The notes beneath the pieces are model-generated. The model saw nothing but the letters and a program-made list of their open reading frames with translations. It was not told where the DNA came from and ran no database searches. Shown here one piece after another: positions 1 through 64,000 of a DNA stretch of 64,000 bases. Both the position numbers and the translations under genes were made by a program. The stretch spans positions 193,716 to 257,715 of the forward strand of contig CAWJSC010000002.1 in assembly GCA_963845425.1 (NCBI GenBank). Direction: 5' to 3'. Source of the stretch: an uncultured Microthrixaceae bacterium. GTDB lineage: Bacteria; Actinomycetota; Acidimicrobiia; Acidimicrobiales; DATDAH01. Position 1 is the first letter of the stretch. Every line of letters begins with the position of its first letter.

Positions 1-464
1 AACAGGAAGGCGCCCACGCTGATCACGTTGACCACCGCGCCGTGCGCACTGGCCTGGAGGTGGGGCAGGGCCTCCTGGACCAGGAAGGTCGGGCCCCGCA
101 GGTTCACCGCCAGGGACTTCTCCCAGGCCTCGGGGGTGAGCATCCCGAGGGGCTGGGCCACCGCGTTGGCCGCGTTGTTGACCACGATGTCGATCTCGCC
201 GAAGCGGTCCGTAGTGGCCGCCACCAGGGACGCGAGGTCGTCCAACTCGCCGAGGTGGGTGGCGACACCCAGGGCCTCCGCGCCGGTGGCCTCGAGCGCA
301 GCCTGGGTCTCGGCGCAGGCCTCGGGCTTGCGACTGGCGACCACGACCTTGGCGCCCGCCGCAGCCAGCCCTTCGGCCACGGCCCGCCCGATCCCCCGGG
401 TCCCGCCGGTGACGATCGCCACCCGTCCCGAGAGATCGAACAGGGCTTTGGGGTCGACCGCCAT
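1..464 (-). CDS. Short-chain dehydrogenase/reductase (SDR); 3' end cut by window edge
   Basis: Own minus-strand translation from ATG (complement of 462-464): MAVDPKALFDLSGRVAIVTGGTRGIGRAVAEGLAAAGAKVVVASR...IDIVVNNAANA. It has the TGxxxGIG Rossmann motif and the NNAA motif. It is absent from the ORF track because no stop lies inside the window. Confidence 0.85.
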   Translation of the reverse strand, partial: MAVDPKALFDLSGRVAIVTGGTRGIGRAVAEGLAAAGAKVVVASRKPEACAETQAALEATGAEALGVATHLGELDDLASLVAATTDRFGEIDIVVNNAANAVAQPLGMLTPEAWEKSLAVNLRGPTFLVQEALPHLQASAHGAVVNVISVGAFL

Positions 465-1965
465 GGCGCGAATCTACGCTGCGGGCGTGCCCCGCCCGTC
501 ACCGCTCGCGCTCACCCTCGACGGCGAGCCCGGTGTCCTGACCGGGCGGTTCGCGCCCGAGGAGCACAAGACCTACCGGGTCCTTCCGGTGCTGGTCCCC
601 GAGGGCACGGCCCGCCTCGAGGTGGGCTACCGCTGGTCGCCCGAGCACGACACCGTCCTCGACCTCGGCCTGTGGGACACCGCCGGGTACCGCAGGGCCG
701 AGGGCTTCCGGGGCTGGTCAGGCAGCCGGGCCGGCCGCGGCCACCAGGGCGAGGCGCCGATCTGGATCGAGGCCGGCGCGGCCGACCGGTGCTACCGGGC
801 CGGGGTCGTCGCCGCCGGTGTCTGGTGGGTCGAGCTCGGCGCCGGCGAGGTCAGCGCCGAGGGCTCGTCCTACGAGGTGACCGTGGCGGCCCGCTCGGTG
901 GCCACCGGCGGCACCACGCCCCCGCCCGACCCCGTCGACCCCGACCACGTGGCCCGGGCCGAGCCCGGTTGGTACCACGCCGACCTGCACCAGCACGGCC
1001 GCCACTCCCACCCCCGGGCGCCCGGGTGGGACGAGCTCGTGGCCCGCTCCCGGGCCGTGGGCCTCGACGTGCTCCCGGTCGTGGACTACGTCGTGCCCTG
1101 GCTGTGGGACGAGCTGGGCCCGGTCCAGCGGGCCAACCCCGACCTCCTGGTGCTCCCCGGACGGGAGGTCATCACCTACTTCGGCCACGCGGTGGTGCTC
1201 GGCGAGACGCCGGGCCTGGTCGAGTACCGCCACGGCTTCGAGGACGTCGACCTGGGCGCGGTCCAGCGGGCCGCGGTCGACGCGGGGGCGCTGTTCCAGG
1301 TCGCCCACCCCACGACGTATCCCGAGGCGGTCTTCGGCAGCCACTGCCGGGGGTGCGAGTTCACCCTCGACGGGTCGATCGACTGGGACCTGGTCACCAG
1401 CATCGAGGTCCTGACCGGCCCGGTCGTGCTGGGCGAGCCGCCCGACTACCCCAACCCGTTCGTCGCCACCGCCCTGGACCGGTGGCGGGCTCTGCTGGCC
1501 GCTGGCCACCGGGTCACGGCGGTCTCGGGCTCCGACGACAAACTGGGCCACGACTTCGGCTCGTCGGCCACGGCCCTGTGGTGCCGGGAGCTGTCCCGGG
1601 CCGGGGTGCGGGAGGCCCTACGGGCCGGCCACGCCTACGTCCGCACCCACGGGGCCCTGGCCAGCCCGGCCCTCGAGGTGCGGGCGGGCGAGGCGATGAT
1701 GGGCGACACGGTCATCGGTCCGGCCGAACTGGAGGTCACCGTCGTCAACGGCCAGGGCCAGGAGCTGCAACTGCTCCGCGACGGGCAGGTCGTCCACGTC
1801 GTCGACCTCCCCACCGAGGAGTTCACCTGGCGCACCGGGATCGCGCCGGACCCGGCCAGCGGACCGTTGGGCACCGCCTGGGAGGTCCAGACCCACGACG
1901 CCCACGCCCCCACCACCGTCGCCAACCCCGTCTTCACCCGCCCCGAGACGCGAACTGGCGCCTGA
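463..1965 (+). CDS. PHP-domain (CehA/McbA-like) metal-dependent phosphoesterase
   Basis: In-frame ATG at 463 inside track ORF 28..1965; the upstream 145 codons are antisense to the SDR gene. His-rich PHP-type motif WYHADLHQHGRHSH, later VSGSDDKLGH. The exact start is uncertain. Confidence 0.7.
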   Translation: MARIYAAGVPRPSPLALTLDGEPGVLTGRFAPEEHKTYRVLPVLVPEGTARLEVGYRWSPEHDTVLDLGLWDTAGYRRAEGFRGWSGSRAGRGHQGEAPIWIEAGAADRCYRAGVVAAGVWWVELGAGEVSAEGSSYEVTVAARSVATGGTTPPPDPVDPDHVARAEPGWYHADLHQHGRHSHPRAPGWDELVARSRAVGLDVLPVVDYVVPWLWDELGPVQRANPDLLVLPGREVITYFGHAVVLGETPGLVEYRHGFEDVDLGAVQRAAVDAGALFQVAHPTTYPEAVFGSHCRGCEFTLDGSIDWDLVTSIEVLTGPVVLGEPPDYPNPFVATALDRWRALLAAGHRVTAVSGSDDKLGHDFGSSATALWCRELSRAGVREALRAGHAYVRTHGALASPALEVRAGEAMMGDTVIGPAELEVTVVNGQGQELQLLRDGQVVHVVDLPTEEFTWRTGIAPDPASGPLGTAWEVQTHDAHAPTTVANPVFTRPETRTGA

Positions 1966-1998
1966 TTTCGGGGTCAGGACCCCAAGATCAGGCGCCAG
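1955..1998. terminator. Bidirectional terminator-like hairpin between convergent genes
   Basis: CTGGCGCCTGAT (1955-1966) pairs perfectly with ATCAGGCGCCAG (1987-1998). An inner GGGGTC/GACCCC stem is nested inside. It lies between the stops at 1965 (+) and 2017 (-). No U-tract. Confidence 0.6.
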
Positions 1999-2016
1999 AA
2001 CGGCTCGATCCGAAGG

Positions 2017-4380
<2,364 letters not shown>

Positions 4381-4643
4381 CGTCGTCGAAGTCCTTTCGG
4401 GAGCGGGCCGGGTCCCTCCTGGCCCACAGGGTCCGAGAAGATACCCCGGGAGCCCCGCCCGGACAGAATCCGGGTCGGAGGGGTTGACGCGGGCGCCATT
4501 CGCGGGTGGACTCACTGGCCACACCAGCCCCACGAACCACGGTCCCCTCAGTACCTCCCGCTCGGCGCCGAGAGAGACCCACGGTGCGCGTTCGCGGGAT
4601 TCCTATTACGGTTCCGTTACAAGTCCACCCGGAGACCCACATC

Positions 4644-5825
4644 TTGCCCTCCCCGTCCCACCCCTCCCTGACCCGTGCCGTCCTGGCCGTGGCCGCCGCG
4701 ACCCTGTTCGCGGTCGTGCCCGTCCTGGTCCAGGCCGAGGAGTCCGACGACCCCCGGGCCGACCGGGACGCGGTCCGGGAACAGGCCGCCGACGTCGCCG
4801 CCGAGCTGGACGGGCTGCGGGCCGACGCCGAAGCGGTGCGGGACGCCCTCGCCGCCCTCGACGAGAACGTGCGGAGCAAGCGGGCCCAGTACGAGGACGC
4901 CCAGCGGGCCGCCCGCACGGCGCTGGCCGAGGCCGAGGCCGCCCGGGTCGAGGAGCGGCGCCTCGAGCAGGAGATCGTCACCCTGCAGGACGAGGTGGCC
5001 GAGGCCGCGGTCGACGCCTACATCCGGCCTCCGGAGAGCAACGACGCCGCCGTCTTCGACTCCGCCGACATCAACGAGGCGGCCCTGCGCGAAGCCCTGC
5101 TGCGCAACCAGTCCAACCGCCAGGAGGACGTGATCGACCAGCTCCGGGCGACCGAGGACGACCTGTCCGCCCAGCGGGTCGCGGCCGAGGAGGCCGCCCG
5201 GGAGGCCGAGCTCCTACGGACCGAGACCCAGGTCCAGTACCAGGAGCTGCGCACCGCCCAGGACCAGCAGCGGGAACTGGCCCGTCAGGTCGAGGAGCGG
5301 ATCAACCACGCCGCCGGCGAGGCCGCCGCCCTCGCCGAGCAGGAGGAGGAGCTGTCCGACCAGATCGCGGAGGAGGCGGCCCAGTTCGCGTCCTACATCC
5401 AGGGCATCAACCTCGGCCCGCCGGGCCAGCCCTACCAGAGCGGCCCCGTCTCGGTGCAGGACGCCGGCAACGGCATCATCGTCAACGTCTCGATCGTCGA
5501 CCGGATCACGGCCATGATCCAGGCCGCCGGCGCCGACGGGGTGTACCTCAGCGGCGGCGGCTACCGCGACTCGGCCCAGCAGATCGCCCTGCGCCAGGCC
5601 CACTGCGGCTCCAGCTACTACGCCATCTACCAGATGCCCTCGTCGTCCTGCTCACCGCCGACGGCCATCCCGGGCAGCTCGATGCACGAACAGGGCCTCG
5701 CCATCGACTTCGACAACTGCTCCTACGGCACGTCGGTCTACAACTGGCTCTCGGCCAACGCCGCCTCCTACGGGATGTACAACCTGCCGTCGGAGTCCTG
5801 GCACTGGAGCACCACCGGCGGCTGA
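4644..5825 (+). CDS. Secreted coiled-coil protein with C-terminal M15B (VanY-type D,D-carboxypeptidase) domain
   Basis: Track ORF 4506..5825. The first ~46 codons lie in a lower-GC, non-coding-looking stretch. TTG at 4644, preceded by GGAG, gives a signal-peptide-like N-terminus (PSLTRAVLAVAAATLFAVVPVLVQA). About 230 aa are E/A/R/Q-rich heptad-like coiled coil. The C-terminus reads SGGGYRDSAQQ...PGSSMHEQGLAIDF (VanY/M15B Zn ligand pattern). The start is uncertain (4506, 4587 or 4644). Confidence 0.8.
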   Translation: MPSPSHPSLTRAVLAVAAATLFAVVPVLVQAEESDDPRADRDAVREQAADVAAELDGLRADAEAVRDALAALDENVRSKRAQYEDAQRAARTALAEAEAARVEERRLEQEIVTLQDEVAEAAVDAYIRPPESNDAAVFDSADINEAALREALLRNQSNRQEDVIDQLRATEDDLSAQRVAAEEAAREAELLRTETQVQYQELRTAQDQQRELARQVEERINHAAGEAAALAEQEEELSDQIAEEAAQFASYIQGINLGPPGQPYQSGPVSVQDAGNGIIVNVSIVDRITAMIQAAGADGVYLSGGGYRDSAQQIALRQAHCGSSYYAIYQMPSSSCSPPTAIPGSSMHEQGLAIDFDNCSYGTSVYNWLSANAASYGMYNLPSESWHWSTTGG

Positions 5826-5844
5826 GCGCGCCGGGAAGGGACCG

Positions 5845-7341
5845 ATGACCCTGGTCCCGTCCACCCCCAGCCCTGAAGCTCCGGGGGTGGACGAACGCCA
5901 CGCCGTCGTGGCCGAGACCCACCTCTCGGTGGTGCTGCTGACCGGCGACCGCGCCCTCAAGCTCCCCAAGCCGGTGCGACTGCCCTTCGTCGACCAGTCC
6001 ACCCCCGAACGGCGCGACGCCGCGTGCCGACGGGAGGTCGAGCTGAACCGGCGACTCGCCCCGGACGTCTACCTCGGCGTCCTCGACCTGGTCCGCGATG
6101 GCGTGCCCATCGACCACCTGATCGAGATGCGACGCATGCCCGCGGACCGCCGACTGGCCACGCTGGCCCGGACCCACCATCCCGACGCCGCCGACGAGGT
6201 CCGTCGGGTGGCCCGCCGGCTGGCGGCCTTCCACGCCGATGCCGGGCGGTCGCCCACGATCAGCACCGCCGGGGACCCCGACGCGGTGCGGACGCTCTGG
6301 CAGGACAACCTCGTCGAGATGGCCGCGTTCACGCCGGCGGTGCTCGACGCGGACGCGCTGGCCGAGGTCGGCCGGGAGGCCATGGTCTACCTCGACGGGC
6401 GCGAGGACCTGCTGGAGCGCCGCCGGCGCGACGGCCGGATCGTGGACGGGCACGGCGACCTCCTGGCCGACGACATCTTCTGCCTGCCCGACGGGCCCCG
6501 CATCCTCGACTGCCTGGCCTTCGACGACCGCCTCCGGCACGGCGACGTCCTGCTCGACCTGGCCTTCCTGGCCATGGACCTGGAAGCCCTCGGCCGGGGC
6601 GACCTGGCCCGCTGCCTGGTCGAGGACTACACGGCGTTCAGCGGTGAGCACCATCCGGCGTCTCTGGCGCACCACTACATCGCCTACCGGGCGCTGGTCC
6701 GCGCGAAGGTGGCCTGCCTCAAGGTCGACGCCGACGGCGAGGCCGCAGTGGCCCGAGCCCGGAACCGGCTGGACCTGGCCCGACGGCACCTGGAGCAGGG
6801 TCGGGTTCGAGTCGTCCTGGTCGGCGGGGCGCCCGGGACCGGCAAGACGACCCTGGCCGCCGGCCTCGGGGACCTGACCGGCTGGGCGGTGCTGGACACC
6901 GACGAGCTCCGCAAGGACCTGGCCGGGGTCGGCCACCACCAGTCGGCCGCCGCCTCCTTCGGCCGGGGGATCTACCGGCCCGAGGTGACCCGGGTCGTGT
7001 ACCGGCGCCTGCTCGACCAGGCCGGGCGGCTCCTGCGGGCCGGCGAATCCGTCGTGCTCGACGCGTCGTGGACCTCAGCGGACGACCGCGCCGCAGCCCG
7101 CCGGACGGCCCACGCCAACCACGCCGAGGTCGTCGAGCTCCGGTGCACCGGGTCCCCCTCGTCGATCGCGGCCCGCGTCGACACCCGTTCCCGTCACGGC
7201 GGCGGGCCGAGTGACGCGGGCGTCGAGGTGGCGGCGCGACTGGCGGCCGCGCAGGACCCCTGGCCCGAGGCGGTCACCCTCGACGGTGACCGTGGCATCG
7301 AAGCGACCCTGGCTGCGGCGCGCGCCGCGGCCGGACCCTGA
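5845..7341 (+). CDS. Bifunctional aminoglycoside-phosphotransferase-like / P-loop ATPase protein (Rv2004c-like architecture)
   Basis: 498 aa. The N-terminal half has an APH/choline-kinase-like catalytic loop (DGHGDLLADDIF...FDDRLRHGDVLLDLAFL). The C-terminal half has Walker A (GGAPGTGKTT) and an AAA_33-like kinase fold. Confidence 0.85.
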   Translation: MTLVPSTPSPEAPGVDERHAVVAETHLSVVLLTGDRALKLPKPVRLPFVDQSTPERRDAACRREVELNRRLAPDVYLGVLDLVRDGVPIDHLIEMRRMPADRRLATLARTHHPDAADEVRRVARRLAAFHADAGRSPTISTAGDPDAVRTLWQDNLVEMAAFTPAVLDADALAEVGREAMVYLDGREDLLERRRRDGRIVDGHGDLLADDIFCLPDGPRILDCLAFDDRLRHGDVLLDLAFLAMDLEALGRGDLARCLVEDYTAFSGEHHPASLAHHYIAYRALVRAKVACLKVDADGEAAVARARNRLDLARRHLEQGRVRVVLVGGAPGTGKTTLAAGLGDLTGWAVLDTDELRKDLAGVGHHQSAAASFGRGIYRPEVTRVVYRRLLDQAGRLLRAGESVVLDASWTSADDRAAARRTAHANHAEVVELRCTGSPSSIAARVDTRSRHGGGPSDAGVEVAARLAAAQDPWPEAVTLDGDRGIEATLAAARAAAGP

Positions 7342-7352
7342 GCGCCGCTGAG

Positions 7353-7772
7353 TCAGCCCGAGCGGCGGAGCCGTCGGCCGCTCAGGCGCTCAGGCGTGAC
7401 GGCGATCCAGTGGTCGTGCTCGCCTTGCGCCCACGTCTGCAGGCCCGTGGCCTCGGCCACCTGGGCGACCTCCCGCGCCCCGCGGATCTCATCCGCGGGG
7501 CCCACGGCCACCACGCTCCAGCCCTCCCGGGCGACAGGGTCCAGGTCGTCGATCTCGAAGCTGGCCCGGGTGCCCCAGTCCACCGACTGGAGCTTGGTCC
7601 CGGGCGCGGTGCGGAACACGATGCGGCCGTCGTGCAGGGCGTAGTTCACCGGGAAGATCACCGGCTCGCGGCCGGCGATCACCGCCACCCGACCGACCGA
7701 GCCGGCGGCGAGGAGCTCGAGGCAACGGTCACGGTCCAGGACCTCGATGTGGGTGCGCACGTCTCGGAGCAC
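7353..7772 (-). CDS. Pyridoxamine 5'-phosphate oxidase family (split-barrel flavin/F420-binding) protein
   Basis: 139 aa: LDRDRCLELLAAGSVGRVAV...PVIFPVNYALHDGRIVFRTAPGTKL...ASFEIDDLD...GWSVVAVG, typical of the PPOX-class small proteins. GTG start. Confidence 0.8.
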   Translation of the reverse strand: MLRDVRTHIEVLDRDRCLELLAAGSVGRVAVIAGREPVIFPVNYALHDGRIVFRTAPGTKLQSVDWGTRASFEIDDLDPVAREGWSVVAVGPADEIRGAREVAQVAEATGLQTWAQGEHDHWIAVTPERLSGRRLRRSG

Positions 7773-7808
7773 CCGGTCATCCTCGCCCCGGGAGCGGGAT
7801 CGGGGTCA

Positions 7809-7822
7809 GGGTCGAAGGTCCC
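7809..7822. promoter_or_regulatory. DosR-box-like palindrome (degenerate) in the PNPOx / kinase divergent intergenic region
   Basis: GGGTCG-AA-GGTCCC. It lies 19 bp upstream of the kinase GTG (7841) and 37 bp upstream of the PNPOx start (7772). Confidence 0.4.
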
Positions 7823-7840
7823 CTCGAGTGGGACACGACG

Positions 7841-9286
7841 GTGGTCGTCCCCACTACCGTCGGGTGCCGCGTGACCACCGGTGAGCAGCTCCCGACCGAC
7901 CCGACCGCCTCGGTCGGGCCCGCCTTGGCCGAGACCATCTTCGACCTCGCCCCCGACGCCATCATCGTGGCCACCGTCGACGGGCGGATCACCTCGGCCA
8001 ACCACCGGGCCCGGGAGCTGTTCGGCTACGACGAGTTCACCGACGTCGCCGTCGACGACCTCGTGCCCGCCGGCGCCCGCAACGTGCACGCCTCCCACCG
8101 CGCGGCCTACGGCCGCGAACCCCGGACCCGGTCGATGGGCACGGGCCTCGACCTCAGCGCCGCCCGCCAGGACGGCTCCACGTTCCCGGTCGAGGTGGCC
8201 CTGGCCCCGATCCACCTCGGCGCCGAGGGGACCGGCGTCGTGGCCATCGTCCGCGACGTCACGGAGCGGATCGAGGCCCAGCGCCGGATCAACGAGATCC
8301 AGCAGACCCTCGACGGCACCGAGGAGGGCGTCTACGTCTTCGACGCCGACACCCTGCTGTTCGACTACGTGAACCAGGGCGCCGCCGACCAGCTCGGTCG
8401 TTCCCGGGCGGAGATGGAGGGGATGTCGGTCCTGGACCTCAACCCGACCATGGCCGAGGCGGACTACCGGGCCCTGATCCAGCCCCTGCTGGCCGGCCGC
8501 ATGTCCAGCCGGACCATTGCCACCCGCCACCGCCGCAAGGACGGCTCCGAACTGGAGGTCGAATGCGTCCTGCAGAGCTCGGAGGTCCCCCATCCCGACG
8601 GTCACCGCCGGATCGTCGCCTTCTGCCGGGACGTCACCGTGCGCCTCGAGACCGAGCGCCAGCTGCGGGCCGCCGAGCAGGAGCTGGGCGTGCTCGAGGA
8701 CCGCGAGCGCATCGCCCGCGACCTGCACGACACGGTCATCCAACGCCTGTTCGCCGCCGGGATGACCCTGCAGGCGGCCGCGGTGAAGACCGACGAGGCC
8801 ACCAGCGCCCGGGTGATCGAGGTGGTCGACGAGCTGGACCTGACCATCCGGGAGATCCGTCAGGCCATCTTCCGGCTCACGGTGCACAACCTCGACGCCG
8901 CCAGCGTGCGGCGGCGCGTCGTCGACGTGGTCGACGCGGAGCAGGCGGCCCTCGGGTTCGCGCCGGAGCTGGCCTTCAACGGCCCGCTGGAGACGGTGGG
9001 CGAGGCCGTGGTCGAGCACCTGATCGCCACGCTGCGCGAGGCGCTCTCCAACGCCGCTCGCCACGCTGACGCCCGGACCGTGCGGGTCACCGTGGACGTG
9101 GGTGACGACGTGTGCCTGGTGGTCGACGACGACGGCATCGGCCTCCCCCCGGAGCCCGGGAGCGGTGGCCACGGTCTGGCCAACATGGCCGATCGGGCGG
9201 CGACCATCGGGGGCACCGTGCGGGTGGAGCCCCGCGACCCCAGGGGCACTCGGGTGACCTGGCGGGTCCCGATGTCCCTCCCCTGA
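7841..9286 (+). CDS. PAS-PAS sensor histidine kinase (HisKA_3 / NarL-partner class)
   Basis: 481 aa. Two PAS-like segments (IFDLAPDAIIVATVDGRITSANHRARELFGY...; EEGVYVFDADTLLFDYVNQGAADQLGRSR...). H-box ERIARDLHDTVIQRLFA. HATPase_c N/G boxes (LREALSNAARHA, DDDGIGL, GHGLANMADRA). Confidence 0.9.
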   Translation: MVVPTTVGCRVTTGEQLPTDPTASVGPALAETIFDLAPDAIIVATVDGRITSANHRARELFGYDEFTDVAVDDLVPAGARNVHASHRAAYGREPRTRSMGTGLDLSAARQDGSTFPVEVALAPIHLGAEGTGVVAIVRDVTERIEAQRRINEIQQTLDGTEEGVYVFDADTLLFDYVNQGAADQLGRSRAEMEGMSVLDLNPTMAEADYRALIQPLLAGRMSSRTIATRHRRKDGSELEVECVLQSSEVPHPDGHRRIVAFCRDVTVRLETERQLRAAEQELGVLEDRERIARDLHDTVIQRLFAAGMTLQAAAVKTDEATSARVIEVVDELDLTIREIRQAIFRLTVHNLDAASVRRRVVDVVDAEQAALGFAPELAFNGPLETVGEAVVEHLIATLREALSNAARHADARTVRVTVDVGDDVCLVVDDDGIGLPPEPGSGGHGLANMADRAATIGGTVRVEPRDPRGTRVTWRVPMSLP

Positions 9287-9291
9287 CCGAC

Positions 9292-9948
9292 TCAGGCGTC
9301 GCGGGAGCGGCGCTTTCGTTCGTCCATCCGGGCGGCGAACGCCGCCGCCTCGGTGCGGCGGTCCATGCCGAGCTTCATGAGGATGCTCGACACGTAGTTC
9401 TTGACCGTCTTCTCGGCCAGGAACACCCGCTCGCCGATCTGTCGATTGGTCAGGCCCTCGCCGATGAGGTCGAAGATCTTGCGCTCCTGCTCGGTGAGCA
9501 CACTCAGGGTCTGCTCCTCGGCGGTGCCCATCCGGAGGCGTTCGAGCACCCGCTGGGTCGCCAGGGGGTCGAGCAGGGAGCCGCCGGCGGCCACGGTGCG
9601 GATCGAGGTCACGAGATCGACCTCCCGCACCTCCTTCAGGAGGTAGCCCGCGGCGCCCGCCATGATGGCGTCGAAGAGGGCTTCGTCGTCGCCGAAGGAG
9701 GTCAGCATCAGGCACGCCACCTCAGGGTGCTTGCTGCGCACCTCGCGACAGACCTCGACACCGTCGCCGTCCGGCAGGCGGACGTCGAGCACGGCGACGT
9801 CGGGACGGAGCGCCGAGATGCGCCGGATGCCCTGTTCGGCCGTCCCCGCCTCGCCGACCACCGTGAGGTCGTCCTCGGCCTCGAGCAGGGCCCGCAGGCC
9901 CCGCCGCACCACCTCGTGGTCGTCGAGGAGGAAGACACTGATGCTCAT
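9292..9948 (-). CDS. NarL/LuxR-family response regulator (DevR/DosR-like)
   Basis: Only the last 218 codons of track ORF 9292..11109 look coding. Receiver domain: MSISVFLLDDHEVVRRGL...DVAVLDVRLPDGDG...MLTSF. HTH: LTEQERKIFDLIGEGLTNRQIGERVFLAEKTVKNYVSSILMKLG. It converges on the kinase gene with a 5-bp gap. Confidence 0.9.
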   Translation of the reverse strand: MSISVFLLDDHEVVRRGLRALLEAEDDLTVVGEAGTAEQGIRRISALRPDVAVLDVRLPDGDGVEVCREVRSKHPEVACLMLTSFGDDEALFDAIMAGAAGYLLKEVREVDLVTSIRTVAAGGSLLDPLATQRVLERLRMGTAEEQTLSVLTEQERKIFDLIGEGLTNRQIGERVFLAEKTVKNYVSSILMKLGMDRRTEAAAFAARMDERKRRSRDA

Positions 9949-9992
9949 GACGCCATTCTGCCCGTGCCGGTGGGCGCCGGTCGGGATCAGTC

Positions 9993-10006
9993 GGGACCAA
10001 GGTCCC
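9993..10006. promoter_or_regulatory. DosR-box-like perfect palindrome in the response-regulator / orphan-gene divergent intergenic region
   Basis: GGGACC-AA-GGTCCC has perfect 6-bp arms around an AA centre (context gTCGGGACCAAGGTCCCTGg). It has the same arm/centre geometry as the mycobacterial DevR consensus core GGGACT-WW-AGTCCC. Confidence 0.55.
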
Positions 10007-10041
10007 TGGCCGGTGCGGGCCGATGGGCGCAGGGTGCCTCC

Positions 10042-10650
10042 ATGCGCATCCTTCTGACCGAGAGCGACGTCGGCGGGAGCGAGACCGCCACCCGCACCCT
10101 CGAGGCCGCCGGGCACGAGGTGCTCCGCTGCGTCGAGCCCGGCGCGGCGAGCTTCCCCTGCTCGGGATTGTCCACCGGGGACTGCCCCATCGACGGCCGG
10201 GTGGACGTGGCCGTGACCGTCCGCTCGGAGCCGCACGCCGGCCCGACCGAGCGGGAGACCGGCGTCCTCTGCGCGCTCCGCCACCACGTCCCGGTGGTCG
10301 TCTCCTCGGTAGACGAGGCCGACCCGCTGGCCACCTGGTCCACCGCGACCGTCACCGGTGCCACCACCGACCTCTTGGCCGCGGTCGACGCCGCCGCCCA
10401 CGGCGAGCTGGCCGAGCACGCCCGCGTGGCCGCCGAGGAGGCGAGCCACCAGCTCATCGGCGGCCCGCTGGACGTCGTCGCCCACCGCCGGGCCCGGGGC
10501 GTGGTGGTGACCCTGCGCACCGCCGACGTGCTCGACCCCCGCGGCAAGGAGAACCTCGCGGTCCAGGTGGCCGGCGCCGTCCGCCGCTTCGACGGCGACG
10601 CCGAAGTGATCGACGTCGCCGTCCTCGACGGGCAGCCGGGGAAGGGCTGA
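10042..10650 (+). CDS. Hypothetical protein (202 aa), divergent from the response regulator
   Basis: C-terminal part of track ORF 9112..10650 starting at ATG 10042. Strong GC3 bias typical of the coding frame; competing frames are S/T/R/P junk. The N-terminus MRILLTESDVGG is receiver-like, but no phospho-acceptor signature was seen. No recognisable catalytic motif. Confidence 0.6.
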   Translation: MRILLTESDVGGSETATRTLEAAGHEVLRCVEPGAASFPCSGLSTGDCPIDGRVDVAVTVRSEPHAGPTERETGVLCALRHHVPVVVSSVDEADPLATWSTATVTGATTDLLAAVDAAAHGELAEHARVAAEEASHQLIGGPLDVVAHRRARGVVVTLRTADVLDPRGKENLAVQVAGAVRRFDGDAEVIDVAVLDGQPGKG

Positions 10651-10664
10651 CGGACCAAGGTCCC
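10651..10664. promoter_or_regulatory. DosR-box-like palindrome upstream of the tandem USP gene
   Basis: CGGACC-AA-GGTCCC has one arm mismatch. It lies 59 bp upstream of ATG 10723, directly after the stop of the orphan gene. Confidence 0.5.
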
Positions 10665-10722
10665 GGACGCTGAGGCCCGTCGACCCTTGGCCCGCCCGAC
10701 CCGGACCCGCGAGCATGGGCCC

Positions 10723-11586
10723 ATGCGACGCATCGTGGTGGGTACGGATGAGTCCGAAGGCGCCGGCGGCGCCCTGACCTGGGCGGCGGACGAGGCCGAG
10801 CGCCATGGCGCCGAGCTGGTGGCCGTCCTGGCCTGGGGCTATCTCGACCAACACCGGGCCACACCGGACACCGACTTCGACCGGGAGTACGACGAGACCG
10901 CCGCCGCCGGCGCACTCGACGCCATCGTCGAGCGCGTCCTCGGCCCGGACCGGGCGAGCACCGTGATCCGACGGGCCGTCAACGACCTGGCCCCCCAGGC
11001 CCTCGTCGACGCGGCCGGAGACGCCGACCTCCTCGTCGTCGGCGCGCGCGGCCTCGGAGTGCTGCGCGGCGCTCTCGTCGGCTCGGTCAGCCAGTACTGC
11101 CTCCACCACGCACCCTGCGCCGTCGCCATCGTGCGGGAGACCGACGCCCCGTCCTCACCCCCGCGGGTCGTGGTCGGCGTAGACGGCTCCGAGTCCGCCC
11201 GTCAGGCCCTGGCCTGGGCCCTGGACGAAGGTCGCGCCCGTCAGGCCGAGGTCGAGGTGGTCAACGCCTGGCACCCGCCCTACGTCGGCGCCTACCCCTA
11301 CGACCCCGCCGCATTGGACCTCGACCTGTTCGAGCAGGGGGCCCGGGACCTGGTCGCCGGGGCGCTCGACGGCCAGGACCTCGACGGACTCCCGTCGGCC
11401 CCGAAGGTCACGATCGTGTCCGACACCGCCGCCCAAGCCGTCATCGGGGCGGCCGCCGGGGCCGACCTCGTCGTGATCGGCTCCCGGGGCCGGGGCGGCT
11501 TCATCGGCCTCCTGCTCGGTTCGGTCAGCCAGCAGGTGGCCCACCACGCCCCCTGTCCCGTCGTCGTCGTCCCCGCGGCGACCTGA
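10723..11586 (+). CDS. Tandem universal stress protein (two UspA domains)
   Basis: Starts MRRIVVGTDESEGAGGAL. Two repeats each end in the USP ATP-binding motif (GARGLGVLRGALVGSVSQYCLHHAPCAVAIV; GSRGRGGFIGLLLGSVSQQVAHHAPCPVVVV). Confidence 0.9.
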   Translation: MRRIVVGTDESEGAGGALTWAADEAERHGAELVAVLAWGYLDQHRATPDTDFDREYDETAAAGALDAIVERVLGPDRASTVIRRAVNDLAPQALVDAAGDADLLVVGARGLGVLRGALVGSVSQYCLHHAPCAVAIVRETDAPSSPPRVVVGVDGSESARQALAWALDEGRARQAEVEVVNAWHPPYVGAYPYDPAALDLDLFEQGARDLVAGALDGQDLDGLPSAPKVTIVSDTAAQAVIGAAAGADLVVIGSRGRGGFIGLLLGSVSQQVAHHAPCPVVVVPAAT

Positions 11587-11598
11587 GCCGCCGGTCCC

Positions 11599-12012
11599 AT
11601 GCCCCTCCGCCCCCTCGCCCGAGGTGCCCTCGTCACGGTCAGCCCGTCGAGCACCCTGGCCGAGGTGGCCCGGCTGATGGACACCCGCGGCGTGGACGTG
11701 GCGGTCGTGGCCGAACGGAAGCGCCCCGTCGGGGTGGTGACGACCCACGACATCGTGGTGCGCGGCGTGGCCCACCGCTTCCCCGCCGACGCCCGGATCG
11801 ACACGGTGATGACCGACGAGGTGATCACCCTGCCCAGCGGCGCCGATCGGCGGGAGGCGGCCCACGCCCTCCGCGATCACGGCGTGGCCCACCTGGTGCT
11901 GATGGATGGCGGCGTGCCGGTCGCCGTGCTCACCCGGGAGGACCTCGTCGTCGAGCTGGCCGCCGAGCTGGCCGGGGTCACCAGGACCACCGACCCCCCC
12001 TCACTCGGGTAG
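11599..12012 (+). CDS. CBS domain pair protein
   Basis: 137 aa: LVTVSPSSTLAEVARLMDTRGVDVAVV...VGVVTTHDIVVRG...VMTDEVITLPSGADRREAAHALRDHGVAHLVLMD...VLTREDLV, i.e. two CBS motifs. Confidence 0.85.
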   Translation: MPLRPLARGALVTVSPSSTLAEVARLMDTRGVDVAVVAERKRPVGVVTTHDIVVRGVAHRFPADARIDTVMTDEVITLPSGADRREAAHALRDHGVAHLVLMDGGVPVAVLTREDLVVELAAELAGVTRTTDPPSLG

Positions 12013-12018
12013 CGAACG

Positions 12019-12032
12019 GGGACCTTCGGCCC
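12019..12032. promoter_or_regulatory. DosR-box-like palindrome (degenerate) upstream of the Zn-finger-USP gene
   Basis: GGGACC-TT-CGGCCC. It lies 28 bp upstream of ATG 12060. Confidence 0.4.
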
Positions 12033-12059
12033 TAGGGCGGCGGCGCCGTCGCCCCGAGG

Positions 12060-12986
12060 ATGTCCCGTATGCAGCCGGATGCCATCCACCTCTGCCCGCA
12101 CTGCGAGCTCCGGTATCCCACGGTGGCCGAGTGGCGGGACCACGTCGAGCACGCCCACGCTCCGGTCGACATCCCGCCGCGGCCTTCCACGCCGACCGGC
12201 CGGCTCGTGGTCGCTCTCGACCCGGCCCGGGCCGCAGGATCTGAGGCTGCCGTCGCCGCCGCCGTCGCCCATCAGACCGGCCAGACCCTGGACCTCGTCG
12301 CGGTGGCCGCGCCGGGCCTCGGTCGCGGGCCGGCCGACGCCTTCCTCCGGGCCCGGGTGCACGAGAGCCGCCTCGCCGGGGTCGGCACCATCGCCTGGAG
12401 CGTGCTGGAGGACGGCAAGCCCGCCGACCTCCTGATCGACCACGTGGCCCAGGATCCGGCGACGATCATCTGCCTCGGCACCCGGGCCCGGGGCCCGGTC
12501 CGGGAGCTCCTGCTCGGCAGCGTGAGCGGTGCCGTGCTCCGCCGTACGCCGGTCCCCGTCCTGCTCATCGGGCCGCGCTGTCTCCCCCCGGACACGGGCT
12601 TCCACCGGGTGGTGGCCTGCGTCGACGGGTCCGAGCGGGGTGAGGCGGTCCGCGAGGTCGCCGACCGGCTCGCCCACCTGGCGGGCCTCCGCGCCGATGA
12701 GTTCCGGGCCGCTCGGGCGCCGTGGGTCGAGGACGACGGTGAGCTCCTGGCCCCCGCCCCCAGCCTCGGCGGGGAGGCGGCCGCCGAAGCCGTGCTGGCG
12801 GTCCTCGGGGGTGACCCGGGCACCGTCGCCGTCATGGCCACCGAAGGACGTCGCGGGATGGACCGGCTGCTGTTCGAGAGCGTGGCCCTCGACGTCGTGC
12901 GCGAGGCCCGGGGCCCGGTTCTGGTGCTCCCCCCGAGCCTGGCCGCGACCCATCCGGAACCGCCGCCCTTGGTCACGATCGACTGA
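12060..12986 (+). CDS. C2H2-type zinc-finger / tandem universal stress protein fusion
   Basis: 308 aa. The N-terminus CPHCELRYPTVAEWRDHVEHAH fits C-x2-C-x12-H-x(2/4)-H. Two USP-like halves follow (GTRARGPVRELLLGSVSGAVLRRTPVPVLLI; TEGRRGMDRLLFESVALDVVREARGPVLVL). Confidence 0.8.
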   Translation: MSRMQPDAIHLCPHCELRYPTVAEWRDHVEHAHAPVDIPPRPSTPTGRLVVALDPARAAGSEAAVAAAVAHQTGQTLDLVAVAAPGLGRGPADAFLRARVHESRLAGVGTIAWSVLEDGKPADLLIDHVAQDPATIICLGTRARGPVRELLLGSVSGAVLRRTPVPVLLIGPRCLPPDTGFHRVVACVDGSERGEAVREVADRLAHLAGLRADEFRAARAPWVEDDGELLAPAPSLGGEAAAEAVLAVLGGDPGTVAVMATEGRRGMDRLLFESVALDVVREARGPVLVLPPSLAATHPEPPPLVTID

Positions 12987-13005
12987 GCAGGCCCAGACTG
13001 GGCCC

Positions 13006-14433
13006 GTGGACCTCGACCTGGAACTCGCCATCGCCACGGTCGACCGGATCTGGGACGAAAGTGCTCTGCCCGCCCTCGTCGACTACATCCGGATCCCGGC
13101 CAAGTCCCCGGCCTTCGACGCGGACTGGGCGGCCCACGGCCACCTGGCGGAGGCCGTCGACCTGGTCGCCGGCTGGAGCCGGTCCCGCGACCTGCCCGGG
13201 GCCACCGTCGAGGTCGTCGAGCTGGCCGGGCGCACACCGGTCGTGCTCGTCGAGGTGCCGGCCCACGGGGCCGGCGACCCGAACGACACCGTGCTGTTCT
13301 ACGGCCACCTGGACAAGCAGCCCGAGCTGACCGGGTGGCGGGAGGGGCTCGGCCCCTGGACGCCGGTGCTGGAGGACGACCGGCTCTACGGCCGGGGTGG
13401 GGCCGACGACGGCTACAGCGCCTTCGCCGCCCTGAGCGCCCTCGAGGCGGTGCGGGCCGCGGGGGGCTCCCACAGCCGCTGCCTGGTGCTGATCGAGGCC
13501 AGCGAGGAGAGCGGCAGCCCCGACCTGCCGGCCCATGTCGCCGCGCTGGGCGACCGGCTCGGCGCGGTGAGCCTGGTGATCTGCCTCGACAGCTTCGCCG
13601 GGGACTACGAGACCCTCTGGGTCACGACGTCCCTCCGCGGCCTGGTCGGCCTGGACGTGCGGGTCCGGGTGCTGGAGGAGGGCGTGCACTCCGGCGTGGC
13701 CGGCGGCGCGGTCCCCTCCAGCTTCCGGGTGCTGCGCCAACTGCTGGACCGCATCGAGGACAGCGAGACCGGCGACCTGCTCGTGCCCGAGCTCTACGCC
13801 GAGATCCCCGAGGAGCGGCGGCGGGAGGCTCAGGCCGCCGTGGCTGCGGGCCTCGATCCCCTGGCCGGCCTGCCCTTCGCCGGCAGGACCCGCCCGGAGG
13901 GCGAGGACCCCGTCGAGCTCCTCCTGGCGACCACCTGGTTGCCCGCCATGGCCGTGGTCGGCATCGAGGGCGCTCCCCCGCTCGACGACGCCGGCAACGT
14001 CCTGCGGGCGGAGACCGCGGTCAAGCTCTCCTTCCGCCTCCCGCCGACCGCGGACGCCGACACCGCGTCGGCCGCGCTGCGGCTCCGCCTCACCGAGGAC
14101 CCGCCGTCGGGCGCCGTGATCGAGATCAGCGGGGACGAGTCGGCCACGGGTTGGGCCGCGGCCCCGACCGCCCCCTGGTTGGCCGACGCCCTCGCCGACT
14201 CGGCCGGGGCCACGTTCGGGCACCCGGCGCTCTACACCGGTGTGGGGGGTGCCATCCCCTTCATCAACATGCTCGGGGAGCGTTTCCCCGACGCCCAGTT
14301 CGTGGTCACCGGCGTCCTCGGCCCCGGCTCCAACGCCCACGGCCCCAACGAGTTCCTCGACGTGCCGACCGCCCGCCGCCTCGCCGCCTGCATGGCCCAC
14401 ATCCTCGACGCCCACACCCGCCGTCCCGCGTAG
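13006..14433 (+). CDS. M20 family metallopeptidase (dipeptidase-like)
   Basis: GTG 13006 inside track ORF 12529..14433; upstream codons overlap the previous gene out of frame. Motifs: LFYGHLDKQP, GRGGADDGYS, EASEESGSPDL, and C-terminal GGAIPF...GPGSNAHGPNEF. Confidence 0.85.
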   Translation: MDLDLELAIATVDRIWDESALPALVDYIRIPAKSPAFDADWAAHGHLAEAVDLVAGWSRSRDLPGATVEVVELAGRTPVVLVEVPAHGAGDPNDTVLFYGHLDKQPELTGWREGLGPWTPVLEDDRLYGRGGADDGYSAFAALSALEAVRAAGGSHSRCLVLIEASEESGSPDLPAHVAALGDRLGAVSLVICLDSFAGDYETLWVTTSLRGLVGLDVRVRVLEEGVHSGVAGGAVPSSFRVLRQLLDRIEDSETGDLLVPELYAEIPEERRREAQAAVAAGLDPLAGLPFAGRTRPEGEDPVELLLATTWLPAMAVVGIEGAPPLDDAGNVLRAETAVKLSFRLPPTADADTASAALRLRLTEDPPSGAVIEISGDESATGWAAAPTAPWLADALADSAGATFGHPALYTGVGGAIPFINMLGERFPDAQFVVTGVLGPGSNAHGPNEFLDVPTARRLAACMAHILDAHTRRPA

Positions 14434-14476
14434 GCCCTCGGCCACCGAGACGAGCACTGCGGGTCCAGGGAGCAGA

Positions 14477-14519
14477 CCGTCCGGGCGGGCCGCAGCGCAG
14501 CGAGGACCAGCCCGGACGG
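14477..14519. terminator. Possible terminator hairpin between convergent genes
   Basis: CCGTCCGGGC (14477-14486) and GCCCGGACGG (14510-14519) form a 10-bp perfect inverted repeat with a 23-nt loop, between the stops at 14433 (+) and 14540 (-). Confidence 0.35.
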
Positions 14520-14539
14520 AACCAGCAAGGGGCGCGCCG

Positions 14540-15514
14540 TCAGGCGCCCGTCGCGGTCCCCACCGGCGCAGCCGGTGCGTCGACGTAGAACTGGCTGAAC
14601 CAACGGCGGAACTCGAGGATGGGGGCCTCGCCGGGGGCGAGCTGGGGGCGGGGGACGTAGCGCTTGCGCTCCCAGATGGGGATGTCCTGGACGACCTCCC
14701 GGCTGACCGACGACACGAAGGCCTCCGCCACCCGGGCGGCCCGCTCGTCGTCGGGGTCCTTCAGGTAGAAGTGGAACCAGAGCTGGGTGTGGCCCTCGTC
14801 GATCGGGGTCGACGCCCCCAGCAGGGCAGCGGTGATGGGGCCCTGATAGCGGGTGACGGCGAAGCCGGGGCCGCGCCCGAAGACGTCGATGCGGCCCGGG
14901 CGGGGCTCGCCCGACTTGGACGGGAACTCCTGACGGGAGCGCATGACCCGCTCGTAGCCGTCGAGGCTGACCTCCTCGATGACCCCCGCCTGCGGATGGG
15001 AGTGCACCGCTTCGAAGTGGCCGGCGTCGTAGCCGTTCTCGGCCATCTCCTGCAGGCAGGTGGCCACCTCGTAGGTGTGGGTCGAGTGCAGGGCGTAGGC
15101 CGGGTCCCCGACCTCCTCCACCTCGTACACGTCATAGAGCGGGGCCTGCCCGGGGTCCGGGTGGTACCAGGCGTAGACCAGGCCGTTGGCCTCGGTGATC
15201 GGGAAGGCCCGCAGGCGGGCCTTGGGGTTGGGGCGGTCGGCGTAGGGGATGGCGACGTTGGCGCCGTCCCCGTCCCAGGTCCAGCCGTGGAAGGGGCAGC
15301 GCAGGCAACCGTCGTCGAGGACGCCGTCGCCGAGGTGGGCGCCGAGGTGGGGGCAGTAGGCCTCGTGGCCGTGGAGGGTGCCGTCGCCGTCACGCCAGAG
15401 GACCAGCTCGGTGCCGAAGTAGCGCCGGGTGGCGATCTCCCCCGCCGGGATCTCCGCGGGCTCGGCGACCTTGAACCATCCGTAGGGGACGGGGAACGGA
15501 AAGCGGTCGCTCAT
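14540..15514 (-). CDS. Rieske [2Fe-2S] aromatic-ring/steroid-type oxygenase, alpha subunit (KshA-like)
   Basis: Rieske ligands CPHLGAHL...CPFHGWTW. The C-terminal catalytic domain has ENGYDAGHFEAVH (mononuclear Fe His pair). ATG at 15514 is preferred over the track's TTG at 15523. Confidence 0.85.
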   Translation of the reverse strand: MSDRFPFPVPYGWFKVAEPAEIPAGEIATRRYFGTELVLWRDGDGTLHGHEAYCPHLGAHLGDGVLDDGCLRCPFHGWTWDGDGANVAIPYADRPNPKARLRAFPITEANGLVYAWYHPDPGQAPLYDVYEVEEVGDPAYALHSTHTYEVATCLQEMAENGYDAGHFEAVHSHPQAGVIEEVSLDGYERVMRSRQEFPSKSGEPRPGRIDVFGRGPGFAVTRYQGPITAALLGASTPIDEGHTQLWFHFYLKDPDDERAARVAEAFVSSVSREVVQDIPIWERKRYVPRPQLAPGEAPILEFRRWFSQFYVDAPAAPVGTATGA

Positions 15515-15526
15515 GACGTTCAATCT

Positions 15527-15539
15527 ACTGAGTCTCAGT
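15527..15539. promoter_or_regulatory. Perfect 6-1-6 palindrome just upstream of the Rieske oxygenase start
   Basis: ACTGAG-T-CTCAGT sits in a locally AT-richer spacer between the CBS stop (15565) and the Rieske start (15514). Confidence 0.3.
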
Positions 15540-15564
15540 TCAGTGCCCTGACCGGCGTGCGGAC

Positions 15565-15960
15565 TCAGGCGGCGCGGTGGGCCGACAGCACGTCCCGGAT
15601 CGAGATCACGCCGAGCGAGTGCTCGCCGTCGGAGACCAGGAGATGACGGATCTCGCCGTCCAGCATCCGCTGGGCGGCCTCGCCGATGAGCTCGTGGGGG
15701 TCGATGGCCACCAACTCGAAGGTCATCACGTCCTCGACCCGGTCGTCGTCGACGTCATGGCCGTCGGCCACCGCCCGGACCAGGTCCCGCTCGGACACCA
15801 AGCCGACCGCGGTGTCACTGCTGGTCACCAACGCCACCCCGACCTCTTCGCGCACGAGGACCTCGCTGAGCTCGCGGAGGGTCACGGTCGGGGCCACGGT
15901 GACGGGGCCACGGCGCACCAGGCGGGTGACCGGCTCATCGGGGCGGGCGGTGGACATCAT
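15565..15960 (-). CDS. CBS domain pair protein
   Basis: Last 131 codons of track ORF 15565..17022: MMSTARPDEPVTRLVRRGPVTVAPTVTLRELSEVLVREEVGVALV...GLVSERDLVRAV...VMTFELVAIDPHELIGEAAQRMLDGEIRHLLV...GVISIRDVL. Confidence 0.8.
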   Translation of the reverse strand: MMSTARPDEPVTRLVRRGPVTVAPTVTLRELSEVLVREEVGVALVTSSDTAVGLVSERDLVRAVADGHDVDDDRVEDVMTFELVAIDPHELIGEAAQRMLDGEIRHLLVSDGEHSLGVISIRDVLSAHRAA

Positions 15961-16046
15961 GGCGACTTCCTCTTCTGTCGGTGTGGCCTCATCGTGCTCG
16001 GGGCGCGGCACGTGCCCTAGGGCCGATGGTCCCGACATGCCGCCGT

Positions 16047-17165
16047 TCAGGGGGCGGGATCGAGGAGCTCCTTGAAGCCGTACCGGTGGTGGAGGCCGAA
16101 GGCGAGCTGCTCGAGGACACCGACGCCGACCTGGTCGCCGTGGCGGGCCCGGACGACCTGTTGGATGTGCTGGTTGTCGTAGGCCATCGGGTCGAGGTCC
16201 TCCTCGCGCCAGGACTCGCCGGCGATGGCCAGCTCGCCCTTCCACATGCCGTGGCCCCAGAACGGGTGGGTGTAGCCGATGCCCTTCATGCGGAAGCAGA
16301 TGAGGGGCTCGATGTCGATCTCCAGCCGGGAGCCGTCGTGATCCACGAGGGCCAGCCGGCCCTCCTTCATGCGCCGGGTGCCTGACTCGTAGACCAGCTC
16401 GTGGGTCGCGCCGGGGAGGATCTGCACGTCGGGGTCGACCACCGGCGGGGTCGTCCCGTCGTGGACGGGGACGACCATCGCATCGGTGTGCCACTGGCGG
16501 CCGTCGGGCTCCTCGAAGACGAGGAAGTGGGTACAACGGTCGTCCCAGTGGATCGGGGCCCACAGGAAGAAGATGCCCGTGAAGTTCGGGCTCGGGGCCC
16601 CGGGCGGCGCGGGGTCTCCGACCGGGCGCACGCCCCAGGAACGGTCCTTGGTGCCGGGCGTCGACGCCGCGTCCACCGTCAGGTGCTCGCCGCCGTAGGT
16701 GATCTCGCCGCCCCAGTGGCCGAACTGGGCGAAGCGGGTGGAGTCCAGGACGAGGCGGTCGTCCCGGACGAGGGTCTGGCGCCCCTCCTCCACCGCCGCG
16801 GTCCGGGGGGTGAAGGTGAGGTCGGCGGCGATGCCGGTTTCGTTGTCGTCCAGCACGAGCCGGGTGCGGCCCATGGGCTCCAGGATCTGCAGCTCGAAGG
16901 GCCCGACGGTCAGGTCGGTCGGCTCCAGCGGCATCCGCCGGGACCCGTGGAACGCGTGCTGCTCGCCCCCCCGGATGATGGAGAAGCCGCAGTCCAGGAT
17001 CCCCAGGTTGGGGTAGCGGCACAGGGCGATGCCGAAGTAGAAGTCGCCCTCCCGGTCGTAGCCGTTGAACCAGTACCGGTCGTAGCTGTGGCGGTCGCTG
17101 GTGTTCGGGATGGCCAGCGGCAGGACCGTCTGGTGCACCGGATAGTCGTCGAGCTTCGAGAGCAT
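16047..17165 (-). CDS. Conserved hypothetical protein (372 aa), function unknown
   Basis: Track ORF 16047..17342 trimmed to ATG 17165 (MLSKLDDYPVHQTVLPLA...). Clean coding composition, W/Y/H-rich, predicted soluble. The DRSWGVRP segment is reminiscent of AttH/CrtC-type beta-barrel proteins; this is an impression only. Confidence 0.7.
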   Translation of the reverse strand: MLSKLDDYPVHQTVLPLAIPNTSDRHSYDRYWFNGYDREGDFYFGIALCRYPNLGILDCGFSIIRGGEQHAFHGSRRMPLEPTDLTVGPFELQILEPMGRTRLVLDDNETGIAADLTFTPRTAAVEEGRQTLVRDDRLVLDSTRFAQFGHWGGEITYGGEHLTVDAASTPGTKDRSWGVRPVGDPAPPGAPSPNFTGIFFLWAPIHWDDRCTHFLVFEEPDGRQWHTDAMVVPVHDGTTPPVVDPDVQILPGATHELVYESGTRRMKEGRLALVDHDGSRLEIDIEPLICFRMKGIGYTHPFWGHGMWKGELAIAGESWREEDLDPMAYDNQHIQQVVRARHGDQVGVGVLEQLAFGLHHRYGFKELLDPAP

Positions 17166-17211
17166 GGCCCCATCTTGACCGCCCCGGGCGGCGCCCGGTG
17201 ACGGCGAGCGG

Positions 17212-17538
17212 TCACCCGAAGTGCAACACGACGGTCTGGGCGACGATCTTGCCGTCGCGGACCACGAAGGTGTCGGTGCCCAGGGGGATGCCCTCCGCCT
17301 TCCAGGTGACGAAGGCGATCTCGCCGTCGACGTGCTCGACACCGAACTCGACGTCCGGCATCTTCCCGGCGCTCATGGCGAAGACGCCCCGGATGGCCTC
17401 GAGGCCCTTCGCGACCCCGCCCAGGTTGCTGATGAAGACGGAGTCCTCGGTGTAGTCCTCCATGATCCCGTCCACGTCGCCGGCCTCGAGCGTCGCGTTG
17501 TGGTGGTCGAGAACGGCCTTGGTCTCGTCGGTGGGCAT
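17212..17538 (-). CDS. SnoaL/NTF2-like fold protein
   Basis: 108 aa, AGGAGA RBS upstream. Sequence: LDHHNATLEAGDVDGIMEDYTEDSVFISNLGGVAKGLEAIRGVF...FVVRDGKIVAQTVVLHF, typical of SnoaL-like small proteins. Confidence 0.8.
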   Translation of the reverse strand: MPTDETKAVLDHHNATLEAGDVDGIMEDYTEDSVFISNLGGVAKGLEAIRGVFAMSAGKMPDVEFGVEHVDGEIAFVTWKAEGIPLGTDTFVVRDGKIVAQTVVLHFG

Positions 17539-17588
17539 TGGTGTCTCCTGTCGTGGCGAAGTCGGGACTGTCTAGCCGACGCCGGCGG

Positions 17589-18686
17589 TCAGCGGGCGCG
17601 GCGGATCGCTTCGGCGACGTCGTGGGCGAGACGACTGAGGGCCGCCTTGTGGGTGCGATTCATCAACAGGAGGATGCCGAGGCCGGCCTCGGGGTAGAGG
17701 CGGGTCTCGGTGGCGAACCCCGGTCCGCCGCCCTCGTGGTTCCAGAAGCGCACGCCGTCGACCTCGCCCGCCTTCCAGCCGAAGCCCGTGCCGACGGTGG
17801 AGGCGATCCCGGCCGCGCCCTCGGCCTGCACGGTCAGCATCTCGTGGCGCGCGGCGTGTGGCAGCACGCCGTCGTCGGCGCCCAGGAACTCCTGCAGGAA
17901 GGGAAGGAAGTCGCCGACGGCGCCGACCAGGCCGCCGATGGCGGCCGAGTCGAGGCTGAACTCGTTCAGGCCCACCAGGCCGTCGACGGGCCGCTGGGTC
18001 AGGCGCCCCCGGGTCCCCGGGAACAGCAGCGGCAGGGCCGGGCGCATCGGGTCCCAGCGGCCGAGGTAGCCGGTCGCGGCCCGGGCCCGCTGGGCCTCCG
18101 AGTACGAGAAGCGGGCGTCGGACCCGAGCGGCTCCAGCAGCGCGCCGGTGACGAAGGCCTCGTAGGGCTGGCCGGACACGACCGAGACGACCTCACCGAG
18201 CAGGGCGAAGTTGACGTTGCGGTACGCGACCTCGATGCCCGGCGGCTTGCCCTTGTCGAGGCGGTAGCGGGCCAGGGCCGCGGCCGTCGTCGGGGCCGGG
18301 TCGCCCGGGAAGTGGATGGCGACGAACGCCTTGAGGGTGTCGGGCAGACCGGAGGTGTGGGTCAGCAACTGGCGGATCGTCACCGGGTGGGCGAGGCCGA
18401 GGCCGTCCAGGTGCCGGTCCAGTGGGTCGTCGAAGCCCAGGCGGCCCTGCTCGGCCAGGAGCACCACGGCGGCGGCGGTGTACAGCTTGGTGGCGGAGAA
18501 GAGGTGGAAGACGGTCTCGGTCCCCACCGCCTGGTCAGCGGCCACGTCGGCCCGGCCGAAGGTGGCGGTCGACACGGCACCCGCGCCGTCGACCACGGCC
18601 AGCGCGGCCCCGGGCACACCGGCCCGCTCGAGCTCGGCCCCGAGGAGCGCCTGCAGGTCGGCCGCCAGCGGCTCCCCGTCACCCAT
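17589..18686 (-). CDS. Serine hydrolase, beta-lactamase/PBP4* family
   Basis: Track ORF 17589..18950 trimmed to ATG 18686. Has the SxxK motif (LFSATKLYTA), a YxN motif (AYRNVNF), and HEGGGPGF near the C-terminus. Confidence 0.85.
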   Translation of the reverse strand: MGDGEPLAADLQALLGAELERAGVPGAALAVVDGAGAVSTATFGRADVAADQAVGTETVFHLFSATKLYTAAAVVLLAEQGRLGFDDPLDRHLDGLGLAHPVTIRQLLTHTSGLPDTLKAFVAIHFPGDPAPTTAAALARYRLDKGKPPGIEVAYRNVNFALLGEVVSVVSGQPYEAFVTGALLEPLGSDARFSYSEAQRARAATGYLGRWDPMRPALPLLFPGTRGRLTQRPVDGLVGLNEFSLDSAAIGGLVGAVGDFLPFLQEFLGADDGVLPHAARHEMLTVQAEGAAGIASTVGTGFGWKAGEVDGVRFWNHEGGGPGFATETRLYPEAGLGILLLMNRTHKAALSRLAHDVAEAIRRAR

Positions 18687-18727
18687 GAGGCCGGGAACGT
18701 ACCCGATCGCCTCGGGGCACGGATCGC

Positions 18728-20179
18728 TCAGTCGGCGGTGAGCTCGTCGCGGAGGGTGCGGCGGAGCAGCTTGCCGGTGTCCGTGTAGGGCAGCTCCGAC
18801 CGGAACTCGATGTGGTCCGGCGTCTTGGAGCCCCGGAGGTGCTCGCGGCACCAGGCCCGGAGCTCGTCCTCCGTGGTGTCGTCGGCCTTGACCACGACGG
18901 CGGCGATGCGCTGGCCCCACTCCTCGTCGGGGAGGCCGATGACCGCGCACTCGGCCACCGCGGCGTGGCGGAGCAGGACGGTCTCGATCTCGGCCGGGGC
19001 CACGTTCTCCCCACCCCGGATGATCGTGTCGTCGGCCCGGCCCTCGAGGTAGAGGTAGCCCTCGTCGTCGATGTGGGCCAGGTCGCCGGTGGGGAACCAG
19101 CCCTCGTCGTCGAGCACCGAATCCATCCCGGCGTACTCACCCGAGACCTGCTCGCCCCGGACCCAGAGCAGGCCGTACCTGACCTCGGCTTCGACGCCGG
19201 GCAGGAGGCGACCGGCGGAGCCGAGCCGAGCCCGAACGGCGGGATCGTCGCTGGCCAAGGCGATCCGGTGGTCGTCGGGACCGAGCACGGCGATGGTCGA
19301 GGAGGTCTCGGTCAGGCCGTAGGCGTTGACGAAGTCGGTGTCGCCGAACGCGGCCAGGGCCCGCTCCAACACCGTCACCGGCATCGGGGCGCCGCCGTAG
19401 GCGAGGGAGCGCAGGGCGGGGAGGTGGGCCGAGCCATCGGCCAGGTGGTCGACCACCCGGGCCAGCATCGTGGGCACGACCAGCGCGTGGGTGACCGCCT
19501 CGGCCCGCGCCGTCGCCAGCCACTCGTCGGGGTCGAACTGCGGCAGGAGGACCACCCGGCGGGTGGCATAGACGTTCGACACCACGTTGGACACGCCGGC
19601 GATGTGGTAGGGCGGGACGCTGACGAGGGCGGCGGCGGTCTCGTCGGACGACGCGAACTCGACGGAGCCGAGCACGTAGGAGCAGAGGTGCTCGTGGCGC
19701 AGGACGGCGGCCTTGGGCTCGGCCGTGGTGCCGCTGGTGAAGAGGAGCAGGGCGATCGCCATCGGGTCCATGGCCCACGGCTCGGCGGGCTCGGCCTGCT
19801 CGGCGGCGGCGATCCACTCGTCGTCGGGCACCACCGTCGCCCCCAAGTCGCGCAGGCGGTCGACGAAGGCCGGGTCGGCCACCACCAGCGGACGGTCGAG
19901 TCGGTCGAGGAGAGGCGCCAGTTGCTCGTCGCTGAGGCGGAAGTTCAGCGGGGCCAACGGGATGCCGGCCCATGACGAGGCGAACACGGCCGTCGGGAAG
20001 ACGTCGGTGGCCAGGCCGACGAACGCCAGCGTGCCCGCCTCCGCCTCCTGCAGCACCCGAGCCGCTCCGCCCGCCCGGTCGAACAGCGCCTGGTAGGTCA
20101 GGCCGTCGTCGGCGCGCCCGAAGGCGACCCGGTCCCCGGCGACCTGCGTCGCCATCTCCAGCAACATCATCAGGTTCAT
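18728..20179 (-). CDS. AMP-dependent acyl-CoA synthetase/ligase
   Basis: 483 aa. AMP-binding motifs LLFTSGTTAEPK, YGLTETS, GWFPTGDLAHIDDEGYLYLEGRADD, and a terminal GKLLRR. Confidence 0.9.
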   Translation of the reverse strand: MNLMMLLEMATQVAGDRVAFGRADDGLTYQALFDRAGGAARVLQEAEAGTLAFVGLATDVFPTAVFASSWAGIPLAPLNFRLSDEQLAPLLDRLDRPLVVADPAFVDRLRDLGATVVPDDEWIAAAEQAEPAEPWAMDPMAIALLLFTSGTTAEPKAAVLRHEHLCSYVLGSVEFASSDETAAALVSVPPYHIAGVSNVVSNVYATRRVVLLPQFDPDEWLATARAEAVTHALVVPTMLARVVDHLADGSAHLPALRSLAYGGAPMPVTVLERALAAFGDTDFVNAYGLTETSSTIAVLGPDDHRIALASDDPAVRARLGSAGRLLPGVEAEVRYGLLWVRGEQVSGEYAGMDSVLDDEGWFPTGDLAHIDDEGYLYLEGRADDTIIRGGENVAPAEIETVLLRHAAVAECAVIGLPDEEWGQRIAAVVVKADDTTEDELRAWCREHLRGSKTPDHIEFRSELPYTDTGKLLRRTLRDELTAD

Positions 20180-20203
20180 GCGGGCCCTCCGGCCTCGTCC
20201 TCA
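20178..20203. repeat. 26-bp direct repeat, copy 1 (contains the ATG and RBS of the downstream acyl-CoA synthetase)
   Basis: ATGCGGGCCCTCCGGCCTCGTCCTCA is identical to 20271-20296. Confidence 0.9.
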
Positions 20204-20214
20204 CCCCGCCTGAT

Positions 20215-20265
20215 CGAAATTGCGCCGATTTGTAACGCCTGGCGTGACAAATCGGCGCAATTTCG
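20215..20265. repeat. 51-nt near-perfect palindrome (19-bp perfect outer arms) in a lower-GC 67-bp insert
   Basis: CGAAATTGCGCCGATTTGT (20215-20233) pairs with ACAAATCGGCGCAATTTCG (20247-20265). The inner arms AACGCC and GGCGTG extend the stem with one mismatch. Confidence 0.9.
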
Positions 20266-20270
20266 GATGG

Positions 20271-20296
20271 ATGCGGGCCCTCCGGCCTCGTCCTCA
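20271..20296. repeat. 26-bp direct repeat, copy 2 (contains the stop codon of the upstream acyl-CoA synthetase)
   Basis: Identical to 20178-20203. The terminal TCA is the TGA stop of the CDS 20294..21868 (-). Confidence 0.9.
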
Positions 20297-21868
20297 GCCA
20301 TACGCGATCTCCTTGGCCCACGTGTAGTCGGCCTTCCCCACCGCGGTGCGCTGCACCGCAGCCACCACCGTCACCTGCCGAGGGACCTTGTATCCCGCGA
20401 TGTGCCCGCGGGCGTGCGCCTGCAGATCCTCCAACGAGGGCTCGGCCGCGCCGTCCCGGAGCTGGACGACGGCGGCCACGCGCTGGCCGTAGGCCTCGTC
20501 CGGCACCCCGACCACAATGGCGTCGAACACGGCGGGATGGGCCTTCAGCGTGGTCTCGACCTCCTCGGGGAAGATCTTCTCTCCGCCCGAGTTGATGACC
20601 ACCGTCCCCCGGCCGAGGACCACGATCGAACCGTCCTCCTCCACCCGGGCCCGGTCCCCCGGCACCGACCACCGCACCCCGTCGACGACGGGGAAGGTGC
20701 GGGCCGTCTTCTCGGGGTCCCCCCAGTAGCCCAAGGGGATGGCCCCGGTGCGGGCCAGCAGGCCGGTACCGCCGGGGCCGACGGGACGGAAGTCCTCGTC
20801 CAGCACCGCGGTGTCGGCGTCGGCGACCAGGCGGGGGGCCTCCTCGCCCTTGTCGTGGGCCACCCGGCCCTGGGGCCCGGTCTCGGAGGCGCCGAAGCGG
20901 TTGACCACCCGGGCCTGGGGCAGCAGCTCACGCAGGTCGGCCTGGACCGACGGCGAGAGCACCGCCCCCGATGACGAGATCATCTGCAGCTCGCCCAGGT
21001 CGTAGCGGTCGCCGTTGCGCTTCAGCTCGTCGGCCAGCCGTAGCGCGAGGACGTCGCCCACCAGCTGGATGAGTTGGATCCGTTCCTCCGCCACGTAGGT
21101 GAGCGACCGGGCGGCGTCGAAGTGCCGGTCGCCGTCCAGGAAGAGCGTGCCCCCGGTGTAGAGCGTCGTCAGGGCCGTCCACTGGGCCAGGCCGTGCATG
21201 AGCGGGGCGAGGGGGATGCGACGGTCCACGCCGGTCCCCTTGCGGGCCCAGGCGCCGATGTCGGCCGGGTCGTCGAGGCGGGGGATGCCGCGCCGGGGGA
21301 CGCCCGCTCCACCGACGACGCCGAAGAAGAGGTCCTCGTGGCGCCACATGACCCCCTTGGGCATCCCCGTGGTTCCGCCGGTGTAGAGGAGGTAGATGTC
21401 GTCGTTGCTCCGGTCGAGCACCTCGATGCGCTCGGGAGAGGCGCCCGCCAGGGCGGCCTCGTACTCGTCGCCCCGGACCAGGACGTGGGGTGGGGGCCCG
21501 GCCTCGTGGACCCGATCCGCCAGGTCGGCCTCGGTGATGACGACCACCGGCGACGCGTCCTCGAAGTGGTAGCGCAGCTCGTCAGCCACGTACCGGTGGT
21601 TGAGGTTGATGGGGATGGCCCGCAACTTGTAGGCGGCGAGCATGGCCTCGAGGTACTCGGTGCCGTTGTGGACGTGGCAACCGATGGTCGAGCCGACGCC
21701 GACGCCGCAGTCCCGGAGGTGGTGGGCCAGGCGATTGGCCCGAGCCTCCAGTTCGGCATGGGTGAGGCGCCGCTCCCCGTGCTCCTCGCTGCGGACGACG
21801 ACCGCCTCCCGCTCGTCGCCGAGCTCGTCGACCACGCCCTCCCACAGATCGGCCAGCTGGTGGGTCAC
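20294..21868 (-). CDS. AMP-dependent acyl-CoA synthetase/ligase
   Basis: 524 aa. Motifs YLLYTGGTTGMPKGV, FGASETG, SVPGDRARVEEDGSIVVLGRG and GKADY. GTG start with a GAAGGAAG RBS. Confidence 0.9.
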   Translation of the reverse strand: MTHQLADLWEGVVDELGDEREAVVVRSEEHGERRLTHAELEARANRLAHHLRDCGVGVGSTIGCHVHNGTEYLEAMLAAYKLRAIPINLNHRYVADELRYHFEDASPVVVITEADLADRVHEAGPPPHVLVRGDEYEAALAGASPERIEVLDRSNDDIYLLYTGGTTGMPKGVMWRHEDLFFGVVGGAGVPRRGIPRLDDPADIGAWARKGTGVDRRIPLAPLMHGLAQWTALTTLYTGGTLFLDGDRHFDAARSLTYVAEERIQLIQLVGDVLALRLADELKRNGDRYDLGELQMISSSGAVLSPSVQADLRELLPQARVVNRFGASETGPQGRVAHDKGEEAPRLVADADTAVLDEDFRPVGPGGTGLLARTGAIPLGYWGDPEKTARTFPVVDGVRWSVPGDRARVEEDGSIVVLGRGTVVINSGGEKIFPEEVETTLKAHPAVFDAIVVGVPDEAYGQRVAAVVQLRDGAAEPSLEDLQAHARGHIAGYKVPRQVTVVAAVQRTAVGKADYTWAKEIAYG

Positions 21869-21875
21869 GCTTCCT

Positions 21876-24203
21876 TCATAGCCCGGTCGGGGCGGTGCCG
21901 ATTATTCCGGCGGCGGTCAAGCGGTCGAGCTCGTCGGCGCTCAGGCCCAGCTCACCGCCCAGGACCTCGTGGTCGTGCTCGCCCATGGTCGGGGCGGGCC
22001 GGGTGAGCCACCGCTCGACCGATGCGTAGCGGAAGGGCAGGCCGACGAAGTCCCGGGGGCCGCACACCGGGTGGTCGAGCTCCTCGAAGAAGCCCCGGGC
22101 GGCCAACTGCGGGTGGGTGGCGCTGGTGCGGGGGTCACGGGCCGCACCCGCCGGGACCCCCGCGGTGACCAGCGCGTCGACCGTCGGCCCCAGCTCCCGG
22201 TCGGCGGCCCACGCCGCCAGCTCGGCGTCGATGACGTCGTGGGCGGCCCACCGCCCGGCGTGGGTGGCCAGGTCGGGCGCCTCGGCCCACGCCGGGCGCC
22301 CGAGGACGTCCACCAGCTCGACCCACTGGGCGTCGGTGGCCACCGAGACGGCGAGCCACTGCTCCTCCCCCACACAGGGATAGAGACCCTGGGGGGCGAA
22401 GCCTGGCGCCCGGTTGCCCAGGCGCTGGAGCTCGACCCCGTTGGCCGTCCACTCGATCACCTGCTCGGCGGCCACGTTGAGCGCGGCCTCGACCATGGTC
22501 GACTCGATGAAGGCACCGTGGCCGGTGCGCTCACGCTCCCGCAGGGCGGTGAGCACGGCGAAGGCGGCGTGGGCCCCGGCCAGGGGGTCACACGGGCCCC
22601 GGGGGATGCGGGGCTGGTCGTCGACGTGACCGGTGATCCAGGCCATGCCCGTGACCTGCTCCATGGTCTGGGCGAAGCCGACCCGGTCCCGCCACGGGCC
22701 GTCCAGGCCGAAGGCGGGCATGCGCACGAGCACCAGGCCGGGGTTGAGGTCGTGCAGCCGGTCCGGCGTCAGCCCGAAGCGCTCGGCCACTCGGGGGCTG
22801 AAGTTCTCCAGCAGGACGTCGGCATCGGCCAGGAGGCGGTCGAGCAACAGCCGGCCGTCCGTGGTGGTCAGGTCGAGGGTGATGCCCCGCTTGCCCGTGT
22901 TGGCCGACAGGGCGATGGCCGACCGCTCCCACCACCGGGGCTGGTCGGCGAACAGCCCGCCCGCCATGCGCATGCCGTCGGGCTGCCGGGTGGCCTCGAG
23001 GTGCAACACGTCGGCCCCCAACAGGGCCAGGAGCCGCCCCGCCTCCGGTCCTGCCCACCACGCCGTCGCGTCGATGACCCGCACCCCCGCCAGCGGCAGC
23101 CCCCGGTCTGGGTGCGCTCCGCCACGGTGGGCCGCGGGTGGGAGCCCCCAGAACGGGTGGGTGGTGGAGCCGAGGTCCGGGGCGGGTCGGGTGGTGTCGG
23201 CCCGCACGCCGTCGAGGGCATAGGGGCTGCGGGGCTGGCGGAAGGTGCCGGTGGCGTCCTCGACGAAGACCCCGCGTTCGACGAAGTGGTCGATCTCGGG
23301 CACACCCCGCCCGCTCATGACCGGCGCCACCGGGATGCGCATCGCCGCCGCCCGCTCCACGATGTCGGCGGTGGTGTGGCGGCTGGTCCAGGGGTGGACG
23401 ATGGCGTTCCACTCCTCCATCCGGGCGATGCGCTGGGCGATGCTGATCCAGTCGGGGTCGTCCAGCAGGTCCGGACGCTCGATGAGGACCAGGAAGTCGT
23501 CGAACTGCTGGCGGGTGTTCGTGTTGAAGCCGACGTAGCCGTCGAGGGTGGGCTCGATGGACGGGACCTCGAGCGTCCGGGCCGGACCGGTGGGCTCGAC
23601 GCCTATCAGGCTCCACATCAGGTCCAGGAAGAGGCTCCCGGCCAGCGTCATCGTCTCCAACTCGGAGACGTCGACGTGCACGCCCGGCGGGGCGGCGAGG
23701 GCGGCGACCGCGGCGTAGGCCCCGGTCACCCATTCGGCCAGGCGCCCACCGGCCGCCACGGGGGGCTGGTCACGACGGCCCCGGAAGGCGATCGAGCCGG
23801 ACTCGGCCTGCACGATGAAGTCGGTGGCGGGCCGACCGGCCCAGGGGCCGGTACGCCCGTAGGGGGTGATGGAGCAGACCGTCGTGCCCCCATCGCGGAG
23901 CCCGATGCGGTCGATCGAGCGGTGGCCCCCTTCGACCACTAGTCGGGTCTCCGCGAGCAGCGCGTCGAGATCGGCGTCGTCGGCCACCACCGACGCCTTG
24001 CCCGCCGACAGGAACCGGAACAGCGGACCGGCGTCACCGGTGGGCGAGCCCGATGCCGACCACCGCCGCAGCCGGTGGCCCTCCGGAGGCTCGACCAGGA
24101 CGACCTCGGCCCCGGCGTCGGCGAGGAGCTTGGTGGCGTAGGCCCCGGCGATCCCCGCGGTGAGGTCGACGACCCGGTGCCCCTCCAGCCATCCTCCGCT
24201 CAC
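21876..24203 (-). CDS. Fused double family-III (CaiB/BaiF) CoA-transferase, 775 aa
   Basis: Track ORF 21876..24947 trimmed to GTG 24203, which forms a GTGA overlap with the upstream stop. Two complete repeats each open with the family-III Rossmann signature (HRVVDLTAGIAGAYATKLLADAGAEVVLVEPPEG; VRVIDATAWWAGPEAGRLLALLGADVLHLEATRQPDG). Confidence 0.85.
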   Translation of the reverse strand: MSGGWLEGHRVVDLTAGIAGAYATKLLADAGAEVVLVEPPEGHRLRRWSASGSPTGDAGPLFRFLSAGKASVVADDADLDALLAETRLVVEGGHRSIDRIGLRDGGTTVCSITPYGRTGPWAGRPATDFIVQAESGSIAFRGRRDQPPVAAGGRLAEWVTGAYAAVAALAAPPGVHVDVSELETMTLAGSLFLDLMWSLIGVEPTGPARTLEVPSIEPTLDGYVGFNTNTRQQFDDFLVLIERPDLLDDPDWISIAQRIARMEEWNAIVHPWTSRHTTADIVERAAAMRIPVAPVMSGRGVPEIDHFVERGVFVEDATGTFRQPRSPYALDGVRADTTRPAPDLGSTTHPFWGLPPAAHRGGAHPDRGLPLAGVRVIDATAWWAGPEAGRLLALLGADVLHLEATRQPDGMRMAGGLFADQPRWWERSAIALSANTGKRGITLDLTTTDGRLLLDRLLADADVLLENFSPRVAERFGLTPDRLHDLNPGLVLVRMPAFGLDGPWRDRVGFAQTMEQVTGMAWITGHVDDQPRIPRGPCDPLAGAHAAFAVLTALRERERTGHGAFIESTMVEAALNVAAEQVIEWTANGVELQRLGNRAPGFAPQGLYPCVGEEQWLAVSVATDAQWVELVDVLGRPAWAEAPDLATHAGRWAAHDVIDAELAAWAADRELGPTVDALVTAGVPAGAARDPRTSATHPQLAARGFFEELDHPVCGPRDFVGLPFRYASVERWLTRPAPTMGEHDHEVLGGELGLSADELDRLTAAGIIGTAPTGL

Positions 24204-25363
24204 GAGAGCCCGTAGAGGGCGGCGGCGTTGTCGTGGAGGACCTTGGCCAGCACGTCGTCGGCGAGCGCGCCGAGGGACTCGGTGACGTACTCGCGGGGCC
24301 GCTGGGCCGGCGTGCGGGGCCCGGGGTGCTGGCAGGTCGGGTGGGGGAAGTCTGTCTCGTAGAGGATGTTGTCCGGGTAGCGCTCGATGGCCCCGAGGGC
24401 GGCGGAGCGTTCGAACCAGAAGCAGGCGTACACCTGCCGGCGGAAGTACTCCGACGGCAGCAGGTCGTACTCGGGGTGCTCCTCGCCGATGCCGCCGTTG
24501 CGCCACTGCCAGTCGAAGGCCTCCAGGACCCCCGGCAGCCAGCCCACCCCGGATTCCACCGAGACGAAGCGGACCTCGGGGAAGCGGTGGCACACGCCCC
24601 CGAAGAACAGGTCCCCCAGACAGCGCATGTTGTCGAGGATCATCATGGCCGACTCCTTGCCGAGGTTGGCCTGCAGGCCGATGCCCCCGACGTCGTCCAT
24701 CAGGTTGCCCAGGCCCCCACCGCCGATGTGGAAGCTGACCGACAGGCCGGTGTCGCGGGCCGCGGCCCAGATGGGGTCCCAGTGCGCGGAGCCCAGCGGG
24801 GGCTCGTCGTAGTTCTGGGGCTGGCTGCACATGTTCACGGCCCGGTGGCCCATGGCCGCCGCCCGCTCGACCTCCGCCACCGCGAACTCGAGATCCCAGA
24901 ACGGGGTGGCGATGACCGGGAGGAGGCGCTCGGGGTCCGCCGAGCACCAGTCGGTGAGGAAGTCGTTGTAGGCCCGGACGCTGGCGGCCACGACGTCGCG
25001 GTCACCGAGGCGGAGGAAGAAGCCGTTCCCGAAGCCCCCGACGTTGGGGTAGAGGACCTGGGCCCGGATCCCCTCCTCGTCGAGGAACGCCAACCGGGCG
25101 TCGGCGTCGTACGCCGCCGGCGGGATCTCGCTGAAGTCCCGGGGCATGTCGGGGATGACCCCGTCGAAGCCGGCCATCGAATAGGCGCCGGGGGCGCCGA
25201 TGAACTGGTCGCCCGCCACCCACATCTCCCGGTCGCCCTGGCGGACGATCCGCGGCACCTGGTCCTGCATGGCCGCGGGCACCCGCGAGGTCCAGAGGTC
25301 GGGTGGCTCGGTCAGGTGGGTGTCGACGTCGATGACGGCGAAGCGGTCGAACAGGTCGGTCAT
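24200..25363 (-). CDS. Amidohydrolase-2 family protein (ACMSD/LigW-like metal-dependent hydrolase/decarboxylase)
   Basis: 387 aa: FAVIDVDTHLTEPPDLW, ...VSFHIGGGG..., YETDFPHPT. This fits the TIM-barrel amidohydrolase_2 metal ligand pattern. Confidence 0.85.
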   Translation of the reverse strand: MTDLFDRFAVIDVDTHLTEPPDLWTSRVPAAMQDQVPRIVRQGDREMWVAGDQFIGAPGAYSMAGFDGVIPDMPRDFSEIPPAAYDADARLAFLDEEGIRAQVLYPNVGGFGNGFFLRLGDRDVVAASVRAYNDFLTDWCSADPERLLPVIATPFWDLEFAVAEVERAAAMGHRAVNMCSQPQNYDEPPLGSAHWDPIWAAARDTGLSVSFHIGGGGLGNLMDDVGGIGLQANLGKESAMMILDNMRCLGDLFFGGVCHRFPEVRFVSVESGVGWLPGVLEAFDWQWRNGGIGEEHPEYDLLPSEYFRRQVYACFWFERSAALGAIERYPDNILYETDFPHPTCQHPGPRTPAQRPREYVTESLGALADDVLAKVLHDNAAALYGLS

Positions 25364-25484
25364 GGCGGATCCCCCTCGACCGCGACGCTAGTGATCCGCC
25401 GAGGCAGCCGGTTCCGCACCGTCGATGGGCCCCGACCCGGACCCTCGTCGCCCCGGAACGGCGCGGGGTGGTAGTCATCACCCG

Positions 25485-26189
25485 ATGGCAGCGTTGGTCG
25501 GCATCACCACCTATCCGCCGAACGGGGCGGACCGGTACGAGCTGCCGGAGGAGTACGTGGAAGCCGTGCGCCGGGCGGGGGCCGTCCCGGTCCTGATCGC
25601 CCCCGGCGAGCCCCGACTGGACGACCTGCTCGACCGACTCGACGCGGTGGTGCTGGCCGGCGGGGGCGACATCGACCCGGCCCGCTGGGGCGGCGACCGC
25701 CATCCCGCCGTCGAGTTCGTGGACCGGGACCGGGACGACCTGGAGCTGGCCCTGGCCCAGCGGGTCCTCGACGACGGTGTGCCCACGCTCGCCATCTGCC
25801 GGGGCCTCCAGGTGGTCAACACCGCTCTCGGCGGGACGCTGCACCCCCACCTGCCCGACGCCGTGACCACCGACGAGCCCCATCGCCGCGAGCCCAAGTG
25901 GTCCCACACCCATCGGGTGTCGGTGGATCCCGGCTCGCTCGTCGCCCGCACGATGGGCACCGACATCGTCGAGCCCGCCTGCTGGCACCACCAGGCCATC
26001 GACCGGCCGGGCACCGGCCTCACCGTCACCGCCCGCTCGCCCGACGGTGTCATCGAGGCCGTCGAGCTGGCTGGTCACCCCTGGCTGGTGGCGGTGCAGT
26101 GGCACCCGGAGATGACCGCGGCCGATGATGCGGCCCAGCAACGGCTCTTCGACGGCCTCGTCGAGGCCATCACCGCGAACAAGGACTGA
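25485..26189 (+). CDS. Gamma-glutamyl-GABA hydrolase-like class-I glutamine amidotransferase (peptidase C26)
   Basis: ATG 25485 inside track ORF 25425..26189. Has LAGGGDIDP, the nucleophile elbow AICRGLQVVN, and AVQWHPE (the His-Glu of the triad). Confidence 0.85.
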   Translation: MAALVGITTYPPNGADRYELPEEYVEAVRRAGAVPVLIAPGEPRLDDLLDRLDAVVLAGGGDIDPARWGGDRHPAVEFVDRDRDDLELALAQRVLDDGVPTLAICRGLQVVNTALGGTLHPHLPDAVTTDEPHRREPKWSHTHRVSVDPGSLVARTMGTDIVEPACWHHQAIDRPGTGLTVTARSPDGVIEAVELAGHPWLVAVQWHPEMTAADDAAQQRLFDGLVEAITANKD

Positions 26190-26193
26190 CCAC

Positions 26194-26967
26194 ATGCGAC
26201 TGGACGGGAAGGTGGCCCTCATCACCGGGGCGGCGTCGGGGATCGGCTTGGCAACGGCCCGGCGTTTCGCCGCCGAGGGGGCCGCAGTGGTCTGCGCCGA
26301 CCTGGACGGCGAGGGGGCGGAGCGCACGGCGAGCAAGCTCACCGAGGCGGGGGGCCGGGCCACCGGCCTGGCCGCCGACGTGTCCTCCGCGGCGGACGCC
26401 GAGCGCATGGTGGCCGTCGCCGAGGAGAGCTTCGGGGCCCTGCACGTCGCCTTCAACAACGCCGGGATCATGCTGAGCGCCGACGGCGACGCCGAGTCCA
26501 CCGACGAGGGCGTCTGGGACACGACCATGGCCGTGAACCTGAAGGGTGTGTTCCTGGGCTGCAAGCACCAGATCCCGGCCATGCGCCGGGCAGGGGGCGG
26601 CTCGATCATCAACACCGCCTCCTTCGTCGCCCTGATGGGGGCGGCCACGGCCCAGATCGCCTACACCGCCTCCAAGGGCGGGGTACTGGCCATGACCCGG
26701 GAACTCGCCGTCATCCACGCCCGGGAGGGCATCCGGGTCAACGCCCTGTGCCCGGGCCCGCTGCGCACCGAGCTGCTGATGAAGTTCCTCGACACCGAGG
26801 AGAAGAAGCAACGCCGCCTGGTCCACATCCCGATGGGCCGCTTCGGTGAGGCCGAGGAGATGGCCGACGCCGCTCTCTTCCTGGCCTCCGACGAGTCCTC
26901 CTTCACCACCGGCACCGAGTTCGTCGTCGACGGCGGCATCACCGCCGCCTATGTCACCCCCGAATGA
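26194..26967 (+). CDS. Short-chain dehydrogenase/reductase (SDR)
   Basis: ATG 26194 inside track ORF 26125..26967. Motifs: ITGAASGIGLATA, NNAG, YTASKGGV (YxxxK), PGPLRT. Confidence 0.9.
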   Translation: MRLDGKVALITGAASGIGLATARRFAAEGAAVVCADLDGEGAERTASKLTEAGGRATGLAADVSSAADAERMVAVAEESFGALHVAFNNAGIMLSADGDAESTDEGVWDTTMAVNLKGVFLGCKHQIPAMRRAGGGSIINTASFVALMGAATAQIAYTASKGGVLAMTRELAVIHAREGIRVNALCPGPLRTELLMKFLDTEEKKQRRLVHIPMGRFGEAEEMADAALFLASDESSFTTGTEFVVDGGITAAYVTPE

Positions 26968-27563
26968 CACCGACGACTCCGATGAAAGCAGTGGCCGGGC
27001 CCGACGGGAGGATGCGATGTCCCTGGCCCGGGACCCTGCCGGACTACGTCGCCTATCACGACGACGAGTGGGGACAGCCGGTCCACGACGACCGGCGGTT
27101 GTTCGAGAAGCTGTGCCTGGAGGGGTTCCAGTCCGGGTTGTCCTGGCTGACCATCCTGCGCAAGCGGGACAACTTCCGGTCCGCCTTCGCCGACTTCGAA
27201 CCCGGCGTGGTGGCGGCTTACGACGAGCCCGAGATCGGGGTGCTCCTGCAGGACGCCGGGATCATCCGCCACCGGGGGAAGATCGAGGCCACGGTCAACA
27301 ACGCCGCCCGGGCCCTCGAACTGATCGAGGAGTGCGGCTCCCTCGACGTCTACCTCTGGTCCTGGCAGCCGGCCGGGCGGGAGCCGGACGTGAAGGACCC
27401 GACCGCGGACCTCCCCGCCCGGACCGCCACCTCGACCGCGCTGAGCAAGGACCTGAAGAAGCGGGGATGGAAGTTCGTCGGCCCCACCACGGTCTACGCC
27501 TTCATGCAGGCCATGGGCCTCGTCGACGACCACGTCGACGGGTGCGAATGGCGTCGAGCCTGA
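26964..27563 (+). CDS. tag: DNA-3-methyladenine glycosylase I
   Basis: RCPWPGTLPDYVAYHDDEWGQPVHDDRRLFEKLCLEGFQSGLSWLTILRKR...VDDHVDGC is the Tag signature including the Zn-snap Cys/His. ATGA overlap with the SDR stop; an internal ATG (26982 or 27012) may be the true start. Confidence 0.9.
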   Translation: MTPTTPMKAVAGPDGRMRCPWPGTLPDYVAYHDDEWGQPVHDDRRLFEKLCLEGFQSGLSWLTILRKRDNFRSAFADFEPGVVAAYDEPEIGVLLQDAGIIRHRGKIEATVNNAARALELIEECGSLDVYLWSWQPAGREPDVKDPTADLPARTATSTALSKDLKKRGWKFVGPTTVYAFMQAMGLVDDHVDGCEWRRA

Positions 27564-27594
27564 GCCCCTCGCCGAAACGCGCCACAATCCCCCC

Positions 27595-29016
27595 ATGGCC
27601 GATCTCCCTGAGGGGCTCCTGGACGGGCTCGCCGCAGCCGTCGGGGTCGAGAACCTGCGCACCGGCGCCGACGTCAACGAGGACCACAGCCACGACGAGG
27701 CCCTGACCGTCGGCTGGCGGATGCCCGATGCCGTGATCCTGCCCACCACCACCGAGCAGGTGGCGGCCGTCCTGCGCCTCGCCGCGGAGCACCGGGTCCC
27801 GGTCACGCCTCGGGGCAGCGGCACCGGCCTGTCGGGGGCGTGCGTGCCGACCAACGGCGGGATCGTGCTCGCCTTCGAGGCGATGAACGCCGTCCTGGAG
27901 ATCGACGCCGAGAACCACATGGCCGTCGTACAGCCCGGCGTCACCCTCGAGCAGCTCAACGCCGAGCTGGCCCCGCACGGGTTCTTCTACCCCGTGTCCC
28001 CCGGCGAGAACAGCGCCTCCCTGGGCGGGAACGTGGCCACCAACGCCGGCGGGATGCGGGCCGTGAAGTACGGCGTCACCCGCCACCACGTGCTCGGCCT
28101 CGAAGCGGTGCTGCCCGGCGGCGAGGTCATCCGCACCGGCGGCAAACTGGTCAAGACCTCGTCCGGGTACGACCTCACCCAGCTCATCATCGGCTCGGAG
28201 GGAACCCTGGCCGTGGTCACCGAGGTGACGGTCAAGTTGCAGCCCAAGCTGGATCACCGGAGCACACTGCTGGTCCCCTTCGCCACCCTCGACGAGGTGG
28301 CTCACGCCGTGCCCCGCATCGTGGGCAGCGGGGTCGGGCCGCTCATGACCGAGTACATCGACCTGGTCACCATGGCGGGCATCACCGAGGCGGCCGGGCT
28401 CGACCTCGGGCTCCCCCAGGAGATCAAGGACACCGCCCTCGCCTACCTGGTCGTCGCCCTCGAAGCCCGCCGGGAGGAGCAGCTCGAGGCCGACACCGCC
28501 GAGGTGGCCGAGCTCGTCACCGAGCTGGGGGCCCTCGACGTCTACGTCCTGCCCCCGGCGGCCGCCAACCAGCTCATCGAGGCTCGCGAGCGGGCGTTCT
28601 GGGTGGCCAAGGCCAACGGGGCCAACGACATCGTCGACACCGTCGTCCCCCGGGCCGCCATCCCCGCCTTCCTGGCCGCGGTGGCCGACCTGGCGGCGGC
28701 CCACGACGCGTGGGTGGTCGGCTGCGGCCACGCCGGGGACGGCAACGTCCACCTGTCCATCTTCCAGGGCGACGACGCGGTCCGCGCCACGCTCATCAAG
28801 GCCATCTTCCGCACGGCGATCGACCACGGTGGGGCCATCTCCGGCGAGCACGGCATCGGTAGCGAGAAGCAGGCCTACTTCCTGGACCTCGAGGACCCGG
28901 CCAAGCTGGCCCTCATGCGGCGGATCAAGGCCGCCTTCGACCCCGACGGGATCCTCAACCCCGGCACGTTGCTGGACACCGAGCTGATCGCCGCCACCCC
29001 GGAGGCCGCTCGATGA
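27595..29016 (+). CDS. FAD-linked oxidase (GlcD/D-lactate dehydrogenase-like)
   Basis: 473 aa. FAD_binding_4 motifs (VTPRGSGTGLSG, VQPGVTLEQLN, GGNVATNAGG) and a C-terminal FAD-oxidase_C region (GEHGIG...K). Confidence 0.9.
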   Translation: MADLPEGLLDGLAAAVGVENLRTGADVNEDHSHDEALTVGWRMPDAVILPTTTEQVAAVLRLAAEHRVPVTPRGSGTGLSGACVPTNGGIVLAFEAMNAVLEIDAENHMAVVQPGVTLEQLNAELAPHGFFYPVSPGENSASLGGNVATNAGGMRAVKYGVTRHHVLGLEAVLPGGEVIRTGGKLVKTSSGYDLTQLIIGSEGTLAVVTEVTVKLQPKLDHRSTLLVPFATLDEVAHAVPRIVGSGVGPLMTEYIDLVTMAGITEAAGLDLGLPQEIKDTALAYLVVALEARREEQLEADTAEVAELVTELGALDVYVLPPAAANQLIEARERAFWVAKANGANDIVDTVVPRAAIPAFLAAVADLAAAHDAWVVGCGHAGDGNVHLSIFQGDDAVRATLIKAIFRTAIDHGGAISGEHGIGSEKQAYFLDLEDPAKLALMRRIKAAFDPDGILNPGTLLDTELIAATPEAAR

Positions 29017-30569
29017 ACGGCGCCCAGTCCCTCATCCACACCCTGGTCGACAGTGGTGTGACCGCCTGCTTCGCCAACCCGGGCACCAGCGAGATGCATT
29101 TCGTGAAGGCGCTGGACCACGTGCCCGAGATGCGAGGCGTGCTCGCCCTCTTCGAGGGCGTGGCCACCGGCGCGGCCGACGGCTACGGGCGCATGGCCGA
29201 CCAGCCGGCCGCCACCCTCCTGCACCTCGGCTCGGGCCTGGCCAACGGCTCGGCCAACCTCCACAACGCCCGCCGGGCCGCCACCCCGCTGGTGAACATC
29301 GTCGGGGACCACGCCACCCACCACAAGCGCTTCGACGCCCCCCTCGACTCCGACATCGAGTCCTCGGCCGGGACCACGGCCGGCTGGCTGCGGACCTCGA
29401 CCCGGGCCGACGACGTCGCCCGGGACGCCGCGGAAGCCGTGGCCGCCGCCTTCGGGCCGCCCGGCCAGGTCGCCACGCTGATCCTGCCCGCCGACGTGTC
29501 GTGGTCCGACGCCACGGGACCGGCCGCGCCCGTGGCCCCGACGGCGAGGGCCACCGTCGACGACGCCCGCATCGCCAACGTGGCGACGGTGCTGCGCTCG
29601 GGCGAGCCGACGGCGCTCCTCGTCGGCGGCACGGTCACCCGTGAGCGGGGCCTGGTCGCCGCCGGCCGCGTGGCGCAGTCCACCGGGGCGAAGCTCCTCG
29701 GCGAGACCTTCCCCGCCCGCATCGAACGGGGCGCCGGCCGCCCCGACCTCGAACGGCTGGCCTACCTGGCCGAGTTCATCGAGATGCAGCTCAGCGGGAT
29801 CCGCCACCTGGTGCTGGTGGACACGCGGTCCCCGGTGTCGTTCTTCGCCTATCCGGACAAGGCGAGTGACCTCGTCCCCGCGGGCTGCGAGGTGCACACG
29901 CTGGCCGCCCCGGGCGACGACGCCGTCGGCGCCCTGGAGGCCCTCGCCGAACTCATCGGCGCCCCGGCCGATGGGGCGCTGCTCACCCCCGCCGGGCGGC
30001 CGGAGGTCCCAACCGGCGACCTGGACGCCGGGAAGGTGGCCGCCGTCGTCGGGGCCCTGCTGCCGGACGGGGCGATCGTGGTCGACGAGGCCCAGACCGC
30101 CGGCATCTACACGCCGGCCGCCACCGCCGGCGCCCCCCAACACGACTGGCTCACCCTCTGCGGCGGGGCCATCGGCATGGGCATCCCGCTGGCCACCGGC
30201 GCCGCCGTGGCCTGCCCCGACCGTCGAGTGGTCAACCTGGAGGCCGACGGCAGCGCCATGTACACGCTGCAGGGCTTGTGGACCCAGGCCCGCGAGGGCC
30301 TGGACGTGACGACGATCATCTACAACAACGGCTCCTACGCCATCCTCAACATGGAGATGGGCCGCGTCGGCGCTGAAGCGCCGGGCCCGACCGCCACCAG
30401 CCTCCTGGACATCTCCCGCCCCGACCTCAGCTTCGTCGGCCTGGCCGAAGGCCTGGGCGTCCCCGCCGTCCGCGTCGACAACGCCGGCGCCCTCCACACC
30501 GAGCTGGCCACGTCCCTCCACGAACCAGGCCCCAGGCTCATCGAAGCCATCGTCCCCTCAGGGTTCTGA
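29013..30569 (+). CDS. Thiamine-diphosphate-dependent enzyme (acetolactate synthase large-subunit-like)
   Basis: 518 aa. N-terminal PYR domain (FANPGTSEMHF...GYGRM) and a C-terminal ThDP motif (GGAIGMGIPLATGAAVA...EADGSAMYT...IIYNN). ATGA overlap with the upstream gene. Confidence 0.85.
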   Translation: MNGAQSLIHTLVDSGVTACFANPGTSEMHFVKALDHVPEMRGVLALFEGVATGAADGYGRMADQPAATLLHLGSGLANGSANLHNARRAATPLVNIVGDHATHHKRFDAPLDSDIESSAGTTAGWLRTSTRADDVARDAAEAVAAAFGPPGQVATLILPADVSWSDATGPAAPVAPTARATVDDARIANVATVLRSGEPTALLVGGTVTRERGLVAAGRVAQSTGAKLLGETFPARIERGAGRPDLERLAYLAEFIEMQLSGIRHLVLVDTRSPVSFFAYPDKASDLVPAGCEVHTLAAPGDDAVGALEALAELIGAPADGALLTPAGRPEVPTGDLDAGKVAAVVGALLPDGAIVVDEAQTAGIYTPAATAGAPQHDWLTLCGGAIGMGIPLATGAAVACPDRRVVNLEADGSAMYTLQGLWTQAREGLDVTTIIYNNGSYAILNMEMGRVGAEAPGPTATSLLDISRPDLSFVGLAEGLGVPAVRVDNAGALHTELATSLHEPGPRLIEAIVPSGF

Positions 30570-30705
30570 CCCGTCGAACCGGCCAACCGAGGCACGGACG
30601 GGAGGTGGTGGTGCCAGCGGGTTCCAGAGGTCACGTTCCGTGGCCAGGCACCACCGGCCGTCAGGGCGCCGACCACGATCCGTGCACCTCACGCCGGAGC
30701 GACAA

Positions 30706-30754
30706 CCATTGGAGGCAATAGGGGGCGGAATCCGCCCCTTATTGCCTCCAATGG
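30706..30754. repeat. REP-like palindromic element, copy A
   Basis: CCATTGGAGGCAATAGGGGGCGG-AAT-CCGCCCCTTATTGCCTCCAATGG has a 23-bp stem with one G:T position. It lies between convergent genes (stops at 30569 and 30849). Confidence 0.85.
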
Positions 30755-30848
30755 CCGCGAAGGGACCGCGCGGCGGGAGCGCCTCCGACGACCGGCAGCC
30801 CGACCTCACGCCCCCGTGGTTGCCTTCGGTTGGTCCGGCCGGTCAGTC

Positions 30849-31451
30849 TCAGGGCTCGCGGCGGAGGCACCAGACGGGTGGGGTGGCCTCGAGGCGGATC
30901 TCGTCGCAGACGGTGAATCCGGCGCGGGCGTACCAGGCCACGTTGGCTTCCTTCTGGGTTTCGACGTACGCGAAGTCGCCGTCTTGGTCGCAACGGGCCA
31001 GCACGGGCGCCAGCAAGGCGGTGGCCAGGCCGCGGCCGGTGGCGGCCGGGTCGGTGCCGAGCAGCGCGAGGTACCAGTGGGGCTCGCGGGGGTGGCGCCG
31101 GTCGACCTCCAGCAGGAGCTTCGTCGCCTTCGTCCGATTGCGCATCCGCAGGATCACCGGGAGCATCCGGATGCCGAGCCGGGCCTGCTGGGCGGCCGAC
31201 CGGGGCACCGAGCCCGGCGGGGCCCATGCGGCCAGCGCGGCGATTCGACCGCCGCGCTCGCCGACCGTGATCTCGGCGTACTGGCGGAGGTCGGCCAGGT
31301 CGGCGGCGAAGAACGACGGACCGCGGCGGTGCTCGTGCAACCGGTCGCGGCTGAAGTGGCCGATGAGCGGGTCGGGCCAGAACGCCCGGGACAACACCGC
31401 CGCCGCCTCGTCGAACTCGTCGGCCCCCAGCGGGCGGATGATGGCGGCCAT
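30849..31451 (-). CDS. GNAT family N-acetyltransferase
   Basis: Track ORF 30849..31565 trimmed to ATG 31451 (MAAIIRPLGADEFDEAAAVL...). Acetyl-CoA motif LLGTDPAATGRGLATALLAPVL and a C-terminal YARAGF. Confidence 0.8.
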   Translation of the reverse strand: MAAIIRPLGADEFDEAAAVLSRAFWPDPLIGHFSRDRLHEHRRGPSFFAADLADLRQYAEITVGERGGRIAALAAWAPPGSVPRSAAQQARLGIRMLPVILRMRNRTKATKLLLEVDRRHPREPHWYLALLGTDPAATGRGLATALLAPVLARCDQDGDFAYVETQKEANVAWYARAGFTVCDEIRLEATPPVWCLRREP

Positions 31452-33001
31452 CAGACGATCTTGGACTCGTGGTCGCCCCAGTAGCGGTCCCGCAGCAGGC
31501 GCTTGTAGAGCTTGCCGGTGTCGTGGCGGGGTAGCTCGGCCTCGAAGTCGATGCTCTTCGGGCACTTGTAGTGGGCCAGGTGCTCCCGGCAGTGGGCCAG
31601 GAGGGTGGCCTCGAGCTCCGGGCCCACGCGGCCCGGGTCGGCCGCCTGGACCACGGCCTTGACCTGCTCGCCCATCTCCGCATCCGGCACCCCGAAGACG
31701 GCGGCGTCGGTCACCAGCGGGTGGGTGATGAGGACGTCTTCGGCCTCCTGGGGATAGATGTTCACCCCGCCGGAGACGATCATGAAGTCCTTGCGGTCGG
31801 TCAGGTAGAGATAGCCGTCCTCATCCAGTCGGCCCATGTCCCAGTTGGTGGCCCAGCCCCGCTCGTCGTGGGCGCCGGCGGTCTTGGCCGGGTCGTTGTG
31901 GTACTCGAACTGCAGGCCTTGGACCGGGTGCTCGAACCAGACCACGCCGACCTCACCCAGGGGAACGTCGGACCCGTCGCCGTCACAGATGTGGATCACC
32001 GAGCCCGTGGAGCGACCGACCGAGCCCTTGTGGGCCAACCAGTCCTCGGCGGAGATGGCCGTCGCCCCGATCGCCTCGGTCGACGAGTAGTACTCGTGCA
32101 CGATCGGGCCCCACCACTCGATGATCTGCTCCTTCACCGGCACGGGGCAGGGCGCGGCGGCGTGGAGGGCCAACCGGTGGCTGGTGAGGTCGTAGCGGTC
32201 ACGAACCTCAGGGGGCAGCTTGAACAGGCGCACGAACATCGTCGGGACCCACTGGCTGTGCGTGACCCTGTAGGTCTGGATGGCCTGCAGTGACACCTCG
32301 GCGTCGAAGTGCTCCATGACCACCGCGGTGCCCCCGAGCCGGTGGACGGCCATGCAGAACTGCAACGGGGCGGCGTGGTAGCAGGGGGCGGTCGAGAGGT
32401 AGACGGTGTCCTCGCCGATCCCGTACCGGCGGAAACCCTCGACGGCCAGGCCGGGCTCGCCCAGAGGCTTGTGCGCCAGCCGGAACCGGACCCCCTTGGG
32501 GCGGCCGGTCGTGCCCGACGAGTAGAGCATGGCGTGACCCTCCAGCTCCTCGTCCCGGGGCGCCCCGGACACCGAGGCCAGGGCGTCCTCGTAGCGATCC
32601 CAGCCCTCGACGGCACCGTCCATGACCAGCCTCGAGACCACCCGGTCGGTCCGCCGCCCGCCCAGTTCGGCGGCCACCTCGCCCATGGCCGCCGTGGTCA
32701 CCACGGCCCGGGCGTCGCAGTCATCGACGATGTAGGCGACCTCCTCGGCGGTGAGGTGGGTGTTGACCGCCGTGTAGTAGAGGCCCGAACGCTGAGCGGC
32801 CCAGCAGACCTCGAAGAAGCGGGCCTGGTTCTCGACCAGCAGGGCGACGTGGTCGCCGAAGCCGAGGCCGGCCTCGGCCCAGACCCGGGCCAGGCGGACC
32901 GAGCGGTCCTCCAACTCGCCGTAGGTGACCACTGTGGCCGACCCGGCCATGACGACCGCCGGGTGGTCGGGTCGTTGCTGGGCATGGACGCCGGGCCACA
33001 T
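31451..33001 (-). CDS. AMP-dependent acyl-CoA synthetase/ligase
   Basis: Track ORF 31451..33103 trimmed to ATG 33001 (MWPGVHAQQRPDHPAVV). Motifs: MLYSSGTTGRPKGV, YYSSTEA, WDMGRLDEDGYLYLTDRKD, GKLYKR. Confidence 0.9.
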   Translation of the reverse strand: MWPGVHAQQRPDHPAVVMAGSATVVTYGELEDRSVRLARVWAEAGLGFGDHVALLVENQARFFEVCWAAQRSGLYYTAVNTHLTAEEVAYIVDDCDARAVVTTAAMGEVAAELGGRRTDRVVSRLVMDGAVEGWDRYEDALASVSGAPRDEELEGHAMLYSSGTTGRPKGVRFRLAHKPLGEPGLAVEGFRRYGIGEDTVYLSTAPCYHAAPLQFCMAVHRLGGTAVVMEHFDAEVSLQAIQTYRVTHSQWVPTMFVRLFKLPPEVRDRYDLTSHRLALHAAAPCPVPVKEQIIEWWGPIVHEYYSSTEAIGATAISAEDWLAHKGSVGRSTGSVIHICDGDGSDVPLGEVGVVWFEHPVQGLQFEYHNDPAKTAGAHDERGWATNWDMGRLDEDGYLYLTDRKDFMIVSGGVNIYPQEAEDVLITHPLVTDAAVFGVPDAEMGEQVKAVVQAADPGRVGPELEATLLAHCREHLAHYKCPKSIDFEAELPRHDTGKLYKRLLRDRYWGDHESKIV

Positions 33002-33080
33002 GGCCCAGACCGTAGATGGCCCCCGGACGCGACCCGGCCCGGCCCACGGGGGGCCGGGCCGGATGAGGGGATTCGGGGGA

Positions 33081-33224
33081 TCAGGTGAAGATGCTGGCCC
33101 CACCCGGGCCCACCAGGAGCCCGATGACGATGAGGGCGACGCCCCACAGGACTTCCTTGCGGAGGAGGGCCATTGCGCCGGCGATCACCAGGACCGCGGC
33201 GAGGATGAACAGGAGCAGGGTCAT
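33081..33224 (-). CDS. Small (47 aa) two-helix membrane protein with GPGG motif
   Basis: Not in the ORF track (too short). Own translation: MTLLLFILAAVLVIAGAMALLRKEVLWGVALIVIGLLVGPGGASIFT*. An AAAGGAAC RBS-like sequence sits just upstream and GC3 is strong. Confidence 0.55.
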   Translation of the reverse strand: MTLLLFILAAVLVIAGAMALLRKEVLWGVALIVIGLLVGPGGASIFT

Positions 33225-33394
33225 GACGGAGGTTCCTTTCGTGCCGTCGTTGACCCTCATCTACCCCACCCCGCGAACGGCTAGACCCGCCGGGGATCAG
33301 GGGGCGGCACCACGGCGGGACCCCCTGACCGGGGTCGGGATAGCCTCGTCGGATCACCGCTGTCGACCGGACACCCGCCGCCCCGTGGACGTCG

Positions 33395-35500
33395 GTGCTG
33401 GCCCGCCTCACCGTTGCCGCCGTCGTCGCCGACCGCGAAGGCACGATCGTCTACGCCAACGACGCCGTGGCGACGCTCCTCGGTCGGCCTGCCGCCGCCC
33501 TGATCGGCCGACCCGTGACCACGCTGATCCCCCGCCGCCTCCTCGCGGCACACCGCGCCGGCTTCGCCCGATGGGCCCAAGCCGACGCCGACGAGTTCGA
33601 CGGGCGCTACCTCCGCCTCCCCGCATTGAGCGCGACCGGTGACGAGGTCCCGGTGGGCGCGGTGCTGAGCCCGGTGACCGGGCCCGACGGCCGGGACCAC
33701 GTGCTCGCCCTGATCCGTCCTCGGGACGCCCCCCACGAGGCGGTCAACGCGGTCGCCCTCGAGCTCGTCAGTGAGCTGGCCCAGGACCAGCCGGTGGCCG
33801 ACGCGGTCGGTGGCCTCCTCCGGGTCATCGGACAGCGACTCGACTGGGACCTCACCAACCTGTGGGTCGTGGACGACGACTGGGGGGCGTTACGCGTGCT
33901 CGGCATGTGGAGCGCCCCCGGACAGGAACACCACCTGTTCCAGGCCGCCACCCGCGAGACCACCTTCACCCCCGGCACGGGGCTGGCCGGCCAGGTGTGG
34001 GCCAGCGGGGTCCCTCGCTCCGTCGAGCGCCTCGACGTGGACCCGGATTTCCTGCGCCGGAAGGCGGCGCTGGCCTCGGGCCTGCGGACCGGGTTCGCCT
34101 TCCCGATCGAGCACAGGGGCCAGGTCGTCGGGGTCATCGACATGTTCCGCTCCCGCCCCGAGCCGATCGAGGGCGAGCACGTCGCGGTGCTCGCCGGCAT
34201 CGGCGAGCACCTGGGCCAGTACCTGGACCGGGTCCGACGTCAGGAACGGGACCATCGGGTCGAAGAACGCCTCCGCCTCATCACGGCCGGCAACGCACTC
34301 CTGGCCCGCTGGCTGGACTACCCCGCGCCCCTCGACGACGTGTGCGCCCTGCTCGTCCCCGAGGTGGCCGAGGTGTGCGTGGTCGACCTCGTCCGCGACA
34401 CCCACCTGGAACGGGCGGGCCAGGCCTACGCCGACCCGGAGTACGAGGCCGACGTCGACCGGTTCAGCGAGCTGGTGCCGCTGGAGACCATCCAGGCCGG
34501 GCCGATCGCGGTCGTCCACACCGGCGACAGCATCGTCTACGAGGAGGTCGGAGCCGACGAGCTGGCCGCCGGCGTCCCGGTCGACCTCCCCCCGGACCTC
34601 CTCGGTCGACTGGCCCCCGTGTCCACCCTGATCGTCCCGATGGTCGGCCGGGGCGCTGTGGTCGGGACCCTGTCCCTCGCCCGACGGGGCGGCCGTTTCG
34701 CCGACGACGACCGTCGCTTCGCCGAAGAGCTCGGCCGCCACATCGGCCTGGCCGTGGCCAACGCCGCCCTCTTCGAACGCGAGCGGGCGGTGGCCACCGC
34801 GCTCCAGCAGAGCCTCCTGCCCCCCCACCTCCCCGAGGTCCCCGGCATGGAGATCGCCTGCCGGTACGAGCCCGGGGGGTCACGCCTGATCGTCGGCGGC
34901 GACTTCTATGACCTCTTCGAGGTCGAGCCGGGCTGCTGGATCGCGCTCGTGGGCGATGTCTGTGGCACCGGGGCCGAGGCCGCGGCCATCACCTCCCAGG
35001 TCCGCTACTCGGCCCGGGCCCTGGCCTCCCGTGTCGACAGCCCGGCCGAGCTCCTGACCGAGATAAACGCCGCGCTGCTCGACCGGGGCGACACGCGCTT
35101 CTGCACGGCTCTGGTGGCGCGGCTCACGCCGGGACCCGACGGGGTGGAGGTGACCCTGGCCAGCGGCGGTCATCCACCACCGGTGCTGATCAGCCGGTCG
35201 GGCACGCGTCTGGTTGACTGCCCGGGGACGCTCCTGGGCATCTACACCGACACCGTCCACGGCGAGGTCGAGCTGGTCCTGGGCCATGGGGAGTCCCTGG
35301 CGCTCTACACCGACGGCGTCACCGAGACCCGGGACGCCGGAGGGGAGATGCTCGGCGAGGAACGACTGGTGGCGGTGCTCGACGCCTGCGTCGAGGCGCA
35401 CGCCGAGAAGACGGCTGACCAACTGGTGCAGGCTGCCGTGGAGCACGCCGCCTTCACCCCGGCCGACGACATCGCCGTCCTGGTGCTGCGGCACCCGTGA
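33395..35500 (+). CDS. PAS-GAF-GAF-PP2C (SpoIIE-type) serine phosphatase
   Basis: 701 aa. N-terminal PAS (VVADREGTIVYANDAVATLLGRP). Two GAF-like regions (LRVIGQRLDWDLTNLWVVD...; ...TLIVPMVGRGAVVGTLSLAR). C-terminal PP2C motifs (LQQSLLP, GGDFYDLF, VGDVCGTGAEAA, LYTDGVTE). Confidence 0.9.
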   Translation: MLARLTVAAVVADREGTIVYANDAVATLLGRPAAALIGRPVTTLIPRRLLAAHRAGFARWAQADADEFDGRYLRLPALSATGDEVPVGAVLSPVTGPDGRDHVLALIRPRDAPHEAVNAVALELVSELAQDQPVADAVGGLLRVIGQRLDWDLTNLWVVDDDWGALRVLGMWSAPGQEHHLFQAATRETTFTPGTGLAGQVWASGVPRSVERLDVDPDFLRRKAALASGLRTGFAFPIEHRGQVVGVIDMFRSRPEPIEGEHVAVLAGIGEHLGQYLDRVRRQERDHRVEERLRLITAGNALLARWLDYPAPLDDVCALLVPEVAEVCVVDLVRDTHLERAGQAYADPEYEADVDRFSELVPLETIQAGPIAVVHTGDSIVYEEVGADELAAGVPVDLPPDLLGRLAPVSTLIVPMVGRGAVVGTLSLARRGGRFADDDRRFAEELGRHIGLAVANAALFERERAVATALQQSLLPPHLPEVPGMEIACRYEPGGSRLIVGGDFYDLFEVEPGCWIALVGDVCGTGAEAAAITSQVRYSARALASRVDSPAELLTEINAALLDRGDTRFCTALVARLTPGPDGVEVTLASGGHPPPVLISRSGTRLVDCPGTLLGIYTDTVHGEVELVLGHGESLALYTDGVTETRDAGGEMLGEERLVAVLDACVEAHAEKTADQLVQAAVEHAAFTPADDIAVLVLRHP

Positions 35501-37005
35501 CCGAGCCCACGCCCGAGGAACCGACGACGACCGGCGGTCCCCGCCGGGTCGTCGTCGTGGTCGCCGTCCTGGCCGTCATCGTGGCCGCGGTCGTCGCCGT
35601 GGTGGTCCTCACCCGGGACGACGCGGACGACGCGACCGCGACCGAGTCCGCCACCACCGAAGCCGCACCCGACGAGGCCGACGGCGACGAGCCAACGCCC
35701 GACGCCGTGGTCGGCGACGACACCGTGGGTGACCCCTACGCCCCCGCCAGCGGGGCCACCGGCTACGACGCCCTCCACTACGACATCAGGTTCTCCTACG
35801 ACCCCGACGACGGCCGCGTGGAGGGGGTGACGACCATGACCGCCGAGGCCGACGAGGCACTCGCCGGCTTCTCGGTCGACCTGTACGAGTTGGCGATGGG
35901 CGAGGTGACCGTCGACGGCGAGGAGGCCGAGTTCGACGTCGACGGCCGGGACGTGCGCATCACCCCGGCCGAGCCGATCGCCGAGGGCGAGGAGTTCGTC
36001 ACCGAGATGGCCTACTCGGGTGTCCCCGAGCCGGTGATCAGTGCGGGGTTCCCGACCGGCTGGCTGACGACCGACGCCGGCGGCGCCTACGTCATCGGCG
36101 AGCCCGATGGTGCCGCGACCTGGTTCCCGGGCAACGACCACCCGTCCGACAAGGCCACCCTCACCCTGTCGGCCACCGTGCCCCGCGGCTGGGTCGCGGC
36201 CTCCAACGGGGCGTTCGAGGGTCGGCGCCGCAAGGGCGACGCCGTCACCTGGGCCTGGTCGGAGGACGACCCGATCGCCACCTACCTGGTGACCGTGGCC
36301 ATCGACCAGTTCCGGGTGGTGGAGGAGGAGACCGACGGCGGCCTGCCGCTGATCAGCTTCTACCCCGAGGACGACGCCGACCGCCTGACCGAAGACTTCG
36401 CGGACGCCGGGGACATGGTCGAAGCCTTCGAGGAGGTCTTCGGGCCGTACCCCTTCGACGAGTATGGGGCCATCGTCATCCCGGAGTCGCTCGGCTACGC
36501 CCTCGAGACCCAGACCCGGTCCACGTTCGGCATCGACGTCGCGTCCATGGACGAGTTCCAGGCCCACGAACTGGCCCACCAGTGGTTCGGTGACTCCATG
36601 ACCCCGAGCCGATGGGAGGACATCTGGCTCAACGAGGGCTTCGCCACCTACGGCGAGATGCTCTGGTCCGAGGCCTCCGAGGAGGGCTACGACATCGACG
36701 CTGACGCCGAGTCCCGCCGGGACGGCCTGGCCGGCTACGACGAGGACCCGATCCGGGATCCGGGCGTCGACCGCTGGTTCTCCGAAGCCGTCTACCAGCG
36801 GGGCGGCCTCGCCCTCCACGCCCTTCGGCGCACGGCCGGCGACGAGGACTTCTTCGAGATCCTGAAGCGCTGGTCGGCCGACTTCCGGCACGCCAACGTG
36901 ACCACCGACGACTTCATCGCCCTGTCCGAGGAGATCAGCGGCGACGAGCTCGATGCCCTCTTCGAGGCCTGGCTGGAGGACGACGAGATCCCCGCGCTGC
37001 CCTGA
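35497..37005 (+). CDS. Membrane-anchored M1 family metallopeptidase (aminopeptidase N-like)
   Basis: 502 aa. N-terminal TM segment (VVVVVAVLAVIVAAVVAVVVL), a D/E/T-rich linker, Zn motif HELAHQWFGD plus NEGFATY. GTGA overlap with the phosphatase stop. Confidence 0.9.
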   Translation: MTEPTPEEPTTTGGPRRVVVVVAVLAVIVAAVVAVVVLTRDDADDATATESATTEAAPDEADGDEPTPDAVVGDDTVGDPYAPASGATGYDALHYDIRFSYDPDDGRVEGVTTMTAEADEALAGFSVDLYELAMGEVTVDGEEAEFDVDGRDVRITPAEPIAEGEEFVTEMAYSGVPEPVISAGFPTGWLTTDAGGAYVIGEPDGAATWFPGNDHPSDKATLTLSATVPRGWVAASNGAFEGRRRKGDAVTWAWSEDDPIATYLVTVAIDQFRVVEEETDGGLPLISFYPEDDADRLTEDFADAGDMVEAFEEVFGPYPFDEYGAIVIPESLGYALETQTRSTFGIDVASMDEFQAHELAHQWFGDSMTPSRWEDIWLNEGFATYGEMLWSEASEEGYDIDADAESRRDGLAGYDEDPIRDPGVDRWFSEAVYQRGGLALHALRRTAGDEDFFEILKRWSADFRHANVTTDDFIALSEEISGDELDALFEAWLEDDEIPALP

Positions 37006-37048
37006 CCGCGCGAGGCTGCCCCCCGACGAACAGCTCCAGGGGGTGGCG

Positions 37049-37834
37049 ATGACGGGACGGTTGGACGGACGGGTCGCGGTGGTGACCGGCGCGGGAGACG
37101 GCATCGGCCGGGCCGTCGCCGGGCGCTTCGTCAAAGAAGGGGCCCGGGTGCTGGTGGCCGAGCTCGACCCGGACAAGGGAGCGGCGGCGGCCGAGGCGCT
37201 CGGTCCCGACACCCGTTTCCTGCTCACCGACGTGTCTCGCAAGGGGGACGTGCTGGCGATGGTGGCCCACGCCGTCGACACCTGGGGCACCGTCGACGTC
37301 CTGGTGAACAACGCGTGGGGCGGCGGACGCCTCAGCAAGGTCGAGAACAAGAGCGACGAGCTCTTCGCCCACGGCTTCGGCGTCGGGTTCTACGGCCCGG
37401 TGTGGGCCATGCAGGCGGCCTTCCCCCACATGCGGGACCAGGGCTACGGCCGGATCATCAACCTCTGCTCGCTCAACGGGGTCAACGCCCACATCGGCAC
37501 CGCCGAGTACAACTCGGCCAAGGAGGCCCTCCGGGCCCTCACCCGGACCGCGGCTCGGGAGTGGGCGCCCCACGGCATCACCGCCAACGTCATCTGCCCG
37601 GGCGCCAAGACCGCAGCGTCCCGGGCGGTGTTCGCCGAGCACCCCGAACTGGAGCTCCTGGCCGATGGCGCGAACCCCATGGGCCGCCTCGGCGACCCCG
37701 ACGAGGACATCGCCCCGGTGGCCCTGTTCCTGGCCTCCGAGGACTGCCGCTACCTCACGGGCAACACGCTCTTCGTGGACGGCGGCAGCCACATCAACGG
37801 GTCCCCCTGGGCCCCGGAGCTGCCCGAGGACTGA
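37049..37834 (+). CDS. Short-chain dehydrogenase/reductase (SDR)
   Basis: ATG 37049 inside track ORF 36953..37834. Motifs: VTGAGDGIGRAVA, NNAW, YNSAKEAL (YxxxK), PGAKT. Confidence 0.9.
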   Translation: MTGRLDGRVAVVTGAGDGIGRAVAGRFVKEGARVLVAELDPDKGAAAAEALGPDTRFLLTDVSRKGDVLAMVAHAVDTWGTVDVLVNNAWGGGRLSKVENKSDELFAHGFGVGFYGPVWAMQAAFPHMRDQGYGRIINLCSLNGVNAHIGTAEYNSAKEALRALTRTAAREWAPHGITANVICPGAKTAASRAVFAEHPELELLADGANPMGRLGDPDEDIAPVALFLASEDCRYLTGNTLFVDGGSHINGSPWAPELPED

Positions 37835-37897
37835 CCGCCGACGCCCGACGCTCCGCTGTGGGAAGCTGCCGGAGGAATCGGCGCTCGGGAGGATCCG

Positions 37898-38353
37898 GTG
37901 TTCCAGCGAATCGTCGTCGGGGTGAACCAGGCGAGCACAGCCGCGTCGGCGGCCGAACGGGCCCTGGAACTGGGCCAGCTCACCGGTGGGGAGGTCCACC
38001 TCGTGTGCGCCCTCGGCGGGGCCGAGCGCGGCGCGCCGCTTTCCGCGATGGTCCCCGGCGCCGCGCTCGCCGGCGGAGCGCCGCCGACGGACGCACCCGG
38101 TCAGGGCGATGCCCGGACCCACGCCGAGAACTTTCTGGCTCGGCTGTCCCGGTCCTCGACCGCCCGCTCCCGCAACCACGTCCTGCCCGGCGAGCCGGCC
38201 GAGATGATCCTGCAGGTGGCCGAGGAGGTCGACGCCGATCTCATCGTCGTCGGCAGCAAAGGCATGCATGGCGCCCGTCGCGTGCTGGGCAGCGTCCCCA
38301 ACACGATCAGCCATCAGGCCGACTGCTCGGTGCTCATCGTCCAAACCGCCTGA
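37898..38353 (+). CDS. Universal stress protein (single UspA domain)
   Basis: 151 aa: FQRIVVGVN..., and a C-terminal GSKGMHGARRVLGSVPNTISHQADCSVLIV. Confidence 0.85.
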   Translation: MFQRIVVGVNQASTAASAAERALELGQLTGGEVHLVCALGGAERGAPLSAMVPGAALAGGAPPTDAPGQGDARTHAENFLARLSRSSTARSRNHVLPGEPAEMILQVAEEVDADLIVVGSKGMHGARRVLGSVPNTISHQADCSVLIVQTA

Positions 38354-38426
38354 AGGCGGCCGGGGGCGGCGACGTAGCCCGTGAACGGCGGCGGGGCCCG
38401 CCAGGCGCGACCGCGCTCTCCATTCC

Positions 38427-39641
38427 TCAGGCGTCGGCCGGTGGGGCGATGTACTCGAAGTGGCCGCTGTCGGGGATGAGCCAGAGGTCCCCCGAGCCGA
38501 AGCCCCAGCGCTCGAAGACCGCCACCAGGCGCTGGTCCTGGACGGTGCTGGTGCCGGTGGGGTTCACCGAGAAGTTCAGGTCGACCGCCGCGCCCCACGC
38601 GTGGCGGGAGAGTTGGCTGCTACCGGCGATCGTGCGGGGGTTGAAGCACCCCTCGAAGCTGGCCACGAGATGGGCCAGGTTGGCGGCGACCAGTTCGGCC
38701 AGCGCCCCTCGCAGGGCGGGCAACAGGGCCCGGTGGCACGTCGTGCGCCCCAGGACAGGGAGATCGACGGTGACGATGTTGTCCGCGACCCAGTCCGGGT
38801 CGAGGGTGACGGGACCCGACCCGGCGGACCGGTAGGCGAACTCGCCGAAGCGGGCCTTGATCAGCGCCTGGGGCAGGACGGCGTCGGCGTGGCGGAGGAA
38901 CGGGGTCTCCCCCGCGGCGCGGGTGCGGACGGCCGCACCGGTGACCGACCGGATGGCCCCGTCCAGCGGGGCCCGGTCGCCCTGGTGGTGCAGCAGGACG
39001 TACCGCTCGGTGGCCACCCCGATGGTCGCCCCGGTGGCCGGGCTGACCACCGCCTCGGCTCCGGCGACGCTGAGGTCGGGCACGACGCCGACCACCGTGA
39101 GCGGGGGACCCGTGGCCAGTTGCAGGCGGCCTCCGACGGCGAGACGGCGCAGGGTGGCCGAGGTCTCGCTCAGGACGACCTCGTCAGGCCCCAGGGCCCC
39201 GAGGACCCGCCGCACGGCGGGAGCCACGAACCGCCCGAAGGCCCTCGGATCGACGGCCAACACGTCGAGCGGCAGCGCCCAGCCGGGCCGCACGCGGTCG
39301 ACGACGCGTCGCGCACCGTCCTCGGTCTCGACCAGGCCCCGGAGGTCGCCCCGGACGACGGTGAGGTCCCGGACCCCGGGCAGGCCCCGCACGGCGTCGG
39401 CGAAGCCGGTCGGCAGCCCCCCGGCCGTCCAGGCCAGCAGGACGCGGTCCTCCACCGGCGGGGCGGTCGTGGGCGCCGGGGCCGTGGGCGGCGGAGTGGC
39501 GGGGGGGACCGTCGGAGCGTTCGTCGTCGCCGTGGTCGACGGTGACGGCGACGGCCCGCTGTCACCCAGGGCCAACGCGCTCCCCAGGCCGACCGCGAGG
39601 CCGATCAGGAGGGCGGCGAGGACGACGAGGGCCCGCCTCAC
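38427..39641 (-). CDS. Membrane-anchored M15 family metallopeptidase with N-terminal MacB-PCD/FtsX-ECD-like domain
   Basis: Track ORF 38427..39731 trimmed to GTG 39641 (GTGA overlap with the anti-sigma stop). It has a TM segment (ALVVLAALLIGLAVGLGSALAL) and a P/T-rich linker. The segment EVVLSETSATLRRLAVGGRLQLATGPPLTVVGVVPD resembles the MacB periplasmic core. The C-terminus SRHAWGAAVDLN...DSGHFEY fits the M15 H-x6-D...H Zn site. Confidence 0.8.
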   Translation of the reverse strand: MRRALVVLAALLIGLAVGLGSALALGDSGPSPSPSTTATTNAPTVPPATPPPTAPAPTTAPPVEDRVLLAWTAGGLPTGFADAVRGLPGVRDLTVVRGDLRGLVETEDGARRVVDRVRPGWALPLDVLAVDPRAFGRFVAPAVRRVLGALGPDEVVLSETSATLRRLAVGGRLQLATGPPLTVVGVVPDLSVAGAEAVVSPATGATIGVATERYVLLHHQGDRAPLDGAIRSVTGAAVRTRAAGETPFLRHADAVLPQALIKARFGEFAYRSAGSGPVTLDPDWVADNIVTVDLPVLGRTTCHRALLPALRGALAELVAANLAHLVASFEGCFNPRTIAGSSQLSRHAWGAAVDLNFSVNPTGTSTVQDQRLVAVFERWGFGSGDLWLIPDSGHFEYIAPPADA

Positions 39642-41488
39642 AGCGGGGTCAGCCCCTCGGCCACGGCCAGCAGCTCCGCCCGGTCCAGCCCCGTGCCCTG
39701 CAGCGTCAGGACCAGCCCCGACTCCACCCATTCCAGGCGGTTGGGCCCGGGCGCGTAGCGGGCGTCGACCCCCCGCACGCGGACGCTCTCGTAGACCAGC
39801 TCGGTCGGCTGGGCGATGCGGCGACCGGGCGTCTGTTGGAACAGGAGGCGCCGGTCGCCCGCCCCCGCCGTGAACAGCACCGCCGTCGCCCCGTCGACCC
39901 GTCCCGCCGCGGCTTCGAACCCCTCCACCTCGAGCCCCAATGCCCCGGGCACCGACCGACGGATGACCTCCGGCGACGCGGAGCGCACCTCGGGCCAGCC
40001 CGGCGGCAGGTCGACCGACGCGACCCCGGAGGCCGCCACGACGGCGAGCAGCGCCTCGGTGCCCACCGAGCCGTCCACCACCAGGTCGAGGTCCTCGCCG
40101 TGCCGGGCCACCCGCCGACCGTCGGGGCTGACGAACACCTCACCGTCGCCCCGCCGAACCGGCCGCACCAGCGGACCGAGCGCGCCGAAGAGGCCCCGCC
40201 CAGACCAGGCGTCGGTGGCCTGCAGTCGGATCCACGCCCGCCCGTCGGTCCAGGACCACACGGCGGTCGGGGTCGGGCCGTCGATGCGCCCGACCCGACC
40301 GAGGGTGAACCCTTCAGGCGCGACCGGCTCGAGGTCCAGGCCGGTCGGGCCGGGGCGGAACCCGGCGTCGCCGGCAATGGTCCCCGCGGGCGGGGTGAAG
40401 CCACCGGCCGGCGGCGCGGCCAGGCGCAGGTCGGTGACCTCCATGGCGATGATCGCCAGGCCCGGCCGGTCGGCGTACCCCCGTTGGGCGGCCCAGGCCC
40501 GGCGCCCCGGGTCGGCCGACGCGAGCACCCGGAGCCGCAAGGGAACCATGTCTTCGGCGTCCAACGACAACTCGACCCGGTCGGTGGGGTGGACCGCCCG
40601 CAGGTTGCCGGCCGGAGCCAGCCCCGCGAGGAGGGGGGCCACCTGCGCCGCGGCGACGGTGACCTCGACGGTCCGTCGCCCAGCCACGGTGCCCTCACCG
40701 ACCACCTCTGCGGTGTCGCGGTCGGAGAAGCTGCGCACGGGCACGACCAGCTCGAGGGGGACCGGGGCGTCGTCGGCGAACGGCGGCCGCCCGCTCACCG
40801 TCCGTTCCCTCGGGGCCGAGGAGCATCCGGGCTGGGCGACCGACGGGCAGTCGGGCACTCCGGTGGCCACCCAGGTGGCGCCGTCGGTGCGCAGGTCCAC
40901 GTCGTTGGGCCGCCAGGCGCCGCTGGGGTAGGTCGAGACGTCCCTCCAGCGCAGGACCAGGGACTCCGGCGCCCGGTAGTCGAGCGAGCCGGTGTACCGC
41001 CGCTCGGGCACCGCCGGGTTCCAGCCCCGCTCGGTGAGGAGGAGCTCGGCCTGTAGCCCGTCAACCCGGGCCTGGGCCGCGGCCACCCGTGCGGGCAGGC
41101 TCTCGGCCGCGACGGGGCGAGGACCGTCGTCGCCCACCCCGACCAGGTTGACCCCGATCAGCACGCCGACGGCCAGCGCGGCCGCGGCCACGGCGACCAG
41201 CGACCGGCTCCCCCGCCGTCGCATCCCGCTCTGGGTACGGGGGTTCGCGCCCTGGTTCGACGGTGAGCACCCGGAATCGACGGCTTCCGCCTCGAGGCGG
41301 GACCGGACCGCCGTGGCCACGTCGGGGACCTCGCCCACGGCCTCGAAGCGCAGGCGGCGACGGAGGTCCTCCGCCGAGTCGAGGAACGTCCGGCAGGACG
41401 CGCAGCGGGCCACGTGCTCGTCCAGGCCCTCGGGTGACAGGCCGTCGAGGCGTTCGGACACCCGGCCGCGGGCATCGGTGCAGGTCAC
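39638..41488 (-). CDS. Anti-sigma factor (zf-HC2) with a large extracytoplasmic domain, 616 aa
   Basis: Track ORF 39638..42190 trimmed to GTG 41488 (GTGA overlap with the sigma-gene stop). It has the HC2 motif HVARCASC and a TM segment (SLVAVAAAALAVGVLIGVNLV). A roughly 480-aa ectodomain follows; LolA-like/DUF4367-like is an impression only. Confidence 0.8.
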   Translation of the reverse strand: MTCTDARGRVSERLDGLSPEGLDEHVARCASCRTFLDSAEDLRRRLRFEAVGEVPDVATAVRSRLEAEAVDSGCSPSNQGANPRTQSGMRRRGSRSLVAVAAAALAVGVLIGVNLVGVGDDGPRPVAAESLPARVAAAQARVDGLQAELLLTERGWNPAVPERRYTGSLDYRAPESLVLRWRDVSTYPSGAWRPNDVDLRTDGATWVATGVPDCPSVAQPGCSSAPRERTVSGRPPFADDAPVPLELVVPVRSFSDRDTAEVVGEGTVAGRRTVEVTVAAAQVAPLLAGLAPAGNLRAVHPTDRVELSLDAEDMVPLRLRVLASADPGRRAWAAQRGYADRPGLAIIAMEVTDLRLAAPPAGGFTPPAGTIAGDAGFRPGPTGLDLEPVAPEGFTLGRVGRIDGPTPTAVWSWTDGRAWIRLQATDAWSGRGLFGALGPLVRPVRRGDGEVFVSPDGRRVARHGEDLDLVVDGSVGTEALLAVVAASGVASVDLPPGWPEVRSASPEVIRRSVPGALGLEVEGFEAAAGRVDGATAVLFTAGAGDRRLLFQQTPGRRIAQPTELVYESVRVRGVDARYAPGPNRLEWVESGLVLTLQGTGLDRAELLAVAEGLTPL

Positions 41489-42023
41489 CGGGCCTGGCTC
41501 CCGGCCTCGCCGGTGTCGGCGGCCATCCAGGCCACCAGCCGCTCCCGGGCCTGGTGGACCCGGCTCTTCACGGTGCCCTCCGGCACCCCCAGGATCACCG
41601 CGGCCTCCCGGTAGCGGTAGCCCAGCACCTCGACCACGAGCAGGGCCTCCCGCAGCTTCGGGCTGAGGGCGTCGAGGCCGGCCGTCAACTCGGCCCCGCC
41701 CTCGGGCGACGGTCCCGTGGCGACCACGGGCACCCCGTCCAGCAGGCGGGCGCCCCGGTCGCGCGCCGCAGCGCGTCGATGCCGGCGTTCCGAGCGATCT
41801 GGAACAGCCACGTGGAGAACCGGGACTGGTGGGCGAAGCCGGCCAGATTGCGGTACGCCCGCAGGAAGGTCTCCTGGGCGAGGTCCTCGGCCAGGCCGGG
41901 ATCCCGCACGAGGTGACACAGGAAGCGCCAGACCGGCTGCTGGTACAGCCGCACCAGGGCCTCGAACGCGTCGAGGTCCCCTGCCGTCGCCGCCCGGAGC
42001 AGGACCGGATCCGGCTCTTCCAC
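41485..42023 (-). pseudogene. ECF (sigma-70 family) RNA polymerase sigma factor, reading frame broken by a 1-nt frameshift
   Basis: Region 2 (FEALVRLYQQPVWRFLCHLVRDPGLAEDLAQETFLRAYRNLAGFAHQSRFSTWLFQIARNAGIDALRR) is in track ORF 41685..42047. Region 4 (LDALSPKLREALLVVEVLGYRYREAAVILGVPEGTVKSRVHQARERL) is in track ORF 41485..41919, a different frame. The switch lies near 41745-41775. The length 42023..41485 is 3n+2. Confidence 0.75.
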
Positions 42024-42158
42024 GGGTCCCGGCCTACTCGCGGCCAACGGGCGTCGTCCACCCGTTCGGGCCTCGGCACGGCTGCACGGTGACTGTGACG
42101 CCCGGTGGGCCCGAATGGTTCGGTGAACCTTGGCCGCCGCTTCGGCGTCTCACCGGGC

Positions 42159-43400
42159 ATGCGACAGCGACCGTTCCCCCTCCTCGGCACCCTCCTCCCC
42201 CTGGCTGCCCTGCTCCTACTGGCGGCGGCGTGCGGCGAGGCCGACGCCGGAAACCGGGCCGCGGCGCCCGCCGTGGTGCCCGACGGCCCCCTCCACCTGC
42301 CGACGGTCGACGGCCTGGCCGCCGTCGACGCCCGCAGTGGGGCGGTGGCCTACGAGGCGCCCGGCGCGGTGGCGTCCGCCGACGGGTTGGTGGTGGCCCG
42401 CGCCGTCGTCCGCCCCGACCGCACCACCCGGGTCCTCTGGCTGGACCCCACCGACGGTCACCGCACCGCAAGTGCCCGGATCGACGAGCCGGCGGCCATC
42501 CGGGTCGTCGCCCCCGACGGTCGGGTGGCGCTGGGGCCGCCGGACATCCCCCTCGGCGGGCTCGTGCGCCCGGTGGCCCGGTCCGCCACCGCCCTCACCG
42601 TGGCCGCGCCCGACGGCACGGTGCGCACGTACCGCCTGGACGGGAGCATCGAGCCCGAGGCCTTCAGCACCGACGGGGCCAGCCTGTTCGTGCTCGGCTT
42701 CACCCCCGCCGAGAACCCGACCGAGTACCAGGTCAACAAGCTGGACCTCGCCACCGGCGAGATCGACGGCGTCTACGGCCAGGACAGCCCCGACGAGCGC
42801 CAGGAGCGCATGGGCGGCACCGCCCGCACCCAGGCGTGGGACCCCGAAGGCGACGTCGTGTACACGCTCTACAGCCAGGAGGTCGACGGCCGGCCGGCGT
42901 CGTTCATCCACGTCCTCGATCTCGACGAGGGCTGGGCCTTCTGCCTGGATCTCCCCCAGGCGATCGGCTGGTCGGCGCCGGCGGCATTGGCCGTGTCCCC
43001 CGACGGTGGCCGCCTGTGGGTGGCCGATGCCGCCGGCCACGGCGCGGTCGTCGACACCGGGGCCCTCGAGGTGCTCGACGCCGGCCGCTTCCGGTCACCC
43101 GGCCCCTACGGCCTCGCCGCCGTCAGCGACGGCGAGCGCCTCTACCTCGGCTCCGGGGACCGCGTCACCGTGCTGAACGGCGATGACCTCTCCCGGCTGG
43201 CCCGCTGGCGGACGACCCGGACGATCATCACCCTGCGCCTTCACCTGGCCGACGAGCGCCTGGTGGCGGTGACCGACGGGCAACTCACGACCTTCCCGTT
43301 GCGGTCCCCGGAGCGAGATCCCGCGGGCCGGGACCTGCCCTTCTCCCAACCGATCGTGGTCACCGACCCCGCCCTCACGAACGCTGAATGCGCGTGTTGA
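42159..43400 (+). CDS. Lipoprotein, probable beta-propeller repeat protein
   Basis: ATG 42159 inside track ORF 42105..43400. Signal peptide plus lipobox MRQRPFPLLGTLLPLAALLLLAAAC. Repeated short PDG/SxDG segments (AVSPDGGRLWVAD, AAVSDGERLYLGS) suggest YncE/LVIVD-like blades. Confidence 0.75.
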   Translation: MRQRPFPLLGTLLPLAALLLLAAACGEADAGNRAAAPAVVPDGPLHLPTVDGLAAVDARSGAVAYEAPGAVASADGLVVARAVVRPDRTTRVLWLDPTDGHRTASARIDEPAAIRVVAPDGRVALGPPDIPLGGLVRPVARSATALTVAAPDGTVRTYRLDGSIEPEAFSTDGASLFVLGFTPAENPTEYQVNKLDLATGEIDGVYGQDSPDERQERMGGTARTQAWDPEGDVVYTLYSQEVDGRPASFIHVLDLDEGWAFCLDLPQAIGWSAPAALAVSPDGGRLWVADAAGHGAVVDTGALEVLDAGRFRSPGPYGLAAVSDGERLYLGSGDRVTVLNGDDLSRLARWRTTRTIITLRLHLADERLVAVTDGQLTTFPLRSPERDPAGRDLPFSQPIVVTDPALTNAECAC

Positions 43401-43523
43401 GGGTCACCAGCCCGGCGGGCTCTACCCGGCCGAGACCCTGATCCGGGCCCTGTCGGGCGAGGTGGCAGAAACAGTGGGGACCATGTCATTGACGCCATCG
43501 GCCACCCGGGGCACCCTCGGGGG

Positions 43524-44483
43524 GTGCAGCGCGTGGTCATCGTCACCTTCCCCGGCCTCCAACCGCTGGACGCGGTCGGCCCTCACGAGGTCTTCGCCGG
43601 GGCCAACCGGGGTCTCCCGGCCGACGAGCGGTACCAGATCGAGGTGGTCGCGCGGGAGCCAGGCCCCGTCACCACCGAGAGCGGCCTGGTGCTGCACGCG
43701 GCGGGCCTGGGCGGCGCCGCCGGGATCGGGACGCTGCTGCTGACCGGCGGCGGCGGGGTGACCGAGGCCGCCGAGGACGAGGCCCTCGTCGAGTGGATCC
43801 GGCGGGCCGCCGCAGGGGCCGACCGGGTGGCGACCGTCTGCAGCGGGACCTTCCTGGCCGGCGCCGCCGGCCTGATCGACGGGCGTCGGGTCACCACGCA
43901 CTGGGCCGGGGCCGGCCGCCTCGCCGAGCGCCATCCCACCGCCGTGGTCGACCCCGACCCGATCTACCTCCGCGACGGCGACCTCTGGACGTCCGCCGGG
44001 GTGACCGCCGGCATCGACCTGGCCCTGGCCCTCGTAGAGGAGGACCACGGCGCCGAGCTGGCCCAGACCATAGCCCGCTGGCTGGTGATGTTCCTGCGCC
44101 GCCCCGGTGGCCAGTCCCAGTTCGCCGTGCCGGTGTGGACCGACGCCGTCGCCCCCGGGCCGATCCGCCAGGCCCAGGACCTGGTCCACGCCGAGCCCGG
44201 GGCCGACTGGCGGGTCGAGGCGTTGGCCCGACGGGTCGGCCTCAGCCCCCGCCACTTCAGCCGCTCGTTCAGCGAACAGGTGGGCCAGTCGCCGGGGCAC
44301 TACGTGACCACGGTGCGGGTCGAGGCCGCCCGCCGCCTGCTCGAGCAGGAGCCCACGGCGACCATCGCCGTGGTCGCTCGCCGCTGCGGGTTCGGCACTG
44401 CCGAGAGCCTGCGCCGGGCCTTCCTCCGCCGCCTCGGGGTGCCCCCCGAGCAGTACCGCCGCCGCTTCGCCGTCACCCCCTGA
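43524..44483 (+). CDS. GlxA-family transcriptional regulator (DJ-1/PfpI domain + AraC HTH)
   Basis: 319 aa. N-terminal DJ-1-like domain with VCSGTFLAGAAGLIDGRRVTTHW. C-terminal AraC HTH (LARRVGLSPRHFSRSFSEQVGQSPGHYV...VARRCGFGTAESLRRAF). Confidence 0.9.
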   Translation: MQRVVIVTFPGLQPLDAVGPHEVFAGANRGLPADERYQIEVVAREPGPVTTESGLVLHAAGLGGAAGIGTLLLTGGGGVTEAAEDEALVEWIRRAAAGADRVATVCSGTFLAGAAGLIDGRRVTTHWAGAGRLAERHPTAVVDPDPIYLRDGDLWTSAGVTAGIDLALALVEEDHGAELAQTIARWLVMFLRRPGGQSQFAVPVWTDAVAPGPIRQAQDLVHAEPGADWRVEALARRVGLSPRHFSRSFSEQVGQSPGHYVTTVRVEAARRLLEQEPTATIAVVARRCGFGTAESLRRAFLRRLGVPPEQYRRRFAVTP

Positions 44484-44516
44484 ACCACCCCACCACCCAC
44501 CGACCAGGAGCCCACC

Positions 44517-45155
44517 GTGCAGATCGCCATCCCCCTCTACCAGCGCCTCACCGCCCTCGACGCGATCGGGCCCTACGAGGTGCTCCAGCGCCTCCCCGGG
44601 GCCACGGTGACCTTCGTGGGCACCCAGGTCGGTGAGGTCCGCACCGAGAACGGCTTCCTCGGCCTGACCGTCGACGCCCTCGTCGGCGACCTTCCCCAGC
44701 CCGACGTCATCGTCGTGCCCGGCGGCATCGGCAGCCGGGAGGCGGTCGAGGACGGCGTGCTCGTCGACTGGATCCGCTCGGCCCACGACACCACCACCTT
44801 CACGACCAGCGTGTGCACCGGCTCCTTCGTGCTGGGCGCGGCCGGGCTGCTGGCGGGCCTGACGGCCACCACTCACTGGAGCGTCCTGAACGAGCTCGAG
44901 GCCTACGGCGCCGTGCCCACGACGGACCGGGTGGTCGAGCACCTGGACCAGCGGATCATCACCGCCGCCGGCGTCTCCTCCGGGATCGACATGGCCCTGC
45001 GCCTGAGCGAGCTGCTGGTCGACGACGTGGCCGCCAAGGCCATGCAGCTCATGATCGAGTACGACCCCCAGCCCCCCTTCGACGCCGGTCACCTCGACCG
45101 GGCGGGCGACGCCGTGGTCGAGCGGGTCATCGAGTACGCCGCCCTCAAGGACTGA
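44517..45155 (+). CDS. DJ-1/PfpI family protein (isonitrile-hydratase/amidase-like)
   Basis: 212 aa. Nucleophile elbow SVCTGSFVLGAAGLLAGLTATTHW and GVSSGIDMAL. AGGAG RBS, GTG start. Confidence 0.9.
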   Translation: MQIAIPLYQRLTALDAIGPYEVLQRLPGATVTFVGTQVGEVRTENGFLGLTVDALVGDLPQPDVIVVPGGIGSREAVEDGVLVDWIRSAHDTTTFTTSVCTGSFVLGAAGLLAGLTATTHWSVLNELEAYGAVPTTDRVVEHLDQRIITAAGVSSGIDMALRLSELLVDDVAAKAMQLMIEYDPQPPFDAGHLDRAGDAVVERVIEYAALKD

Positions 45156-45237
45156 TCGCGCCTACTCCCCGGGGCGTACGGCCGGATACCTCCCGGGGCC
45201 GACGACGGCGGCCGGGGCCTGCCGTAACGTCGAGCGG

Positions 45238-46416
45238 GTGAGACGACTGTGGGACGGCGCGCGCGGCGCCAACCCCCTCATGTGGGACAGCCTGCTCGCG
45301 CTGGTGATCATGGTCGCGTCACTGCTCGGCCTGCAGGCCGAGCCGACCGAGCTGACGCCCACCCCGACCGACCCCCTGGCTGTCCTCCTCGTGGTCGTGG
45401 GCACCGGGGTGCTCGCCATCCGACGCCGCAACCCGCTCATCGCCCTGTGGGTGGCCATGGCCACCACCGCGGTCTCGGCGATCCGGGACTACCTCGAGAC
45501 CGGCCTGCCCATCGCGGTGATCATCACCTTCTACACCGCCGCCTCGCTGGTGCCGCGGCGCAAGTGGCTCCCCGCGGCCGGCGTGATCGTGGGCTTCCTG
45601 GCCTTCATGGCGATCTTCCGGGGCGAGGACGTCAGCGTCGGCAACTTCGTGGCGAACCTCGCCATCTACGGGATCGCCGCCGCCTTCGGGGACAGCACGG
45701 CGACCCGCCGGGCCAACACCCGGGCCCTGGAACTGCGGGCCGAGGCCCTCGAGCAGAACCAGGCCATCCAGGCCGAACAGGCCGTGGCCGAGGAGCGCCT
45801 GCGCATCGCCCGTCAGCTCCATGACGTGGTCGCCCACGCCCTCGCGGTCATCGCGGTCCAGTCCGGCGTCGGCGGCCACGTCATCGACACCGACCCCGGC
45901 GAGGCCAAGCGGGTGCTGGACAACATCAACCAGGCCAGCCGGGAGACCCTCGACGAGATGCGGCGCATGCTCGGCGTCCTCCGGGGTGAGGACGGGTCGA
46001 AGATGGACCTGGCCCCCGCGCCCGGCCTCGGCGACCTCGACCAGCTCGTCCAGACCATTCGGGACGCCGGGGTCGAGGTCACACTCGAGGTGACCGGGGA
46101 CCAGGACCGGGTCCCCGCCGGGACGGCACTGACGGCGTTTCGCATCGTCCAGGAGGCGCTGACCAACGTGCTCAAGCACGCCGGCCCGGCCCGGGCCGAC
46201 GTCAAGGTCGCCTGTGACCCCGGGGTGATCCGGGTGGAGGTGTGCGACGACGGCCGGGGCGCCGCCGCCACCACCGACCCCTCGGTCACCCATCTCGGCC
46301 TGATCGGCATGCGGGAGCGGGTGACGCCCTACGGCGGCGACCTCGACGTGGGACCCCGGACCGGCGGCGGCTGGCGGGTCTGCGCCACCCTCCCCTACGA
46401 GCGGGTGACGGTGTGA
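45238..46416 (+). CDS. Membrane sensor histidine kinase (HisKA_3 class)
   Basis: 392 aa. About 5 TM segments with no large sensor domain. H-box ERLRIARQLHDVVAHAL. ATPase motifs EALTNVLKHA, DDGRG, GLIGMRERV. Confidence 0.9.
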   Translation: MRRLWDGARGANPLMWDSLLALVIMVASLLGLQAEPTELTPTPTDPLAVLLVVVGTGVLAIRRRNPLIALWVAMATTAVSAIRDYLETGLPIAVIITFYTAASLVPRRKWLPAAGVIVGFLAFMAIFRGEDVSVGNFVANLAIYGIAAAFGDSTATRRANTRALELRAEALEQNQAIQAEQAVAEERLRIARQLHDVVAHALAVIAVQSGVGGHVIDTDPGEAKRVLDNINQASRETLDEMRRMLGVLRGEDGSKMDLAPAPGLGDLDQLVQTIRDAGVEVTLEVTGDQDRVPAGTALTAFRIVQEALTNVLKHAGPARADVKVACDPGVIRVEVCDDGRGAAATTDPSVTHLGLIGMRERVTPYGGDLDVGPRTGGGWRVCATLPYERVTV

Positions 46417-47081
46417 TCCGGGTCCTCGTGGTCGACGACCAGCACCTCGTGCGGGCCGGGTTCCAGGTCCTCATCGACTCCGCTCCGGACTGCGAGGTGG
46501 TCGGCGAGGCCGAGAACGGGCTGGAGGCGGTGGCCCTCGCCGCCGAGCACCGGCCCGACGTGGTCCTCATGGACATCCGGATGCCCGAGCTGGACGGGAT
46601 CGAGGCCACGCGGCGCATCGTGGCCGACGACGCCAACGCCGAGACCCACGTCCTCGTCCTCACCACCTTCGACCTGGACGAGTACGTGTTCGAGGCGCTG
46701 CGGGCCGGGGCCAGTGGCTTCCTGCTCAAGGACACCCGGCCCGCCGACCTCTTGGAGGCAGTGCGCATCGTGGCCGGCGGGGAGGCCCTGCTCTCGCCGC
46801 AGGTGACCCGCCGGGTCATCGCCGAGTTCGCCACCCGGCCCGGCCCGGCCGCCGCGGGCGCCACCGAGGCCCTCGCCGCGCTCACCGAGCGGGAGCAGGA
46901 GGTGCTGGCTCAAGTCGGGCGGGGCCTCTCCAACGCCGAGATCGCCGAGGCCCTGTTCGTCAGCCCGGCCACCGCCAAGACCCACGTCAGCCGCGTCATG
47001 ACCAAGCTGCATGCCCGCGACCGGGCCCAGCTGGTGGTCATCGCCTACGAGAGCGGGTTGGTGACCCCCGGCGGCGGCTGA
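46413..47081 (+). CDS. NarL/LuxR-family response regulator
   Basis: GTG 46413 (GTGA overlap with the kinase stop). Receiver: VIRVLVVDDQHLVRAGF...DVVLMDIRMPELDG...LTTFD. HTH: LTEREQEVLAQVGRGLSNAEIAEALFVSPATAKTHVSRVMTKL. Confidence 0.9.
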   Translation: MIRVLVVDDQHLVRAGFQVLIDSAPDCEVVGEAENGLEAVALAAEHRPDVVLMDIRMPELDGIEATRRIVADDANAETHVLVLTTFDLDEYVFEALRAGASGFLLKDTRPADLLEAVRIVAGGEALLSPQVTRRVIAEFATRPGPAAAGATEALAALTEREQEVLAQVGRGLSNAEIAEALFVSPATAKTHVSRVMTKLHARDRAQLVVIAYESGLVTPGGG

Positions 47082-47088
47082 TCCCCAC

Positions 47089-47115
47089 GGTGTAGGCGGC
47101 GACGCCGCGTACACC
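47089..47115 (+). terminator. Possible terminator/attenuator hairpin after the response-regulator gene
   Basis: GGTGTAGGCGGCGACGCCGCGTACACC is a near-perfect palindrome (one mismatch pair) starting 8 nt after the stop at 47081. No U-tract. Confidence 0.35.
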
Positions 47116-47185
47116 CCCCGGCCGACGGCCAGAAGCACCCTGCAGGCCGACGACGGTGTACGGGGCCCGGACGGACAGTGGAGCC

Positions 47186-47962
47186 ATGACCTCAACCCTG
47201 CTCCACCCCATCCCCGAGACCTTCGCCCCCGAGCGGCGGCCCCCCGCCGCCCGGGCCGTGGGGGCGACCAAGACCTACGGCAAGGGTGACTCCGCCGTGC
47301 ACGCCCTCGCCGGCGTGGACGTCGAGTTCGCCGCCGGTGAGTTCACCGCCATCATGGGACCGTCGGGCTCCGGCAAGTCGACCCTGATGCACGCCCTCGC
47401 CGGCCTCGACGACCTGACCTCCGGCCAGGTCTTCGTGGGCGACACCGACCTCACCCAGCTGAAGGACAAGCACCTCACCCGGCTCCGCCGGGACCGGATC
47501 GGCTTCGTCTTCCAGGCCTTCAACCTGATCCCCACCCTGGACGCCCTGGAGAACATCACCCTCCCGGCCGACCTGGCGGGGCGCAAGGTCGACGCCGCCT
47601 GGCTGGACCTGGTCATCGAGACCGTCGGCCTCCGGGCCCGCCTGAGCCACCGGCCCAGCGAGCTCTCCGGCGGCCAGCAGCAGCGGGTCGCGGTGGCCCG
47701 GGCCCTGGCCGGACAGCCCGAGATCGTCTTCGCCGACGAGCCCACCGGCAACCTCGACAGCCGCAGCGGAGCCGAGATCCTCGACTTCATGCGGCGGGCC
47801 GTACGCGAGCTCAGCCAGTCGATCGTGATGGTCACCCACGACCCCGTGGCCGCCAGCTACGCCGACCGCGTCGTCTTCCTGGCCGACGGACAGATCGTCG
47901 ACGAGCTCGTCTCGCCGACCGCCGACTCGGTCCTCGACCGCATGAAGAACTTCGGAAGGTAG
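47186..47962 (+). CDS. ABC transporter ATP-binding protein (MacB/LolD/FtsE class)
   Basis: ATG 47186 with a GGAG RBS. Walker A GPSGSGKST, signature LSGGQQQRVAVARAL, Walker B FADEPTGNLD, H-loop VTHD. Confidence 0.9.
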   Translation: MTSTLLHPIPETFAPERRPPAARAVGATKTYGKGDSAVHALAGVDVEFAAGEFTAIMGPSGSGKSTLMHALAGLDDLTSGQVFVGDTDLTQLKDKHLTRLRRDRIGFVFQAFNLIPTLDALENITLPADLAGRKVDAAWLDLVIETVGLRARLSHRPSELSGGQQQRVAVARALAGQPEIVFADEPTGNLDSRSGAEILDFMRRAVRELSQSIVMVTHDPVAASYADRVVFLADGQIVDELVSPTADSVLDRMKNFGR

Positions 47963-47968
47963 GACACC

Positions 47969-50527
47969 ATGTTCAAGCTCACCGCCAGGGGCCTCTGGGC
48001 CCACAAGCTGCGCTTTGCGCTCACCGGCCTCGCCGTCGTGCTCGGCGTGGCCTTCATGGCCGGGACGATGATCCTGACCGACACGATGGACAGGACCTTC
48101 AGCGGCCTGTTCCAGACCACCAACGCCGGCATCGACGTGGTCGTGCAACGACCCGCGGCCGTGAACAGCGACATGGGCGACGCCCGTGAGCGCATCGACG
48201 CCGCCACCCTCGACCGGGTCCTGGCCGTCGACGGCGTCGAAGGCGCCGCCGGCTCCATCCAGGGCTTCGTCCAGCTGGTCGACGCGAACGGGGAGGCCCG
48301 CGTCAGCGAGGGCCTGACCGCAACCGTCGGCACCAACTGGGTCGACGTCGACTCCCTCAACCCCTTCTCGATCTCCGAGGGCCGGGCGCCGACGGGACCC
48401 GACCAGGTCGTGATCGACGGCGCCTCCGCCGAGCGCGAGGACTGGGCCATCGGTGACACGATCACCGTCCTGGCCAAGGGCCAGCCCAGGGACCTCACCC
48501 TCGTGGGCACCGCCGCCTACGGCGAGGTCGACGGGCTCCCCGGCACCACGGTCGTGGCCGTCGAGGACAGCACCGCCCAGGCGCTGTTCGCCGAACCCGG
48601 CTTCTACGACAACGTCGTCGTGGCCTCCGACGGCAGCCGCACCGACGCCGAACTGGCCGACGCCATCGGCGCCGAGCTGAGCGACGCCCCCGGTCGCTAC
48701 GACGTCATCACGGGTGAAGCCGACACGACCGAGAAGCAGAACACCTTCGAGGAGGACCTCAGCTTCTTCAACCAGTTCCTGCTGGCGTTCGCCTACATCG
48801 CCCTGTTCGTGGGCTCGTTCATCATCTACAACACCTTCTCCATCATCGTCGCCCAGCGTTCCCGGGAGATGGCCATGCTGCGAGCCGTCGGCGCCAGCCG
48901 CCGGCAGGTGCTGCGCTCGGTGCTGCTCGAGTCCATCGGCGTCGGTCTGGTGGCCTCCGCCGTCGGCCTCGGCATGGGTGTGCTCATGTCCTTCGGGCTT
49001 CGGGAGCTGCTCGGGGCCGTCGGCCTGGAGATCCCCTCCGGACCGGTCGTCATCTCCACCGCGACCATCGTCACGTCGGCGATCGTGGGTGTCACCGTGA
49101 CGGTGGTCTCGGCCATCGCCCCGGCCCTGAAGGCCAGCCGCGTCCGTCCCATCACCGCCCTACGGGACGTCGCCCAGGACACGACGGGCTCCTCGGTGCG
49201 CCGGGCCCTCAGCGGCCTCGTCGTGACGGGACTGGGTGTGGCGGCCTTCGCCGCCGGCCTGGTGGCCGAGACGGCCGCCGACGCCATGCCCCTCATCGGG
49301 CTCGGTGCGGTCGGGGTCATCGTGGGGGTGTTCGTCCTCGGGCCGGTCATCGCCCGACCGGCGGTGCATCTCCTGGCCGCTCCGGCCCCCGTGCTGGACG
49401 GCACCACGGGTCGCCTGGCCCGGGAGAACGCCAAGCGCAACCCCAAGCGCACGGCGGCCACCGCCTCGGCCCTGATGATCGGTGTCGCCCTCGTCGGCTT
49501 CATCACCATCCTGGCCGCCTCGACCAAGGACTCGGTCAGCGCGGCCGTGGACCGCTCCCTGCGGGCCGACTACGTCCTCGACTCCGGCTCCTGGGGTGAC
49601 GGTGGGTTCAGCCCCGAGCTGGGCGACACCCTCGCCGCCCTGCCCGAGGTCGACGCCACCTCGCCGATGCGCTCCGCACCGGTGCGGATCGGCGCCGAGT
49701 CGACCGAGGTCCTGGCCTTCGACACCAGCACCCTCGACGAGGTCCTCGACCTCGACGTCACCGCCGGCCGCCTCGACGAGGTCACCGACGGGGGCATCGC
49801 GGTCAAGGCCGACACCGAGGTCGGGGGTCACACCCTGGCCGTCGGTGACCAGGTGCGGGTGCGGTTCGCCCGGACCGGCGTGGTGCCCATGACGGTGGAC
49901 GCGGTGTTCGCCGAGAACGTGCCCGGTGTCGACGGCTCCTATGTCATCGGCCTGGACGCCTTCGAGGCCAACGTCACCGATCAGTTCGATCGCCAGATCT
50001 ACGTGGCGACGGCGGACGGTGTCGACGCCGAGACGTCACTGGCCGCCATCGAGGCGGTGCTGGAGGAATGGCCCAACGCCGATCTCCAGGACCAGGCGGC
50101 CTTCAAGGCCGACATCACCGGGGAGATCGACCGGATGCTGAACCTCATCTACGGCCTGCTGGCGCTGGCGGTCATCATCGCCCTCATCGGCATCGCCAAC
50201 ACCCTGGCCCTGTCGGTCCACGAGCGGCGCCGGGAGATCGGCCTGCTGCGGGCCGTGGGCATGAGCCGCAGCCAGGTACGCCGCACGGTGCGCTGGGAAG
50301 CCGTGGCCATCGCCCTGCTGGGCACCGCACTGGGCACCGGCCTCGCCGTCGCTGGGGCGTGGGGAGTGATCCAGGCCCTGGGCAACGAGGTCACCGCCTT
50401 CACGGTGCCGCCGACCCAGGTCGGCATCATCGTCGGCCTGGCCGCCCTGGCCGGGGTCGGGGCGGCCCTGGGCCCGGCCCGTCGAGCGGCCAAGCTCGAT
50501 GTGCTGGACGCCATCGCCAGCCAGTAG
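47969..50527 (+). CDS. ABC transporter permease, double FtsX/MacB-type (852 aa)
   Basis: Two modules. Each has a TM helix, a large extracytoplasmic MacB-PCD-like domain (e.g. QVVIDGASAEREDWAIGDTITVLAKGQPRDLTLVGTAAYG) and an FtsX 3-TM bundle (REMAMLRAVGASRRQV; REIGLLRAVGMSRSQV). Confidence 0.9.
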   Translation: MFKLTARGLWAHKLRFALTGLAVVLGVAFMAGTMILTDTMDRTFSGLFQTTNAGIDVVVQRPAAVNSDMGDARERIDAATLDRVLAVDGVEGAAGSIQGFVQLVDANGEARVSEGLTATVGTNWVDVDSLNPFSISEGRAPTGPDQVVIDGASAEREDWAIGDTITVLAKGQPRDLTLVGTAAYGEVDGLPGTTVVAVEDSTAQALFAEPGFYDNVVVASDGSRTDAELADAIGAELSDAPGRYDVITGEADTTEKQNTFEEDLSFFNQFLLAFAYIALFVGSFIIYNTFSIIVAQRSREMAMLRAVGASRRQVLRSVLLESIGVGLVASAVGLGMGVLMSFGLRELLGAVGLEIPSGPVVISTATIVTSAIVGVTVTVVSAIAPALKASRVRPITALRDVAQDTTGSSVRRALSGLVVTGLGVAAFAAGLVAETAADAMPLIGLGAVGVIVGVFVLGPVIARPAVHLLAAPAPVLDGTTGRLARENAKRNPKRTAATASALMIGVALVGFITILAASTKDSVSAAVDRSLRADYVLDSGSWGDGGFSPELGDTLAALPEVDATSPMRSAPVRIGAESTEVLAFDTSTLDEVLDLDVTAGRLDEVTDGGIAVKADTEVGGHTLAVGDQVRVRFARTGVVPMTVDAVFAENVPGVDGSYVIGLDAFEANVTDQFDRQIYVATADGVDAETSLAAIEAVLEEWPNADLQDQAAFKADITGEIDRMLNLIYGLLALAVIIALIGIANTLALSVHERRREIGLLRAVGMSRSQVRRTVRWEAVAIALLGTALGTGLAVAGAWGVIQALGNEVTAFTVPPTQVGIIVGLAALAGVGAALGPARRAAKLDVLDAIASQ

Positions 50528-50592
50528 GGGCGTTCGGCTCGGCCCCGGTCCTGTCGCTTCGGCGGCGGAGCCGGGGCCCCGTCGCGTCGGGG

Positions 50593-50943
50593 TCAGGCGG
50601 CGCCGGACTCACAGACGTTCATGAGGTGGTCGGGCCACTGCGAAGACGGGAGCTGCCAGTAGCTGCCGTCGGCACAGTCGAGCGCGGGGTTCACCTCGGC
50701 GAAGACGCCATCGTCGACGTTGTTGTAGCCCGGCACCGACCACACGTGGACCATGTACTGGGTCGAGTCGATCATGAAGCCCCCGACCTCGCCACACTGG
50801 GCGTCGGTGACCTGCAGGTCGGCGCCGAAGGGGGCGTCGATCTCACCGTTGGCGAACTTGATGCAGGTGTTCTCGTGGTAGTGCCAGACGTCGTTGGCCC
50901 CGGCGAAGCCCTCGGGCTCGGTCGCCGTCGTGGCGTAGTACAT
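50593..50943 (-). CDS. Hypothetical Cys/His/Trp-rich protein (116 aa), possibly a 5'-truncated remnant
   Basis: Good coding composition (VWHYHENTCIKF...YMVHVWSVPGYNNVDDGVFAEVNPALDC...). It has no signal peptide and no RBS, although the sequence looks like a secreted metal/disulfide protein. The upstream in-frame sequence is non-coding-like and abuts a REP-like hairpin. Confidence 0.5.
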   Translation of the reverse strand: MYYATTATEPEGFAGANDVWHYHENTCIKFANGEIDAPFGADLQVTDAQCGEVGGFMIDSTQYMVHVWSVPGYNNVDDGVFAEVNPALDCADGSYWQLPSSQWPDHLMNVCESGAA

Positions 50944-51046
50944 GAAGCCGGCGCGACCGGGGAGTCCGGCTCGGTGCCGTCGTAGTCCCCCGTGCCCGCC
51001 GGCCGTCGCCGCCCGCCGACCGACACCGCGCTGGAGCGGCCGACCG

Positions 51047-51093
51047 CGTTGGAGGCAATAGGGGGCGGTTTCCGCCCTCTATTGCCTCCGACG
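51047..51093. repeat. REP-like palindromic element, copy B
   Basis: ...TTGGAGGCAATAGGGGGCGG-TTT-CCGCCCTCTATTGCCTCCGA... shares a 20-nt identical left arm and the TATTGCCTCC right arm with copy A. Its G:T position is shifted by one. Confidence 0.85.
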
Positions 51094-51151
51094 AACGCTG
51101 ATCGTGAACGCCCGGTGGGCACCACAGACGCCAGACGGAGGGGCCGGCCGG

Positions 51152-52519
51152 TCAGGGCCCGACGAGCCGGCCGGCGACGAGGGTGGCGGTGACCCGGACA
51201 GCGGCCAGGTCCTCGAGGGCGTCGGCGAGGGGGCGGTCCAGGACGCAGAGGTCGGCCGCGGCGCCGACCTCGATCCGCCGAGGTGGGCCGGCGGGGGCGT
51301 CGGGTGGGCCGAGGAAGAGGTCGAGGGCGCGGCGGGCGGCGATGCGCTCGTCGGAGCCGAAGACGCGGCCGGCCGCCGTGCGGCGGTCGACGGCCGCGGC
51401 CATGGCCCGCCACGGGTCGGCCGGGCCGTAGGGGGCGTCGGTCCCGCCGCCGACCGGGACGGCACCGTCGAGCAGGGTGCCGCAGCGCCAGAGGTCGGGC
51501 CGGTCGACGGGGTCGACCTCGGCCAGGTAGCGGTCACCCCGTTCGGCGACGAAGCCGGGCTGGGTGACGACGATGACGCCGAGGTCCGCCAAGGCCGGGA
51601 TGGCACTCACCGGGATGACCGCACCGTGCTCGACCCGGTCGCCCGGGAGCGTGCCGACCTCGGCCCAGGCGGCCAGCAGGAGGGCCAGGGCCTCGGCGGT
51701 GACGCAGTGCACGGCGACCGGTCGGCCGTCCCGATGCGCCCGGTCGATTGCCGCGACCAGGGCGGGAAGCGTCGGGAGGTCGTGGTCGCCGATGACGACC
51801 TTGGCCGGTCCCCGGCCGAGTTCGTCCTCGACCGCTAGGCCTGGCGCGCCGGTGACGACCACCCGCTGGGGGATCGAACCGTCGGCCACCCCGGCCGCCA
51901 GCCGGCTCGGGCCGCCGGGGTCGGTGAAGGGAGTGGCGTCGGTGACGCCGGTGACGCCGTGGGCCGTGAGGGCGGCCCCCACCTCGGCCAGGTGGAGGTC
52001 CGGCTCCGGCCACGCCCCGCCGAGGCGCTCGTCGCCCCGCAGGATCCATCCCCGCACGCGCTCCTCGTCGGTGAACGCCACGCCGGCGGCGGCGACCGCC
52101 GTCAGCGCCGCGCCGTTGAGGATCCAGAGGGCACCTGAAGCGTCCTGGACCCGGACGGGGACGGCGCCCGCCCAGTCGTCGAGCCGCGCCCGGTCGAGGT
52201 CCACCGACGACGGGACGAACCCGGTTGCCCGCACCCACCGGCCGGGCCGCGTAGCGGCCGCGGCCCGGCGGATGGCTTCCTCAGCGACCACCGCCGGCGA
52301 GAGGTCGAGCGACCCCGCGGCGGCGGCCATGGCCAGCAGGTGCAGGTGATGGTCGTTTAGCCCCGGCATGACCGCTCGCCCCTCCACGTCGAGCACCTCG
52401 TGGGGTCCCACCGGCCGCTGATCGGCCCTGAGCTGCGCGATCCGGCCGTCGGCCAGCAGCACATCGACCCGCCGCCCGTCCACCTCCCCACCCCGCAGCA
52501 CCAGCGCCGTCACGACCAC
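51152..52519 (-). CDS. Amidohydrolase family protein (YtcJ-like metal-dependent hydrolase)
   Basis: 455 aa. N-terminal beta-sandwich then PGLNDHHLHL (HxH metal site), AVHCVT, VEHG, GGTDAP. GTG start with a GGGAG RBS. Confidence 0.85.
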   Translation of the reverse strand: MVVTALVLRGGEVDGRRVDVLLADGRIAQLRADQRPVGPHEVLDVEGRAVMPGLNDHHLHLLAMAAAAGSLDLSPAVVAEEAIRRAAAATRPGRWVRATGFVPSSVDLDRARLDDWAGAVPVRVQDASGALWILNGAALTAVAAAGVAFTDEERVRGWILRGDERLGGAWPEPDLHLAEVGAALTAHGVTGVTDATPFTDPGGPSRLAAGVADGSIPQRVVVTGAPGLAVEDELGRGPAKVVIGDHDLPTLPALVAAIDRAHRDGRPVAVHCVTAEALALLLAAWAEVGTLPGDRVEHGAVIPVSAIPALADLGVIVVTQPGFVAERGDRYLAEVDPVDRPDLWRCGTLLDGAVPVGGGTDAPYGPADPWRAMAAAVDRRTAAGRVFGSDERIAARRALDLFLGPPDAPAGPPRRIEVGAAADLCVLDRPLADALEDLAAVRVTATLVAGRLVGP

Positions 52520-52604
52520 CTCCCTGTTCCGGCCACCCCGGCAACCGGCACCGGATTCCGGGGTCGAGGCCCGGAAATCCGGTGCCAGAACGAGGGGTGG
52601 GCGC

Positions 52605-53798
52605 TCATGCGAGCTCGGAGAGGACTGTGTCGGTGTCGGCGCCGAGGGGGCGGGCCGAGCCGGTCACGGGACGAGAGCGAGGCGAGGGCACGGGCTCGGG
52701 GACGGGGACCGACGGGCCGGGGCGGAGGACGGATGCCGCCACGCGGGACAGGGCCACATCCAGCAGCCAGGTCCCGCCCTCGGCCAAGGCGTCGCCGACC
52801 GCCTGAGCGGCGGCGATGCCGGCCATCGGGTCGGCCACGGCGTCGGCCAGGAAGCAGGGGCCTCCGTCGTCCTCGACGACGAGGCCACCGGCGACCGCGG
52901 TGTCGTCGCCGAAGCCCACCCGGTCGGCCCCAGGGCCCGAGCGCCCGTGAGCGGTGATCGAGACCCAGACCACGGGACCGGCGTCGGCGGCGAGGTACGC
53001 CTCGGCGTCGATCCCCCACTGCCGAAGGGCCCGGGGGCGCGAGCCCTCGATCACGACATCCGCGGCCTGGAGCAGCGCCCGTAGCCGGGCCAAGCCGTAG
53101 GTCGACGGCAGATCCAGGGCCACCGAGGCCTTCCCGTGGTTGAGCAGGTCGAAGAACCCGCTGTCGTCCTGGCGGCCACCGTCCGGCCGTCGGCTCGACT
53201 CCACCTTCACCACCCGGGCTCCACCCAGCCCCAGCAGGTGGCTGCACAGCGGCCCCGCCCAGAGGGAGCTGAGATCGACGACGAGGGTCAGCCCGTCCGA
53301 AGCGGAGCGCTCGCCCACACGGGTACCCACGACGCCATCGCCCGGTGACACCTCGCCGACCGTCGACACCGGCAGGCCCAGCTCCGCCCCCCGCTGGACC
53401 AACCCCGCCGGCGCCCTGGTCCGCACCGCCTCCGTCACCGCGCCCCAGGCATCCGACGGCGCGGCGTCGAGCACCAGCCAGGCGGGAACCAGATCGACGT
53501 CGTCGGGCCGGGCCAGGTTCAGGGCGATCCAACCATCGTCCGCCGGCAGCAGACGGGCGGATCCGCCGCAGCTCGTGGAGCCCGCCCGGATGTGACCGGC
53601 CAGCGCGGCCCGCTCCCCGAGCAGGGCCAAGGGGTCGGCGACCGGCGCGCCCGACACCAGGTCCGCGATGGCGTCGATGGTGCCTGCGGACGGGAGCAGG
53701 GCCGGCCCGTCGGCCCGTCCGGTCAGCCGGGCCAAGCCGTTCGCGATCCACGCCGCCGTCGAGTCCGGGTCCACCCCCACCCGCGGGACGGTACCCAC
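52605..53798 (-). CDS. Family-III CoA-transferase-like protein with atypical domain order
   Basis: Track ORF 52605..54431 trimmed to GTG 53798 (alternatives 53780 and 53774), because the plus-strand gene starts at 53868. The Rossmann signature LVVDLSSLWAGPLCSHLLGLGGARVVKVESSRRPDG sits about 170 aa in rather than at the N-terminus. The catalytic-Asp-like region is LADAVADPMAGI. Confidence 0.7.
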   Translation of the reverse strand: MGTVPRVGVDPDSTAAWIANGLARLTGRADGPALLPSAGTIDAIADLVSGAPVADPLALLGERAALAGHIRAGSTSCGGSARLLPADDGWIALNLARPDDVDLVPAWLVLDAAPSDAWGAVTEAVRTRAPAGLVQRGAELGLPVSTVGEVSPGDGVVGTRVGERSASDGLTLVVDLSSLWAGPLCSHLLGLGGARVVKVESSRRPDGGRQDDSGFFDLLNHGKASVALDLPSTYGLARLRALLQAADVVIEGSRPRALRQWGIDAEAYLAADAGPVVWVSITAHGRSGPGADRVGFGDDTAVAGGLVVEDDGGPCFLADAVADPMAGIAAAQAVGDALAEGGTWLLDVALSRVAASVLRPGPSVPVPEPVPSPRSRPVTGSARPLGADTDTVLSELA

Positions 53799-53867
53799 GG
53801 CCGAAGGGGGCCCGGAGCGCTCGACGCGGCGGTACGGTCCCAGGCTTGACCGACCCGAGGGGGAGTT

Positions 53868-54242
53868 GTGGCTGAGCCGATCGACGTGGTGCGGGAGTTC
53901 TGTGACGCCTGGGGCACGCCGGCCCAGATCGACACGGCGCTGGCCCACCTGGCCGACGACTGCGTGTACCACAACATCCCGTTGGAGCCGGTGAACGGGA
54001 TCGATGACATCCGAGCCACCGTCCTGGGCTTCACGGCCGGCGTCGAGAAGGTGGAGTTCGAGACCCTGGCCATCGCCGCCAACGGCTCGACCGTGCTCAC
54101 CGAGCGCATCGACACGTTCTTCTTCCCCGGCCAGCCGGTCGCCCTGCCCGTCATGGGGACCTTCGAGGTGAACGCCGACGGCAAGATCACCGCCTGGCGG
54201 GACTACTTCGACCTCAACCAGTTCATGAGCCAGATGGGGTGA
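53868..54242 (+). CDS. Limonene-1,2-epoxide-hydrolase-like / SnoaL-fold protein
   Basis: 124 aa, GTG start with a GGGGGAG RBS. Sequence: VVREFCDAWG...CVYHNIPLEPVNGIDDI...VLTERIDTFFF...VMGTFEVNADGKITAWRDYFD. Confidence 0.8.
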   Translation: MAEPIDVVREFCDAWGTPAQIDTALAHLADDCVYHNIPLEPVNGIDDIRATVLGFTAGVEKVEFETLAIAANGSTVLTERIDTFFFPGQPVALPVMGTFEVNADGKITAWRDYFDLNQFMSQMG

Positions 54243-55285
54243 GGCGGGGCGCAACCGCCGTCCTCGCCGCCGCACTGCTGCTGAGCGCCTGCCGCGGGGA
54301 CGACGACACCGAGACGGCGGCGGCGGACACCACCGCGCCGCCCGAGACCACGAGCACGACCGCGGCCCCAGTCGATCCGGCGTCGGTGCCGGCGGCGCCA
54401 TCCCCCGGGTGCGGCGGCGCGGCGACCACACCTCCGGGTGAGGCGGAGCACGTCATCAGCTCCGGAGGCACCGACCGGACCTACGCCCAGTACGTCCCGA
54501 CGGCCCACACCGGCGACGCCCCAGTGCCCCTCGTGCTGGACATCCACGGCCTGCTCGAGGGCGGCCCGATCCACGCGCTGCACACCGGCCTCGGGCCATT
54601 CGGCGAGCAAGAGGGCTTCGTCACCATCACCCCGGACTCCGGCCGGACGGCCGACGCCTGGGAGCTCCTGGGCGACGAGGACGTCACCTTCATGGGCGAC
54701 CTCCTCGACCAGGTGGAGGGCGAGCTCTGCATCGACCGGAACCGGGTGTACTCGACCGGGCTCTCGTGGGGTGGCCTGATGACCACGGTGCTGGGCTGCC
54801 GGCTGTCGGATCGCATCGCCGCCGCCGCCCCCGTGGCCGGCATCGCCGTGCTCGACCCCTGCGACCGCACGCGGCCGGTGCCCGCGATCATCTTCCACGG
54901 CACCGACGACGAGTTCCTCGCCTACGACGGCGGCGTGGGCGCCGCCGCCGAGGACCTGCCGTTGCCCGACGACCCGGGCGAGACCGCGGGGGACGTCGAG
55001 GACGCCCTCCTCGATGACGTGCTCCCCGGCGCCGAGGCGAGTGCCGCGGCCTGGGCCGAGGGCAATGGCTGTCCTGACGCCGAGCCGGCGACGGAGCCGG
55101 TGTCCGACACCGTCGACCGCCTCGACTACGGCTGTGAGGTCGAGCTCTACCGGGTGGTCGGGGGTGGCCACACCTGGCCGGGCAGCGCGTTCGACGCCGC
55201 CATCGGCGACATCGTCGGCCCCGTCGACCTCAGTGTCTCGGCCAACGAGGTCATGTGGGCCTTCTTCCAGGCCCACCCGCGGTGA
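54239..55285 (+). CDS. Lipoprotein esterase (PHB-depolymerase/LpqC-like alpha/beta hydrolase)
   Basis: 348 aa. Lipobox VLAAALLLSAC, a T/P/A-rich linker, VPLVLDIHG, nucleophile elbow GLSWGG, IFHGTDD, GGGHTWPG. GTGA overlap with the upstream stop. Confidence 0.8.
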   Translation: MRRGATAVLAAALLLSACRGDDDTETAAADTTAPPETTSTTAAPVDPASVPAAPSPGCGGAATTPPGEAEHVISSGGTDRTYAQYVPTAHTGDAPVPLVLDIHGLLEGGPIHALHTGLGPFGEQEGFVTITPDSGRTADAWELLGDEDVTFMGDLLDQVEGELCIDRNRVYSTGLSWGGLMTTVLGCRLSDRIAAAAPVAGIAVLDPCDRTRPVPAIIFHGTDDEFLAYDGGVGAAAEDLPLPDDPGETAGDVEDALLDDVLPGAEASAAAWAEGNGCPDAEPATEPVSDTVDRLDYGCEVELYRVVGGGHTWPGSAFDAAIGDIVGPVDLSVSANEVMWAFFQAHPR

Positions 55286-55463
55286 CATAACTCCGCTCCG
55301 CCGGTGACATTGCTCCGCTCCGCTCCGCCGGCTTCGCCGATGCGAAAGGTCGACCGTGCTGCTGCGCTGCGCTCCGCAGCCTCCGGATCCCCGTCGGCGT
55401 AAGGTCTGCGACCGGGACGAGGAACCGGTGTGGTACCTCGGCCACTCCCTGGGGGGGAGCTGC

Positions 55464-58196
55464 ATGCAGAGGTTCTGGTCGTGGCTGGCGGTCAAGCTCG
55501 GCAAGCACGCCGGGATCGTCTCGATCGTCGGCCTCATCGTGACCCTCGGCCTCGGCTACGGGATCACCCAGCTCGAGTTCGCCACCGGGCAGGACAGCTA
55601 CCTCAACGAGACCGATCAGGTCTACATCGACAACGTCGCCTACCAGGACCTCTTCGGCGGCCAGGCGATGCTCACCGTCATCACGATGGACGAGGGCCAC
55701 ACGGTCACCGAGCTGTTCGACGACTCGGGCCGGGCCCAGTTCGAGGAGCTCTACGACACCCTCACCGAGAGCGGCCGCTTCCAGTCGGTCATCACGCCCC
55801 TGGTGGCGCTCGAGTTCGACGACGCGCTGGTCTTCAGCGAGTCCGGCGACCCCACCCAGAGCATCGCCGGGGCGGCCGTACAGCGGGCTCTCGAGGAAGA
55901 GGAGCCCGGTTCCCCCGAAGCCGAGGCCCGCTTCGCCGACGCGCAGGAGACCCTCACCCGCCTCACGGCCGTGCCGGAGGCCGAGCGCACCCTCGACAAC
56001 CCGGAGTGGGTCGACTTCCTGCTCTTCGACAACCAGGGCGACATCCGTGTCTCCCTGCGGCCGTTCTTCCCCAGTCCCGACCACGCCCAGGTCATCGTCC
56101 GCCTGAAGGGCAACCTCTCCCTCGACGACGAGGGGGCCGACGCCGCCCTCGTCGAGGAGGCCGCGGCCCAGCTCGACTTCCAGGACGCCAGCACGGTCAC
56201 CACCGGCGCCCCCATCCTGCTCCGGGACATCAACGACTACCTGCGGGGCGGGATGCTGACCCTCGGCGCCATCGCCGTGGCGATCATGGCCGTGATCCTC
56301 CTCCTGCTCTTCGACGTCCGGTGGCGGCTCCTGCCGCTGTTCGTGATCATGATCGGGGTCATCTGGGCCTTCGGCCTGGCCGGCTACCTGGGCATCCCGC
56401 TCACCATCGTGACCATCGCCGGCCTCCCCGTGATGCTCGGCGTGGGCATCGACTACGCGATCCAGATGCACGCCCGGGTGGAGGAGGAGGTGGTGATCGA
56501 CCGCTCGGACCACCCGATCCAGGAGACCGCCCGGGGACTGTGTCCCGCCCTGCTGGTCGTCACCTTCGACGCCGTCTTCGCCTTCGCCGCCCTGCGCTTC
56601 GCGAAGGTGCCGATGATCCGGGACTTCGGCCTGTTGCTGGCCGTCGGCATCGCCGTCATCTGCCTGTGCTCGATCGTCGTGCCCCTCGCCGCCCTGGGCG
56701 CCCGAGAGTTCAAGTCCCCCACCAAGGGGGAGGACTTCCGAGAGGGGTTCCTCGGCCGCTTCACGCTCCGCCTCAGCTCGCTGCCGACCAAGGTCGCCCC
56801 GCCCCTGGCCATCGTCAGCGTCGTCGTCCTGGTGGGCGGCCTCTCGGTCGAGGACGAGCTGGTCCTGCAGACCGACCCCATCCAGTGGGTCAACCAGGAG
56901 TCCGGGACGATCGAGGACATCCGCCAGGTCGAGGCGGAGGTGGAGAGCTCGAGCGAGTTGGGCATGTACTTCACCGCCGACGACGTCTTCGCCGACGAGT
57001 TCGTCACCTTCATGCACGAGTTCACCGTCGAGCAGCTGCAGACCTACCCCGACGAGCTGTTGACGGCGTCGAGCATGGAAGCCACCGTGAGCGGGCTCCT
57101 CGAGGTGCCCGGGGCCAGCGACATCCCCCCGACGGGCGCCGAAGTGGCAGCCGCCTACGACGTGGCCCCCCGCGACATCCAGGTGGCCACCGTCAACGAC
57201 GACGGGACGGCGGCCAACCTCATCTTCCGCGCCGCCGCCGGCGACCTCGAGGAACGGGCCGTGGTCGTCCGGGAGATCCGGGACACCGTCACGCCGCCCG
57301 AGGGCGTGGTCGCCACCCCGTCGGGCCTGGCGGTGGTCGGGGTCGGGCTGATCGACAACCTCGAGGCCAACCGCGTCCTGCTGACCTATCTCTCGATCCT
57401 GTTCGTGGGCCTCTTCCTGGCTGTGCGGCTGCGGTCGGTCATCCGCTCGCTGCTCTCGCTGGTGCCCGTGCTCATCGCCGTCGGGGTCGCCTCCCTGGTC
57501 GCCTACGCGCTCGACCTGAAGCTGAGCCCCATGACCGCGGTCGGCGGGCCACTCGTGGTGGCGGCCTGCACCGAGTTCACGTCACTGATCCTGCTCCGCT
57601 TCGTCGAGGAGCGGCAGCGGGGCCTCGGCCCGCGCGAATCCATGAACGTGGCCGCCTCCCGGACGGGCCGGGCCTTCATCGTCTCCGGCCTCACCGCCAT
57701 CTCGGGCGTCGCCGTCCTGTCCTTCTCGTCGCTCCCGCTCCTGCGGGACTTCGGCCGCATCGTCGGCATGAACGTGGCCGTCGCCTTGATCAGCGCACTG
57801 GTCGTGCTCCCGCCGATGCTGGTCTGGGCCGAGCACCGGGGCTGGGTCACCCGCGGCCTGATCAAGCCCAAGGCGCCCCTCCTCGAGGGCCCCAGCACCG
57901 CCGCCGAGGTCCGAAGGCCGAAGCCGAAAGCGTGCCATCAGGCCCATAGGCGAGGCGGTGACCCGGGGCTGCGCAGCGGAGCGGAGCAGCAGGGACGACG
58001 ATCCACGAGGGCGACGCCCGAGTTGCTGAGCGCAGCGAAGCCACTCAAATGTGACAGAGCAGCGGGGACGACGATCCACGAGGGCGACGCCCGAGTTGCT
58101 GAGCGCAGCGAAGCCACTCGAGTGTCACAGAGCGTGGCTCGGCGGGGCCTGGTCGGCGGGTTCGAGGGGCTCGGGGGGTGCCGGGCGCTCCGGTAG
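55464..58196 (+). CDS. MMPL/RND-superfamily membrane transporter
   Basis: ATG 55464 (GGGGGGAG RBS) inside track ORF 55356..58196. Two 6-TM bundles (…LGAIAVAIMAVILLLLFDVRWRLLPLFVIMIGVIWAFGLAGYLGIPL…; …LLTYLSILFVGLFLAVRLRSVIRSLLSLVPVLIAVG…) with two large loops. The last ~80 codons run through a 73-bp tandem repeat and are probably not conserved. Confidence 0.85.
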   Translation: MQRFWSWLAVKLGKHAGIVSIVGLIVTLGLGYGITQLEFATGQDSYLNETDQVYIDNVAYQDLFGGQAMLTVITMDEGHTVTELFDDSGRAQFEELYDTLTESGRFQSVITPLVALEFDDALVFSESGDPTQSIAGAAVQRALEEEEPGSPEAEARFADAQETLTRLTAVPEAERTLDNPEWVDFLLFDNQGDIRVSLRPFFPSPDHAQVIVRLKGNLSLDDEGADAALVEEAAAQLDFQDASTVTTGAPILLRDINDYLRGGMLTLGAIAVAIMAVILLLLFDVRWRLLPLFVIMIGVIWAFGLAGYLGIPLTIVTIAGLPVMLGVGIDYAIQMHARVEEEVVIDRSDHPIQETARGLCPALLVVTFDAVFAFAALRFAKVPMIRDFGLLLAVGIAVICLCSIVVPLAALGAREFKSPTKGEDFREGFLGRFTLRLSSLPTKVAPPLAIVSVVVLVGGLSVEDELVLQTDPIQWVNQESGTIEDIRQVEAEVESSSELGMYFTADDVFADEFVTFMHEFTVEQLQTYPDELLTASSMEATVSGLLEVPGASDIPPTGAEVAAAYDVAPRDIQVATVNDDGTAANLIFRAAAGDLEERAVVVREIRDTVTPPEGVVATPSGLAVVGVGLIDNLEANRVLLTYLSILFVGLFLAVRLRSVIRSLLSLVPVLIAVGVASLVAYALDLKLSPMTAVGGPLVVAACTEFTSLILLRFVEERQRGLGPRESMNVAASRTGRAFIVSGLTAISGVAVLSFSSLPLLRDFGRIVGMNVAVALISALVVLPPMLVWAEHRGWVTRGLIKPKAPLLEGPSTAAEVRRPKPKACHQAHRRGGDPGLRSGAEQQGRRSTRATPELLSAAKPLKCDRAAGTTIHEGDARVAERSEATRVSQSVARRGLVGGFEGLGGCRALR
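57984..58134. repeat. 73-bp tandem direct repeat (2 copies plus 5 nt)
   Basis: Unit 57984-58056 versus 58057-58129 shows 69 of 73 identical positions (GAGCAGC[A/G]GGGACGACGATCCACGAGGGCGACGCCCGAGTTGCTGAGCGCAGCGAAGCCACTC...). The period is not a multiple of 3. Confidence 0.9.
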
Positions 58197-58757
58197 GGGC
58201 TCGTACACCGCCATCACGAAGCGATTGGCCTTCTTGCCGGGATTGGCGTAGCGGTGGGCGACGTCGGACTCGAAGTGGATGGTGTCGCCCTCGGCGAGGA
58301 CGTGCTCCTCCTCACCGGCGGTGACGGCCAGCTTCCCCTCCAGCACCGAGAGCATCTCGAAGGAGCCGACCGGGTGGGGAGCGCCGTCGAAGGACTCCCC
58401 CGCCGACAGGGACCAGTCCCAGAGCTCGACCACGTCCGGGGGGTCGGTGCCCATGAGGAACAGACCGCGCCCGCCGGCCGCGCTGCTCCACAGCGCGGGG
58501 GTGGCGTCGGCCCGCTTGACCCGGACCCGGGGCCCACTGGCCGACTCGATGAGGCTGTCCACCCCCACCCCCAGGGCGTCGGCCAGGCGGCAGAGGGTGG
58601 CGATGTTCGGGTTGGCCCGGGCCTGCTCGACGGCGATGACGGTGCCTTTGGCCACCGCGGCCCGCTCGGCCAGGGCCTCCAGGGTCATGTTCCGCCGGAG
58701 GCGCAGGCGACGGACGTTGCGACCGAGATCGGCGGCCAGCTGCTCGGGATCCTGCAC
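58125..58757 (-). CDS. XRE-family HTH regulator with C-terminal cupin domain
   Basis: 210 aa, GTG start with a GGAGGAGG RBS. HTH_3: LGRNVRRLRLRRNMTLEALAERAAVAKGTVIAVEQARANPNIATLCRLADAL. Cupin: HPVGSFEMLSVLEGKLAVTAGEEEHVLAEGDTIHFESDVAHRYAN. Confidence 0.9.
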   Translation of the reverse strand: MQDPEQLAADLGRNVRRLRLRRNMTLEALAERAAVAKGTVIAVEQARANPNIATLCRLADALGVGVDSLIESASGPRVRVKRADATPALWSSAAGGRGLFLMGTDPPDVVELWDWSLSAGESFDGAPHPVGSFEMLSVLEGKLAVTAGEEEHVLAEGDTIHFESDVAHRYANPGKKANRFVMAVYEPLPERPAPPEPLEPADQAPPSHAL

Positions 58758-58830
58758 GGCGCCTCCTCCGGTCGGTACAACACAGCATACTCATGTGGTC
58801 ACTCCGCTGTACTTACGGTAGGGTTCACTT

Positions 58831-58852
58831 CACTGGACTGATTAGTCCAATG
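58831..58852. promoter_or_regulatory. Imperfect 22-bp palindrome in the AT-richer XRE-cupin / EamA divergent intergenic region (candidate operator)
   Basis: In CACTGGACTGATTAGTCCAATG, 9 of 11 positions pair. The core is TGGACT-GATT-AGTCCA. Confidence 0.4.
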
Positions 58853-58877
58853 ATCTGACCGAGTAGGGAGCGGAGCA

Positions 58878-59705
58878 ATGGCGTTGTTGTTGGCCGTGGG
58901 CGCAGGATTGTCCTTCGGGACGGCCGACTTCGTCGGGGGCCTGGCCGCGAAGCGATCGCCGGCGACCACGGTCACCGTGCTGTCGCAGGTGGCCGGCTTC
59001 GTGGTGCTGCTCGCCGTGCTCCCGTTCCTGGGCGGCACCCCGTCGGCCGGCGCCCTCGGGTTCGGCGCACTGGCCGGCATCGCCGGGAGCCTCGGCCTGG
59101 TGGCCTACCTCCGTGCCCTCGCCACCGGCCCGATGGGACTGGTCGCCCCGATCACCTCGATCACCGCCGTGGCCGTGCCCGTGGTGGCCGGCCTGGTCGC
59201 GGGCGAGCGCCTGTCGGTGATGGCCACCGGCGGCCTGGTGCTCGGCCTGGTGGCGATCGGCATCGTCGCCGGCGGGGGCGGTCGCACCCGATCCGCCGGG
59301 TCCACCGGACCGCTCCTGGCTGTCGTCGGCGGCCTCCTCGTCGGCAGCTTCCTGGTGCTGCTCGACCAGACCCCCACGACATCGGGCCTGTGGCCGCTGG
59401 TCGGCGCCCGACTGGCCTCGCTGGCCATGCTCGGTCTGTGGGCGTTCGCCACTCGGGCGGAGCTGCCCAGCCGAGTCGACCTCCGCCTGATCGTGGGGTC
59501 GGGCGTCATGGACATGACCGCCAATGTGCTCTTCCTGATGGCCACCCGGGCGGCCCCCCTCACCGTGACCTCCCTCCTGGTCTCGATGTCACCGGTGGTC
59601 ATCGTCCTGCTCGCCCGCCAGGTCCTGGCCGAGCGCCTCCATCGCTCCCAGGTCGCCGCCGTCGCCCTCAGCCTCGTGGCCGTCGCCGCCGTCACCGTCG
59701 GCTGA
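58878..59705 (+). CDS. EamA/DMT-superfamily transporter
   Basis: 275 aa, about 9-10 TM helices, G/A/L/V-rich with two EamA-like halves. Divergent from the XRE-cupin gene. Confidence 0.8.
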   Translation: MALLLAVGAGLSFGTADFVGGLAAKRSPATTVTVLSQVAGFVVLLAVLPFLGGTPSAGALGFGALAGIAGSLGLVAYLRALATGPMGLVAPITSITAVAVPVVAGLVAGERLSVMATGGLVLGLVAIGIVAGGGGRTRSAGSTGPLLAVVGGLLVGSFLVLLDQTPTTSGLWPLVGARLASLAMLGLWAFATRAELPSRVDLRLIVGSGVMDMTANVLFLMATRAAPLTVTSLLVSMSPVVIVLLARQVLAERLHRSQVAAVALSLVAVAAVTVG

Positions 59706-59757
59706 CCCGCCCGGTCCAGGAGGCCGACGACGACGCCGGCCGGGCCAGAACAGGGGG

Positions 59758-60978
59758 TCAGGGCTCGTCGGGGACCTGGAACCGCTCCTGGTAGGTCTGG
59801 AAGCGGGCCCGCTCCTCGGCGGGGTCGAGGCCGAAGTCCTCGAGGGCGTAGCGGTGGATGCCGTGCTTGTCCTGGGGCCGGGCGGCCAGGTAGTCGGCCA
59901 TGGCCTGGCGGGTCGAGGCCGAGCAGTCCCACGCGAACTGGTCGTACACGCCGGCCACCGCGTTGACCGGGTCGGCCAGGAGGTCCGCGTAGCGGATGTC
60001 GGCGAACTGGGCATCGGGCAGACGGCCGGAGGCCCGGCCCTCGACGACACCCTCCAGGAGCGCCCCGAAGCCCCAGGCCAGGAGGGGGGCGGTGGCCACG
60101 GGGTCGGTGTGGTTGCTGCGCATCCACCTGAGCGTGGCCATCAGGCTGAGCGTGGACGGCACGGTCTTCAGCGGGTCCCGGTGGACGTGGACGATGCGGG
60201 CGTCGGGATAGACGGCGAAGAGGGCGTCGAGGGTGGCCAGGTGGCTCGGCGCCTTGAGCAGCCAGCGCTCCCCCGGCGCCCGGGCCTGGAGGGTCTGCAG
60301 GATGCGCCGGTGGTAGCGGTAGGCGTCGGTGTGATCGGCGCCGACCAGGTGCATCGTGTAGCTGGGCACCTCGTGGACCCCGCCCCAGTGGTCCGAGAGG
60401 AACTCGTTCATGGTGGCGAAGATGCACTCGTTGGGGAGCTCACCTGCGTTGTGGTGCATCGCCTCGTACTCGGGCTGCACGTCGGGCCAGAAGGCATGGG
60501 TGGCGTCGCCCCAGGCTTCGGCCTCCCCCCGACCGTGGGCGGGGTGGAGCAGTTCCCAGGTGGCGGGCGCCCGGTGCGAAGGGTCGGTGGCCAGGATCTC
60601 GTGGAGGATCGAGGTGCCCGAGCGGGCCATGCCGATGACGAACACGGGCGCGGCCACCGGCTGGTCGAGGACCGTTGGGTTCTCGCACCAGAGGTCCGCC
60701 AGCTCCAGCCGGTTGCGCAGTGAGCGCAGGATCTCGGTCCGGGCCATGAGGCGCCCGACCAGGTGGAGGTCGCTCTCCGCCTCCAGCGCGGCCAGGAGCA
60801 CGTCGTAATGGGGTCGCCAGGTCGACCCCCCGAAGTCCTCGAGCCCGGTGGACGTCGTGGCCGTGGTGATCAGCTCCTCGGGGTCGAGCCCGACCAGGTG
60901 GCCGGCGCCCCCGACGGCGTCTCCGTGGGCGTTGAGCCGCTCCACCCACAGCGGCCGGTCCGGAGGCGTCCAGGTCAC
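59758..60978 (-). CDS. Sulfotransferase family protein
   Basis: Track ORF 59758..61518 trimmed to GTG 60978 (GTGA overlap with the upstream stop). 5'-PSB loop VFVIGMARSGTSILHEIL and a 3'-PB-like segment RWLLKAPSHLATL...VHRDP. Confidence 0.8.
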   Translation of the reverse strand: MTWTPPDRPLWVERLNAHGDAVGGAGHLVGLDPEELITTATTSTGLEDFGGSTWRPHYDVLLAALEAESDLHLVGRLMARTEILRSLRNRLELADLWCENPTVLDQPVAAPVFVIGMARSGTSILHEILATDPSHRAPATWELLHPAHGRGEAEAWGDATHAFWPDVQPEYEAMHHNAGELPNECIFATMNEFLSDHWGGVHEVPSYTMHLVGADHTDAYRYHRRILQTLQARAPGERWLLKAPSHLATLDALFAVYPDARIVHVHRDPLKTVPSTLSLMATLRWMRSNHTDPVATAPLLAWGFGALLEGVVEGRASGRLPDAQFADIRYADLLADPVNAVAGVYDQFAWDCSASTRQAMADYLAARPQDKHGIHRYALEDFGLDPAEERARFQTYQERFQVPDEP

Positions 60979-62183
60979 TGGTAGCGGGCCAGGACGGCGC
61001 GACGGCGGGCCGCGAGCTGCTCGACCCGCGCCGCGGCCGAGACGACCGGATGGCCGGGAGGGAGGTGGTCCCGCACGCCCGTCACGGGCACCACCACGGC
61101 GTCGGGCACGGGTCGGCTGCGGGTCCCGACATAGCGGTAGACCAGCAGGCCCTCGGGCCGGCCCTCGGTGTCGATCCAGTTGGGGACACCCGGGTCGGTG
61201 GCCGCGAGCACGAGACGGACGCGCCCGTCGGGGTCGACGTGCGCCTGGGTGCCGTTGGTGCTGGTCAGGTGATCGGCGAAGTCCCCCGAGTCCATGCGGT
61301 GGCGGTGGTGGACGGTCCAGCCCCAGTAATCGGCGTCGGGCCGGTGGTGGCTGATGACCAGGGCCTCGTCGGGACCCAGGGCCCACCAGCCGCCGCCGTA
61401 GGCGATGTTGGGGGCGCCGCCCGGCGGGGTGTTCGGTGGGCCGAAGGCGTTGTGGGCCATCGCCCCCCGGGCGCCCTCCATGTAGTCGGACCAGAACGTG
61501 GCCGACGCCTCGACCCACGCCGCGGCCTGGTCCAGCGCCCCCGCCACGGTCTCGTCGCTCAGCGGCGGCGGGGGCGTCCCCCTCGTGTCCAGCCGTTCGA
61601 GGTGCAGGGTGGCGATCCGGTCCTGCTCCCAGTCCACCTGGTACTGCCGGACCAGCAGCTGGGTGGCGCCCGGGTCGGTGGCCAGCCAGTTCCCGGGGTG
61701 CTCGTCGGGGGAGATCCAGACCTCCAGGAGGCCGTCGTCGCCGACGGTCAGCTCCGACAGCGTCTTCTCGGACCAGACACCGAAGGCGCCCAGGTGCATG
61801 TCGCCCTCGACCAACGAGACGATCGCCTCACGGACCCCGGTGACGTCGCCCCACAGCCGGTAGGTGGCGGCCGGGTCGATAGGCGCCCGAAGGTAGACGT
61901 TGTCGGGGTTGGGGCCGCCCCACTGGACCCAGGGTTCCTCGTAGCGGTGGAACGACGGATGGGCCGGATCCCCGTGCTCGAGGTGGCCCTGGAGGGCCAT
62001 GACCACCTGCCGGGCCAGGTGGCGGACGCCGTCGGCCCGGGACGCGGGGTCCTCGGGAAGGGTCTGGCCCAGCGCAGCCAGCCGTGTGCAGAAGTCCGAC
62101 CAGGCGGTGGCCGCGGCGTCGGTCACGGGCGCAGGCCGCGAGGCAGTCGAGACCTCGCCGCCGCTGCCGCGAGGACCTCCCAC
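60975..62183 (-). CDS. DUF1214-like conserved protein
   Basis: 402 aa as in the track; an alternative GTG start lies at 62126. Sequence: ...WVQWGGPNPDNVYLRAPIDP...WISPDEHPGNWL...DADYWGWTVHHR... The family assignment is from memory only. Confidence 0.65.
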   Translation of the reverse strand: MGGPRGSGGEVSTASRPAPVTDAAATAWSDFCTRLAALGQTLPEDPASRADGVRHLARQVVMALQGHLEHGDPAHPSFHRYEEPWVQWGGPNPDNVYLRAPIDPAATYRLWGDVTGVREAIVSLVEGDMHLGAFGVWSEKTLSELTVGDDGLLEVWISPDEHPGNWLATDPGATQLLVRQYQVDWEQDRIATLHLERLDTRGTPPPPLSDETVAGALDQAAAWVEASATFWSDYMEGARGAMAHNAFGPPNTPPGGAPNIAYGGGWWALGPDEALVISHHRPDADYWGWTVHHRHRMDSGDFADHLTSTNGTQAHVDPDGRVRLVLAATDPGVPNWIDTEGRPEGLLVYRYVGTRSRPVPDAVVVPVTGVRDHLPPGHPVVSAAARVEQLAARRRAVLARYQ

Positions 62184-62290
62184 ACTCGCATGGCTGTCGA
62201 AGGTAGTCGCTCGTCGAAGGGCCGGCGGCGGCCCCGTGGGGCCGAAACGCCCCGCAGGGCGGCCCCCGGGCGCTCGTAGCCTGACGGGCC

Positions 62291-64000
62291 GTGCTCACGA
62301 TCTCCGGCCTGAGCAAGGCCCACGGCAACCGGACGTTGTTCCGGGGCGTCACCTTCGTCCTGGGCGACGGGCGCCGGGTCGCGCTCGTGGGCGCCAACGG
62401 CGTGGGCAAGACCACGCTGCTGGAGATCGTGGCCGGGCTGCAGGACGCTGACGCCGGCGAGGTCCATCGCTCCGCCGACCTCCGCTTGGGCTACCTGCCC
62501 CAGGACCAGCCCGTGGCCTCCGCCGGCACCGTGCTGGACGAGACCCTCGACGGCGGCGGCCCGCTGGCCGAGCTCCACCACCGGCTGGAGGACCTCGAGG
62601 CCCGGCTCACCGCCGGGGACCAGGGTGTCCTGGAGGAGTACGGCGACGTCCAGTCCCGTTTCGAGGGCCTCGGCGGCTACGGCCTGCAGGCCGAGGCCGA
62701 GCGCATCCTCGGCGGTCTCGGGTTCACCCCCGAGGACTCCCGCCGGCCCGTCCGCGAGCTGTCCGGGGGCTGGCGCATGCGGGTGCTGCTGGCCCGACTG
62801 CTGCTGAGCGACCCCGACGTGCTCCTCTTGGACGAGCCGACCAACCACCTCGACGTCGACTCCGTCGGGTGGCTGGAGCAGTACCTCTCCGCCTATCGAG
62901 GGGCCGTGCTGTTCGTCAGTCACGACCGGGACTTCATCGACGGCGTGGCCAACCGGGTCATCGAGATGAGTCACGAGTCGGCCACCGAGTACGTGGGCGG
63001 TTTCGCCGAGTTCGTGGTCGAGCGGGAGGCCAACCTCGAGCGCCTGGAGGCCGCAGCCAACCGCCAGGCCAAGCAGCTGGCCAAGACCGAGCAGTTCATC
63101 GAGCGCTTCCGCTACAAGGCGACCAAGGCCCGGCAGGTCCAGAGCCGGGTCAAAGCGCTCGAGAAGATCGAGCGCATCGCCGTCCCCGACGACGAGACCA
63201 TCAAGGCCAGGTTCGCGTTCGCACCCCCGCCTCGCTCGTCGCGGGTCGTGGCCGAGCTGCACGGCGTCGACGTGGGCTACGACGACGAGCCGCCGGTGTT
63301 GACCGGCGTGGACGTGGTCATCGAGCGGGGCATGCGCATCGGCCTGATCGGGCCGAACGGGGCCGGCAAGACCACGCTGCTCAAGGTCCTGCTGGGCCAG
63401 CTGGAGCCCACAGCAGGCACGATCGCGCTCGGCAACAACATCGAGATCGCCAGCTTCGAGCAGCACCAGGCCGATGCTCTCGACGGCACCAAGCGGGTGG
63501 TGGAGGAGTTCTCGGCCAGCGTGCCCGAGGCGGCCGGCCGCAACCGCCGCACGCTGCTGGGCAGCTTCGGCTTCAGCGGCGACGCCGCCGACCGGCGGGT
63601 CAGCGACCTGTCCGGTGGCGAGCGCACTCGCCTGGCGCTGGGCAAGATCATGGTCGAGCCCCACAACCTGCTGGTGCTCGACGAGCCCACGAACCACCTC
63701 GACCTGCCCAGCTGCGACATCCTCGAGGATGCCTTGCGCGCCTACGAGGGCACCGTTCTCCTGGTCACCCACGACCGGCACCTGATCCGCTCGGTCGCCA
63801 CCTCGCTCATCGAGGTCCGGGGCGGCAGGGCCCAGTGGCACGACGGGGTGGACGAGTCGATCCTCACCCCCCGCACCGACGCCGGCTCCGGACGGTCGGC
63901 GCCCCGCACCGGGAGCCACGGCGACGGCCGCAACGCCGACCGGCGCACCGCGGCGGAGCGTCGCCAGGAGCGGGCCGGGGTGACCAAGCCCCTGAAGGAC
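62291..64000 (+). CDS. ABC-F family ATPase (two ABC domains, no TM); 3' end cut by window edge
   Basis: Own translation from GTG 62291, the first start after the in-frame TGA at 62282: VLTISGLSKAHGNRTLF...GANGVGKTTLLEI...LSGGWRMRVLLARLL...LLLDEPTNHLD...linker QFIERFRYKATKARQVQSR...GPNGAGKTTLLKV...LSGGERTRLALG...LVLDEPTNHLD. It is not in the track because no stop lies inside the window. Confidence 0.9.
   Translation, partial: MLTISGLSKAHGNRTLFRGVTFVLGDGRRVALVGANGVGKTTLLEIVAGLQDADAGEVHRSADLRLGYLPQDQPVASAGTVLDETLDGGGPLAELHHRLEDLEARLTAGDQGVLEEYGDVQSRFEGLGGYGLQAEAERILGGLGFTPEDSRRPVRELSGGWRMRVLLARLLLSDPDVLLLDEPTNHLDVDSVGWLEQYLSAYRGAVLFVSHDRDFIDGVANRVIEMSHESATEYVGGFAEFVVEREANLERLEAAANRQAKQLAKTEQFIERFRYKATKARQVQSRVKALEKIERIAVPDDETIKARFAFAPPPRSSRVVAELHGVDVGYDDEPPVLTGVDVVIERGMRIGLIGPNGAGKTTLLKVLLGQLEPTAGTIALGNNIEIASFEQHQADALDGTKRVVEEFSASVPEAAGRNRRTLLGSFGFSGDAADRRVSDLSGGERTRLALGKIMVEPHNLLVLDEPTNHLDLPSCDILEDALRAYEGTVLLVTHDRHLIRSVATSLIEVRGGRAQWHDGVDESILTPRTDAGSGRSAPRTGSHGDGRNADRRTAAERRQERAGVTKPLKD

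Follow-up and report, generated by a model that had tools for sequence, protein, structure and literature searches.

A DevR/DosR-type stress island with a PAS-based, GAF-less sensor kinase in a non-mycobacterial high-GC bacterium

Our analysis of a 64,000-nt stretch of DNA (the window, to which all coordinates refer) supports the presence of a DevR/DosR-type stress island whose sensor kinase is PAS-based and GAF-less, in a non-mycobacterial high-GC organism, an uncultured actinomycete and probably a member of the Acidimicrobiia. A preliminary description of the same DNA had proposed such a system with an atypical kinase, and this reading is backed by the match of the regulator, the boxes, the kinase transmitter and the recurrence of the gene content in other genomes. 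The explanation that we favor as a whole, with a probability of about 0.6, is that a haem-PAS kinase (G3) would act on a DevR-like regulator (G4), which would control a stress regulon through these boxes.

Genes were called by GC3 and searched for Pfam domains, and all eight genes of the preliminary description were found with the domains given there. The putative regulator G4 (9292..9948, − strand), with a receiver and a GerE domain, belongs to the NarL family and is DevR-like by sequence, in agreement with the earlier assignment. In a PDB search, it matched M. tuberculosis DevR (3c3w) with 242 bits, followed by VraR with 148 bits and NarL with 120 bits, so that DevR was its best solved relative by a wide margin. 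The identity to DevR was 54.6% over 207 aa, the recognition stretch 'FLAEKTVKNYVS', a DNA-contact motif, was the same in both proteins, and the alignment holds equivalents of DevR Asp54, Thr82, and Lys104. A second NarL-type regulator in the window was only 37% identical to G4. NCBIfam gave no DevR-specific assignment for G4, the best match being the MadR family, below its cut-off. G4 converges on the kinase gene G3 as noted before, with 5 bp between the stop codons of G3 (TGA, 9284-9286) and G4 (TCA on the + strand, 9292-9294).

G1 (5887..7341, + strand) encodes a two-domain protein, kinase-like (APH-type) at the N-terminus and with a C-terminal P-loop domain, AAA_33 (Pfam E 2.7e-21), including a Walker A motif, GAPGTGKT. 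Of the earlier APH-like/P-loop label, the P-loop part was found directly, whereas Pfam gave no APH match even at E<5, and there was no PDB sequence match; the APH-like part comes from homologs with 53-59% identity, which carry PF01636 and PF13671, and from a conserved HGDLxxxD motif. The earlier one-to-one likening of G1 to Rv2004c is tentative. As an ORF, G1 covers 5845-7341 (498 aa); in the related locus L081, the codon matching ATG 5845 is ACG, and judged from the sequences, GTG 5887 is the more likely start. G2 (7353..7772, − strand) is a PNPOx-fold flavin-binding protein of the Pyridox_ox_2 / FDOR type, as had been claimed (Pfam E 1.5e-26), and its best PDB match was 6eci, an FMN-binding PNPOx-related protein. 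The FDOR/PNPOx proteins Rv0080 and Fsq belong to dormancy regulons (PMC13284343).

G6 (10687..11586, + strand; likely start by sequence, ATG 10723) was confirmed as a tandem USP, of the Rv2623 type (Pfam Usp E 2.2e-57), with two ATP-binding G-x2-G-x9-G-S motifs. Its best PDB matches were 3cis and 2jax (E 3e-28), the latter deposited as TB31.7, and both of which we take to be Rv2623. G7 (11599..12012, + strand) starts after a 12-bp gap behind G6 and is probably co-transcribed with it. It is a stand-alone CBS-pair protein (two Pfam CBS stretches), and its reported likeness to hrp1 is one of architecture only, as the match to Rv2626c was weak (E 0.005, 20 bits) and a one-to-one analogy is not established. 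G8 (12060..12986, + strand), previously listed as another USP, is a two-domain rather than a single USP (Pfam Usp in two stretches, E 6.3e-20), and the canonical ATP-binding motif G-x2-G-x9-G-[ST] was absent from it. All eight genes lie within the span first assigned to the island (5838-12986), but the regulon goes on to CBS2 (15565..15960, − strand), which encodes a second stand-alone CBS-pair protein of 131 aa (Pfam CBS E 7.7e-19) and has its own box. A Rieske/KshA-like gene (14540-15523, − strand), 41 bp downstream of CBS2, may be co-transcribed with it.

The 202-aa product of G5 (10042..10650, + strand) had been called an orphan protein. It indeed has no Pfam match, but it is a member of a recurrent unannotated family with 946 cluster representatives, proteins of about 200 aa. 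Four cysteines (C30, C40, C48, and C77) were invariant in 150 of 150 sequences, and G5 is likely to be a metal- or Fe-S-binding protein. Its AF2 model (pLDDT 89) has a receiver-like N-terminal fold according to Foldseek, and in their genomic contexts genes of the family repeatedly adjoin DevR-like regulators and PNPOx genes.

We searched for boxes of the form GGGAC-N4-GTCCC with up to 1 mismatch, that is, palindromes of the GGGACC-N2-GGTCCC type. The annotated 13 kb (4.5-17.5 kb) contains GGGACCGATGACCC (5838..5851, 1 mismatch) upstream of G1, GGGTCGAAGGTCCC (7809..7822) in the divergent G2/G3 gap, the perfect palindrome GGGACCAAGGTCCC (9993..10006) in the divergent G4/G5 gap, CGGACCAAGGTCCC (10651..10664) upstream of G6, GGGACCTTCGGCCC (12019..12032) upstream of G8, and GGGCCGATGGTCCC (16020..16033), 66.5 bp upstream of CBS2. 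All six fall in the 4.9% of this 13 kb that is non-coding (P about 1e-8), and its coding DNA holds no box within 1 mismatch. All six are also kept in L081, with copies at 7937 (G1), 9941 (G2/G3), 12778 (G6), and 14156 (G8), and an identical copy of the CBS2 box at 18051. The window as a whole has 9 such sites, which is not above the shuffled expectation of 15.3; the argument from the boxes therefore rests on their placement and conservation. Similar boxes were found at promoters of homologous genes in L001, L043, L082, and L084. The kinase gene has a box upstream of it in the island and in related loci alike (6 observed vs 1.9 expected), which suggests that the kinase belongs to the same circuit.

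For G1, 42.5 bp separate the box centre from GTG 5887, with GAAGCT at −12..−7; for G2, the distance to the start is 43.5 bp, with GAGGAT at −12..−7. In the G4/G5 gap, the box centre is 42.5 bp from the ATG of G5 and 51.5 bp from the start of G4, with A at −11 and T at −7 on both sides. Of the 8 starts tested, 5 had this A/T combination, against a background frequency of 0.016 (P 6e-8). At the starts of G1, G2, and G5, the −10-like elements have leaderless spacing; the prediction of leaderless transcription depends on the starts of G1 and G6, both chosen by homology. If the start codons are the transcription starts, the geometry of G1, G2, and G5 would match that of M. tuberculosis hspX, whose box is centred at −43.5 (PMC13486717).

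G3 (7841..9286, + strand; likely true start GTG 7871) encodes a cytoplasmic sensor kinase with PAS-1 (~30-145), PAS-2 (~158-268), HisKA_3 with His296, and HATPase_c; Pfam found no GAF domain, as described earlier. In the PDB search, its ATP-binding domain was closest to DevS (3zxo) and DosT (3zxq), and by sequence its transmitter is DevS/DosT-like. PAS-1 was closest to the haem-PAS of FG214 (10jx, 67 bits), with which it shares the motif VH..HRAAY..PR.R.MG, and also aligned to the haem-PAS of FixL (E about 1e-11). Its only significant relatives by sequence in the PDB were haem-binding PAS domains (FG214, FixL, and weakly DosP), and no flavin-PAS was among the matches. His83 aligned with FG214 His156 and FixL His200, His86 with FG214 His159, and Met99 with FG214 Met172. 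In FG214, His156 is the proximal haem ligand and Met172 the distal one when reduced (bioRxiv 10.64898/2026.03.15.711900). Among 114 homologs, His83, Arg97, and Gly100 were found in 114/114 and Met99 in 113/114. We infer from these alignments that PAS-1 binds haem via His83 / Met99. The position of the distal Arg220 of FixL is Leu in G3, and Gly102 takes the place of FG214 His175, which serves as the distal ligand of ferric haem, so ligand discrimination in G3 cannot work as in FixL or FG214. A structural check of the PAS domains for cofactor ligands had been suggested; the AF2 model of G3 (pLDDT 90, residues 1-20 disordered) cannot show a cofactor, but its tandem PAS superposes on the PAS-A/PAS-B pair of FixL (TM about 0.7). 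PAS-2, with conserved His230, Arg231, Asp234, and Gly235, had no informative relative.

Among 80 related loci, 49 have a DevR-like regulator, 30 a PNPOx gene, and 30 a tandem USP gene, and together with a G1-like protein these recur around related kinases in other genomes. L081 is collinear with the island, with a 95% identical G4 counterpart and a CBS2 orthologue at 17596-17991. L082 keeps the content (G4 counterpart 79% identical) with different flanks. L082 also has boxes ahead of an operon for arginine deiminase (ATP supply under anaerobiosis) and upstream of a G5 homolog paired with a PNPOx gene; this pair is oriented away from a WS/DGAT gene of the tgs1 type. The convergence of kinase and regulator, presented before as a peculiarity of wiring, turned out to be the commonest layout, seen in 20 of the 49 loci that have a DevR-like regulator. 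Not every related kinase has such a partner, since within 10 kb of the distant PAS-PAS kinases L003, L005, L006, L007, and L009 there is no DevR-like regulator. In one MAG, a PAS-PAS kinase (L003) coexists with a GAF-GAF kinase (L043), the latter with PNPOx and USP genes and a G1-like gene nearby.

We propose that soluble G3 would hold b-type haem in PAS-1, with His83 proximal and Met99 distal at rest, and that O2, NO, CO, or a redox change would alter this coordination. The signal would pass through PAS-2 and a coiled coil to the DevS-type HisKA_3 transmitter (His296), and G3 would phosphorylate G4 at Asp55. The phosphorylated G4 dimer would then bind the six boxes and activate at least five transcription units, mostly leaderless, which may comprise G1; G2 with the divergent G3; G4 with the divergent G5; G6-G7; G8, perhaps including an M20 peptidase gene; and CBS2, perhaps including the Rieske gene. 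The kinase and regulator genes would hence be positively autoregulated. Besides G5, the products would be nucleotide- or flavin-binding 'holding' proteins of the dormancy-regulon kind, namely USPs, CBS pairs, PNPOx/FDOR, and the kinase-like/P-loop protein.

The island shares with M. tuberculosis the DNA-recognition stretch of the regulator (about 55% identity overall), the GGGAC...GTCCC palindrome, the closest transmitter, and the Rv2623-type tandem USPs, CBS-pair, and FDOR/PNPOx proteins of its dormancy regulon. It differs in the sensor, as DevS and DosT are GAF-GAF proteins with haem in GAF-A, and in layout, as Rv3134c-devR-devS form an operon while G3 and G4 converge. With FixL, PAS-1 shares the proximal His and the FG-loop length; however, FixL Arg206 and His214 correspond to Ala (Arg in most homologs) and Arg in G3, the haem-PAS of FixL is the second domain rather than the first, and its partner is FixJ, whereas the G3 transmitter is of the HisKA_3 (DevS/NarX) class with a DevR-like partner. 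FG214, a one-component regulator, ends in a LuxR-type HTH and DosP in a c-di-GMP phosphodiesterase, in contrast to the histidine kinase output of G3. E. coli DosP (EcDOS) uses a His/Met pair, His77/Met95, as PAS-1 of G3 is predicted to do. In the FG214 preprint, Met95 is named as a haem-distal-side residue in an entry of the reference list (bioRxiv 10.64898/2026.03.15.711900). G3/G4 also resemble NreB/NreC in joining a cytoplasmic PAS and HisKA_3 kinase to a NarL-family regulator. In NreB, the PAS domain carries a cysteine-ligated Fe-S cluster as the sensor; PAS-1 of G3 has no conserved cysteines, and the conserved His/Met pair instead. NreB/NreC is found in staphylococci and bacilli, and it responds to oxygen (PMC13478379).

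Could the clustering of stress genes and the palindromes be coincidental, without a shared regulon? Actinomycetes often carry USP, CBS, and PAS genes, and DNA of 73% GC is rich in GC-rich palindromes, as the window total illustrates. We nevertheless regard this as hardly credible, given the confinement of all six boxes to non-coding DNA, their retention in L081, their regular spacing from start codons, and the same gene content around DevR-like regulators of other genomes. It is unlikely, too, that G3 is not the cognate, or not the sole, kinase of G4, which would then be driven by a GAF-type DevS elsewhere. M. tuberculosis has two kinases for its one DevR regulator, the MAG above has kinases of both types, some PAS-PAS kinases have no adjoining DevR-like regulator, and G3 and G4, being convergent, are not co-transcribed. 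Yet the tight convergent pairing, seen also in L081 and L082, the DevS/DosT-like transmitter, and the box ahead of the kinase gene argue for G3, and an extra kinase would be compatible with G3 as a partner.

Other readings keep the regulon and differ in its cue. PAS-1 might lack haem and use another cofactor or ligand, or be a relay or dimerisation module, with redox, energy, or another cue in place of a gas. This would fit the best whole-model fold matches of G3, which include the FAD-binding tandem-PAS sensors NifL and MmoS, the absence of both known distal residues (FixL Arg, FG214 His), and the good conservation of PAS-2, which could be the real sensor; we consider it rather improbable in view of the exclusively haem-binding significant sequence relatives of PAS-1 in the PDB and the invariant His83 and almost invariant Met99 at the FG214 His156/Met172 spacing. 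Somewhat easier to entertain, though still doubtful, is a general stress or development regulon like that of OsdR, instead of hypoxia/NO/CO dormancy, with 'DosR-type' denoting ancestry only. In S. coelicolor, genes of development and stress are under the control of OsdR, whose signal is unconfirmed (PMC5069765), and the classical hypoxia effectors of the M. tuberculosis regulon, hspX, nitroreductase (acg), narK2, and nrdZ, are all absent from the window. On the other hand, G3 resembles haem-based O2/redox sensors, the L082 boxes lie at the arginine-deiminase operon and at the G5-homolog/PNPOx pair described above, and the USP, CBS, and FDOR content fits hypoxia regulons.

Regulons of the DevR type have been described before in bacteria other than mycobacteria, and the convergent layout is not peculiar. 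OsdR (SCO0204) of Streptomyces coelicolor is a DevR orthologue with a related palindromic box, AGGGCCGATCGGCCCT, clustered USP genes, and autoregulation; its kinase OsdK (SCO0203) is 41-42% identical to DevS/DosT, keeps most oxygen-sensing residues, and is encoded in an osdR-osdK operon (PMC5069765). The island resembles OsdR/OsdK in regulator, box, and USP clustering and differs from it in its PAS-based sensor and convergent genes. OsdR/OsdK is a precedent for a DevR orthologue that functions in a non-mycobacterial host, with the same box and with USP synteny. The present locus has a FixL-like PAS in place of the usual GAF-haem sensor, and it includes the unannotated four-cysteine protein, which recurs beside such regulators.

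We read the island, a compact run of DevR-type stress genes, as a DevR-controlled regulon, with a probability of about 0.85. The kind of system is already known from DevRS and OsdRK. As predicted from its sequence, this one is an uncharacterised variant in which a DevS transmitter would carry a haem-PAS-type sensor, the kinase and regulator genes converge, promoters with a box at −43 are putatively leaderless and a four-cysteine family would supply an accessory protein.

Because the GC content of the window is about 73%, we called genes by third-position GC and checked the calls with Pfam. All eight adjacent stress genes listed in the preliminary description were recovered, in the claimed order and orientation. 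They are G1 (ORF 5845-7341, +), with a C-terminal AAA_33 P-loop domain; G2 (7353-7772, −), with a Pyridox_ox_2/PNPOx fold; the sensor kinase G3 (7841-9286, +), PAS-PAS-HisKA_3-HATPase_c, which bears out the claim of two PAS domains and no GAF; the regulator G4 (9292-9948, −), with receiver and GerE domains; G5 (10042-10650, +), with no Pfam match; G6 (10687-11586, +), a tandem USP; G7 (11599-12012, +), a CBS pair; and G8 (12060-12986, +), with two USP stretches. The stop codons of G3 and G4 are 5 bp apart, exactly the convergent gap described. Pfam also identified a second CBS-pair gene, CBS2 (15565-15960, −; 131 aa), which had been missing from that list.

The island is flanked upstream by H+-pyrophosphatase and VanY-type peptidase genes and downstream by an M20 peptidase gene, a Rieske/KshA-like oxygenase gene and CBS2. 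Since no DosR-like box was found at the H+-pyrophosphatase or VanY gene, both were left out of the regulon, in agreement with the earlier view that the pyrophosphatase is not an island member. The M20 peptidase gene (13024-14433, +) starts 37 bp past G8 and could share a transcript with the regulon genes, and the Rieske/KshA-like gene (14540-15523, −) lies 41 bp past the boxed CBS2 and could share its transcript. Neither has a box of its own in the window, and neither was found in L082, a more distant related locus from another genome. Rfam and tRNA scans across the window gave no match.

We assigned G4 on the basis of both architecture and sequence comparison. Its Response_reg (E 2.1e-25) and GerE (E 1.2e-15) Pfam domains constitute a NarL-family architecture. 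Against all PDB sequences, the best match was M. tuberculosis DevR (3c3w) at 242 bits, followed by VraR (148 bits), NarL (120 bits) and the M. tuberculosis NarL receiver (63 bits). G4 and DevR share 54.6% identity over 207 residues, a figure that rises to 60.6% within the DNA-binding domain; OsdR, an experimentally validated orthologue, shares 61% identity with DevR (PMC5069765). In the alignment, the recognition stretch FLAEKTVKNYVS is identical in the two proteins, which are also aligned at the phospho-acceptor and switch motifs ('AVLDVRLPDG', 'L(M/I)LTS' and 'GY(L/V)(L/V)K'). We take FLAEKTVKNYVS to hold the DNA-contact residues Lys179, Lys182 and Asn183 of DevR, as in the DosR-DNA structure, and Asp54, Thr82 and Lys104 of DevR to be its phospho-acceptor and switch residues; the role of K182 was reportedly described by Gupta et al. 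in 2011 (cited in PMC13486717). As an internal control, the regulator of a co-operonic NarL-type pair in the same window (45238-47081) is 37% identical to G4. By these comparisons, G4 is a predicted DevR-like response regulator, and the DevR/DosR-type label it had been given stands. NCBIfam returned no DevR- or DevS-specific match for G4 or G3; its best matches, MadR and MadS, scored under their cut-offs and were not used. The control pair (+) consists of a HisKA_3 kinase with DUF7134 and a NarL-type regulator, is unrelated to the island, and is followed by an ABC-transporter ATPase gene (47156-47962).

We searched the whole 64 kb for GGGAC-N4-GTCCC with at most one mismatch and found 9 sites, fewer than the 15.3 expected from shuffles. 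The number of boxes alone is therefore no proof, and the argument is one of placement. Six of the nine lie within 5838-16033, and all six fall in non-coding gaps: 5' of G1, in the G2/G3 and G4/G5 divergent gaps, and 5' of G6, of G8 and of CBS2. Of the annotated 13 kb, 4.9% is non-coding, giving P ~1e-8 for six out of six, and the coding DNA of those 13 kb contains box-like sites only at the background level of two mismatches. Predicted Dev-box-like palindromes are thus present at the stress genes and in G4's own promoter gap, where the box (shared with G5) is a perfect palindrome, GGGACCAAGGTCCC. Compared with the Dev box of M. tuberculosis and the OsdR consensus of Streptomyces, AGGGCCGATCGGCCCT (PMC5069765), the island motif is intermediate.

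The boxes are also found in relatives. L081, a close relative whose kinase is 80% identical to G3, keeps all six at the same positions; it is collinear with the island and both flanks, and therefore serves mainly as evidence of box conservation. Comparable boxes lie 5' of homologous genes in the related loci L001, L043, L082 and L084, with a perfect one 5' of the kinase gene in L043 and, 5' of the G5 homologs, predicted boxes in L082 (at 43.5 bp) and L084 (perfect). Near the kinase start, boxes occur 6 times in 74 loci, against 1.9 expected (P 0.013).

Some stress-related genes elsewhere in the window lie outside this set. A single-domain USP gene (37898-38353, +) has no upstream box at up to two mismatches, its one 3-mismatch site overlapping the start codon, and so was not counted in the regulon; the regulon does not take in every USP gene of the genome. 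A 701-aa PAS-GAF-GAF-SpoIIE (PP2C) phosphatase (33395-35500, +), of a kind associated with partner-switching-type stress signalling, showed no DosR-like box nearby. A short sigma-70 region-2 (ECF-like) ORF (41685-42047, −) and a DJ-1/PfpI-AraC regulator beside a DJ-1/PfpI protein (43524-45155, +) are likewise stress-related and outside the island. Two genes with strong coding signal had no Pfam match, one of 645 aa (28-1965, +) and one of 431 aa (16047-17342, −); the latter ends 13 bp before the CBS2 box, and its L081 counterpart is a 372-aa gene.

The distance from box centre to start codon is 42.5 bp for G1 (start GTG 5887), 43.5 bp for G2 and 42.5 bp for G5, compared with 51.5 bp for G4 and 65.5 bp for G6 (start ATG 10723). 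For G1, the ATG at 5845 is ACG in L081, whose orthologue begins at the equivalent of GTG 5887. The starts of G1, G2, G5, G4 and G6 all have an A at −11 and a T at −7 from the start codon, a pair retained in the L081 orthologues of G1, G2 and G5. This ANNNT pattern occurs at 5 of 8 starts, versus a background frequency of 0.016 in window DNA (P 6e-8). At the hspX promoter of M. tuberculosis, the DosR transcription-activation complex has its box 'centered around -43.5' (PMC13486717). We infer that transcription would be leaderless where the activator box sits at about −43, the geometry of hspX. Scans of the window for consensus sigma-70 promoters and intrinsic terminators gave no match, as expected for DNA of 73% GC.

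The two halves of G3 point to different relatives. The best PDB matches of residues 357-479 are 8sbm, DevS (3zxo, 68.8 bits) and DosT (3zxq, 62.9 bits). Its transmitter shares 43-53% identity with its counterparts in GAF-GAF kinases located beside DevR-like regulators, and the H-box His296, the N box and the G box are invariant among homologs. Pfam detected no GAF in G3 and none in 114 full-length homologs, which are PAS-PAS throughout. We did not file G3 in the DevS/DosT family because it has two PAS domains, not tandem GAF domains with haem. Judged from these matches, G3 is a DevS-type transmitter that carries a different sensor.

PAS-1, the first PAS domain (~residues 30-145), has 10jx as its top PDB match (67 bits), followed by FixL haem-PAS domains at E ~1e-11. 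The 10jx entry is FG214, a haem-binding PAS-HTH regulator with His156 as proximal ligand; on the distal side, Met172 serves in the reduced protein and His175 in the ferric one (bioRxiv 10.64898/2026.03.15.711900). In HMMER alignments, His83 of G3 pairs with FG214 His156 and FixL His200/His194, and His86, Met99 and Gly102 pair with FG214 His159, Met172 and His175, respectively. All 114 homologs have His83, Arg97 and Gly100, and 113 have Met99; the position of FixL Arg220 is Leu in G3 and in 92 of the 114. In the AF2 model of G3 (pLDDT 90), residues 1-20 are disordered, which fits translation from GTG 7871; the tandem PAS of the model overlays that of FixL with TM ~0.7 and resembles DosP, MmoS and NifL. 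PAS-2, the second PAS domain, had no informative relative among solved structures.

Haem is the ligand of PAS-1 that we moderately favour. His83 is predicted to supply the proximal histidine on the F-alpha helix that characterizes haem-PAS sensors, and our reading is that PAS-1 would bind haem b through a His/Met pair, the coordination of E. coli DosP and of FG214 in its reduced form. A flavin or another ligand in place of haem is possible. NreB, the nearest PAS + HisKA_3 oxygen sensor, uses an Fe-S cluster; a PAS of this kind was ruled out for G3, as PAS-1 lacks conserved cysteines. That the signal is specifically O2, NO or CO is less probable than haem binding itself. We found no characterised haem-PAS kinase with a DevS-type transmitter in the literature.

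Among the other island products, the best PDB matches of G6 are 3cis and 2jax (E 3e-28), the latter deposited as TB31.7, and we take both to be Rv2623. G6 contains two ATP-binding USP motifs, G-x2-G-x9-G-S, and is a tandem USP of the Rv2623 type, which belongs to the gene content of the mycobacterial DosR regulon; motifs of this type were not found in G8. G7 has the architecture and size of Rv2626c (Hrp1), to which its sequence match is weak (1xkf/1y5h; E 0.005, 20 bits), with about twenty CBS proteins scoring better. G1 combines a Walker A motif, a conserved HGDLxxxD motif and AAA_33, and many homologs at 53-59% identity, under the name 'aminoglycoside phosphotransferase family enzyme/predicted kinase', have APH + AAA_33. 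Its N-terminal domain had no match in Pfam (even at E<5) or in the PDB sequence search, so the APH-like label is taken from the homologs; G1 may be equivalent to Rv2004c. G2 is a Pyridox_ox_2 protein of the PNPOx/FDOR fold, and the FDOR proteins Rv0080 and Fsq are members of the mycobacterial dormancy regulon (PMC13284343). The best PDB match of G2 is 6eci, an FMN-binding PNPOx-related protein, which we do not equate with M. smegmatis Fsq.

G5 had looked like an orphan, and a word-indexed search with 26 relatives gave the same impression. An exhaustive profile search raised the number to 946 cluster representatives at E≤0.001, 336 of them at E≤1e-30. Nearly all members are about 200 aa long, and the family has no credible Pfam match. 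C30, C40, C48 and C77, forming the motif C-x9-C-x7-C-x28-C, are invariant in 150 of 150 representatives at a median identity to G5 of 35%. In the AF2 model (pLDDT 89), an N-terminal receiver/flavodoxin-like domain that has no canonical acidic pocket is followed by a small C-terminal alpha/beta domain. Family genes lie divergent from the regulator or directly 3' of it in the window, in L081, L083 and L084 and on contig P0340, and beside PNPOx or USP genes in L082 and on contigs P0154 and P0300; every informative context ties the family to a DevR-type circuit. We propose that G5 is a DevR-regulated accessory protein, putatively binding a metal or an Fe-S cluster. As a metal- or Fe-S-binding pseudo-receiver, it could add a second redox/NO input or could modulate phosphotransfer between the kinase and DevR.

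G3-like kinases are numerous, with 5,947 matches at E≤1e-20. Among the best 120 of the 5,947, nearly every protein is a full-length PAS-PAS-HisKA_3 kinase; most come from metagenomes of Acidimicrobiia or other Actinomycetota, and a few carry the JGI label 'DevS'. Named relatives are Acidimicrobiia and Acidimicrobiales MAGs, and the island probably belongs to that lineage. We examined 80 genome loci from the matches listed in the kinase-profile search, the best of them 45% identical to G3; the closest relatives, L081 and L082, came from a separate lookup of contigs encoding related kinases. Among the matches listed, a DevR-like regulator (at least 55% identity) is encoded no more than 10 kb away in 49 of 80 loci; it is convergent directly after the kinase in 20, adjacent on the same strand in 7 and divergent in 6. 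Convergence is therefore the commonest layout in these lineages, among the matches listed, unlike the kinase-regulator operons of M. tuberculosis and S. coelicolor. The description of a differently wired kinase accordingly holds for PAS in place of GAF and for convergence in place of an operon, but the wiring is no peculiarity of this locus.

Ten other kinases from these loci were GAF-GAF, single GAF or single detected PAS in Pfam, on the same kind of transmitter, and each, except those of L043 and L023, has a DevR-like regulator gene no more than 10 kb away. One Acidimicrobiia MAG, CAWJCQ01, encodes both a PAS-PAS kinase (L003) and a GAF-GAF DevS-type kinase (L043), the latter with G1-like, PNPOx and USP genes nearby, which recalls the DevS/DosT dual-sensor arrangement. 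Short DevS-type kinases (~370-400 aa) with a single GAF, at L083:5772-6983, L084:1320-2426, L031 and L046, add a third sensor architecture to those seen with this transmitter; they adjoin DevR-like regulators, those of L083 and L084 being 68-72% identical to G4.

Conservation of the neighbourhood, proposed earlier as a test, was seen in relatives: the content is kept in L081 and L082 and recurs over the 80 listed loci, of which 30 have PNPOx, 30 a tandem USP and 6 a G1-like protein. In L082, the kinase is 59% and the regulator 79% identical; the flanks differ and the island content is kept, with a G1-like gene, three PNPOx genes, several USPs, a convergent kinase/regulator pair and a G5 homolog. 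Also present are a tgs1-like WS/DGAT gene and an arginine-deiminase operon with a perfect box 5' of it. That box (region L082:2640-5488) lies between the operon (ADI, OTCase, carbamate kinase) and an amino-acid permease gene, and a second (region 18184-20803) lies between the G5-homolog/PNPOx pair and the WS/DGAT gene. These predicted boxes suggest that the L082 regulon includes anaerobic ATP supply and triacylglycerol storage.

L081 differs from the window at the H+-pyrophosphatase. The genes at 2017-4533 (−) and L081:4383-6491 occupy the same syntenic slot and are 44% identical, and their neighbours are 80-88% identical. The motif is GNTTKAV in the window and GNTTAAV in L081, a Lys/Ala position that we take to separate K+-independent from K+-dependent enzymes. 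From these sequences, it looks like an in-place swap by another PPase subfamily.

DevR/DosR is the main model of dormancy signalling and, to our knowledge, has been studied almost only with mycobacterial GAF-haem kinases and Streptomyces OsdK. A joint and broader proposal, that a large and uncharacterised Acidimicrobiia-centred clade of DevS-type kinases senses gas or redox by a His/Met-haem PAS and that the G5 family is a new component of the DevR pathway, is tentative and rather unlikely to hold in full. The unannotated four-cysteine G5 family is a candidate new pathway component, and the box positions and predicted leaderless promoters are directly testable predictions. The locus and the thousands of related kinases suggest that a FixL/FG214-like haem-PAS sensor drives the same regulator, box and stress set elsewhere in actinomycetes. 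If true, the DevS-DevR signalling core would have been conserved and its sensor module naturally exchanged, haem-PAS taking the place of GAF-haem, which would offer a natural experiment on the coupling of different haem sensor folds to one transmitter.

Follow-up and report, generated by a model that had tools for sequence, protein, structure and literature searches.

Palindromes in an actinobacterial stress-gene island read as Dev boxes of the adjacent DevR-type regulator

In this study, we have analysed a 64-kb stretch of DNA from an uncultured actinobacterium (the window) in which palindromes of a 6-2-6 geometry stand before a group of stress-related genes. We consider it very probable (about 0.85), from their sequence context, that these palindromes are Dev boxes for a dimer of the adjacent response regulator (9292-9948), which would activate six predicted units. 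This reading draws on the sites, their non-random placement, their conservation, the kinship of the regulator with DevR and the fixed spacing between box and -10 hexamer, all of which were observed here. The initial annotation had taken the palindromes for operators of this NarL/LuxR-type regulator that define a local set of co-regulated stress genes. The core of that idea appears to hold; in the 64 kb of genome covered, the six units may be either a local regulon or part of a genome-wide one.

Results

The genes concerned are the following (domains from Pfam).

5887-7341, plus strand: Rv2004c-like protein with a C-terminal AAA_33 kinase-like domain, predicted target
7353-7772, minus strand: PNPOx-like FMN-binding protein (Pyridox_ox_2, E = 1.5e-26), predicted target
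7841-9286, plus strand: sensor kinase, PAS-PAS-HisKA_3-HATPase, likely start GTG 7871
9292-9948, minus strand: DevR/DosR-type response regulator (REC plus GerE/LuxR HTH), presumed binder of the boxes
10042-10650, plus strand: orphan gene, 202-aa protein with four invariant cysteines (C30, C40, C48, C77), predicted target
10723-11586 and 11599-12012, plus strand: tandem USP (Usp x2) and CBS-pair protein (CBS x2), gap of 12 nt, predicted target operon
12069-12986, plus strand: USP with an N-terminal Cys/His motif (zinc-finger USP; Usp), predicted target
14540-15960, minus strand: CBS-pair protein (15565-15960) and, probably belonging to the same unit, a Rieske/KshA-like oxygenase (14540-15523), predicted target

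The regulator is, by its sequence, a DevR/DosR orthologue. Of the proteins with a solved structure, M. tuberculosis DevR (3c3w, E = 3e-71; 242 bits, against 148 for the next, VraR) is the nearest to it; the two share 55% identity, residues D54, T82, K179, K182 and N183, and an identical recognition helix, AEKTVKNYVS. The kinase gene is convergent with it across a 5-bp gap. The ATP-binding domain of the kinase is closest to those of DevS/DosT, and its PAS-A aligns to the haem-PAS of FixL, proximal histidine included. This FixL-like PAS sensor is unusual: DevS and DosT have GAF domains, and the neighbouring kinase in 8 of 10 sampled relatives has their GAF-GAF-HisKA_3-HATPase architecture. Because the sensor here is PAS and not GAF, a DevS/DosT-type input signal should not be assumed for this kinase. 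The window also encodes a second HisKA_3 kinase with a second NarL-type regulator (45280-47081), the latter only 37% identical and with a different helix, SPATAKTHVS.

For the Rv2004c-like protein, homology starts at residues 15-22 of a longer reading frame and orthologues are called at 483-484 aa, which places its start at GTG 5887; the site at 5838, proposed earlier to overlap the start of this gene, therefore probably does not, its centre being 42.5 bp upstream. The zinc-finger USP appears in public gene calls as a 305-aa form, equivalent to a start at ATG 12069, and an M20 peptidase gene (13006-14433) may be co-transcribed with it. The orphan protein, whose family comprises 26 clusters, has no sequence match in Pfam, NCBIfam or PDB; its model (pLDDT 89) suggests a receiver-like fold in the N-terminal part, followed by an alpha/beta domain at the C-terminus, and the modelled fold matches receiver domains at about TM 0.6. 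It is unusual that the strongest box stands before such a Cys4 orphan.

When the window was checked, all five palindromes first described were present, namely the perfect palindrome between the divergent regulator and orphan genes (9993-10006), the variants upstream of the tandem USP (10651), the kinase/PNPOx pair (7809) and the zinc-finger USP (12019), and the site at 5838. With at most one mismatch, GGGACCWWGGTCCC has 2 matches in the window against 0.14 expected; with at most two it has 7 against 2.4, a number equalled in 4 of 100 shuffles, which by itself is a marginal excess. Taken alone, the hexamers GGGACC and GGTCCC show no enrichment in the window (53 and 59 against about 75 expected), and the signal thus lies in how the arms are arranged (6-2-6) and where the palindromes stand rather than in the hexamer itself. 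A 20-bp scoring matrix was built from boxes upstream of the regulator's orthologues at 28 loci in other genomes only. At 12 bits or more it gave 8 matches in the window against 1.28 expected, a number reached in none of 200 shuffles, and the five sites rank 1, 3, 5, 6 and 8 among them. Five of the six top matches are intergenic, against 6.9% of the window (P = 8.5e-6). A chance origin of the palindromes is ruled out. The original list was incomplete, since it missed two further sites, a sixth primary box found by the matrix as the second-best match in the window (16020-16033) and a weak secondary box (10673-10686). Boxes and predicted promoter elements are listed below, with conservation in the related species L083, L085 and L086 (syntenic) and L084.

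5838-5851: primary Dev-type box 1, GGGACCGATGACCC, in front of the Rv2004c-like gene, 12.7 bits; centre 42.5 bp from GTG 5887; conserved in L083, L085, L086
5875-5880, plus strand: predicted -10 hexamer GAAGCT, offset 31 from box 1, xAxGCT conserved; predicted start 5887, the G of GTG
7809-7822: primary Dev-type box 2, GGGTCGAAGGTCCC, flanked by the PNPOx-like and kinase genes, which diverge from it, 14.3 bits; centre 43.5 bp from the PNPOx GTG at 7772; conserved in L083, L085, L086, L084
7779-7784, minus strand: predicted -10 hexamer GAGGAT of the PNPOx-like gene, offset 32, ATCCTC block conserved; predicted start 7772, the G of GTG
7855-7860, plus strand: TACCGT, possible -10 hexamer for the kinase, conserved as TACCGT or TAGCGT; tentative, and would put box 2 at about -51.5
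9993-10006: primary Dev-type box 3, GGGACCAAGGTCCC, a perfect palindrome flanked by the regulator and orphan genes, which diverge from it, 22.8 bits, best match in the window; centre 42.5 bp from the ATG of the orphan (10042) and 51.5 bp from that of the regulator (9948); conserved in L083, L085, L084
10030-10035, plus strand: predicted -10 hexamer CAGGGT of the orphan gene, offset 31 from the box centre, A and T conserved in four species; predicted start 10042, the A of ATG, so that the mRNA would be leaderless
9955-9960, minus strand: predicted -10 hexamer CAGAAT of the regulator promoter, CCATTCT conserved in the window, L083 and L085; predicted start 9948, the A of ATG, with box 3 then at -51.5; tentative because this geometry is off the -42.5 norm
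10651-10664: primary Dev-type box 4, CGGACCAAGGTCCC, in front of the tandem-USP/CBS operon, 17.1 bits; centre 65.5 bp from the USP ATG at 10723; conserved in L083, L085, L086
10673-10686: secondary degenerate box, AGGCCCGTCGACCC, 22 bp from box 4, 3.8 bits; centre 43.5 bp from the USP ATG; all columns invariant in three species
10711-10716, plus strand: predicted -10 hexamer GAGCAT of the USP promoter, offset 54 from box 4, A and T conserved; predicted start 10723, the A of ATG
12019-12032: primary Dev-type box 5, GGGACCTTCGGCCC, in front of the zinc-finger USP gene, 13.9 bits; centre 43.5 bp from ATG 12069; 14 of 14 columns invariant in three species
12056-12061, plus strand: predicted -10 hexamer GAGGAT of the zinc-finger USP, offset 31, GAGGAT or GAAGAT conserved; predicted start 12068/12069
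16020-16033: primary Dev-type box 6, GGGCCGATGGTCCC, intergenic, upstream of the minus-strand CBS gene, 17.4 bits; 14 of 14 columns invariant in three species
15991-15996, minus strand: predicted -10 hexamer CACGAT of the second CBS gene, offset 31, GATGAGGC conserved; predicted start 15984, giving a 24-nt leader with ribosome-binding site AAGAGGAAG

The six primary boxes are centred 42.5-43.5 bp (or 65.5) upstream of the predicted transcription starts. In the window, five of the six flanks that face a gene have their hexamer 31-32 from the box centre (P about 1e-6 to 4e-6); in the remaining flank, that of the tandem USP, the offset is 54. We surveyed NANNNT hexamers in 172 flanks of strong boxes at 80 related loci. 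Their starts peak at offset 31 (33 flanks), with 12 flanks at 32 and 8 at 30; the background is about 3-4, and a second peak is seen at 53-54. In the relatives, these hexamers are TAGGGT- or TAGGCT-like and do not resemble ribosome-binding sites, and 16 of 53 flanks have, 7-8 nt past the hexamer, a start codon (ATG or GTG) for a frame of 100 codons or more. The GAGGAT candidates before the PNPOx-like and zinc-finger-USP genes can equally be read as ribosome-binding sites. Most predicted starts are the first base of the start codon, and the mRNAs are therefore probably leaderless. No consensus -35/-10 promoter was found in the island. Second boxes in the relatives are enriched at one offset, 22 (6 of 173, background 0.1%).

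By their position, the sites are best read as activator sites at -42.5 that replace the -35 element. An autoregulation-like position had been proposed for the perfect palindrome, and it does lie between the divergent genes; however, the sites would be mainly activator sites at -42.5, with the regulator's own at -51.5. At the regulator and kinase promoters, a box at about -51.5 is off the standard activating position. We infer autoregulation of both genes, that of the regulator being the least secure part of our reading because the geometry differs there.

The three syntenic species keep all six boxes. Of 98 columns within boxes, 93 (95%) do not vary, against 127 of 326 (39%) for other intergenic columns (Fisher P = 1e-25) and 31 of 42 for -10 hexamer columns. 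L084, where kinase and regulator are missing at the locus, keeps two boxes, each 43.5 bp from its gene. At the 80 loci, which carry regulator orthologues of 65-76% identity, boxes with at most one mismatch are concentrated in the 300 bp that precede the regulator gene (14 of 41). Strong boxes there precede homologues of the regulator (26), PNPOx (8) and USP (7), and more rarely of the orphan (2), the Rv2004c-like gene (1) and the kinase (1). In Acidimicrobiia, Streptosporangiaceae and other Actinomycetota, the same box precedes both the regulator orthologues and the USP, PNPOx, Rv2004c-like and orphan genes next to them, and the motif is not lineage-specific as had been suggested.

Discussion

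In our model, the kinase, a DevS-like transmitter fused to a FixL-like and probably haem-binding PAS sensor, would phosphorylate the regulator upon a change in oxygen, redox or gas status. The phosphorylated regulator would then occupy boxes centred 42.5-43.5 bp upstream of the start, in place of a -35 element, and recruit RNA polymerase to a weak promoter having only a -10 hexamer. At the tandem-USP promoter, the strong distal box (-65.5) and the degenerate proximal box (-43.5) would form a primary-secondary tandem, 22 bp apart. Six units would be switched on jointly: (i) the Rv2004c-like gene, (ii) the PNPOx-like gene, (iii) the Cys4 orphan, (iv) the tandem USP with the first CBS gene, (v) the zinc-finger USP, possibly with the M20 peptidase, and (vi) the second CBS gene, perhaps together with the Rieske oxygenase.

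The same regulator could instead be a repressor, its box over the -35 region blocking RNA polymerase until its release derepresses the island. Repressors, too, classically bind over -35, the regulator's own promoter is one of the two that diverge from the perfect palindrome, and its box and that of the kinase promoter lie at about -51.5 instead of the activating -42.5. We nevertheless regard repression as unlikely: promoters with weak -10 hexamers and no -35-like hexamer are typical of activator dependence, DevR, which is a proven activator, has exactly this -42.5/-64.5 geometry (PMC3177182), and binding of OsdR correlates with activation-type responses in Streptomyces (PMC5069765).

Another factor, either a paralogous NarL-family regulator encoded elsewhere or some other dimeric protein, might bind the boxes next to a regulator that is there by coincidence. 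Several DevR-like regulators have one kinase in common in Streptomyces (PMC5069765), the window encodes the second kinase and regulator pair (45280-47081), and L084 retains two boxes without the kinase and regulator genes at the locus. On the other hand, boxes co-occur with regulator orthologues across the 80 loci, mostly directly upstream of them, the regulator has the very recognition helix of DevR, for which a complex with the GGGAC half-site has been solved (PMC3177182), and the second regulator of the window diverges in overall identity and in its helix. We hold this to be very unlikely.

It is scarcely credible that the palindromes are chance GC-rich sequences, a short dispersed repeat, or hairpins or terminators at the RNA level. 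In this DNA of 72% G+C, GGGACC and GGTCCC abound (112 copies in the window), the count at up to two mismatches is only marginally above chance and two boxes directly follow stop codons of upstream genes, but the enrichment under an independent matrix, the intergenic placement and the fixed -10 spacing are all highly non-random, invariance across species is confined to the boxes, substitutions in the relatives break the palindrome uncompensated (GGTCCC to GGGCCC in L083), none of the six box regions folds better than shuffled sequence (z -1.0 to +1.7), searches for terminator-like sites and Rfam matches found none, and the flanks past 20 bp are not common to the boxes, which excludes a mobile repeat.

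Activation through Dev boxes also agrees with known systems, and the sites do have the DevR-box geometry noted at the outset. At tgs1 of M. tuberculosis, DevR boxes lie at -42.5 and -63.5, and the box spacing of the island equals this published geometry (PMC3177182). Each DevR promoter of M. tuberculosis has at least two boxes (PMC3177182), whereas among the island promoters a recognisable second box is seen at the USP promoter only; that box (10673-10686) retains the indispensable G and C of M. tuberculosis half-sites (PMC3177182). At arm position 6, M. tuberculosis has T and the OsdR sites of Streptomyces have G (PMC5069765), with mostly C here (63% of sites in relatives); it is a weakly constrained position of the Dev box. 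The USPs, CBS proteins, PNPOx-like and Rv2004c-like proteins of the island are typical of a DevR regulon and resemble the M. tuberculosis units Rv2005c-Rv2004c, Rv2626c, Rv3134c-devRS and six USPs (PMC3177182, PMC2914252), as well as the Streptomyces OsdR targets (PMC5069765). On sequence grounds, the motif is an ordinary Dev box as in non-mycobacterial Actinomycetota, and the island would represent a known, well-understood type of switch in a new lineage rather than a new kind of element.

Results

Boxes and genes of the island

All five palindromes described in the initial annotation were found at their coordinates on direct reading of window positions 5500-12500, and a new one, GGGCCGATGGTCCC, was found downstream of the Rv3169-family gene and upstream of the second CBS gene. 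We name these six primary boxes by their first position. The gene labels proposed earlier were likewise confirmed by Pfam scans, the label "Rv2004c-like" for the 5887-7341 product being taken from its AAA_33 domain and length only.

Table. Boxes and genes of the island (window coordinates, strand, description)
4506-5825, +, VanY-like peptidase (Pfam)
5838-5851, box GGGACC-GA-TGACCC
5845/5887-7341, +, AAA_33 protein, "Rv2004c-like" (Pfam)
7353-7772, -, Pyridox_ox_2 protein, PNPOx-like (Pfam)
7809-7822, box GGGTCG-AA-GGTCCC
7841/7871-9286, +, PAS-PAS-HisKA_3-HATPase kinase (Pfam)
9292-9948, -, REC and GerE response regulator (Pfam)
9993-10006, box GGGACC-AA-GGTCCC
10042-10650, +, orphan, without family (Pfam)
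10651-10664, box CGGACC-AA-GGTCCC
10673-10686, secondary box AGGCCCGTCGACCC, between box 10651 and the USP gene, 3.8 bits
10723-11586, +, tandem universal stress protein, USP (Pfam)
11599-12012, +, CBS pair (Pfam)
12019-12032, box GGGACC-TT-CGGCCC
12060/12069-12986, +, USP, zinc-finger USP (Pfam)
about 13006-14433, +, M20 peptidase (Pfam)
14540-15523, -, Rieske/KshA-like oxygenase (Pfam)
15565-15960, -, second CBS pair (Pfam)
16020-16033, box GGGCCGATGGTCCC
16047-17342, -, Rv3169-family protein

According to Pfam, the boxes precede genes of the dormancy type (USPs, Rv2626c-like CBS, Rv2004c-like and two-component genes), and the remaining window consists of ordinary metabolic genes apart from a few signalling and stress genes. 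One of these, a single-domain USP gene at 37898-38353, lacks an upstream Dev-type box, which shows that the set does not include all USPs of the window; near it, at 33395-35500, is encoded a PAS-GAF-GAF-SpoIIE (PP2C) phosphatase, a stress-signalling protein. Beside the sixth box (14540-17538), the KshA-like Rieske oxygenase, the Rv3169-family protein and a SnoaL-like protein are of a steroid- or aromatic-catabolism type, and their genes may be partly under Dev-box control via the CBS gene promoter.

Read directly, the sites are inverted repeats of GGGAC-type half-sites around a 2-bp A/T-rich centre, forming palindromes of 18-20 bp. The core geometry of the DevR box that had been attributed to them (6-2-6, A/T centre, a difference at arm position 6) is seen in the sites themselves and in the consensus from 28 orthologous loci described below. 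DevR binding needs the third G and the C after the A of each half-site (G5 and C7 in the 18-bp numbering), and in the DevR-DNA complex the protein contacts G4G5G6A7C8T9 in each palindrome half (PMC3177182). The G at arm position 3 and the C at position 5 are present in all 12 primary half-sites and in both half-sites of the secondary box.

Two boxes have further structure around them. Next to the perfect box at 9993, a 10-bp direct repeat GTCGGGATCA/GTCGGGACCA (9980-9999) adds a GGGAT half-site one helical turn towards the regulator, and might serve the regulator's own promoter; among relatives it is kept in the syntenic contig L085 and not in L083. Boxes 12019-12040 and 16013-16033 (minus strand) have in common a 22-nt extended version, GGGACC(T/A)TCGGCCCTAGGGC, also given as GGGACCWTCGGCCCTAGGGC, which includes on the gene-proximal side a second, overlapping palindrome GCCCTAGGGC, kept in L083 and present as CCCTTGGG in L085 and L086.

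An independent matrix finds the same sites

The earlier caveat that GGGACC is common in high-GC DNA is correct for the hexamer in this window of 70-76% G+C (GGGACC and GGTCCC occur 53 and 59 times against about 75 expected, common yet slightly under-represented), and leaves the 14-20 bp sites unaffected. GGGACCWWGGTCCC occurs twice with at most one mismatch, where 0.14 are expected; with at most two mismatches there are 7 occurrences against 2.4, a count equalled in 4 of 100 shuffles and so marginal by count alone. As the caveat is fair, a stricter test than hexamer or mismatch counts was needed. The regulator protein was scanned against one genome per species, which gave 80 loci at 65-76% identity from Acidimicrobiia, Streptosporangiaceae, Kitasatospora, Streptomyces and unclassified Actinomycetota, and a matrix was derived by iterative refinement on the upstream regions of these regulators only, with zero information from the window. 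Strong sites in 28 loci yielded the consensus gCaGGGACCATGGTCCCtGc. At arm position 6 the base frequencies are 63% C, 17% G, 11% T and 9% A. Eight matches of at least 12 bits were found in the window against 1.28 expected, and none of 200 dinucleotide shuffles reached 8.

Table. Matrix matches of at least 12 bits (start of the 20-mer, score, location or status), in rank order 1 to 8
9990, 22.8 bits, previously described site
16017, 17.4 bits, new site
10648, 17.1 bits, previously described site
48059, 14.9 bits, within the FtsX gene
7806, 14.3 bits, previously described site
12016, 13.9 bits, previously described site
7585, 13.1 bits, within the PNPOx gene
5835, 12.7 bits, previously described site

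Five of the six top matches are intergenic in a window with only 6.9% intergenic DNA (P = 8.5e-6). The coding matches at 48062 (FtsX permease gene), 7588 (PNPOx gene) and 61371 were treated as chance. The first (48059-48078, 14.9 bits) is probably so; its gene belongs to a stretch (45280-50527) where a second two-component system (DUF7134-HisKA_3 kinase, NarL-type regulator) precedes the genes of an ABC ATPase and of the FtsX/MacB permease. The second, the box-like GACTGGAGCTTGGTCCCGGG at 7585-7604 (13.1 bits), recurs in the relative L084 (6683-6702) because both sit in the same protein-coding sequence, and was treated as non-functional.

Boxes accompany the regulator across Actinomycetota

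Across the 80 loci (0.93 Mb) there are 41 boxes with at most one mismatch, 14 of them lying no more than 300 bp in front of the regulator gene and another 13, in Streptomyces loci, just beyond its 3' end. Boxes of at least 13 bits stand within 400 bp upstream of 26 regulator, 8 PNPOx, 7 USP, 2 orphan, 1 Rv2004c-like and 1 kinase homologues. This association, together with the GAF-GAF-HisKA_3-HATPase architecture of 8 of the 10 neighbouring kinases sampled (those of L001 and L003 have PAS domains, like the window kinase), identifies the related loci as genuine DevRS-type loci. Judging from sequence, the C-at-6 box is their normal operator and no lineage peculiarity. The initial annotation had seen an operator set defining a local regulon, which agrees in substance with our reading of the boxes as operators of the adjacent DevR-like regulator in a co-regulated stress island; its view of the motif as lineage-specific has to be abandoned, as the same C-at-6 box precedes regulator orthologues and neighbouring genes across the 80 actinobacterial loci.

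In twelve Streptomyces loci (L040, L047, L050, L055, L057 and L059, and likewise L060, L065, L066, L073, L074 and L080) the orthologous regulator has no adjacent kinase, and a strong box lies 15-160 bp beyond the regulator stop codon and not upstream (locus positions about 6650-6800). These regulators may be orphans of the SCO3818 type, which share the kinase OsdK (PMC5069765).

Homologues of the orphan led to syntenic contigs (orphan identity 81% in L083, 84% in L085 and L086, 79% in L084), where the conservation that had been suggested as a check was found for all six boxes at orthologous positions. In six intergenic alignments, 93 of 98 box columns are invariant against 127 of 326 other intergenic columns (Fisher P = 1e-25). 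The substitutions that occur, among them GGTCCC to GGGCCC in L083, break the palindrome and are uncompensated, which argues against selection on an RNA stem. In L084 the kinase and regulator are absent from the locus, leaving PNPOx and orphan genes as direct divergent neighbours (6451-7633), and both boxes are kept, 44 bp apart and each 43.5 bp from the start codon of its gene; the upstream H+-PPase gene of this contig looks fragmented in gene calls. The window matches the metagenome contigs ERZ25039478 contig_5435 and ERZ25039524 contig_4752 at 99.6% identity, and the strains L081 and L082 (99.6% identity), with zero box substitutions, were set aside as too close to inform conservation.

Promoter geometry

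Aligning 172 flanks of strong boxes from the 80 loci on the box centre revealed a sharp peak of -10-like hexamers (NANNNT): 33 flanks have one starting at offset 31, 12 at offset 32 and 8 at offset 30, where 3-4 flanks per offset are the background level. Offsets 53 and 54 form a second peak (15 and 14 flanks). The hexamers of the relatives (TAGGGT, TAGGCT, TAGAGT, TACGCT, CACGAT and others) have the character of actinobacterial -10 elements and not of ribosome-binding sites, and 16 of the 53 flanks concerned have, 7-8 nt past the hexamer, an ATG or GTG opening at least 100 codons. With the hexamer at -12 to -7, the box would be centred on -42.5, and that of the second peak on about -64.5, positions that match the primary (-42.5) and secondary (-63.5) boxes of M. 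tuberculosis tgs1 (PMC3177182). A Dev box centred near -42.5 overlaps the -35 region. In the window, five of six gene-facing flanks have a hexamer at offsets 30-32 (P about 1e-6 to 4e-6), all positions being in silico.

Table. Predicted promoters of the window (box, hexamer, offset, predicted transcript start)
Box 5838, GAAGCT 5875-5880, offset 31, start 5887, at GTG
Box 7809, GAGGAT 7784-7779 (-), offset 32, start 7772, at the PNPOx GTG
Box 9993, CAGGGT 10030-10035, offset 31, start 10042, at the orphan ATG
Box 10651, GAGCAT 10711-10716, offset 54, start 10723, at the USP ATG
Box 12019, GAGGAT 12056-12061, offset 31, start 12068, ATG at 12069
Box 16020, CACGAT 15996-15991 (-), offset 31, start 15984, 24-nt leader with AAGAGGAAG

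Independent gene calls of the public assemblies agree with these predictions: start codons of the Rv2004c-like, PNPOx, orphan and zinc-finger-USP genes are placed at a distance of 42.5-43.5 bp from the box centre, those of the tandem USP and second CBS genes at 65.5-66.5 bp. For the Rv2004c-like gene, homology begins at residues 15-22 of the long frame and orthologues are called at 483-484 aa, so that GTG 5887 is the likely start; box 5838, previously thought to overlap the start of this gene, would then lie upstream of it. Nowhere in 5500-16500 was a consensus -35/-10 promoter found, which fits activator-dependent promoters.

The regulator and the kinase have their own conserved hexamers: CAGAAT (9960-9955, minus strand) would start the regulator transcript at 9948, its ATG, and TACCGT (7855-7860) the kinase transcript at about 7867, 4 nt before GTG 7871. 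These predicted starts put the shared boxes at about -51.5, an offset at which the 172 flanks of relatives have no hexamer peak. Autoregulation of both genes is plausible from the position of the boxes, its mode being uncertain.

At the USP promoter, all columns of the secondary box AGGCCCGTCGACCC are invariant in three species, and its centre is separated from the primary box by 22 bp and from the USP ATG by 43.5 bp, a primary-secondary arrangement. Second boxes are enriched in the 80 loci at this 22-bp spacing only, where 6 of 173 flanks have one and the background is 0.1%; among the window promoters the USP promoter is the only one where a second box is recognisable. In M. tuberculosis every DevR promoter has at least two boxes, arranged in tandem with a helically phased spacing of about 21 bp, the secondary sites often being very degenerate (PMC3177182).

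The regulator, the kinase and the orphan protein

The nearest solved structure to the regulator is M. tuberculosis DevR (3c3w; E 3e-71, 242 bits), the next being VraR at 148 bits. The two proteins are 55% identical over 206 residues without gaps, and the regulator keeps Asp54, Thr82, Lys179, Lys182, Asn183 and the recognition helix AEKTVKNYVS, as expected of a DevR-type protein; the roles of these residues as phospho-acceptor and in base contacts are those given in the DevR literature that PMC3177182 and PMC5069765 cite. Its nearest relatives are from Acidimicrobiales MAGs (74-76% identity). NCBIfam holds no DevR model: the best match, MadR, is below cut-off, and the NarL model gives 153 bits against a cut-off of 250. 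The second NarL-type regulator of the window was rejected as the binder, being 37% identical with a different recognition helix.

The DevS and DosT sensors have tandem GAF domains, the first of which binds haem, upstream of HisKA_3-HATPase. The window kinase does not share this tandem-GAF sensor, its architecture being PAS-PAS-HisKA_3-HATPase; in its ATP-binding domain it comes closest to DevS/DosT. PAS-A aligns to the haem-PAS of FixL (E about 1e-11) with the proximal His aligned (RnvHasHraaY against RsrHdsyisrY), and the position of the FixL distal arginine is not conserved in this alignment; the best match is the PAS structure of a "multi-sensor" kinase (10jx). The kinase and regulator genes run towards each other, their stop codons only 5 bp apart (9286-9292), which makes co-transcription impossible, and this tail-to-tail layout recurs in many of the 80 loci.

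The orphan protein (202 aa) has invariant C30, C40, C48 and C77 and a near-invariant H25, and no sequence match in PDB, Pfam or NCBIfam. Its confident model (pLDDT 89) combines a receiver-like N-domain lacking the usual acceptor Asp with an alpha/beta C-domain; a fold search with the protein returned only generic receiver-like and ferredoxin-like similarities. The family comprises 26 clusters, with members adjoining DevR-type loci (L003, L004, L056, L078).

Discussion

We propose, with a probability of about 0.85, that the six palindromes are Dev boxes from which the phosphorylated regulator activates transcription. Bound at -42.5, it would activate stress-island promoters that lack -35 elements. 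This is a known Dev-box switch in another lineage and not a new regulatory principle.

A different protein could in principle bind the boxes, as L084 keeps them without kinase or regulator at the locus and several DevR-like regulators in Streptomyces offer a precedent (PMC5069765); such a binder is disfavoured, since the boxes co-occur with orthologues of the window regulator and the recognition helix of this regulator is identical to that of DevR. That the regulator represses instead of activating is very improbable, since repression fits poorly with the missing -35 elements and with the DevR precedent. The dispersed-repeat reading fails because the sites resemble one another over about 20 bp at most (with one exception, the shared 22-nt version at 12019 and 16020, which is still inside the extended box), an RNA hairpin is rejected as folding of the six regions is not better than that of shuffled sequence (z -1.0 to +1.7), with no terminator-like sites or Rfam families found, and a chance origin is ruled out by the independent matrix, the intergenic bias and conservation.

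The findings carry the DevR/DosR dormancy-type regulon, whose best-known examples are those of M. tuberculosis and Streptomyces, into uncultured environmental Actinomycetota that are probably soil organisms of an Acidimicrobiia-like kind; a full-text literature search found no paper linking DosR to Acidimicrobiia. The data show a promoter grammar conserved across the phylum, with a box at a predicted -42.5, an occasional partner 22 bp off and no -35 element, and the six predicted promoters and the matrix can serve to predict hypoxia- or stress-responsive genes in metagenome-assembled genomes. The main interest lies in this grammar, in the exchange of GAF for PAS domains in the sensor and in the Cys4 protein under the strongest box. 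Replacing GAF by haem-PAS would wire the DevR regulon to a different gas- or redox-sensing chemistry. The Cys4 pseudo-receiver (10042-10650), under the presumed highest-affinity box, might bind a metal or an iron-sulfur cluster and might act back on the phosphorelay, giving it a second redox input. Taken together, a FixL-like PAS in place of the ancestral GAF, a second redox input through the Cys4 protein and almost wholly leaderless, single-box promoters could make up a streamlined dormancy switch, a speculative proposal that we hold to be rather unlikely; if true, this variant could be dissected in vitro.

Comparison with known systems

With the 7-2-7 operators of the NarL family, the boxes share a GerE/LuxR helix-turn-helix dimer on an inverted repeat with a 2-bp centre, whereas the half-site sequence is unrelated. 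The likeness to rhizobial FixL/FixJ lies in PAS-A, putatively haem-binding and similar to the haem-PAS of FixL, and in a regulator of the LuxR/FixJ/NarL superfamily; the differences are a HisKA_3 transmitter (DevS/NarX type) and a DevR-type regulator and DNA site.

In S. coelicolor, the DevR orthologue OsdR (OsdR/OsdK, SCO0204/SCO0203) binds M. tuberculosis Dev boxes in vitro, and its sites are concentrated near osdR itself and in front of genes of the USP and PNPOx types (PMC5069765). The OsdR box is a 16-nt palindrome, AGGGCCGATCGGCCCT (PMC5069765), with C at arm position 4 and G at 6, whereas the window boxes are mostly GGGACC. No window site matches both arms of this consensus, and only the half-sites CGGCCC (12027-12032) and GGGCCG (16020-16025) are OsdR-like. 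The window kinase also differs from OsdK, a GAF kinase in an operon with osdR.

The closest parallel is DevRS/DosRST, in which the phosphorylated regulator binds its boxes and hypoxia, NO or CO induces the genes. The window shares with DevR/DosR (Rv3133c) the 6-2-6 core, the GGGAC half-sites, the A/T centre and a proximal box at about -42.5, and has one tandem pair about two helical turns apart, as in M. tuberculosis (PMC3177182). Target kinds are also the same (USPs, Rv2626c-like CBS, Rv2004c-like and two-component genes): the M. tuberculosis units include USP genes, Rv2005c-Rv2004c, Rv2626c and Rv3134c-devRS (PMC3177182), with six USPs in the regulon (PMC2914252). As for differences, arm position 6, a weakly constrained position, is C in the window and not T; recognisable boxes are mostly single, as against always at least two; the kinase is PAS-PAS (FixL-like) where DevS and DosT are GAF-GAF; and kinase and regulator genes meet tail to tail instead of forming an operon as devR-devS and osdR-osdK do. 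Finally, most targets in the window are predicted to be leaderless, and the host is an uncultured environmental actinobacterium rather than a pathogen.

Follow-up and report, generated by a model that had tools for sequence, protein, structure and literature searches.

The window, i.e., the whole stretch of 64,000 nucleotides that was analyzed, contains two acyl-CoA synthetase genes, synth1 and synth2 (Table 1). Their products are AMP-binding enzymes, each with PF00501 and PF13193 (the synth1 domains were read from the 524-aa L078 orthologue); an exact look-up of the window's synth2 protein matched no record. The 114-nt intergenic spacer between them holds a hairpin, and ATGCGGGCCCTCCGGCCTCGTCCTCA is found on both sides of this hairpin as a perfect 26-bp direct repeat. 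The repeat grows to 29 nt if one mismatch is allowed, and its period is 93 bp (1.28 copies). Among 2000 genome positions of the same geometry that served as a random control, the longest flanking repeat was ≤13 nt, barring two real repeats. The 26-mer scored 26.5, compared to a maximum of 12.5 for a null in which left and right flanks were paired across different family copies.

Table 1. Features of the synth1/synth2 junction, with positions in the window
Feature	Position	Strand	Basis or remark
synth1, upstream acyl-CoA synthetase gene, 524 aa	20294..21868	-	ORF list; stop TGA 20294-20296
Stop-proximal 26-mer copy, sense TGAGGACGAGGCCGGAGGGCCCGCAT	20271..20296	-	Secondary; found only in G000 (the window's genome)
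Segment between the 26-mer copies, 67 bp	20204..20270		49-nt element plus short family-type extensions
E49, 49-nt palindromic repeat core	20216..20264		Covariance model R1 match, 74 bits
ATG-proximal 26-mer copy, native synth2 leader	20178..20203	-	RBS GGAGGG 20185-20190 and first two bases of ATG
synth2, downstream acyl-CoA synthetase gene, 483 aa	18728..20179	-	ORF list; ATG 20177-20179

The palindrome is near-perfect and 51 nt long, with two 25-nt arms (20215-20239 and 20241-20265) that are 96% complementary and whose outer 19 nt pair perfectly. Its RNA fold has a predicted energy of -37.4 kcal/mol (z = -8.4), and the GC content of the element is 0.51, compared to 0.715 for the genome. The core E49 has the layout GAAATT-GCGCCGATTTGT[A/C]ACGC-loop-GCGTGACAAATCGGCGC-AATTTC with one arm mismatch, and the extensions that complete the 67-bp segment are, in the sense direction, CCATCC on one side and GATCAGGCGGGG on the other. 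Both 26-mer copies, the 51-nt hairpin with its 19-bp perfect outer arms and the low GC content of the insert were thus found as the initial annotation had described them. Its description of a duplicated stop/RBS/start junction holds in part: the TGA comes from one copy and GGAGGG/ATG from the other, but the stop-proximal copy is followed by ATC instead of ATG, so the start codon as such was not duplicated. In the operon, synth1 has kept its stop, and synth2 its RBS and ATG. Relatives keep the synth1 ending ...ATGGCTGAGGAC, with ATGGCTGA as the overlap between the synth1 stop and the start of a GH3 gene, and the synth2 start ATGAACCTGATGATG is kept in all relatives.

The palindrome family

The insert is one copy of a dispersed, non-autonomous-looking palindrome family that is limited to one genus. 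Two sister types of 49-nt palindromes are found in G000, one with about 37 copies and the other with about 14; the family search of this genome gave 82 matches at about 45 loci, with about 50 paralogues overall. Within one genus of uncultured Microthrixaceae, all 10 genomes contain the family. Outside the genus, single weak matches were found in 3 of 51 genomes, and 45 further genera of the order are essentially free of the family. The number of copies in G000 (about 50, a figure that the initial annotation had left to be counted) and the restriction to one genus identify the insert as a small dispersed element, which bears out the earlier suggestion of a small non-autonomous element. No earlier description of the family in Acidimicrobiia was found in the literature searched. 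Among small palindromic repeat families, those of Proteobacteria (REP/RAYT) are well studied, and one has been noted in Mycobacterium (TRIT).

Two kinds of ends and at least two kinds of inner stem occur in the family. Its stem is kept by compensatory changes, with 95.7% of cells paired and 6 pairs altered on both sides. A stop codon is faced by 33 of 36 copies at a median distance of 20 nt (23 of the 33 are within 30 nt), and 50% of the family sites lie between convergent genes, compared to 23% genome-wide. An Rfam 15 cmscan of 19900-20600 (E ≤ 1) gave no family match, only two chance matches to miRNA hairpins. No intrinsic U-tract terminator was found in a scan of 19800-20700, where AAUUUC on the 3' side of the hairpin pairs inside the stem, and a scan of the locus for a sigma-70-type promoter found none. 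Judging from where the family copies sit, the element would most likely act as a 3'-end or intercistronic RNA hairpin, i.e., as a stability barrier or a weak pause, and not as a U-tract terminator.

We also considered a selected regulatory module for the synthetase operon, with the palindrome serving as an operator or RNA switch and the duplicated RBS as a decoy or coupling device. The hairpin is kept at the junction across several species, the spacer is one open frame from the ATC at the duplicated "start" via an in-frame TTG within the element to the proximal TGA, and the 93-bp period is a multiple of 3. However, about 50 near-identical copies lie behind unrelated genes, asymmetric copies have no significant orientation bias relative to the upstream gene (8 against 4), the duplicated RBS has no start codon at the proper distance, and among relatives the element is entirely missing from G004 and decayed in G007. 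We therefore give such a module very little credence.

Flanking repeats of the family copies

Flank-against-flank local alignment was applied to 38 copies of G000 and 40 copies from G005 and G008. Only two copies exceeded the null, with repeats of 26 and 11 nt, and the other 76 of the 78 had no flanking repeat. Family-wide, the flank repeats did not differ from the null (Mann-Whitney p = 0.88; in G000, the 36 other copies are without a flanking repeat). The 26-bp repeat does not represent a target duplication shared across the family, and a MITE with a target duplication of fixed length is ruled out by the 76 repeat-free copies.

The 11-nt repeat belongs to a second locus, G000:C10:827096, at which a junction was duplicated around an inserted element. 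Empty sites are found in two relatives (G005 and G003) as a 4-nt ATGA/GTGA stop/start overlap, while in the filled site a 76-bp insert is flanked at either end by GCATGAGCTGG, and both reading frames are preserved. Long duplications thus do occur when the family enters tight junctions. Where other filled sites were compared to empty ones, the insertions proved untidy, with extra bases that vary, and the insertion mechanism evidently does not cut at fixed ends.

These data also bear on whether a 93-bp unit was mis-assembled or mis-polished around the hairpin. The genome is a MAG of 17 contigs, and its same-genus relatives are Microflora Danica MAGs, which would favor an artefact. Yet both ORFs are intact and full length, the element occurs at the same junction in five independent assemblies, and flanking repeats are found at only 2 of 38 palindrome copies, the other one of which fits verified empty sites with its frames preserved. 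An artefact is accordingly very improbable.

History of the junction in relatives

A gene for an 819-aa GH3 glycosidase, a sugar hydrolase (PF00933, PF01915, and PF14310), lies between the synthetases in G003, G006, L080, L081, L084, L085, and L086. In G003, L081, L085, and L086, which form one clade, GH3 and synth2 meet at a tight junction with an ATGA overlap. In L080 and L084, the palindrome lies downstream of GH3, with the same GTCAC/GTTAC arm mismatch and the right flank CAGG. The closest relatives of G000 are G005, L078, and L079 (clade support 100/99). Their junction has the identical 49-mer and a 36-nt remnant of the GH3 5' end, without duplication of the 26-mer. The arm mismatch of E49, a variant that is found in only about 5-15% of the family arms, is common to the orthologous copies in G005, L078, L079, L080, and L084. 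Inversion of the element between G000 and G005, as the 9-mer AGGCGGGGT on opposite sides might suggest, is ruled out by the same orientation of the arm mismatch in both.

The synth2 leader GAGGACGAGGCCGGAGGGCCCGC-ATG is kept in G006, G008, L080, and L084, in G006 as CGAGGACGAGGCCGGAGGGCCCGC. At the other end, TGAGGAC is native to the synth1 stop/GH3 start, and only these 7 nt of the stop-proximal copy are native there; after TGAGGAC, relatives carry GH3 5' sequence or its remnant and not the 26-mer. Compared at the sequence level, the alleles show the element in its ancestral position, the ATG-proximal copy as the ancestral leader and the stop-proximal copy as unique to G000. The tree requires at least three losses of GH3. 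Where the scar keeps the palindrome (clade A, G007, and G008), the breakpoint is just left of it; in G004, GH3 is gone and no palindrome is found at the junction.

The initial annotation had interpreted the 26-mer as the target duplication of the element and had predicted an empty TGA-N21-ATG junction. The orthologous junctions do differ, with GH3, a remnant or the element, but none is an empty site: the collapsed junction is absent from 9 congeneric genomes, 9 further assemblies and the metagenome scan. The leader 25-mer, which is contained in both 26-mer copies of G000, likewise had no match in the metagenome scan. A target duplication that is characteristic of the element is further contradicted by the 76 repeat-free copies and by G005, L078, and L079, which carry the element without the duplication. 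The element was already beside GH3 before the junction became compact (L080 and L084), and the 26-mer is most likely not the footprint that insertion of the element usually leaves.

The annotation's alternative, a repair or duplication event, is now the best explanation. We propose, with a probability of about 0.5, that the loss of GH3 was accompanied by microhomology-guided insertion of a leader copy, and that the 26-bp repeat is the resulting repair or recombination scar. The ancestral order would have been synth1, GH3, the palindrome, a short leader with the RBS, and synth2. The hairpin would be an old resident copy of a REP/TRIT-like family that sits behind gene ends in these Microthrixaceae. 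In the G000 lineage, the loss of GH3 would not have been clean: the GH3 body, from TGAGGAC at the synth1 stop/GH3 start to about CGCAT at the GH3 stop (CGCATGA in L084), may have been swapped for a short copy of the synth2 leader from about 70 nt downstream. The leader is flanked by the same two short motifs, which may have steered either a double template switch or a duplication and then a deletion, leaving the leader on both sides of the palindrome and mimicking a target duplication. No intermediate allele was found, and we infer the template-switch mechanism and the order of events from the end states.

Two details would complicate this scar. First, the ATG-proximal copy of G000 is preceded by GGGGT, which gives T-GAGGAC, while G006 and G008 have C-GAGGAC. 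The identity thus reaches into a context that matches the end of synth1 (GG.TGAGGAC). It would be explained more simply by a true target duplication of a collapsed junction, and a scar would need coincidence or later conversion. Second, a single loss of GH3 in the clade of G000, G005, L078, and L079 would already have removed the CGCATGA microhomology at the GH3 stop.

As the main alternative, which we consider unlikely, a family copy would have inserted afresh and produced a long target duplication. Slippage between two GAGGAC motifs would first have removed GH3, the old palindrome and the spacer, giving a compact TGA-N21-ATG junction. A family copy of about 64-67 bp including its extensions would then have entered, duplicating 26-29 bp of the junction. 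Such an insertion accounts for the 26 nt of identity (29 nt with one mismatch), including the GG.T upstream of GAGGAC that matches the synth1 end, and stays viable given the precedent at G000:C10:827096 with its empty sites and the variable extra bases at other filled sites. However, the 49-mer is identical to the G005 copy at the same junction, its arm mismatch is common to L078, L079, L080, and L084, two of which still have the copy beside GH3, and the right flank CAGG(C/G) agrees with the orthologues too. No collapsed junction of the ATGGCTGAGGACGAGGCCGGAGGGCCCGCATG type was found in the genomes, assemblies and metagenome scan named above, 76 of 78 copies have no flanking repeat, and a 21-nt spacer would keep both genes intact without any duplication.

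It is still less probable that the target duplication is ancient and was later homogenized. A palindrome that entered the tight GH3/synth2 junction would have caused a duplication of about 17-30 nt from the GH3 3' end, and one of the two copies would have become the synth2 leader. Conversion in G000 would then have homogenized the copies, and GH3 would have been deleted between the GAGGAC motifs. The leader does resemble the GH3 3' end of the tight alleles (GGAGCCCCCGCATGA in L080 versus GGAGACCCCCGAATGA in the tight alleles), the L084 element is flanked by the GH3 end GGAGCCGCTCGCATGA and the leader GGAGCGCCCGCATGA, and the tight-junction alleles are one clade. The likeness is, however, short and partly forced by the RBS, its spacing and ATGA, and nothing in the conserved GH3 C-terminus (ATCACCGTGGAG) corresponds to GAGGACGAGGCC. 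Two extra events, conversion and then deletion, are required, and the tree does not settle the direction, insertion versus deletion. We regard this scheme as highly improbable.

A further, distinctly unlikely reading, less so than an ancient duplication, is that the family spreads by copy-choice independent of a transposase, with an imprecise return that duplicates 11-30 nt of the target. The stop would be remade at one edge of the element, and the RBS and start at the other, so that translationally coupled operon junctions with an ATGA overlap could be colonized with both genes spared. The 26-mer, the 11-mer at G000:C10:827096 and the likeness of the synth2 leader to the GH3 end would then be three footprints of one process.

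The locus offers a dated series of several alleles: a tight junction, an element beside GH3, repeated loss of GH3 with breakpoints at the hairpin, and duplication of the junction. The series suggests that these hairpins are landmarks for deletions and short templated duplications, that they are tolerated inside operons, and that copies swap sequence, including their flanks. For annotation, a long repeat that flanks a palindrome need not be the footprint of transposition.

Comparison with known systems

In microhomology-mediated deletion with templated insertion, the junction carries a patch copied from nearby and bounded by microhomologies of 5-7 nt. The proposed scar is of this kind, although here template switching is read from comparative sequence only.

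Bacterial MITEs such as Correia, ERIC, and RUP are likewise small, non-coding, hairpin-forming and dispersed, and can sit in operons and alter transcripts (PMC3184786). Their terminal inverted repeats match a parent IS, and their target duplication is short and of fixed length; 76 of the 78 copies here have no target duplication. A search of G000, a MAG and thus a type of assembly that can lack IS copies, found no solitary arms bounding a larger element, and no parent IS. The MIRU (PMC3184786) is a 40-100-bp repeat in operons between a stop and the next start, is co-transcribed and has filled and empty sites, as does the family here. MIRUs are, however, directly repeated in tandem, contain small ORFs overlapping the genes on either side and have tetranucleotide direct repeats, while the element here is a palindrome with no usable ORF, and its other copies have no consistent flanking repeat. 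The locus did not pass as a MIRU, with its 93-bp period present in 1.28 copies and ATC in place of ATG/GTG at the duplicated RBS.

With REP/REPIN (PMC3733652, PMC3116915), the family shares short extragenic palindromes that number tens per genome and cluster at the 3' ends of genes and in convergent intergenic regions, restriction to a lineage, sequence sub-families and occasional tandem pairs. REPs are mobilized by RAYTs, in Proteobacteria and others, and their palindrome carries a conserved tetranucleotide, GTAG (or CGTC), at one end (PMC3733652). The family here has neither a Y1/RAYT nor such a tag. A RAYT-mobilized REP is ruled out by a six-frame search of the 96.8%-complete genome that gave 0 matches to PF01797, with control genomes positive. 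In the 38-copy alignment, none of GTAG, CTAC, CGTC, and GACG was found at the element ends, which are GAAATT/AATTTC or (G/A)TTCTG/CAGAAC. Further, the unit is a single 49-nt hairpin and not an inverted REP doublet, and the host belongs to Actinomycetota, Acidimicrobiia.

TRIT of Mycobacterium, reported in the RNIE paper to be restricted to that genus (PMC3152330), has no apparent sequence similarity to the family, and it centers at about -8 from the stop codon, compared to about +20 after it here. The Rfam 15 cmscan of 19900-20600, against a library that may lack a TRIT model, gave only the two chance matches. Like the family here, TRIT is a strongly conserved palindromic stem-loop of actinobacteria that is mostly bidirectional, occurs in many copies, is tightly associated with stop codons and is restricted to one genus.

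Repeat and palindrome between two acyl-CoA synthetase genes

The sequence ATGCGGGCCCTCCGGCCTCGTCCTCA is present twice in the window, as a direct repeat that reaches 29 nt if one mismatch is allowed, and its copies bracket a palindrome whose arms are 96% complementary, with the outer 19 nt perfect. The initial annotation had described this arrangement from the same positions, and it was borne out. Its proposal that one copy holds the stop codon of the upstream synthetase gene (synth1) and the other overlaps the start codon of the downstream gene (synth2) agrees with the open reading frames and with a GGAGGG found 7 nt upstream of the synth2 ATG. The duplication leaves out the start codon, since ATC rather than ATG comes after the stop-proximal copy. 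The 26-mer repeat is far beyond chance. Random genome positions of equal geometry gave flanking repeats of ≤13 nt, and the observed flank repeat score was 26.5, compared to at most 12.5 when the left flank of one family copy was paired with the right flank of another. The RNA fold of the hairpin is −37.4 kcal/mol (z = −8.4).

Coordinates of features at the synth1-synth2 junction
Feature	Window position	Strand	Description
synth1 ORF	20294-21868	minus	524 aa; TGA stop inside one 26-mer copy; AMP-binding enzyme
synth2 ORF	18728-20179	minus	483 aa; ATG overlaps other 26-mer copy; AMP-binding enzyme
Stop-proximal 26-mer	20271-20296		
ATG-proximal 26-mer	20178-20203		
Palindrome arms	20215-20239 / 20241-20265		25 nt each
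E49	20216-20264		49-nt palindromic repeat core

A dispersed palindrome family

The 67-bp segment between the 26-mers matches ~45 other places in its own 4.14-Mb genome (G000). The copies sought elsewhere in that genome were found, and the first interpretation of the insert as a small non-autonomous element is supported. Alignment of both arms of all copies defined a 49-nt unit (E49) that runs from an outer hexamer (type A, GAAATT; type B, (G/A)TTCTG or GATCTG) through GCGCCGA, a 10-nt inner stem and a 3-nt loop into the mirror image. The inner stem is TTTGTCACGC in ~37 copies and xTGTTGCGx in ~14 further copies, some of which are tandem pairs, and compensatory changes keep the stem. Tandem pairs of type-2 palindromes, ~70 nt start to start, occur at G000:C9:160548-160665, C10:889422-889540 and C17:218608-218725.

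With a covariance model (R1) built from 38 copies, the family was recovered from every one of the genus's 10 genomes, at least 8 to >90 matches each. The genus is an uncultured member of the Microthrixaceae (Acidimicrobiia) whose other representatives are Microflora Danica MAGs. Of 51 genomes that represent 45 other genera of the order, 3 gave single weak matches and the rest none. A stop codon is faced by 33 of 36 copies in G000 (median distance, 20 nt), and half of the copies are flanked by convergent gene pairs, compared to 23% of all intergenic spaces. Asymmetric copies showed no clear orientation bias (8 vs. 4), consistent with either a bidirectional hairpin or an element at the DNA level. 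A weak match to the model at window 1948-2005 (17.5 bits, E = 0.008) may be a decayed or divergent member. The window also contains two intergenic copies (30706-30754 and 51047-51093) of a second palindromic family unrelated to this one, TTGGAGGCAATAGGGGGCGG...CCGCCC..TATTGCCTCCAA, neither of which matches R1.

At orthologous sites (G000:C10:166066, C16:266075 and C16:31230 vs. L060, L062 and L065), species differ in the palindrome, the outer ends being common and the inner stem and loop different; at one of these sites type 2 stands where another species has type 1, between flanks that are still 90% identical. The pattern points to an inner module that was replaced or converted in place. Two G000 copies 44 kb apart (window 20265-20283 and C2:257994-258013, the latter ~280 nt past the window end) share a 13-nt flank beyond the element, GATGGATGCGGGC, in G000 only; the orthologous G005 copies are without it. 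Conversion between copies that carried flanking sequence is suggested, probably from the window locus to the C2 locus.

Junction alleles in relatives and origin of the 26-mer repeat

Flanking direct repeats above the null were found in only 2 of 38 G000 copies, i.e., the window locus (26 nt) and C10:827096 (11 nt), and in none of 40 further copies from G005 and G008; the family-wide test was flat (p = 0.88). Comparing filled with empty sites at over a dozen loci revealed untidy insertions, in which the 49-mer carries 8-23 extra bases on each side, sometimes replacing target bases. The 26-mer is not a target duplication as a family property, and that part of the first interpretation is not supported in the form in which it was given.

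The junction was compared across nine congeneric genomes and nine further assemblies (sequences in gene sense). In G003, L081, L085 and L086, a glycosidase gene (GH3) lies between synth1 and synth2, and signals overlap at each of its two junctions (ATGGCTGA and ...CCCCGAATGAAC). In L084, L080 and G006, at least one palindrome lies downstream of GH3, and after it comes the leader, a short RBS-bearing sequence ahead of the synth2 ATG. The L084 junction reads GH3...CTCGCATGA-CCCGCCCCACCC-[E49]-GCAGGGCCCCACCACC-GACGAGGCCGGAGCGCCCGC-ATG, and the GTCAC/GTTAC arm mismatch of the window E49 is common to the E49 copies of L080 and L084. G006 has the leader as (C)GAGGACGAGGCCGGAGGGCCCGC-ATG, and slightly altered versions of it occur in G008, L080 and L084. 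G005, L078 and L079, which form one clade with G000 (support 100/99), are without GH3 and without the 26-mer duplication; their junction reads TGA-[36-nt GH3 5' remnant]-CCCACCC-[E49]-GGCTGGCT-CCGGAGGTTCCGC-ATG, and the G005 E49 is identical to the window 49-mer. G008 and G007 lost GH3 independently, and the palindrome kept at their scars is a variant or has decayed; G004 lost GH3 and has no palindrome there. The empty orthologous site that the initial annotation had proposed to look for, a collapsed junction, was found in none of these genomes and assemblies.

Several further features of the locus were observed. Three different palindromes lie in a row downstream of GH3 in G006 (L051). Comparison of loci L051 (G006, with GH3), L053 (G004), L054 (G005), L055 (G008) and L056 (G007) indicates at least three losses of the 819-aa GH3 within the genus, and the right breakpoint is ≤ about 15 nt from the palindrome's left side in G005, G007 and G008. 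The 9-mer AGGCGGGGT is just downstream of the element in G000 (window 20204-20215) and just upstream in G005 and L078.

Given these alleles, the palindrome is older than the compact junction, the ATG-proximal 26-mer is the native leader and the stop-proximal copy is specific to G000. Of the stop-proximal copy, only the 5' TGAGGAC is native to its place, where it forms the conserved stop of synth1 and start of GH3. At its other end, in L084-like alleles, GH3 has CGCATGA at the stop, and the leader lies between GAGGAC and CGCATGA. Swapping the inter-motif stretch for the 14-19 nt between the same motifs in the leader yields exactly the sequence of G000. We therefore favor a model in which GH3 was deleted and, during repair or replication, a short patch templated on the nearby leader took its place. 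This could have involved two template switches, or a duplication by slippage between CGCATGA motifs followed by deletion between GAGGAC motifs. No intermediate allele was found among the genomes and assemblies compared. A scar of gene loss is the favored reading of the flanking 26-mer repeat.

Two observations argue against this templated-copy model. GGGGT precedes the ATG-proximal copy in G000, compared to ...CC in G006 and G008, and the identity therefore runs into a context typical of the synth1 end. At G000:C10:827096-827144, outside the window, the junction GCATGAGCTGG is found on both sides of a 76-bp insert holding a family copy, whereas at the empty sites of G005 and G003 the two membrane-protein genes overlap, stop on start, by 4 nt (ATGA/GTGA); with the junction duplicated, both ORFs are intact, and here the duplication of the junction is genuine and tied to insertion. 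Because of these observations, fresh insertion with a 26-29-bp target duplication is kept as a serious, if unlikely, rival. It is at odds with the identity between the window and G005 49-mers, with the arm mismatch and CAGG flank common to orthologues, two of them still beside GH3, and with the lack of a collapsed junction anywhere searched; moreover, a 21-nt spacer protects both genes without any duplication.

Possible function and comparison with known repeat systems

Since the stop of synth1 and both the RBS and the ATG of synth2 have been preserved, the operon probably works, with a 114-nt spacer that holds a very stable hairpin. Because of the family's genomic positions, the likeliest role would be that of a 3'-end or intercistronic RNA hairpin, hindering exonucleases or causing a weak pause; the hairpin may equally be selfish or neutral DNA without a selected role.

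The palindrome has no match in Rfam and no U-tract at its hairpin, and it does not qualify as an intrinsic terminator or a MIRU. Nor does it qualify as a MITE, for want of a fixed target duplication, or as a member of the REP/RAYT system, given that no Y1/RAYT transposase was found in G000 and the GTAG or CGTC tag is absent from the family. The family works like REP or TRIT elements, and its REP-like or TRIT-like repeats make it a new family of a kind already known, in a new lineage.
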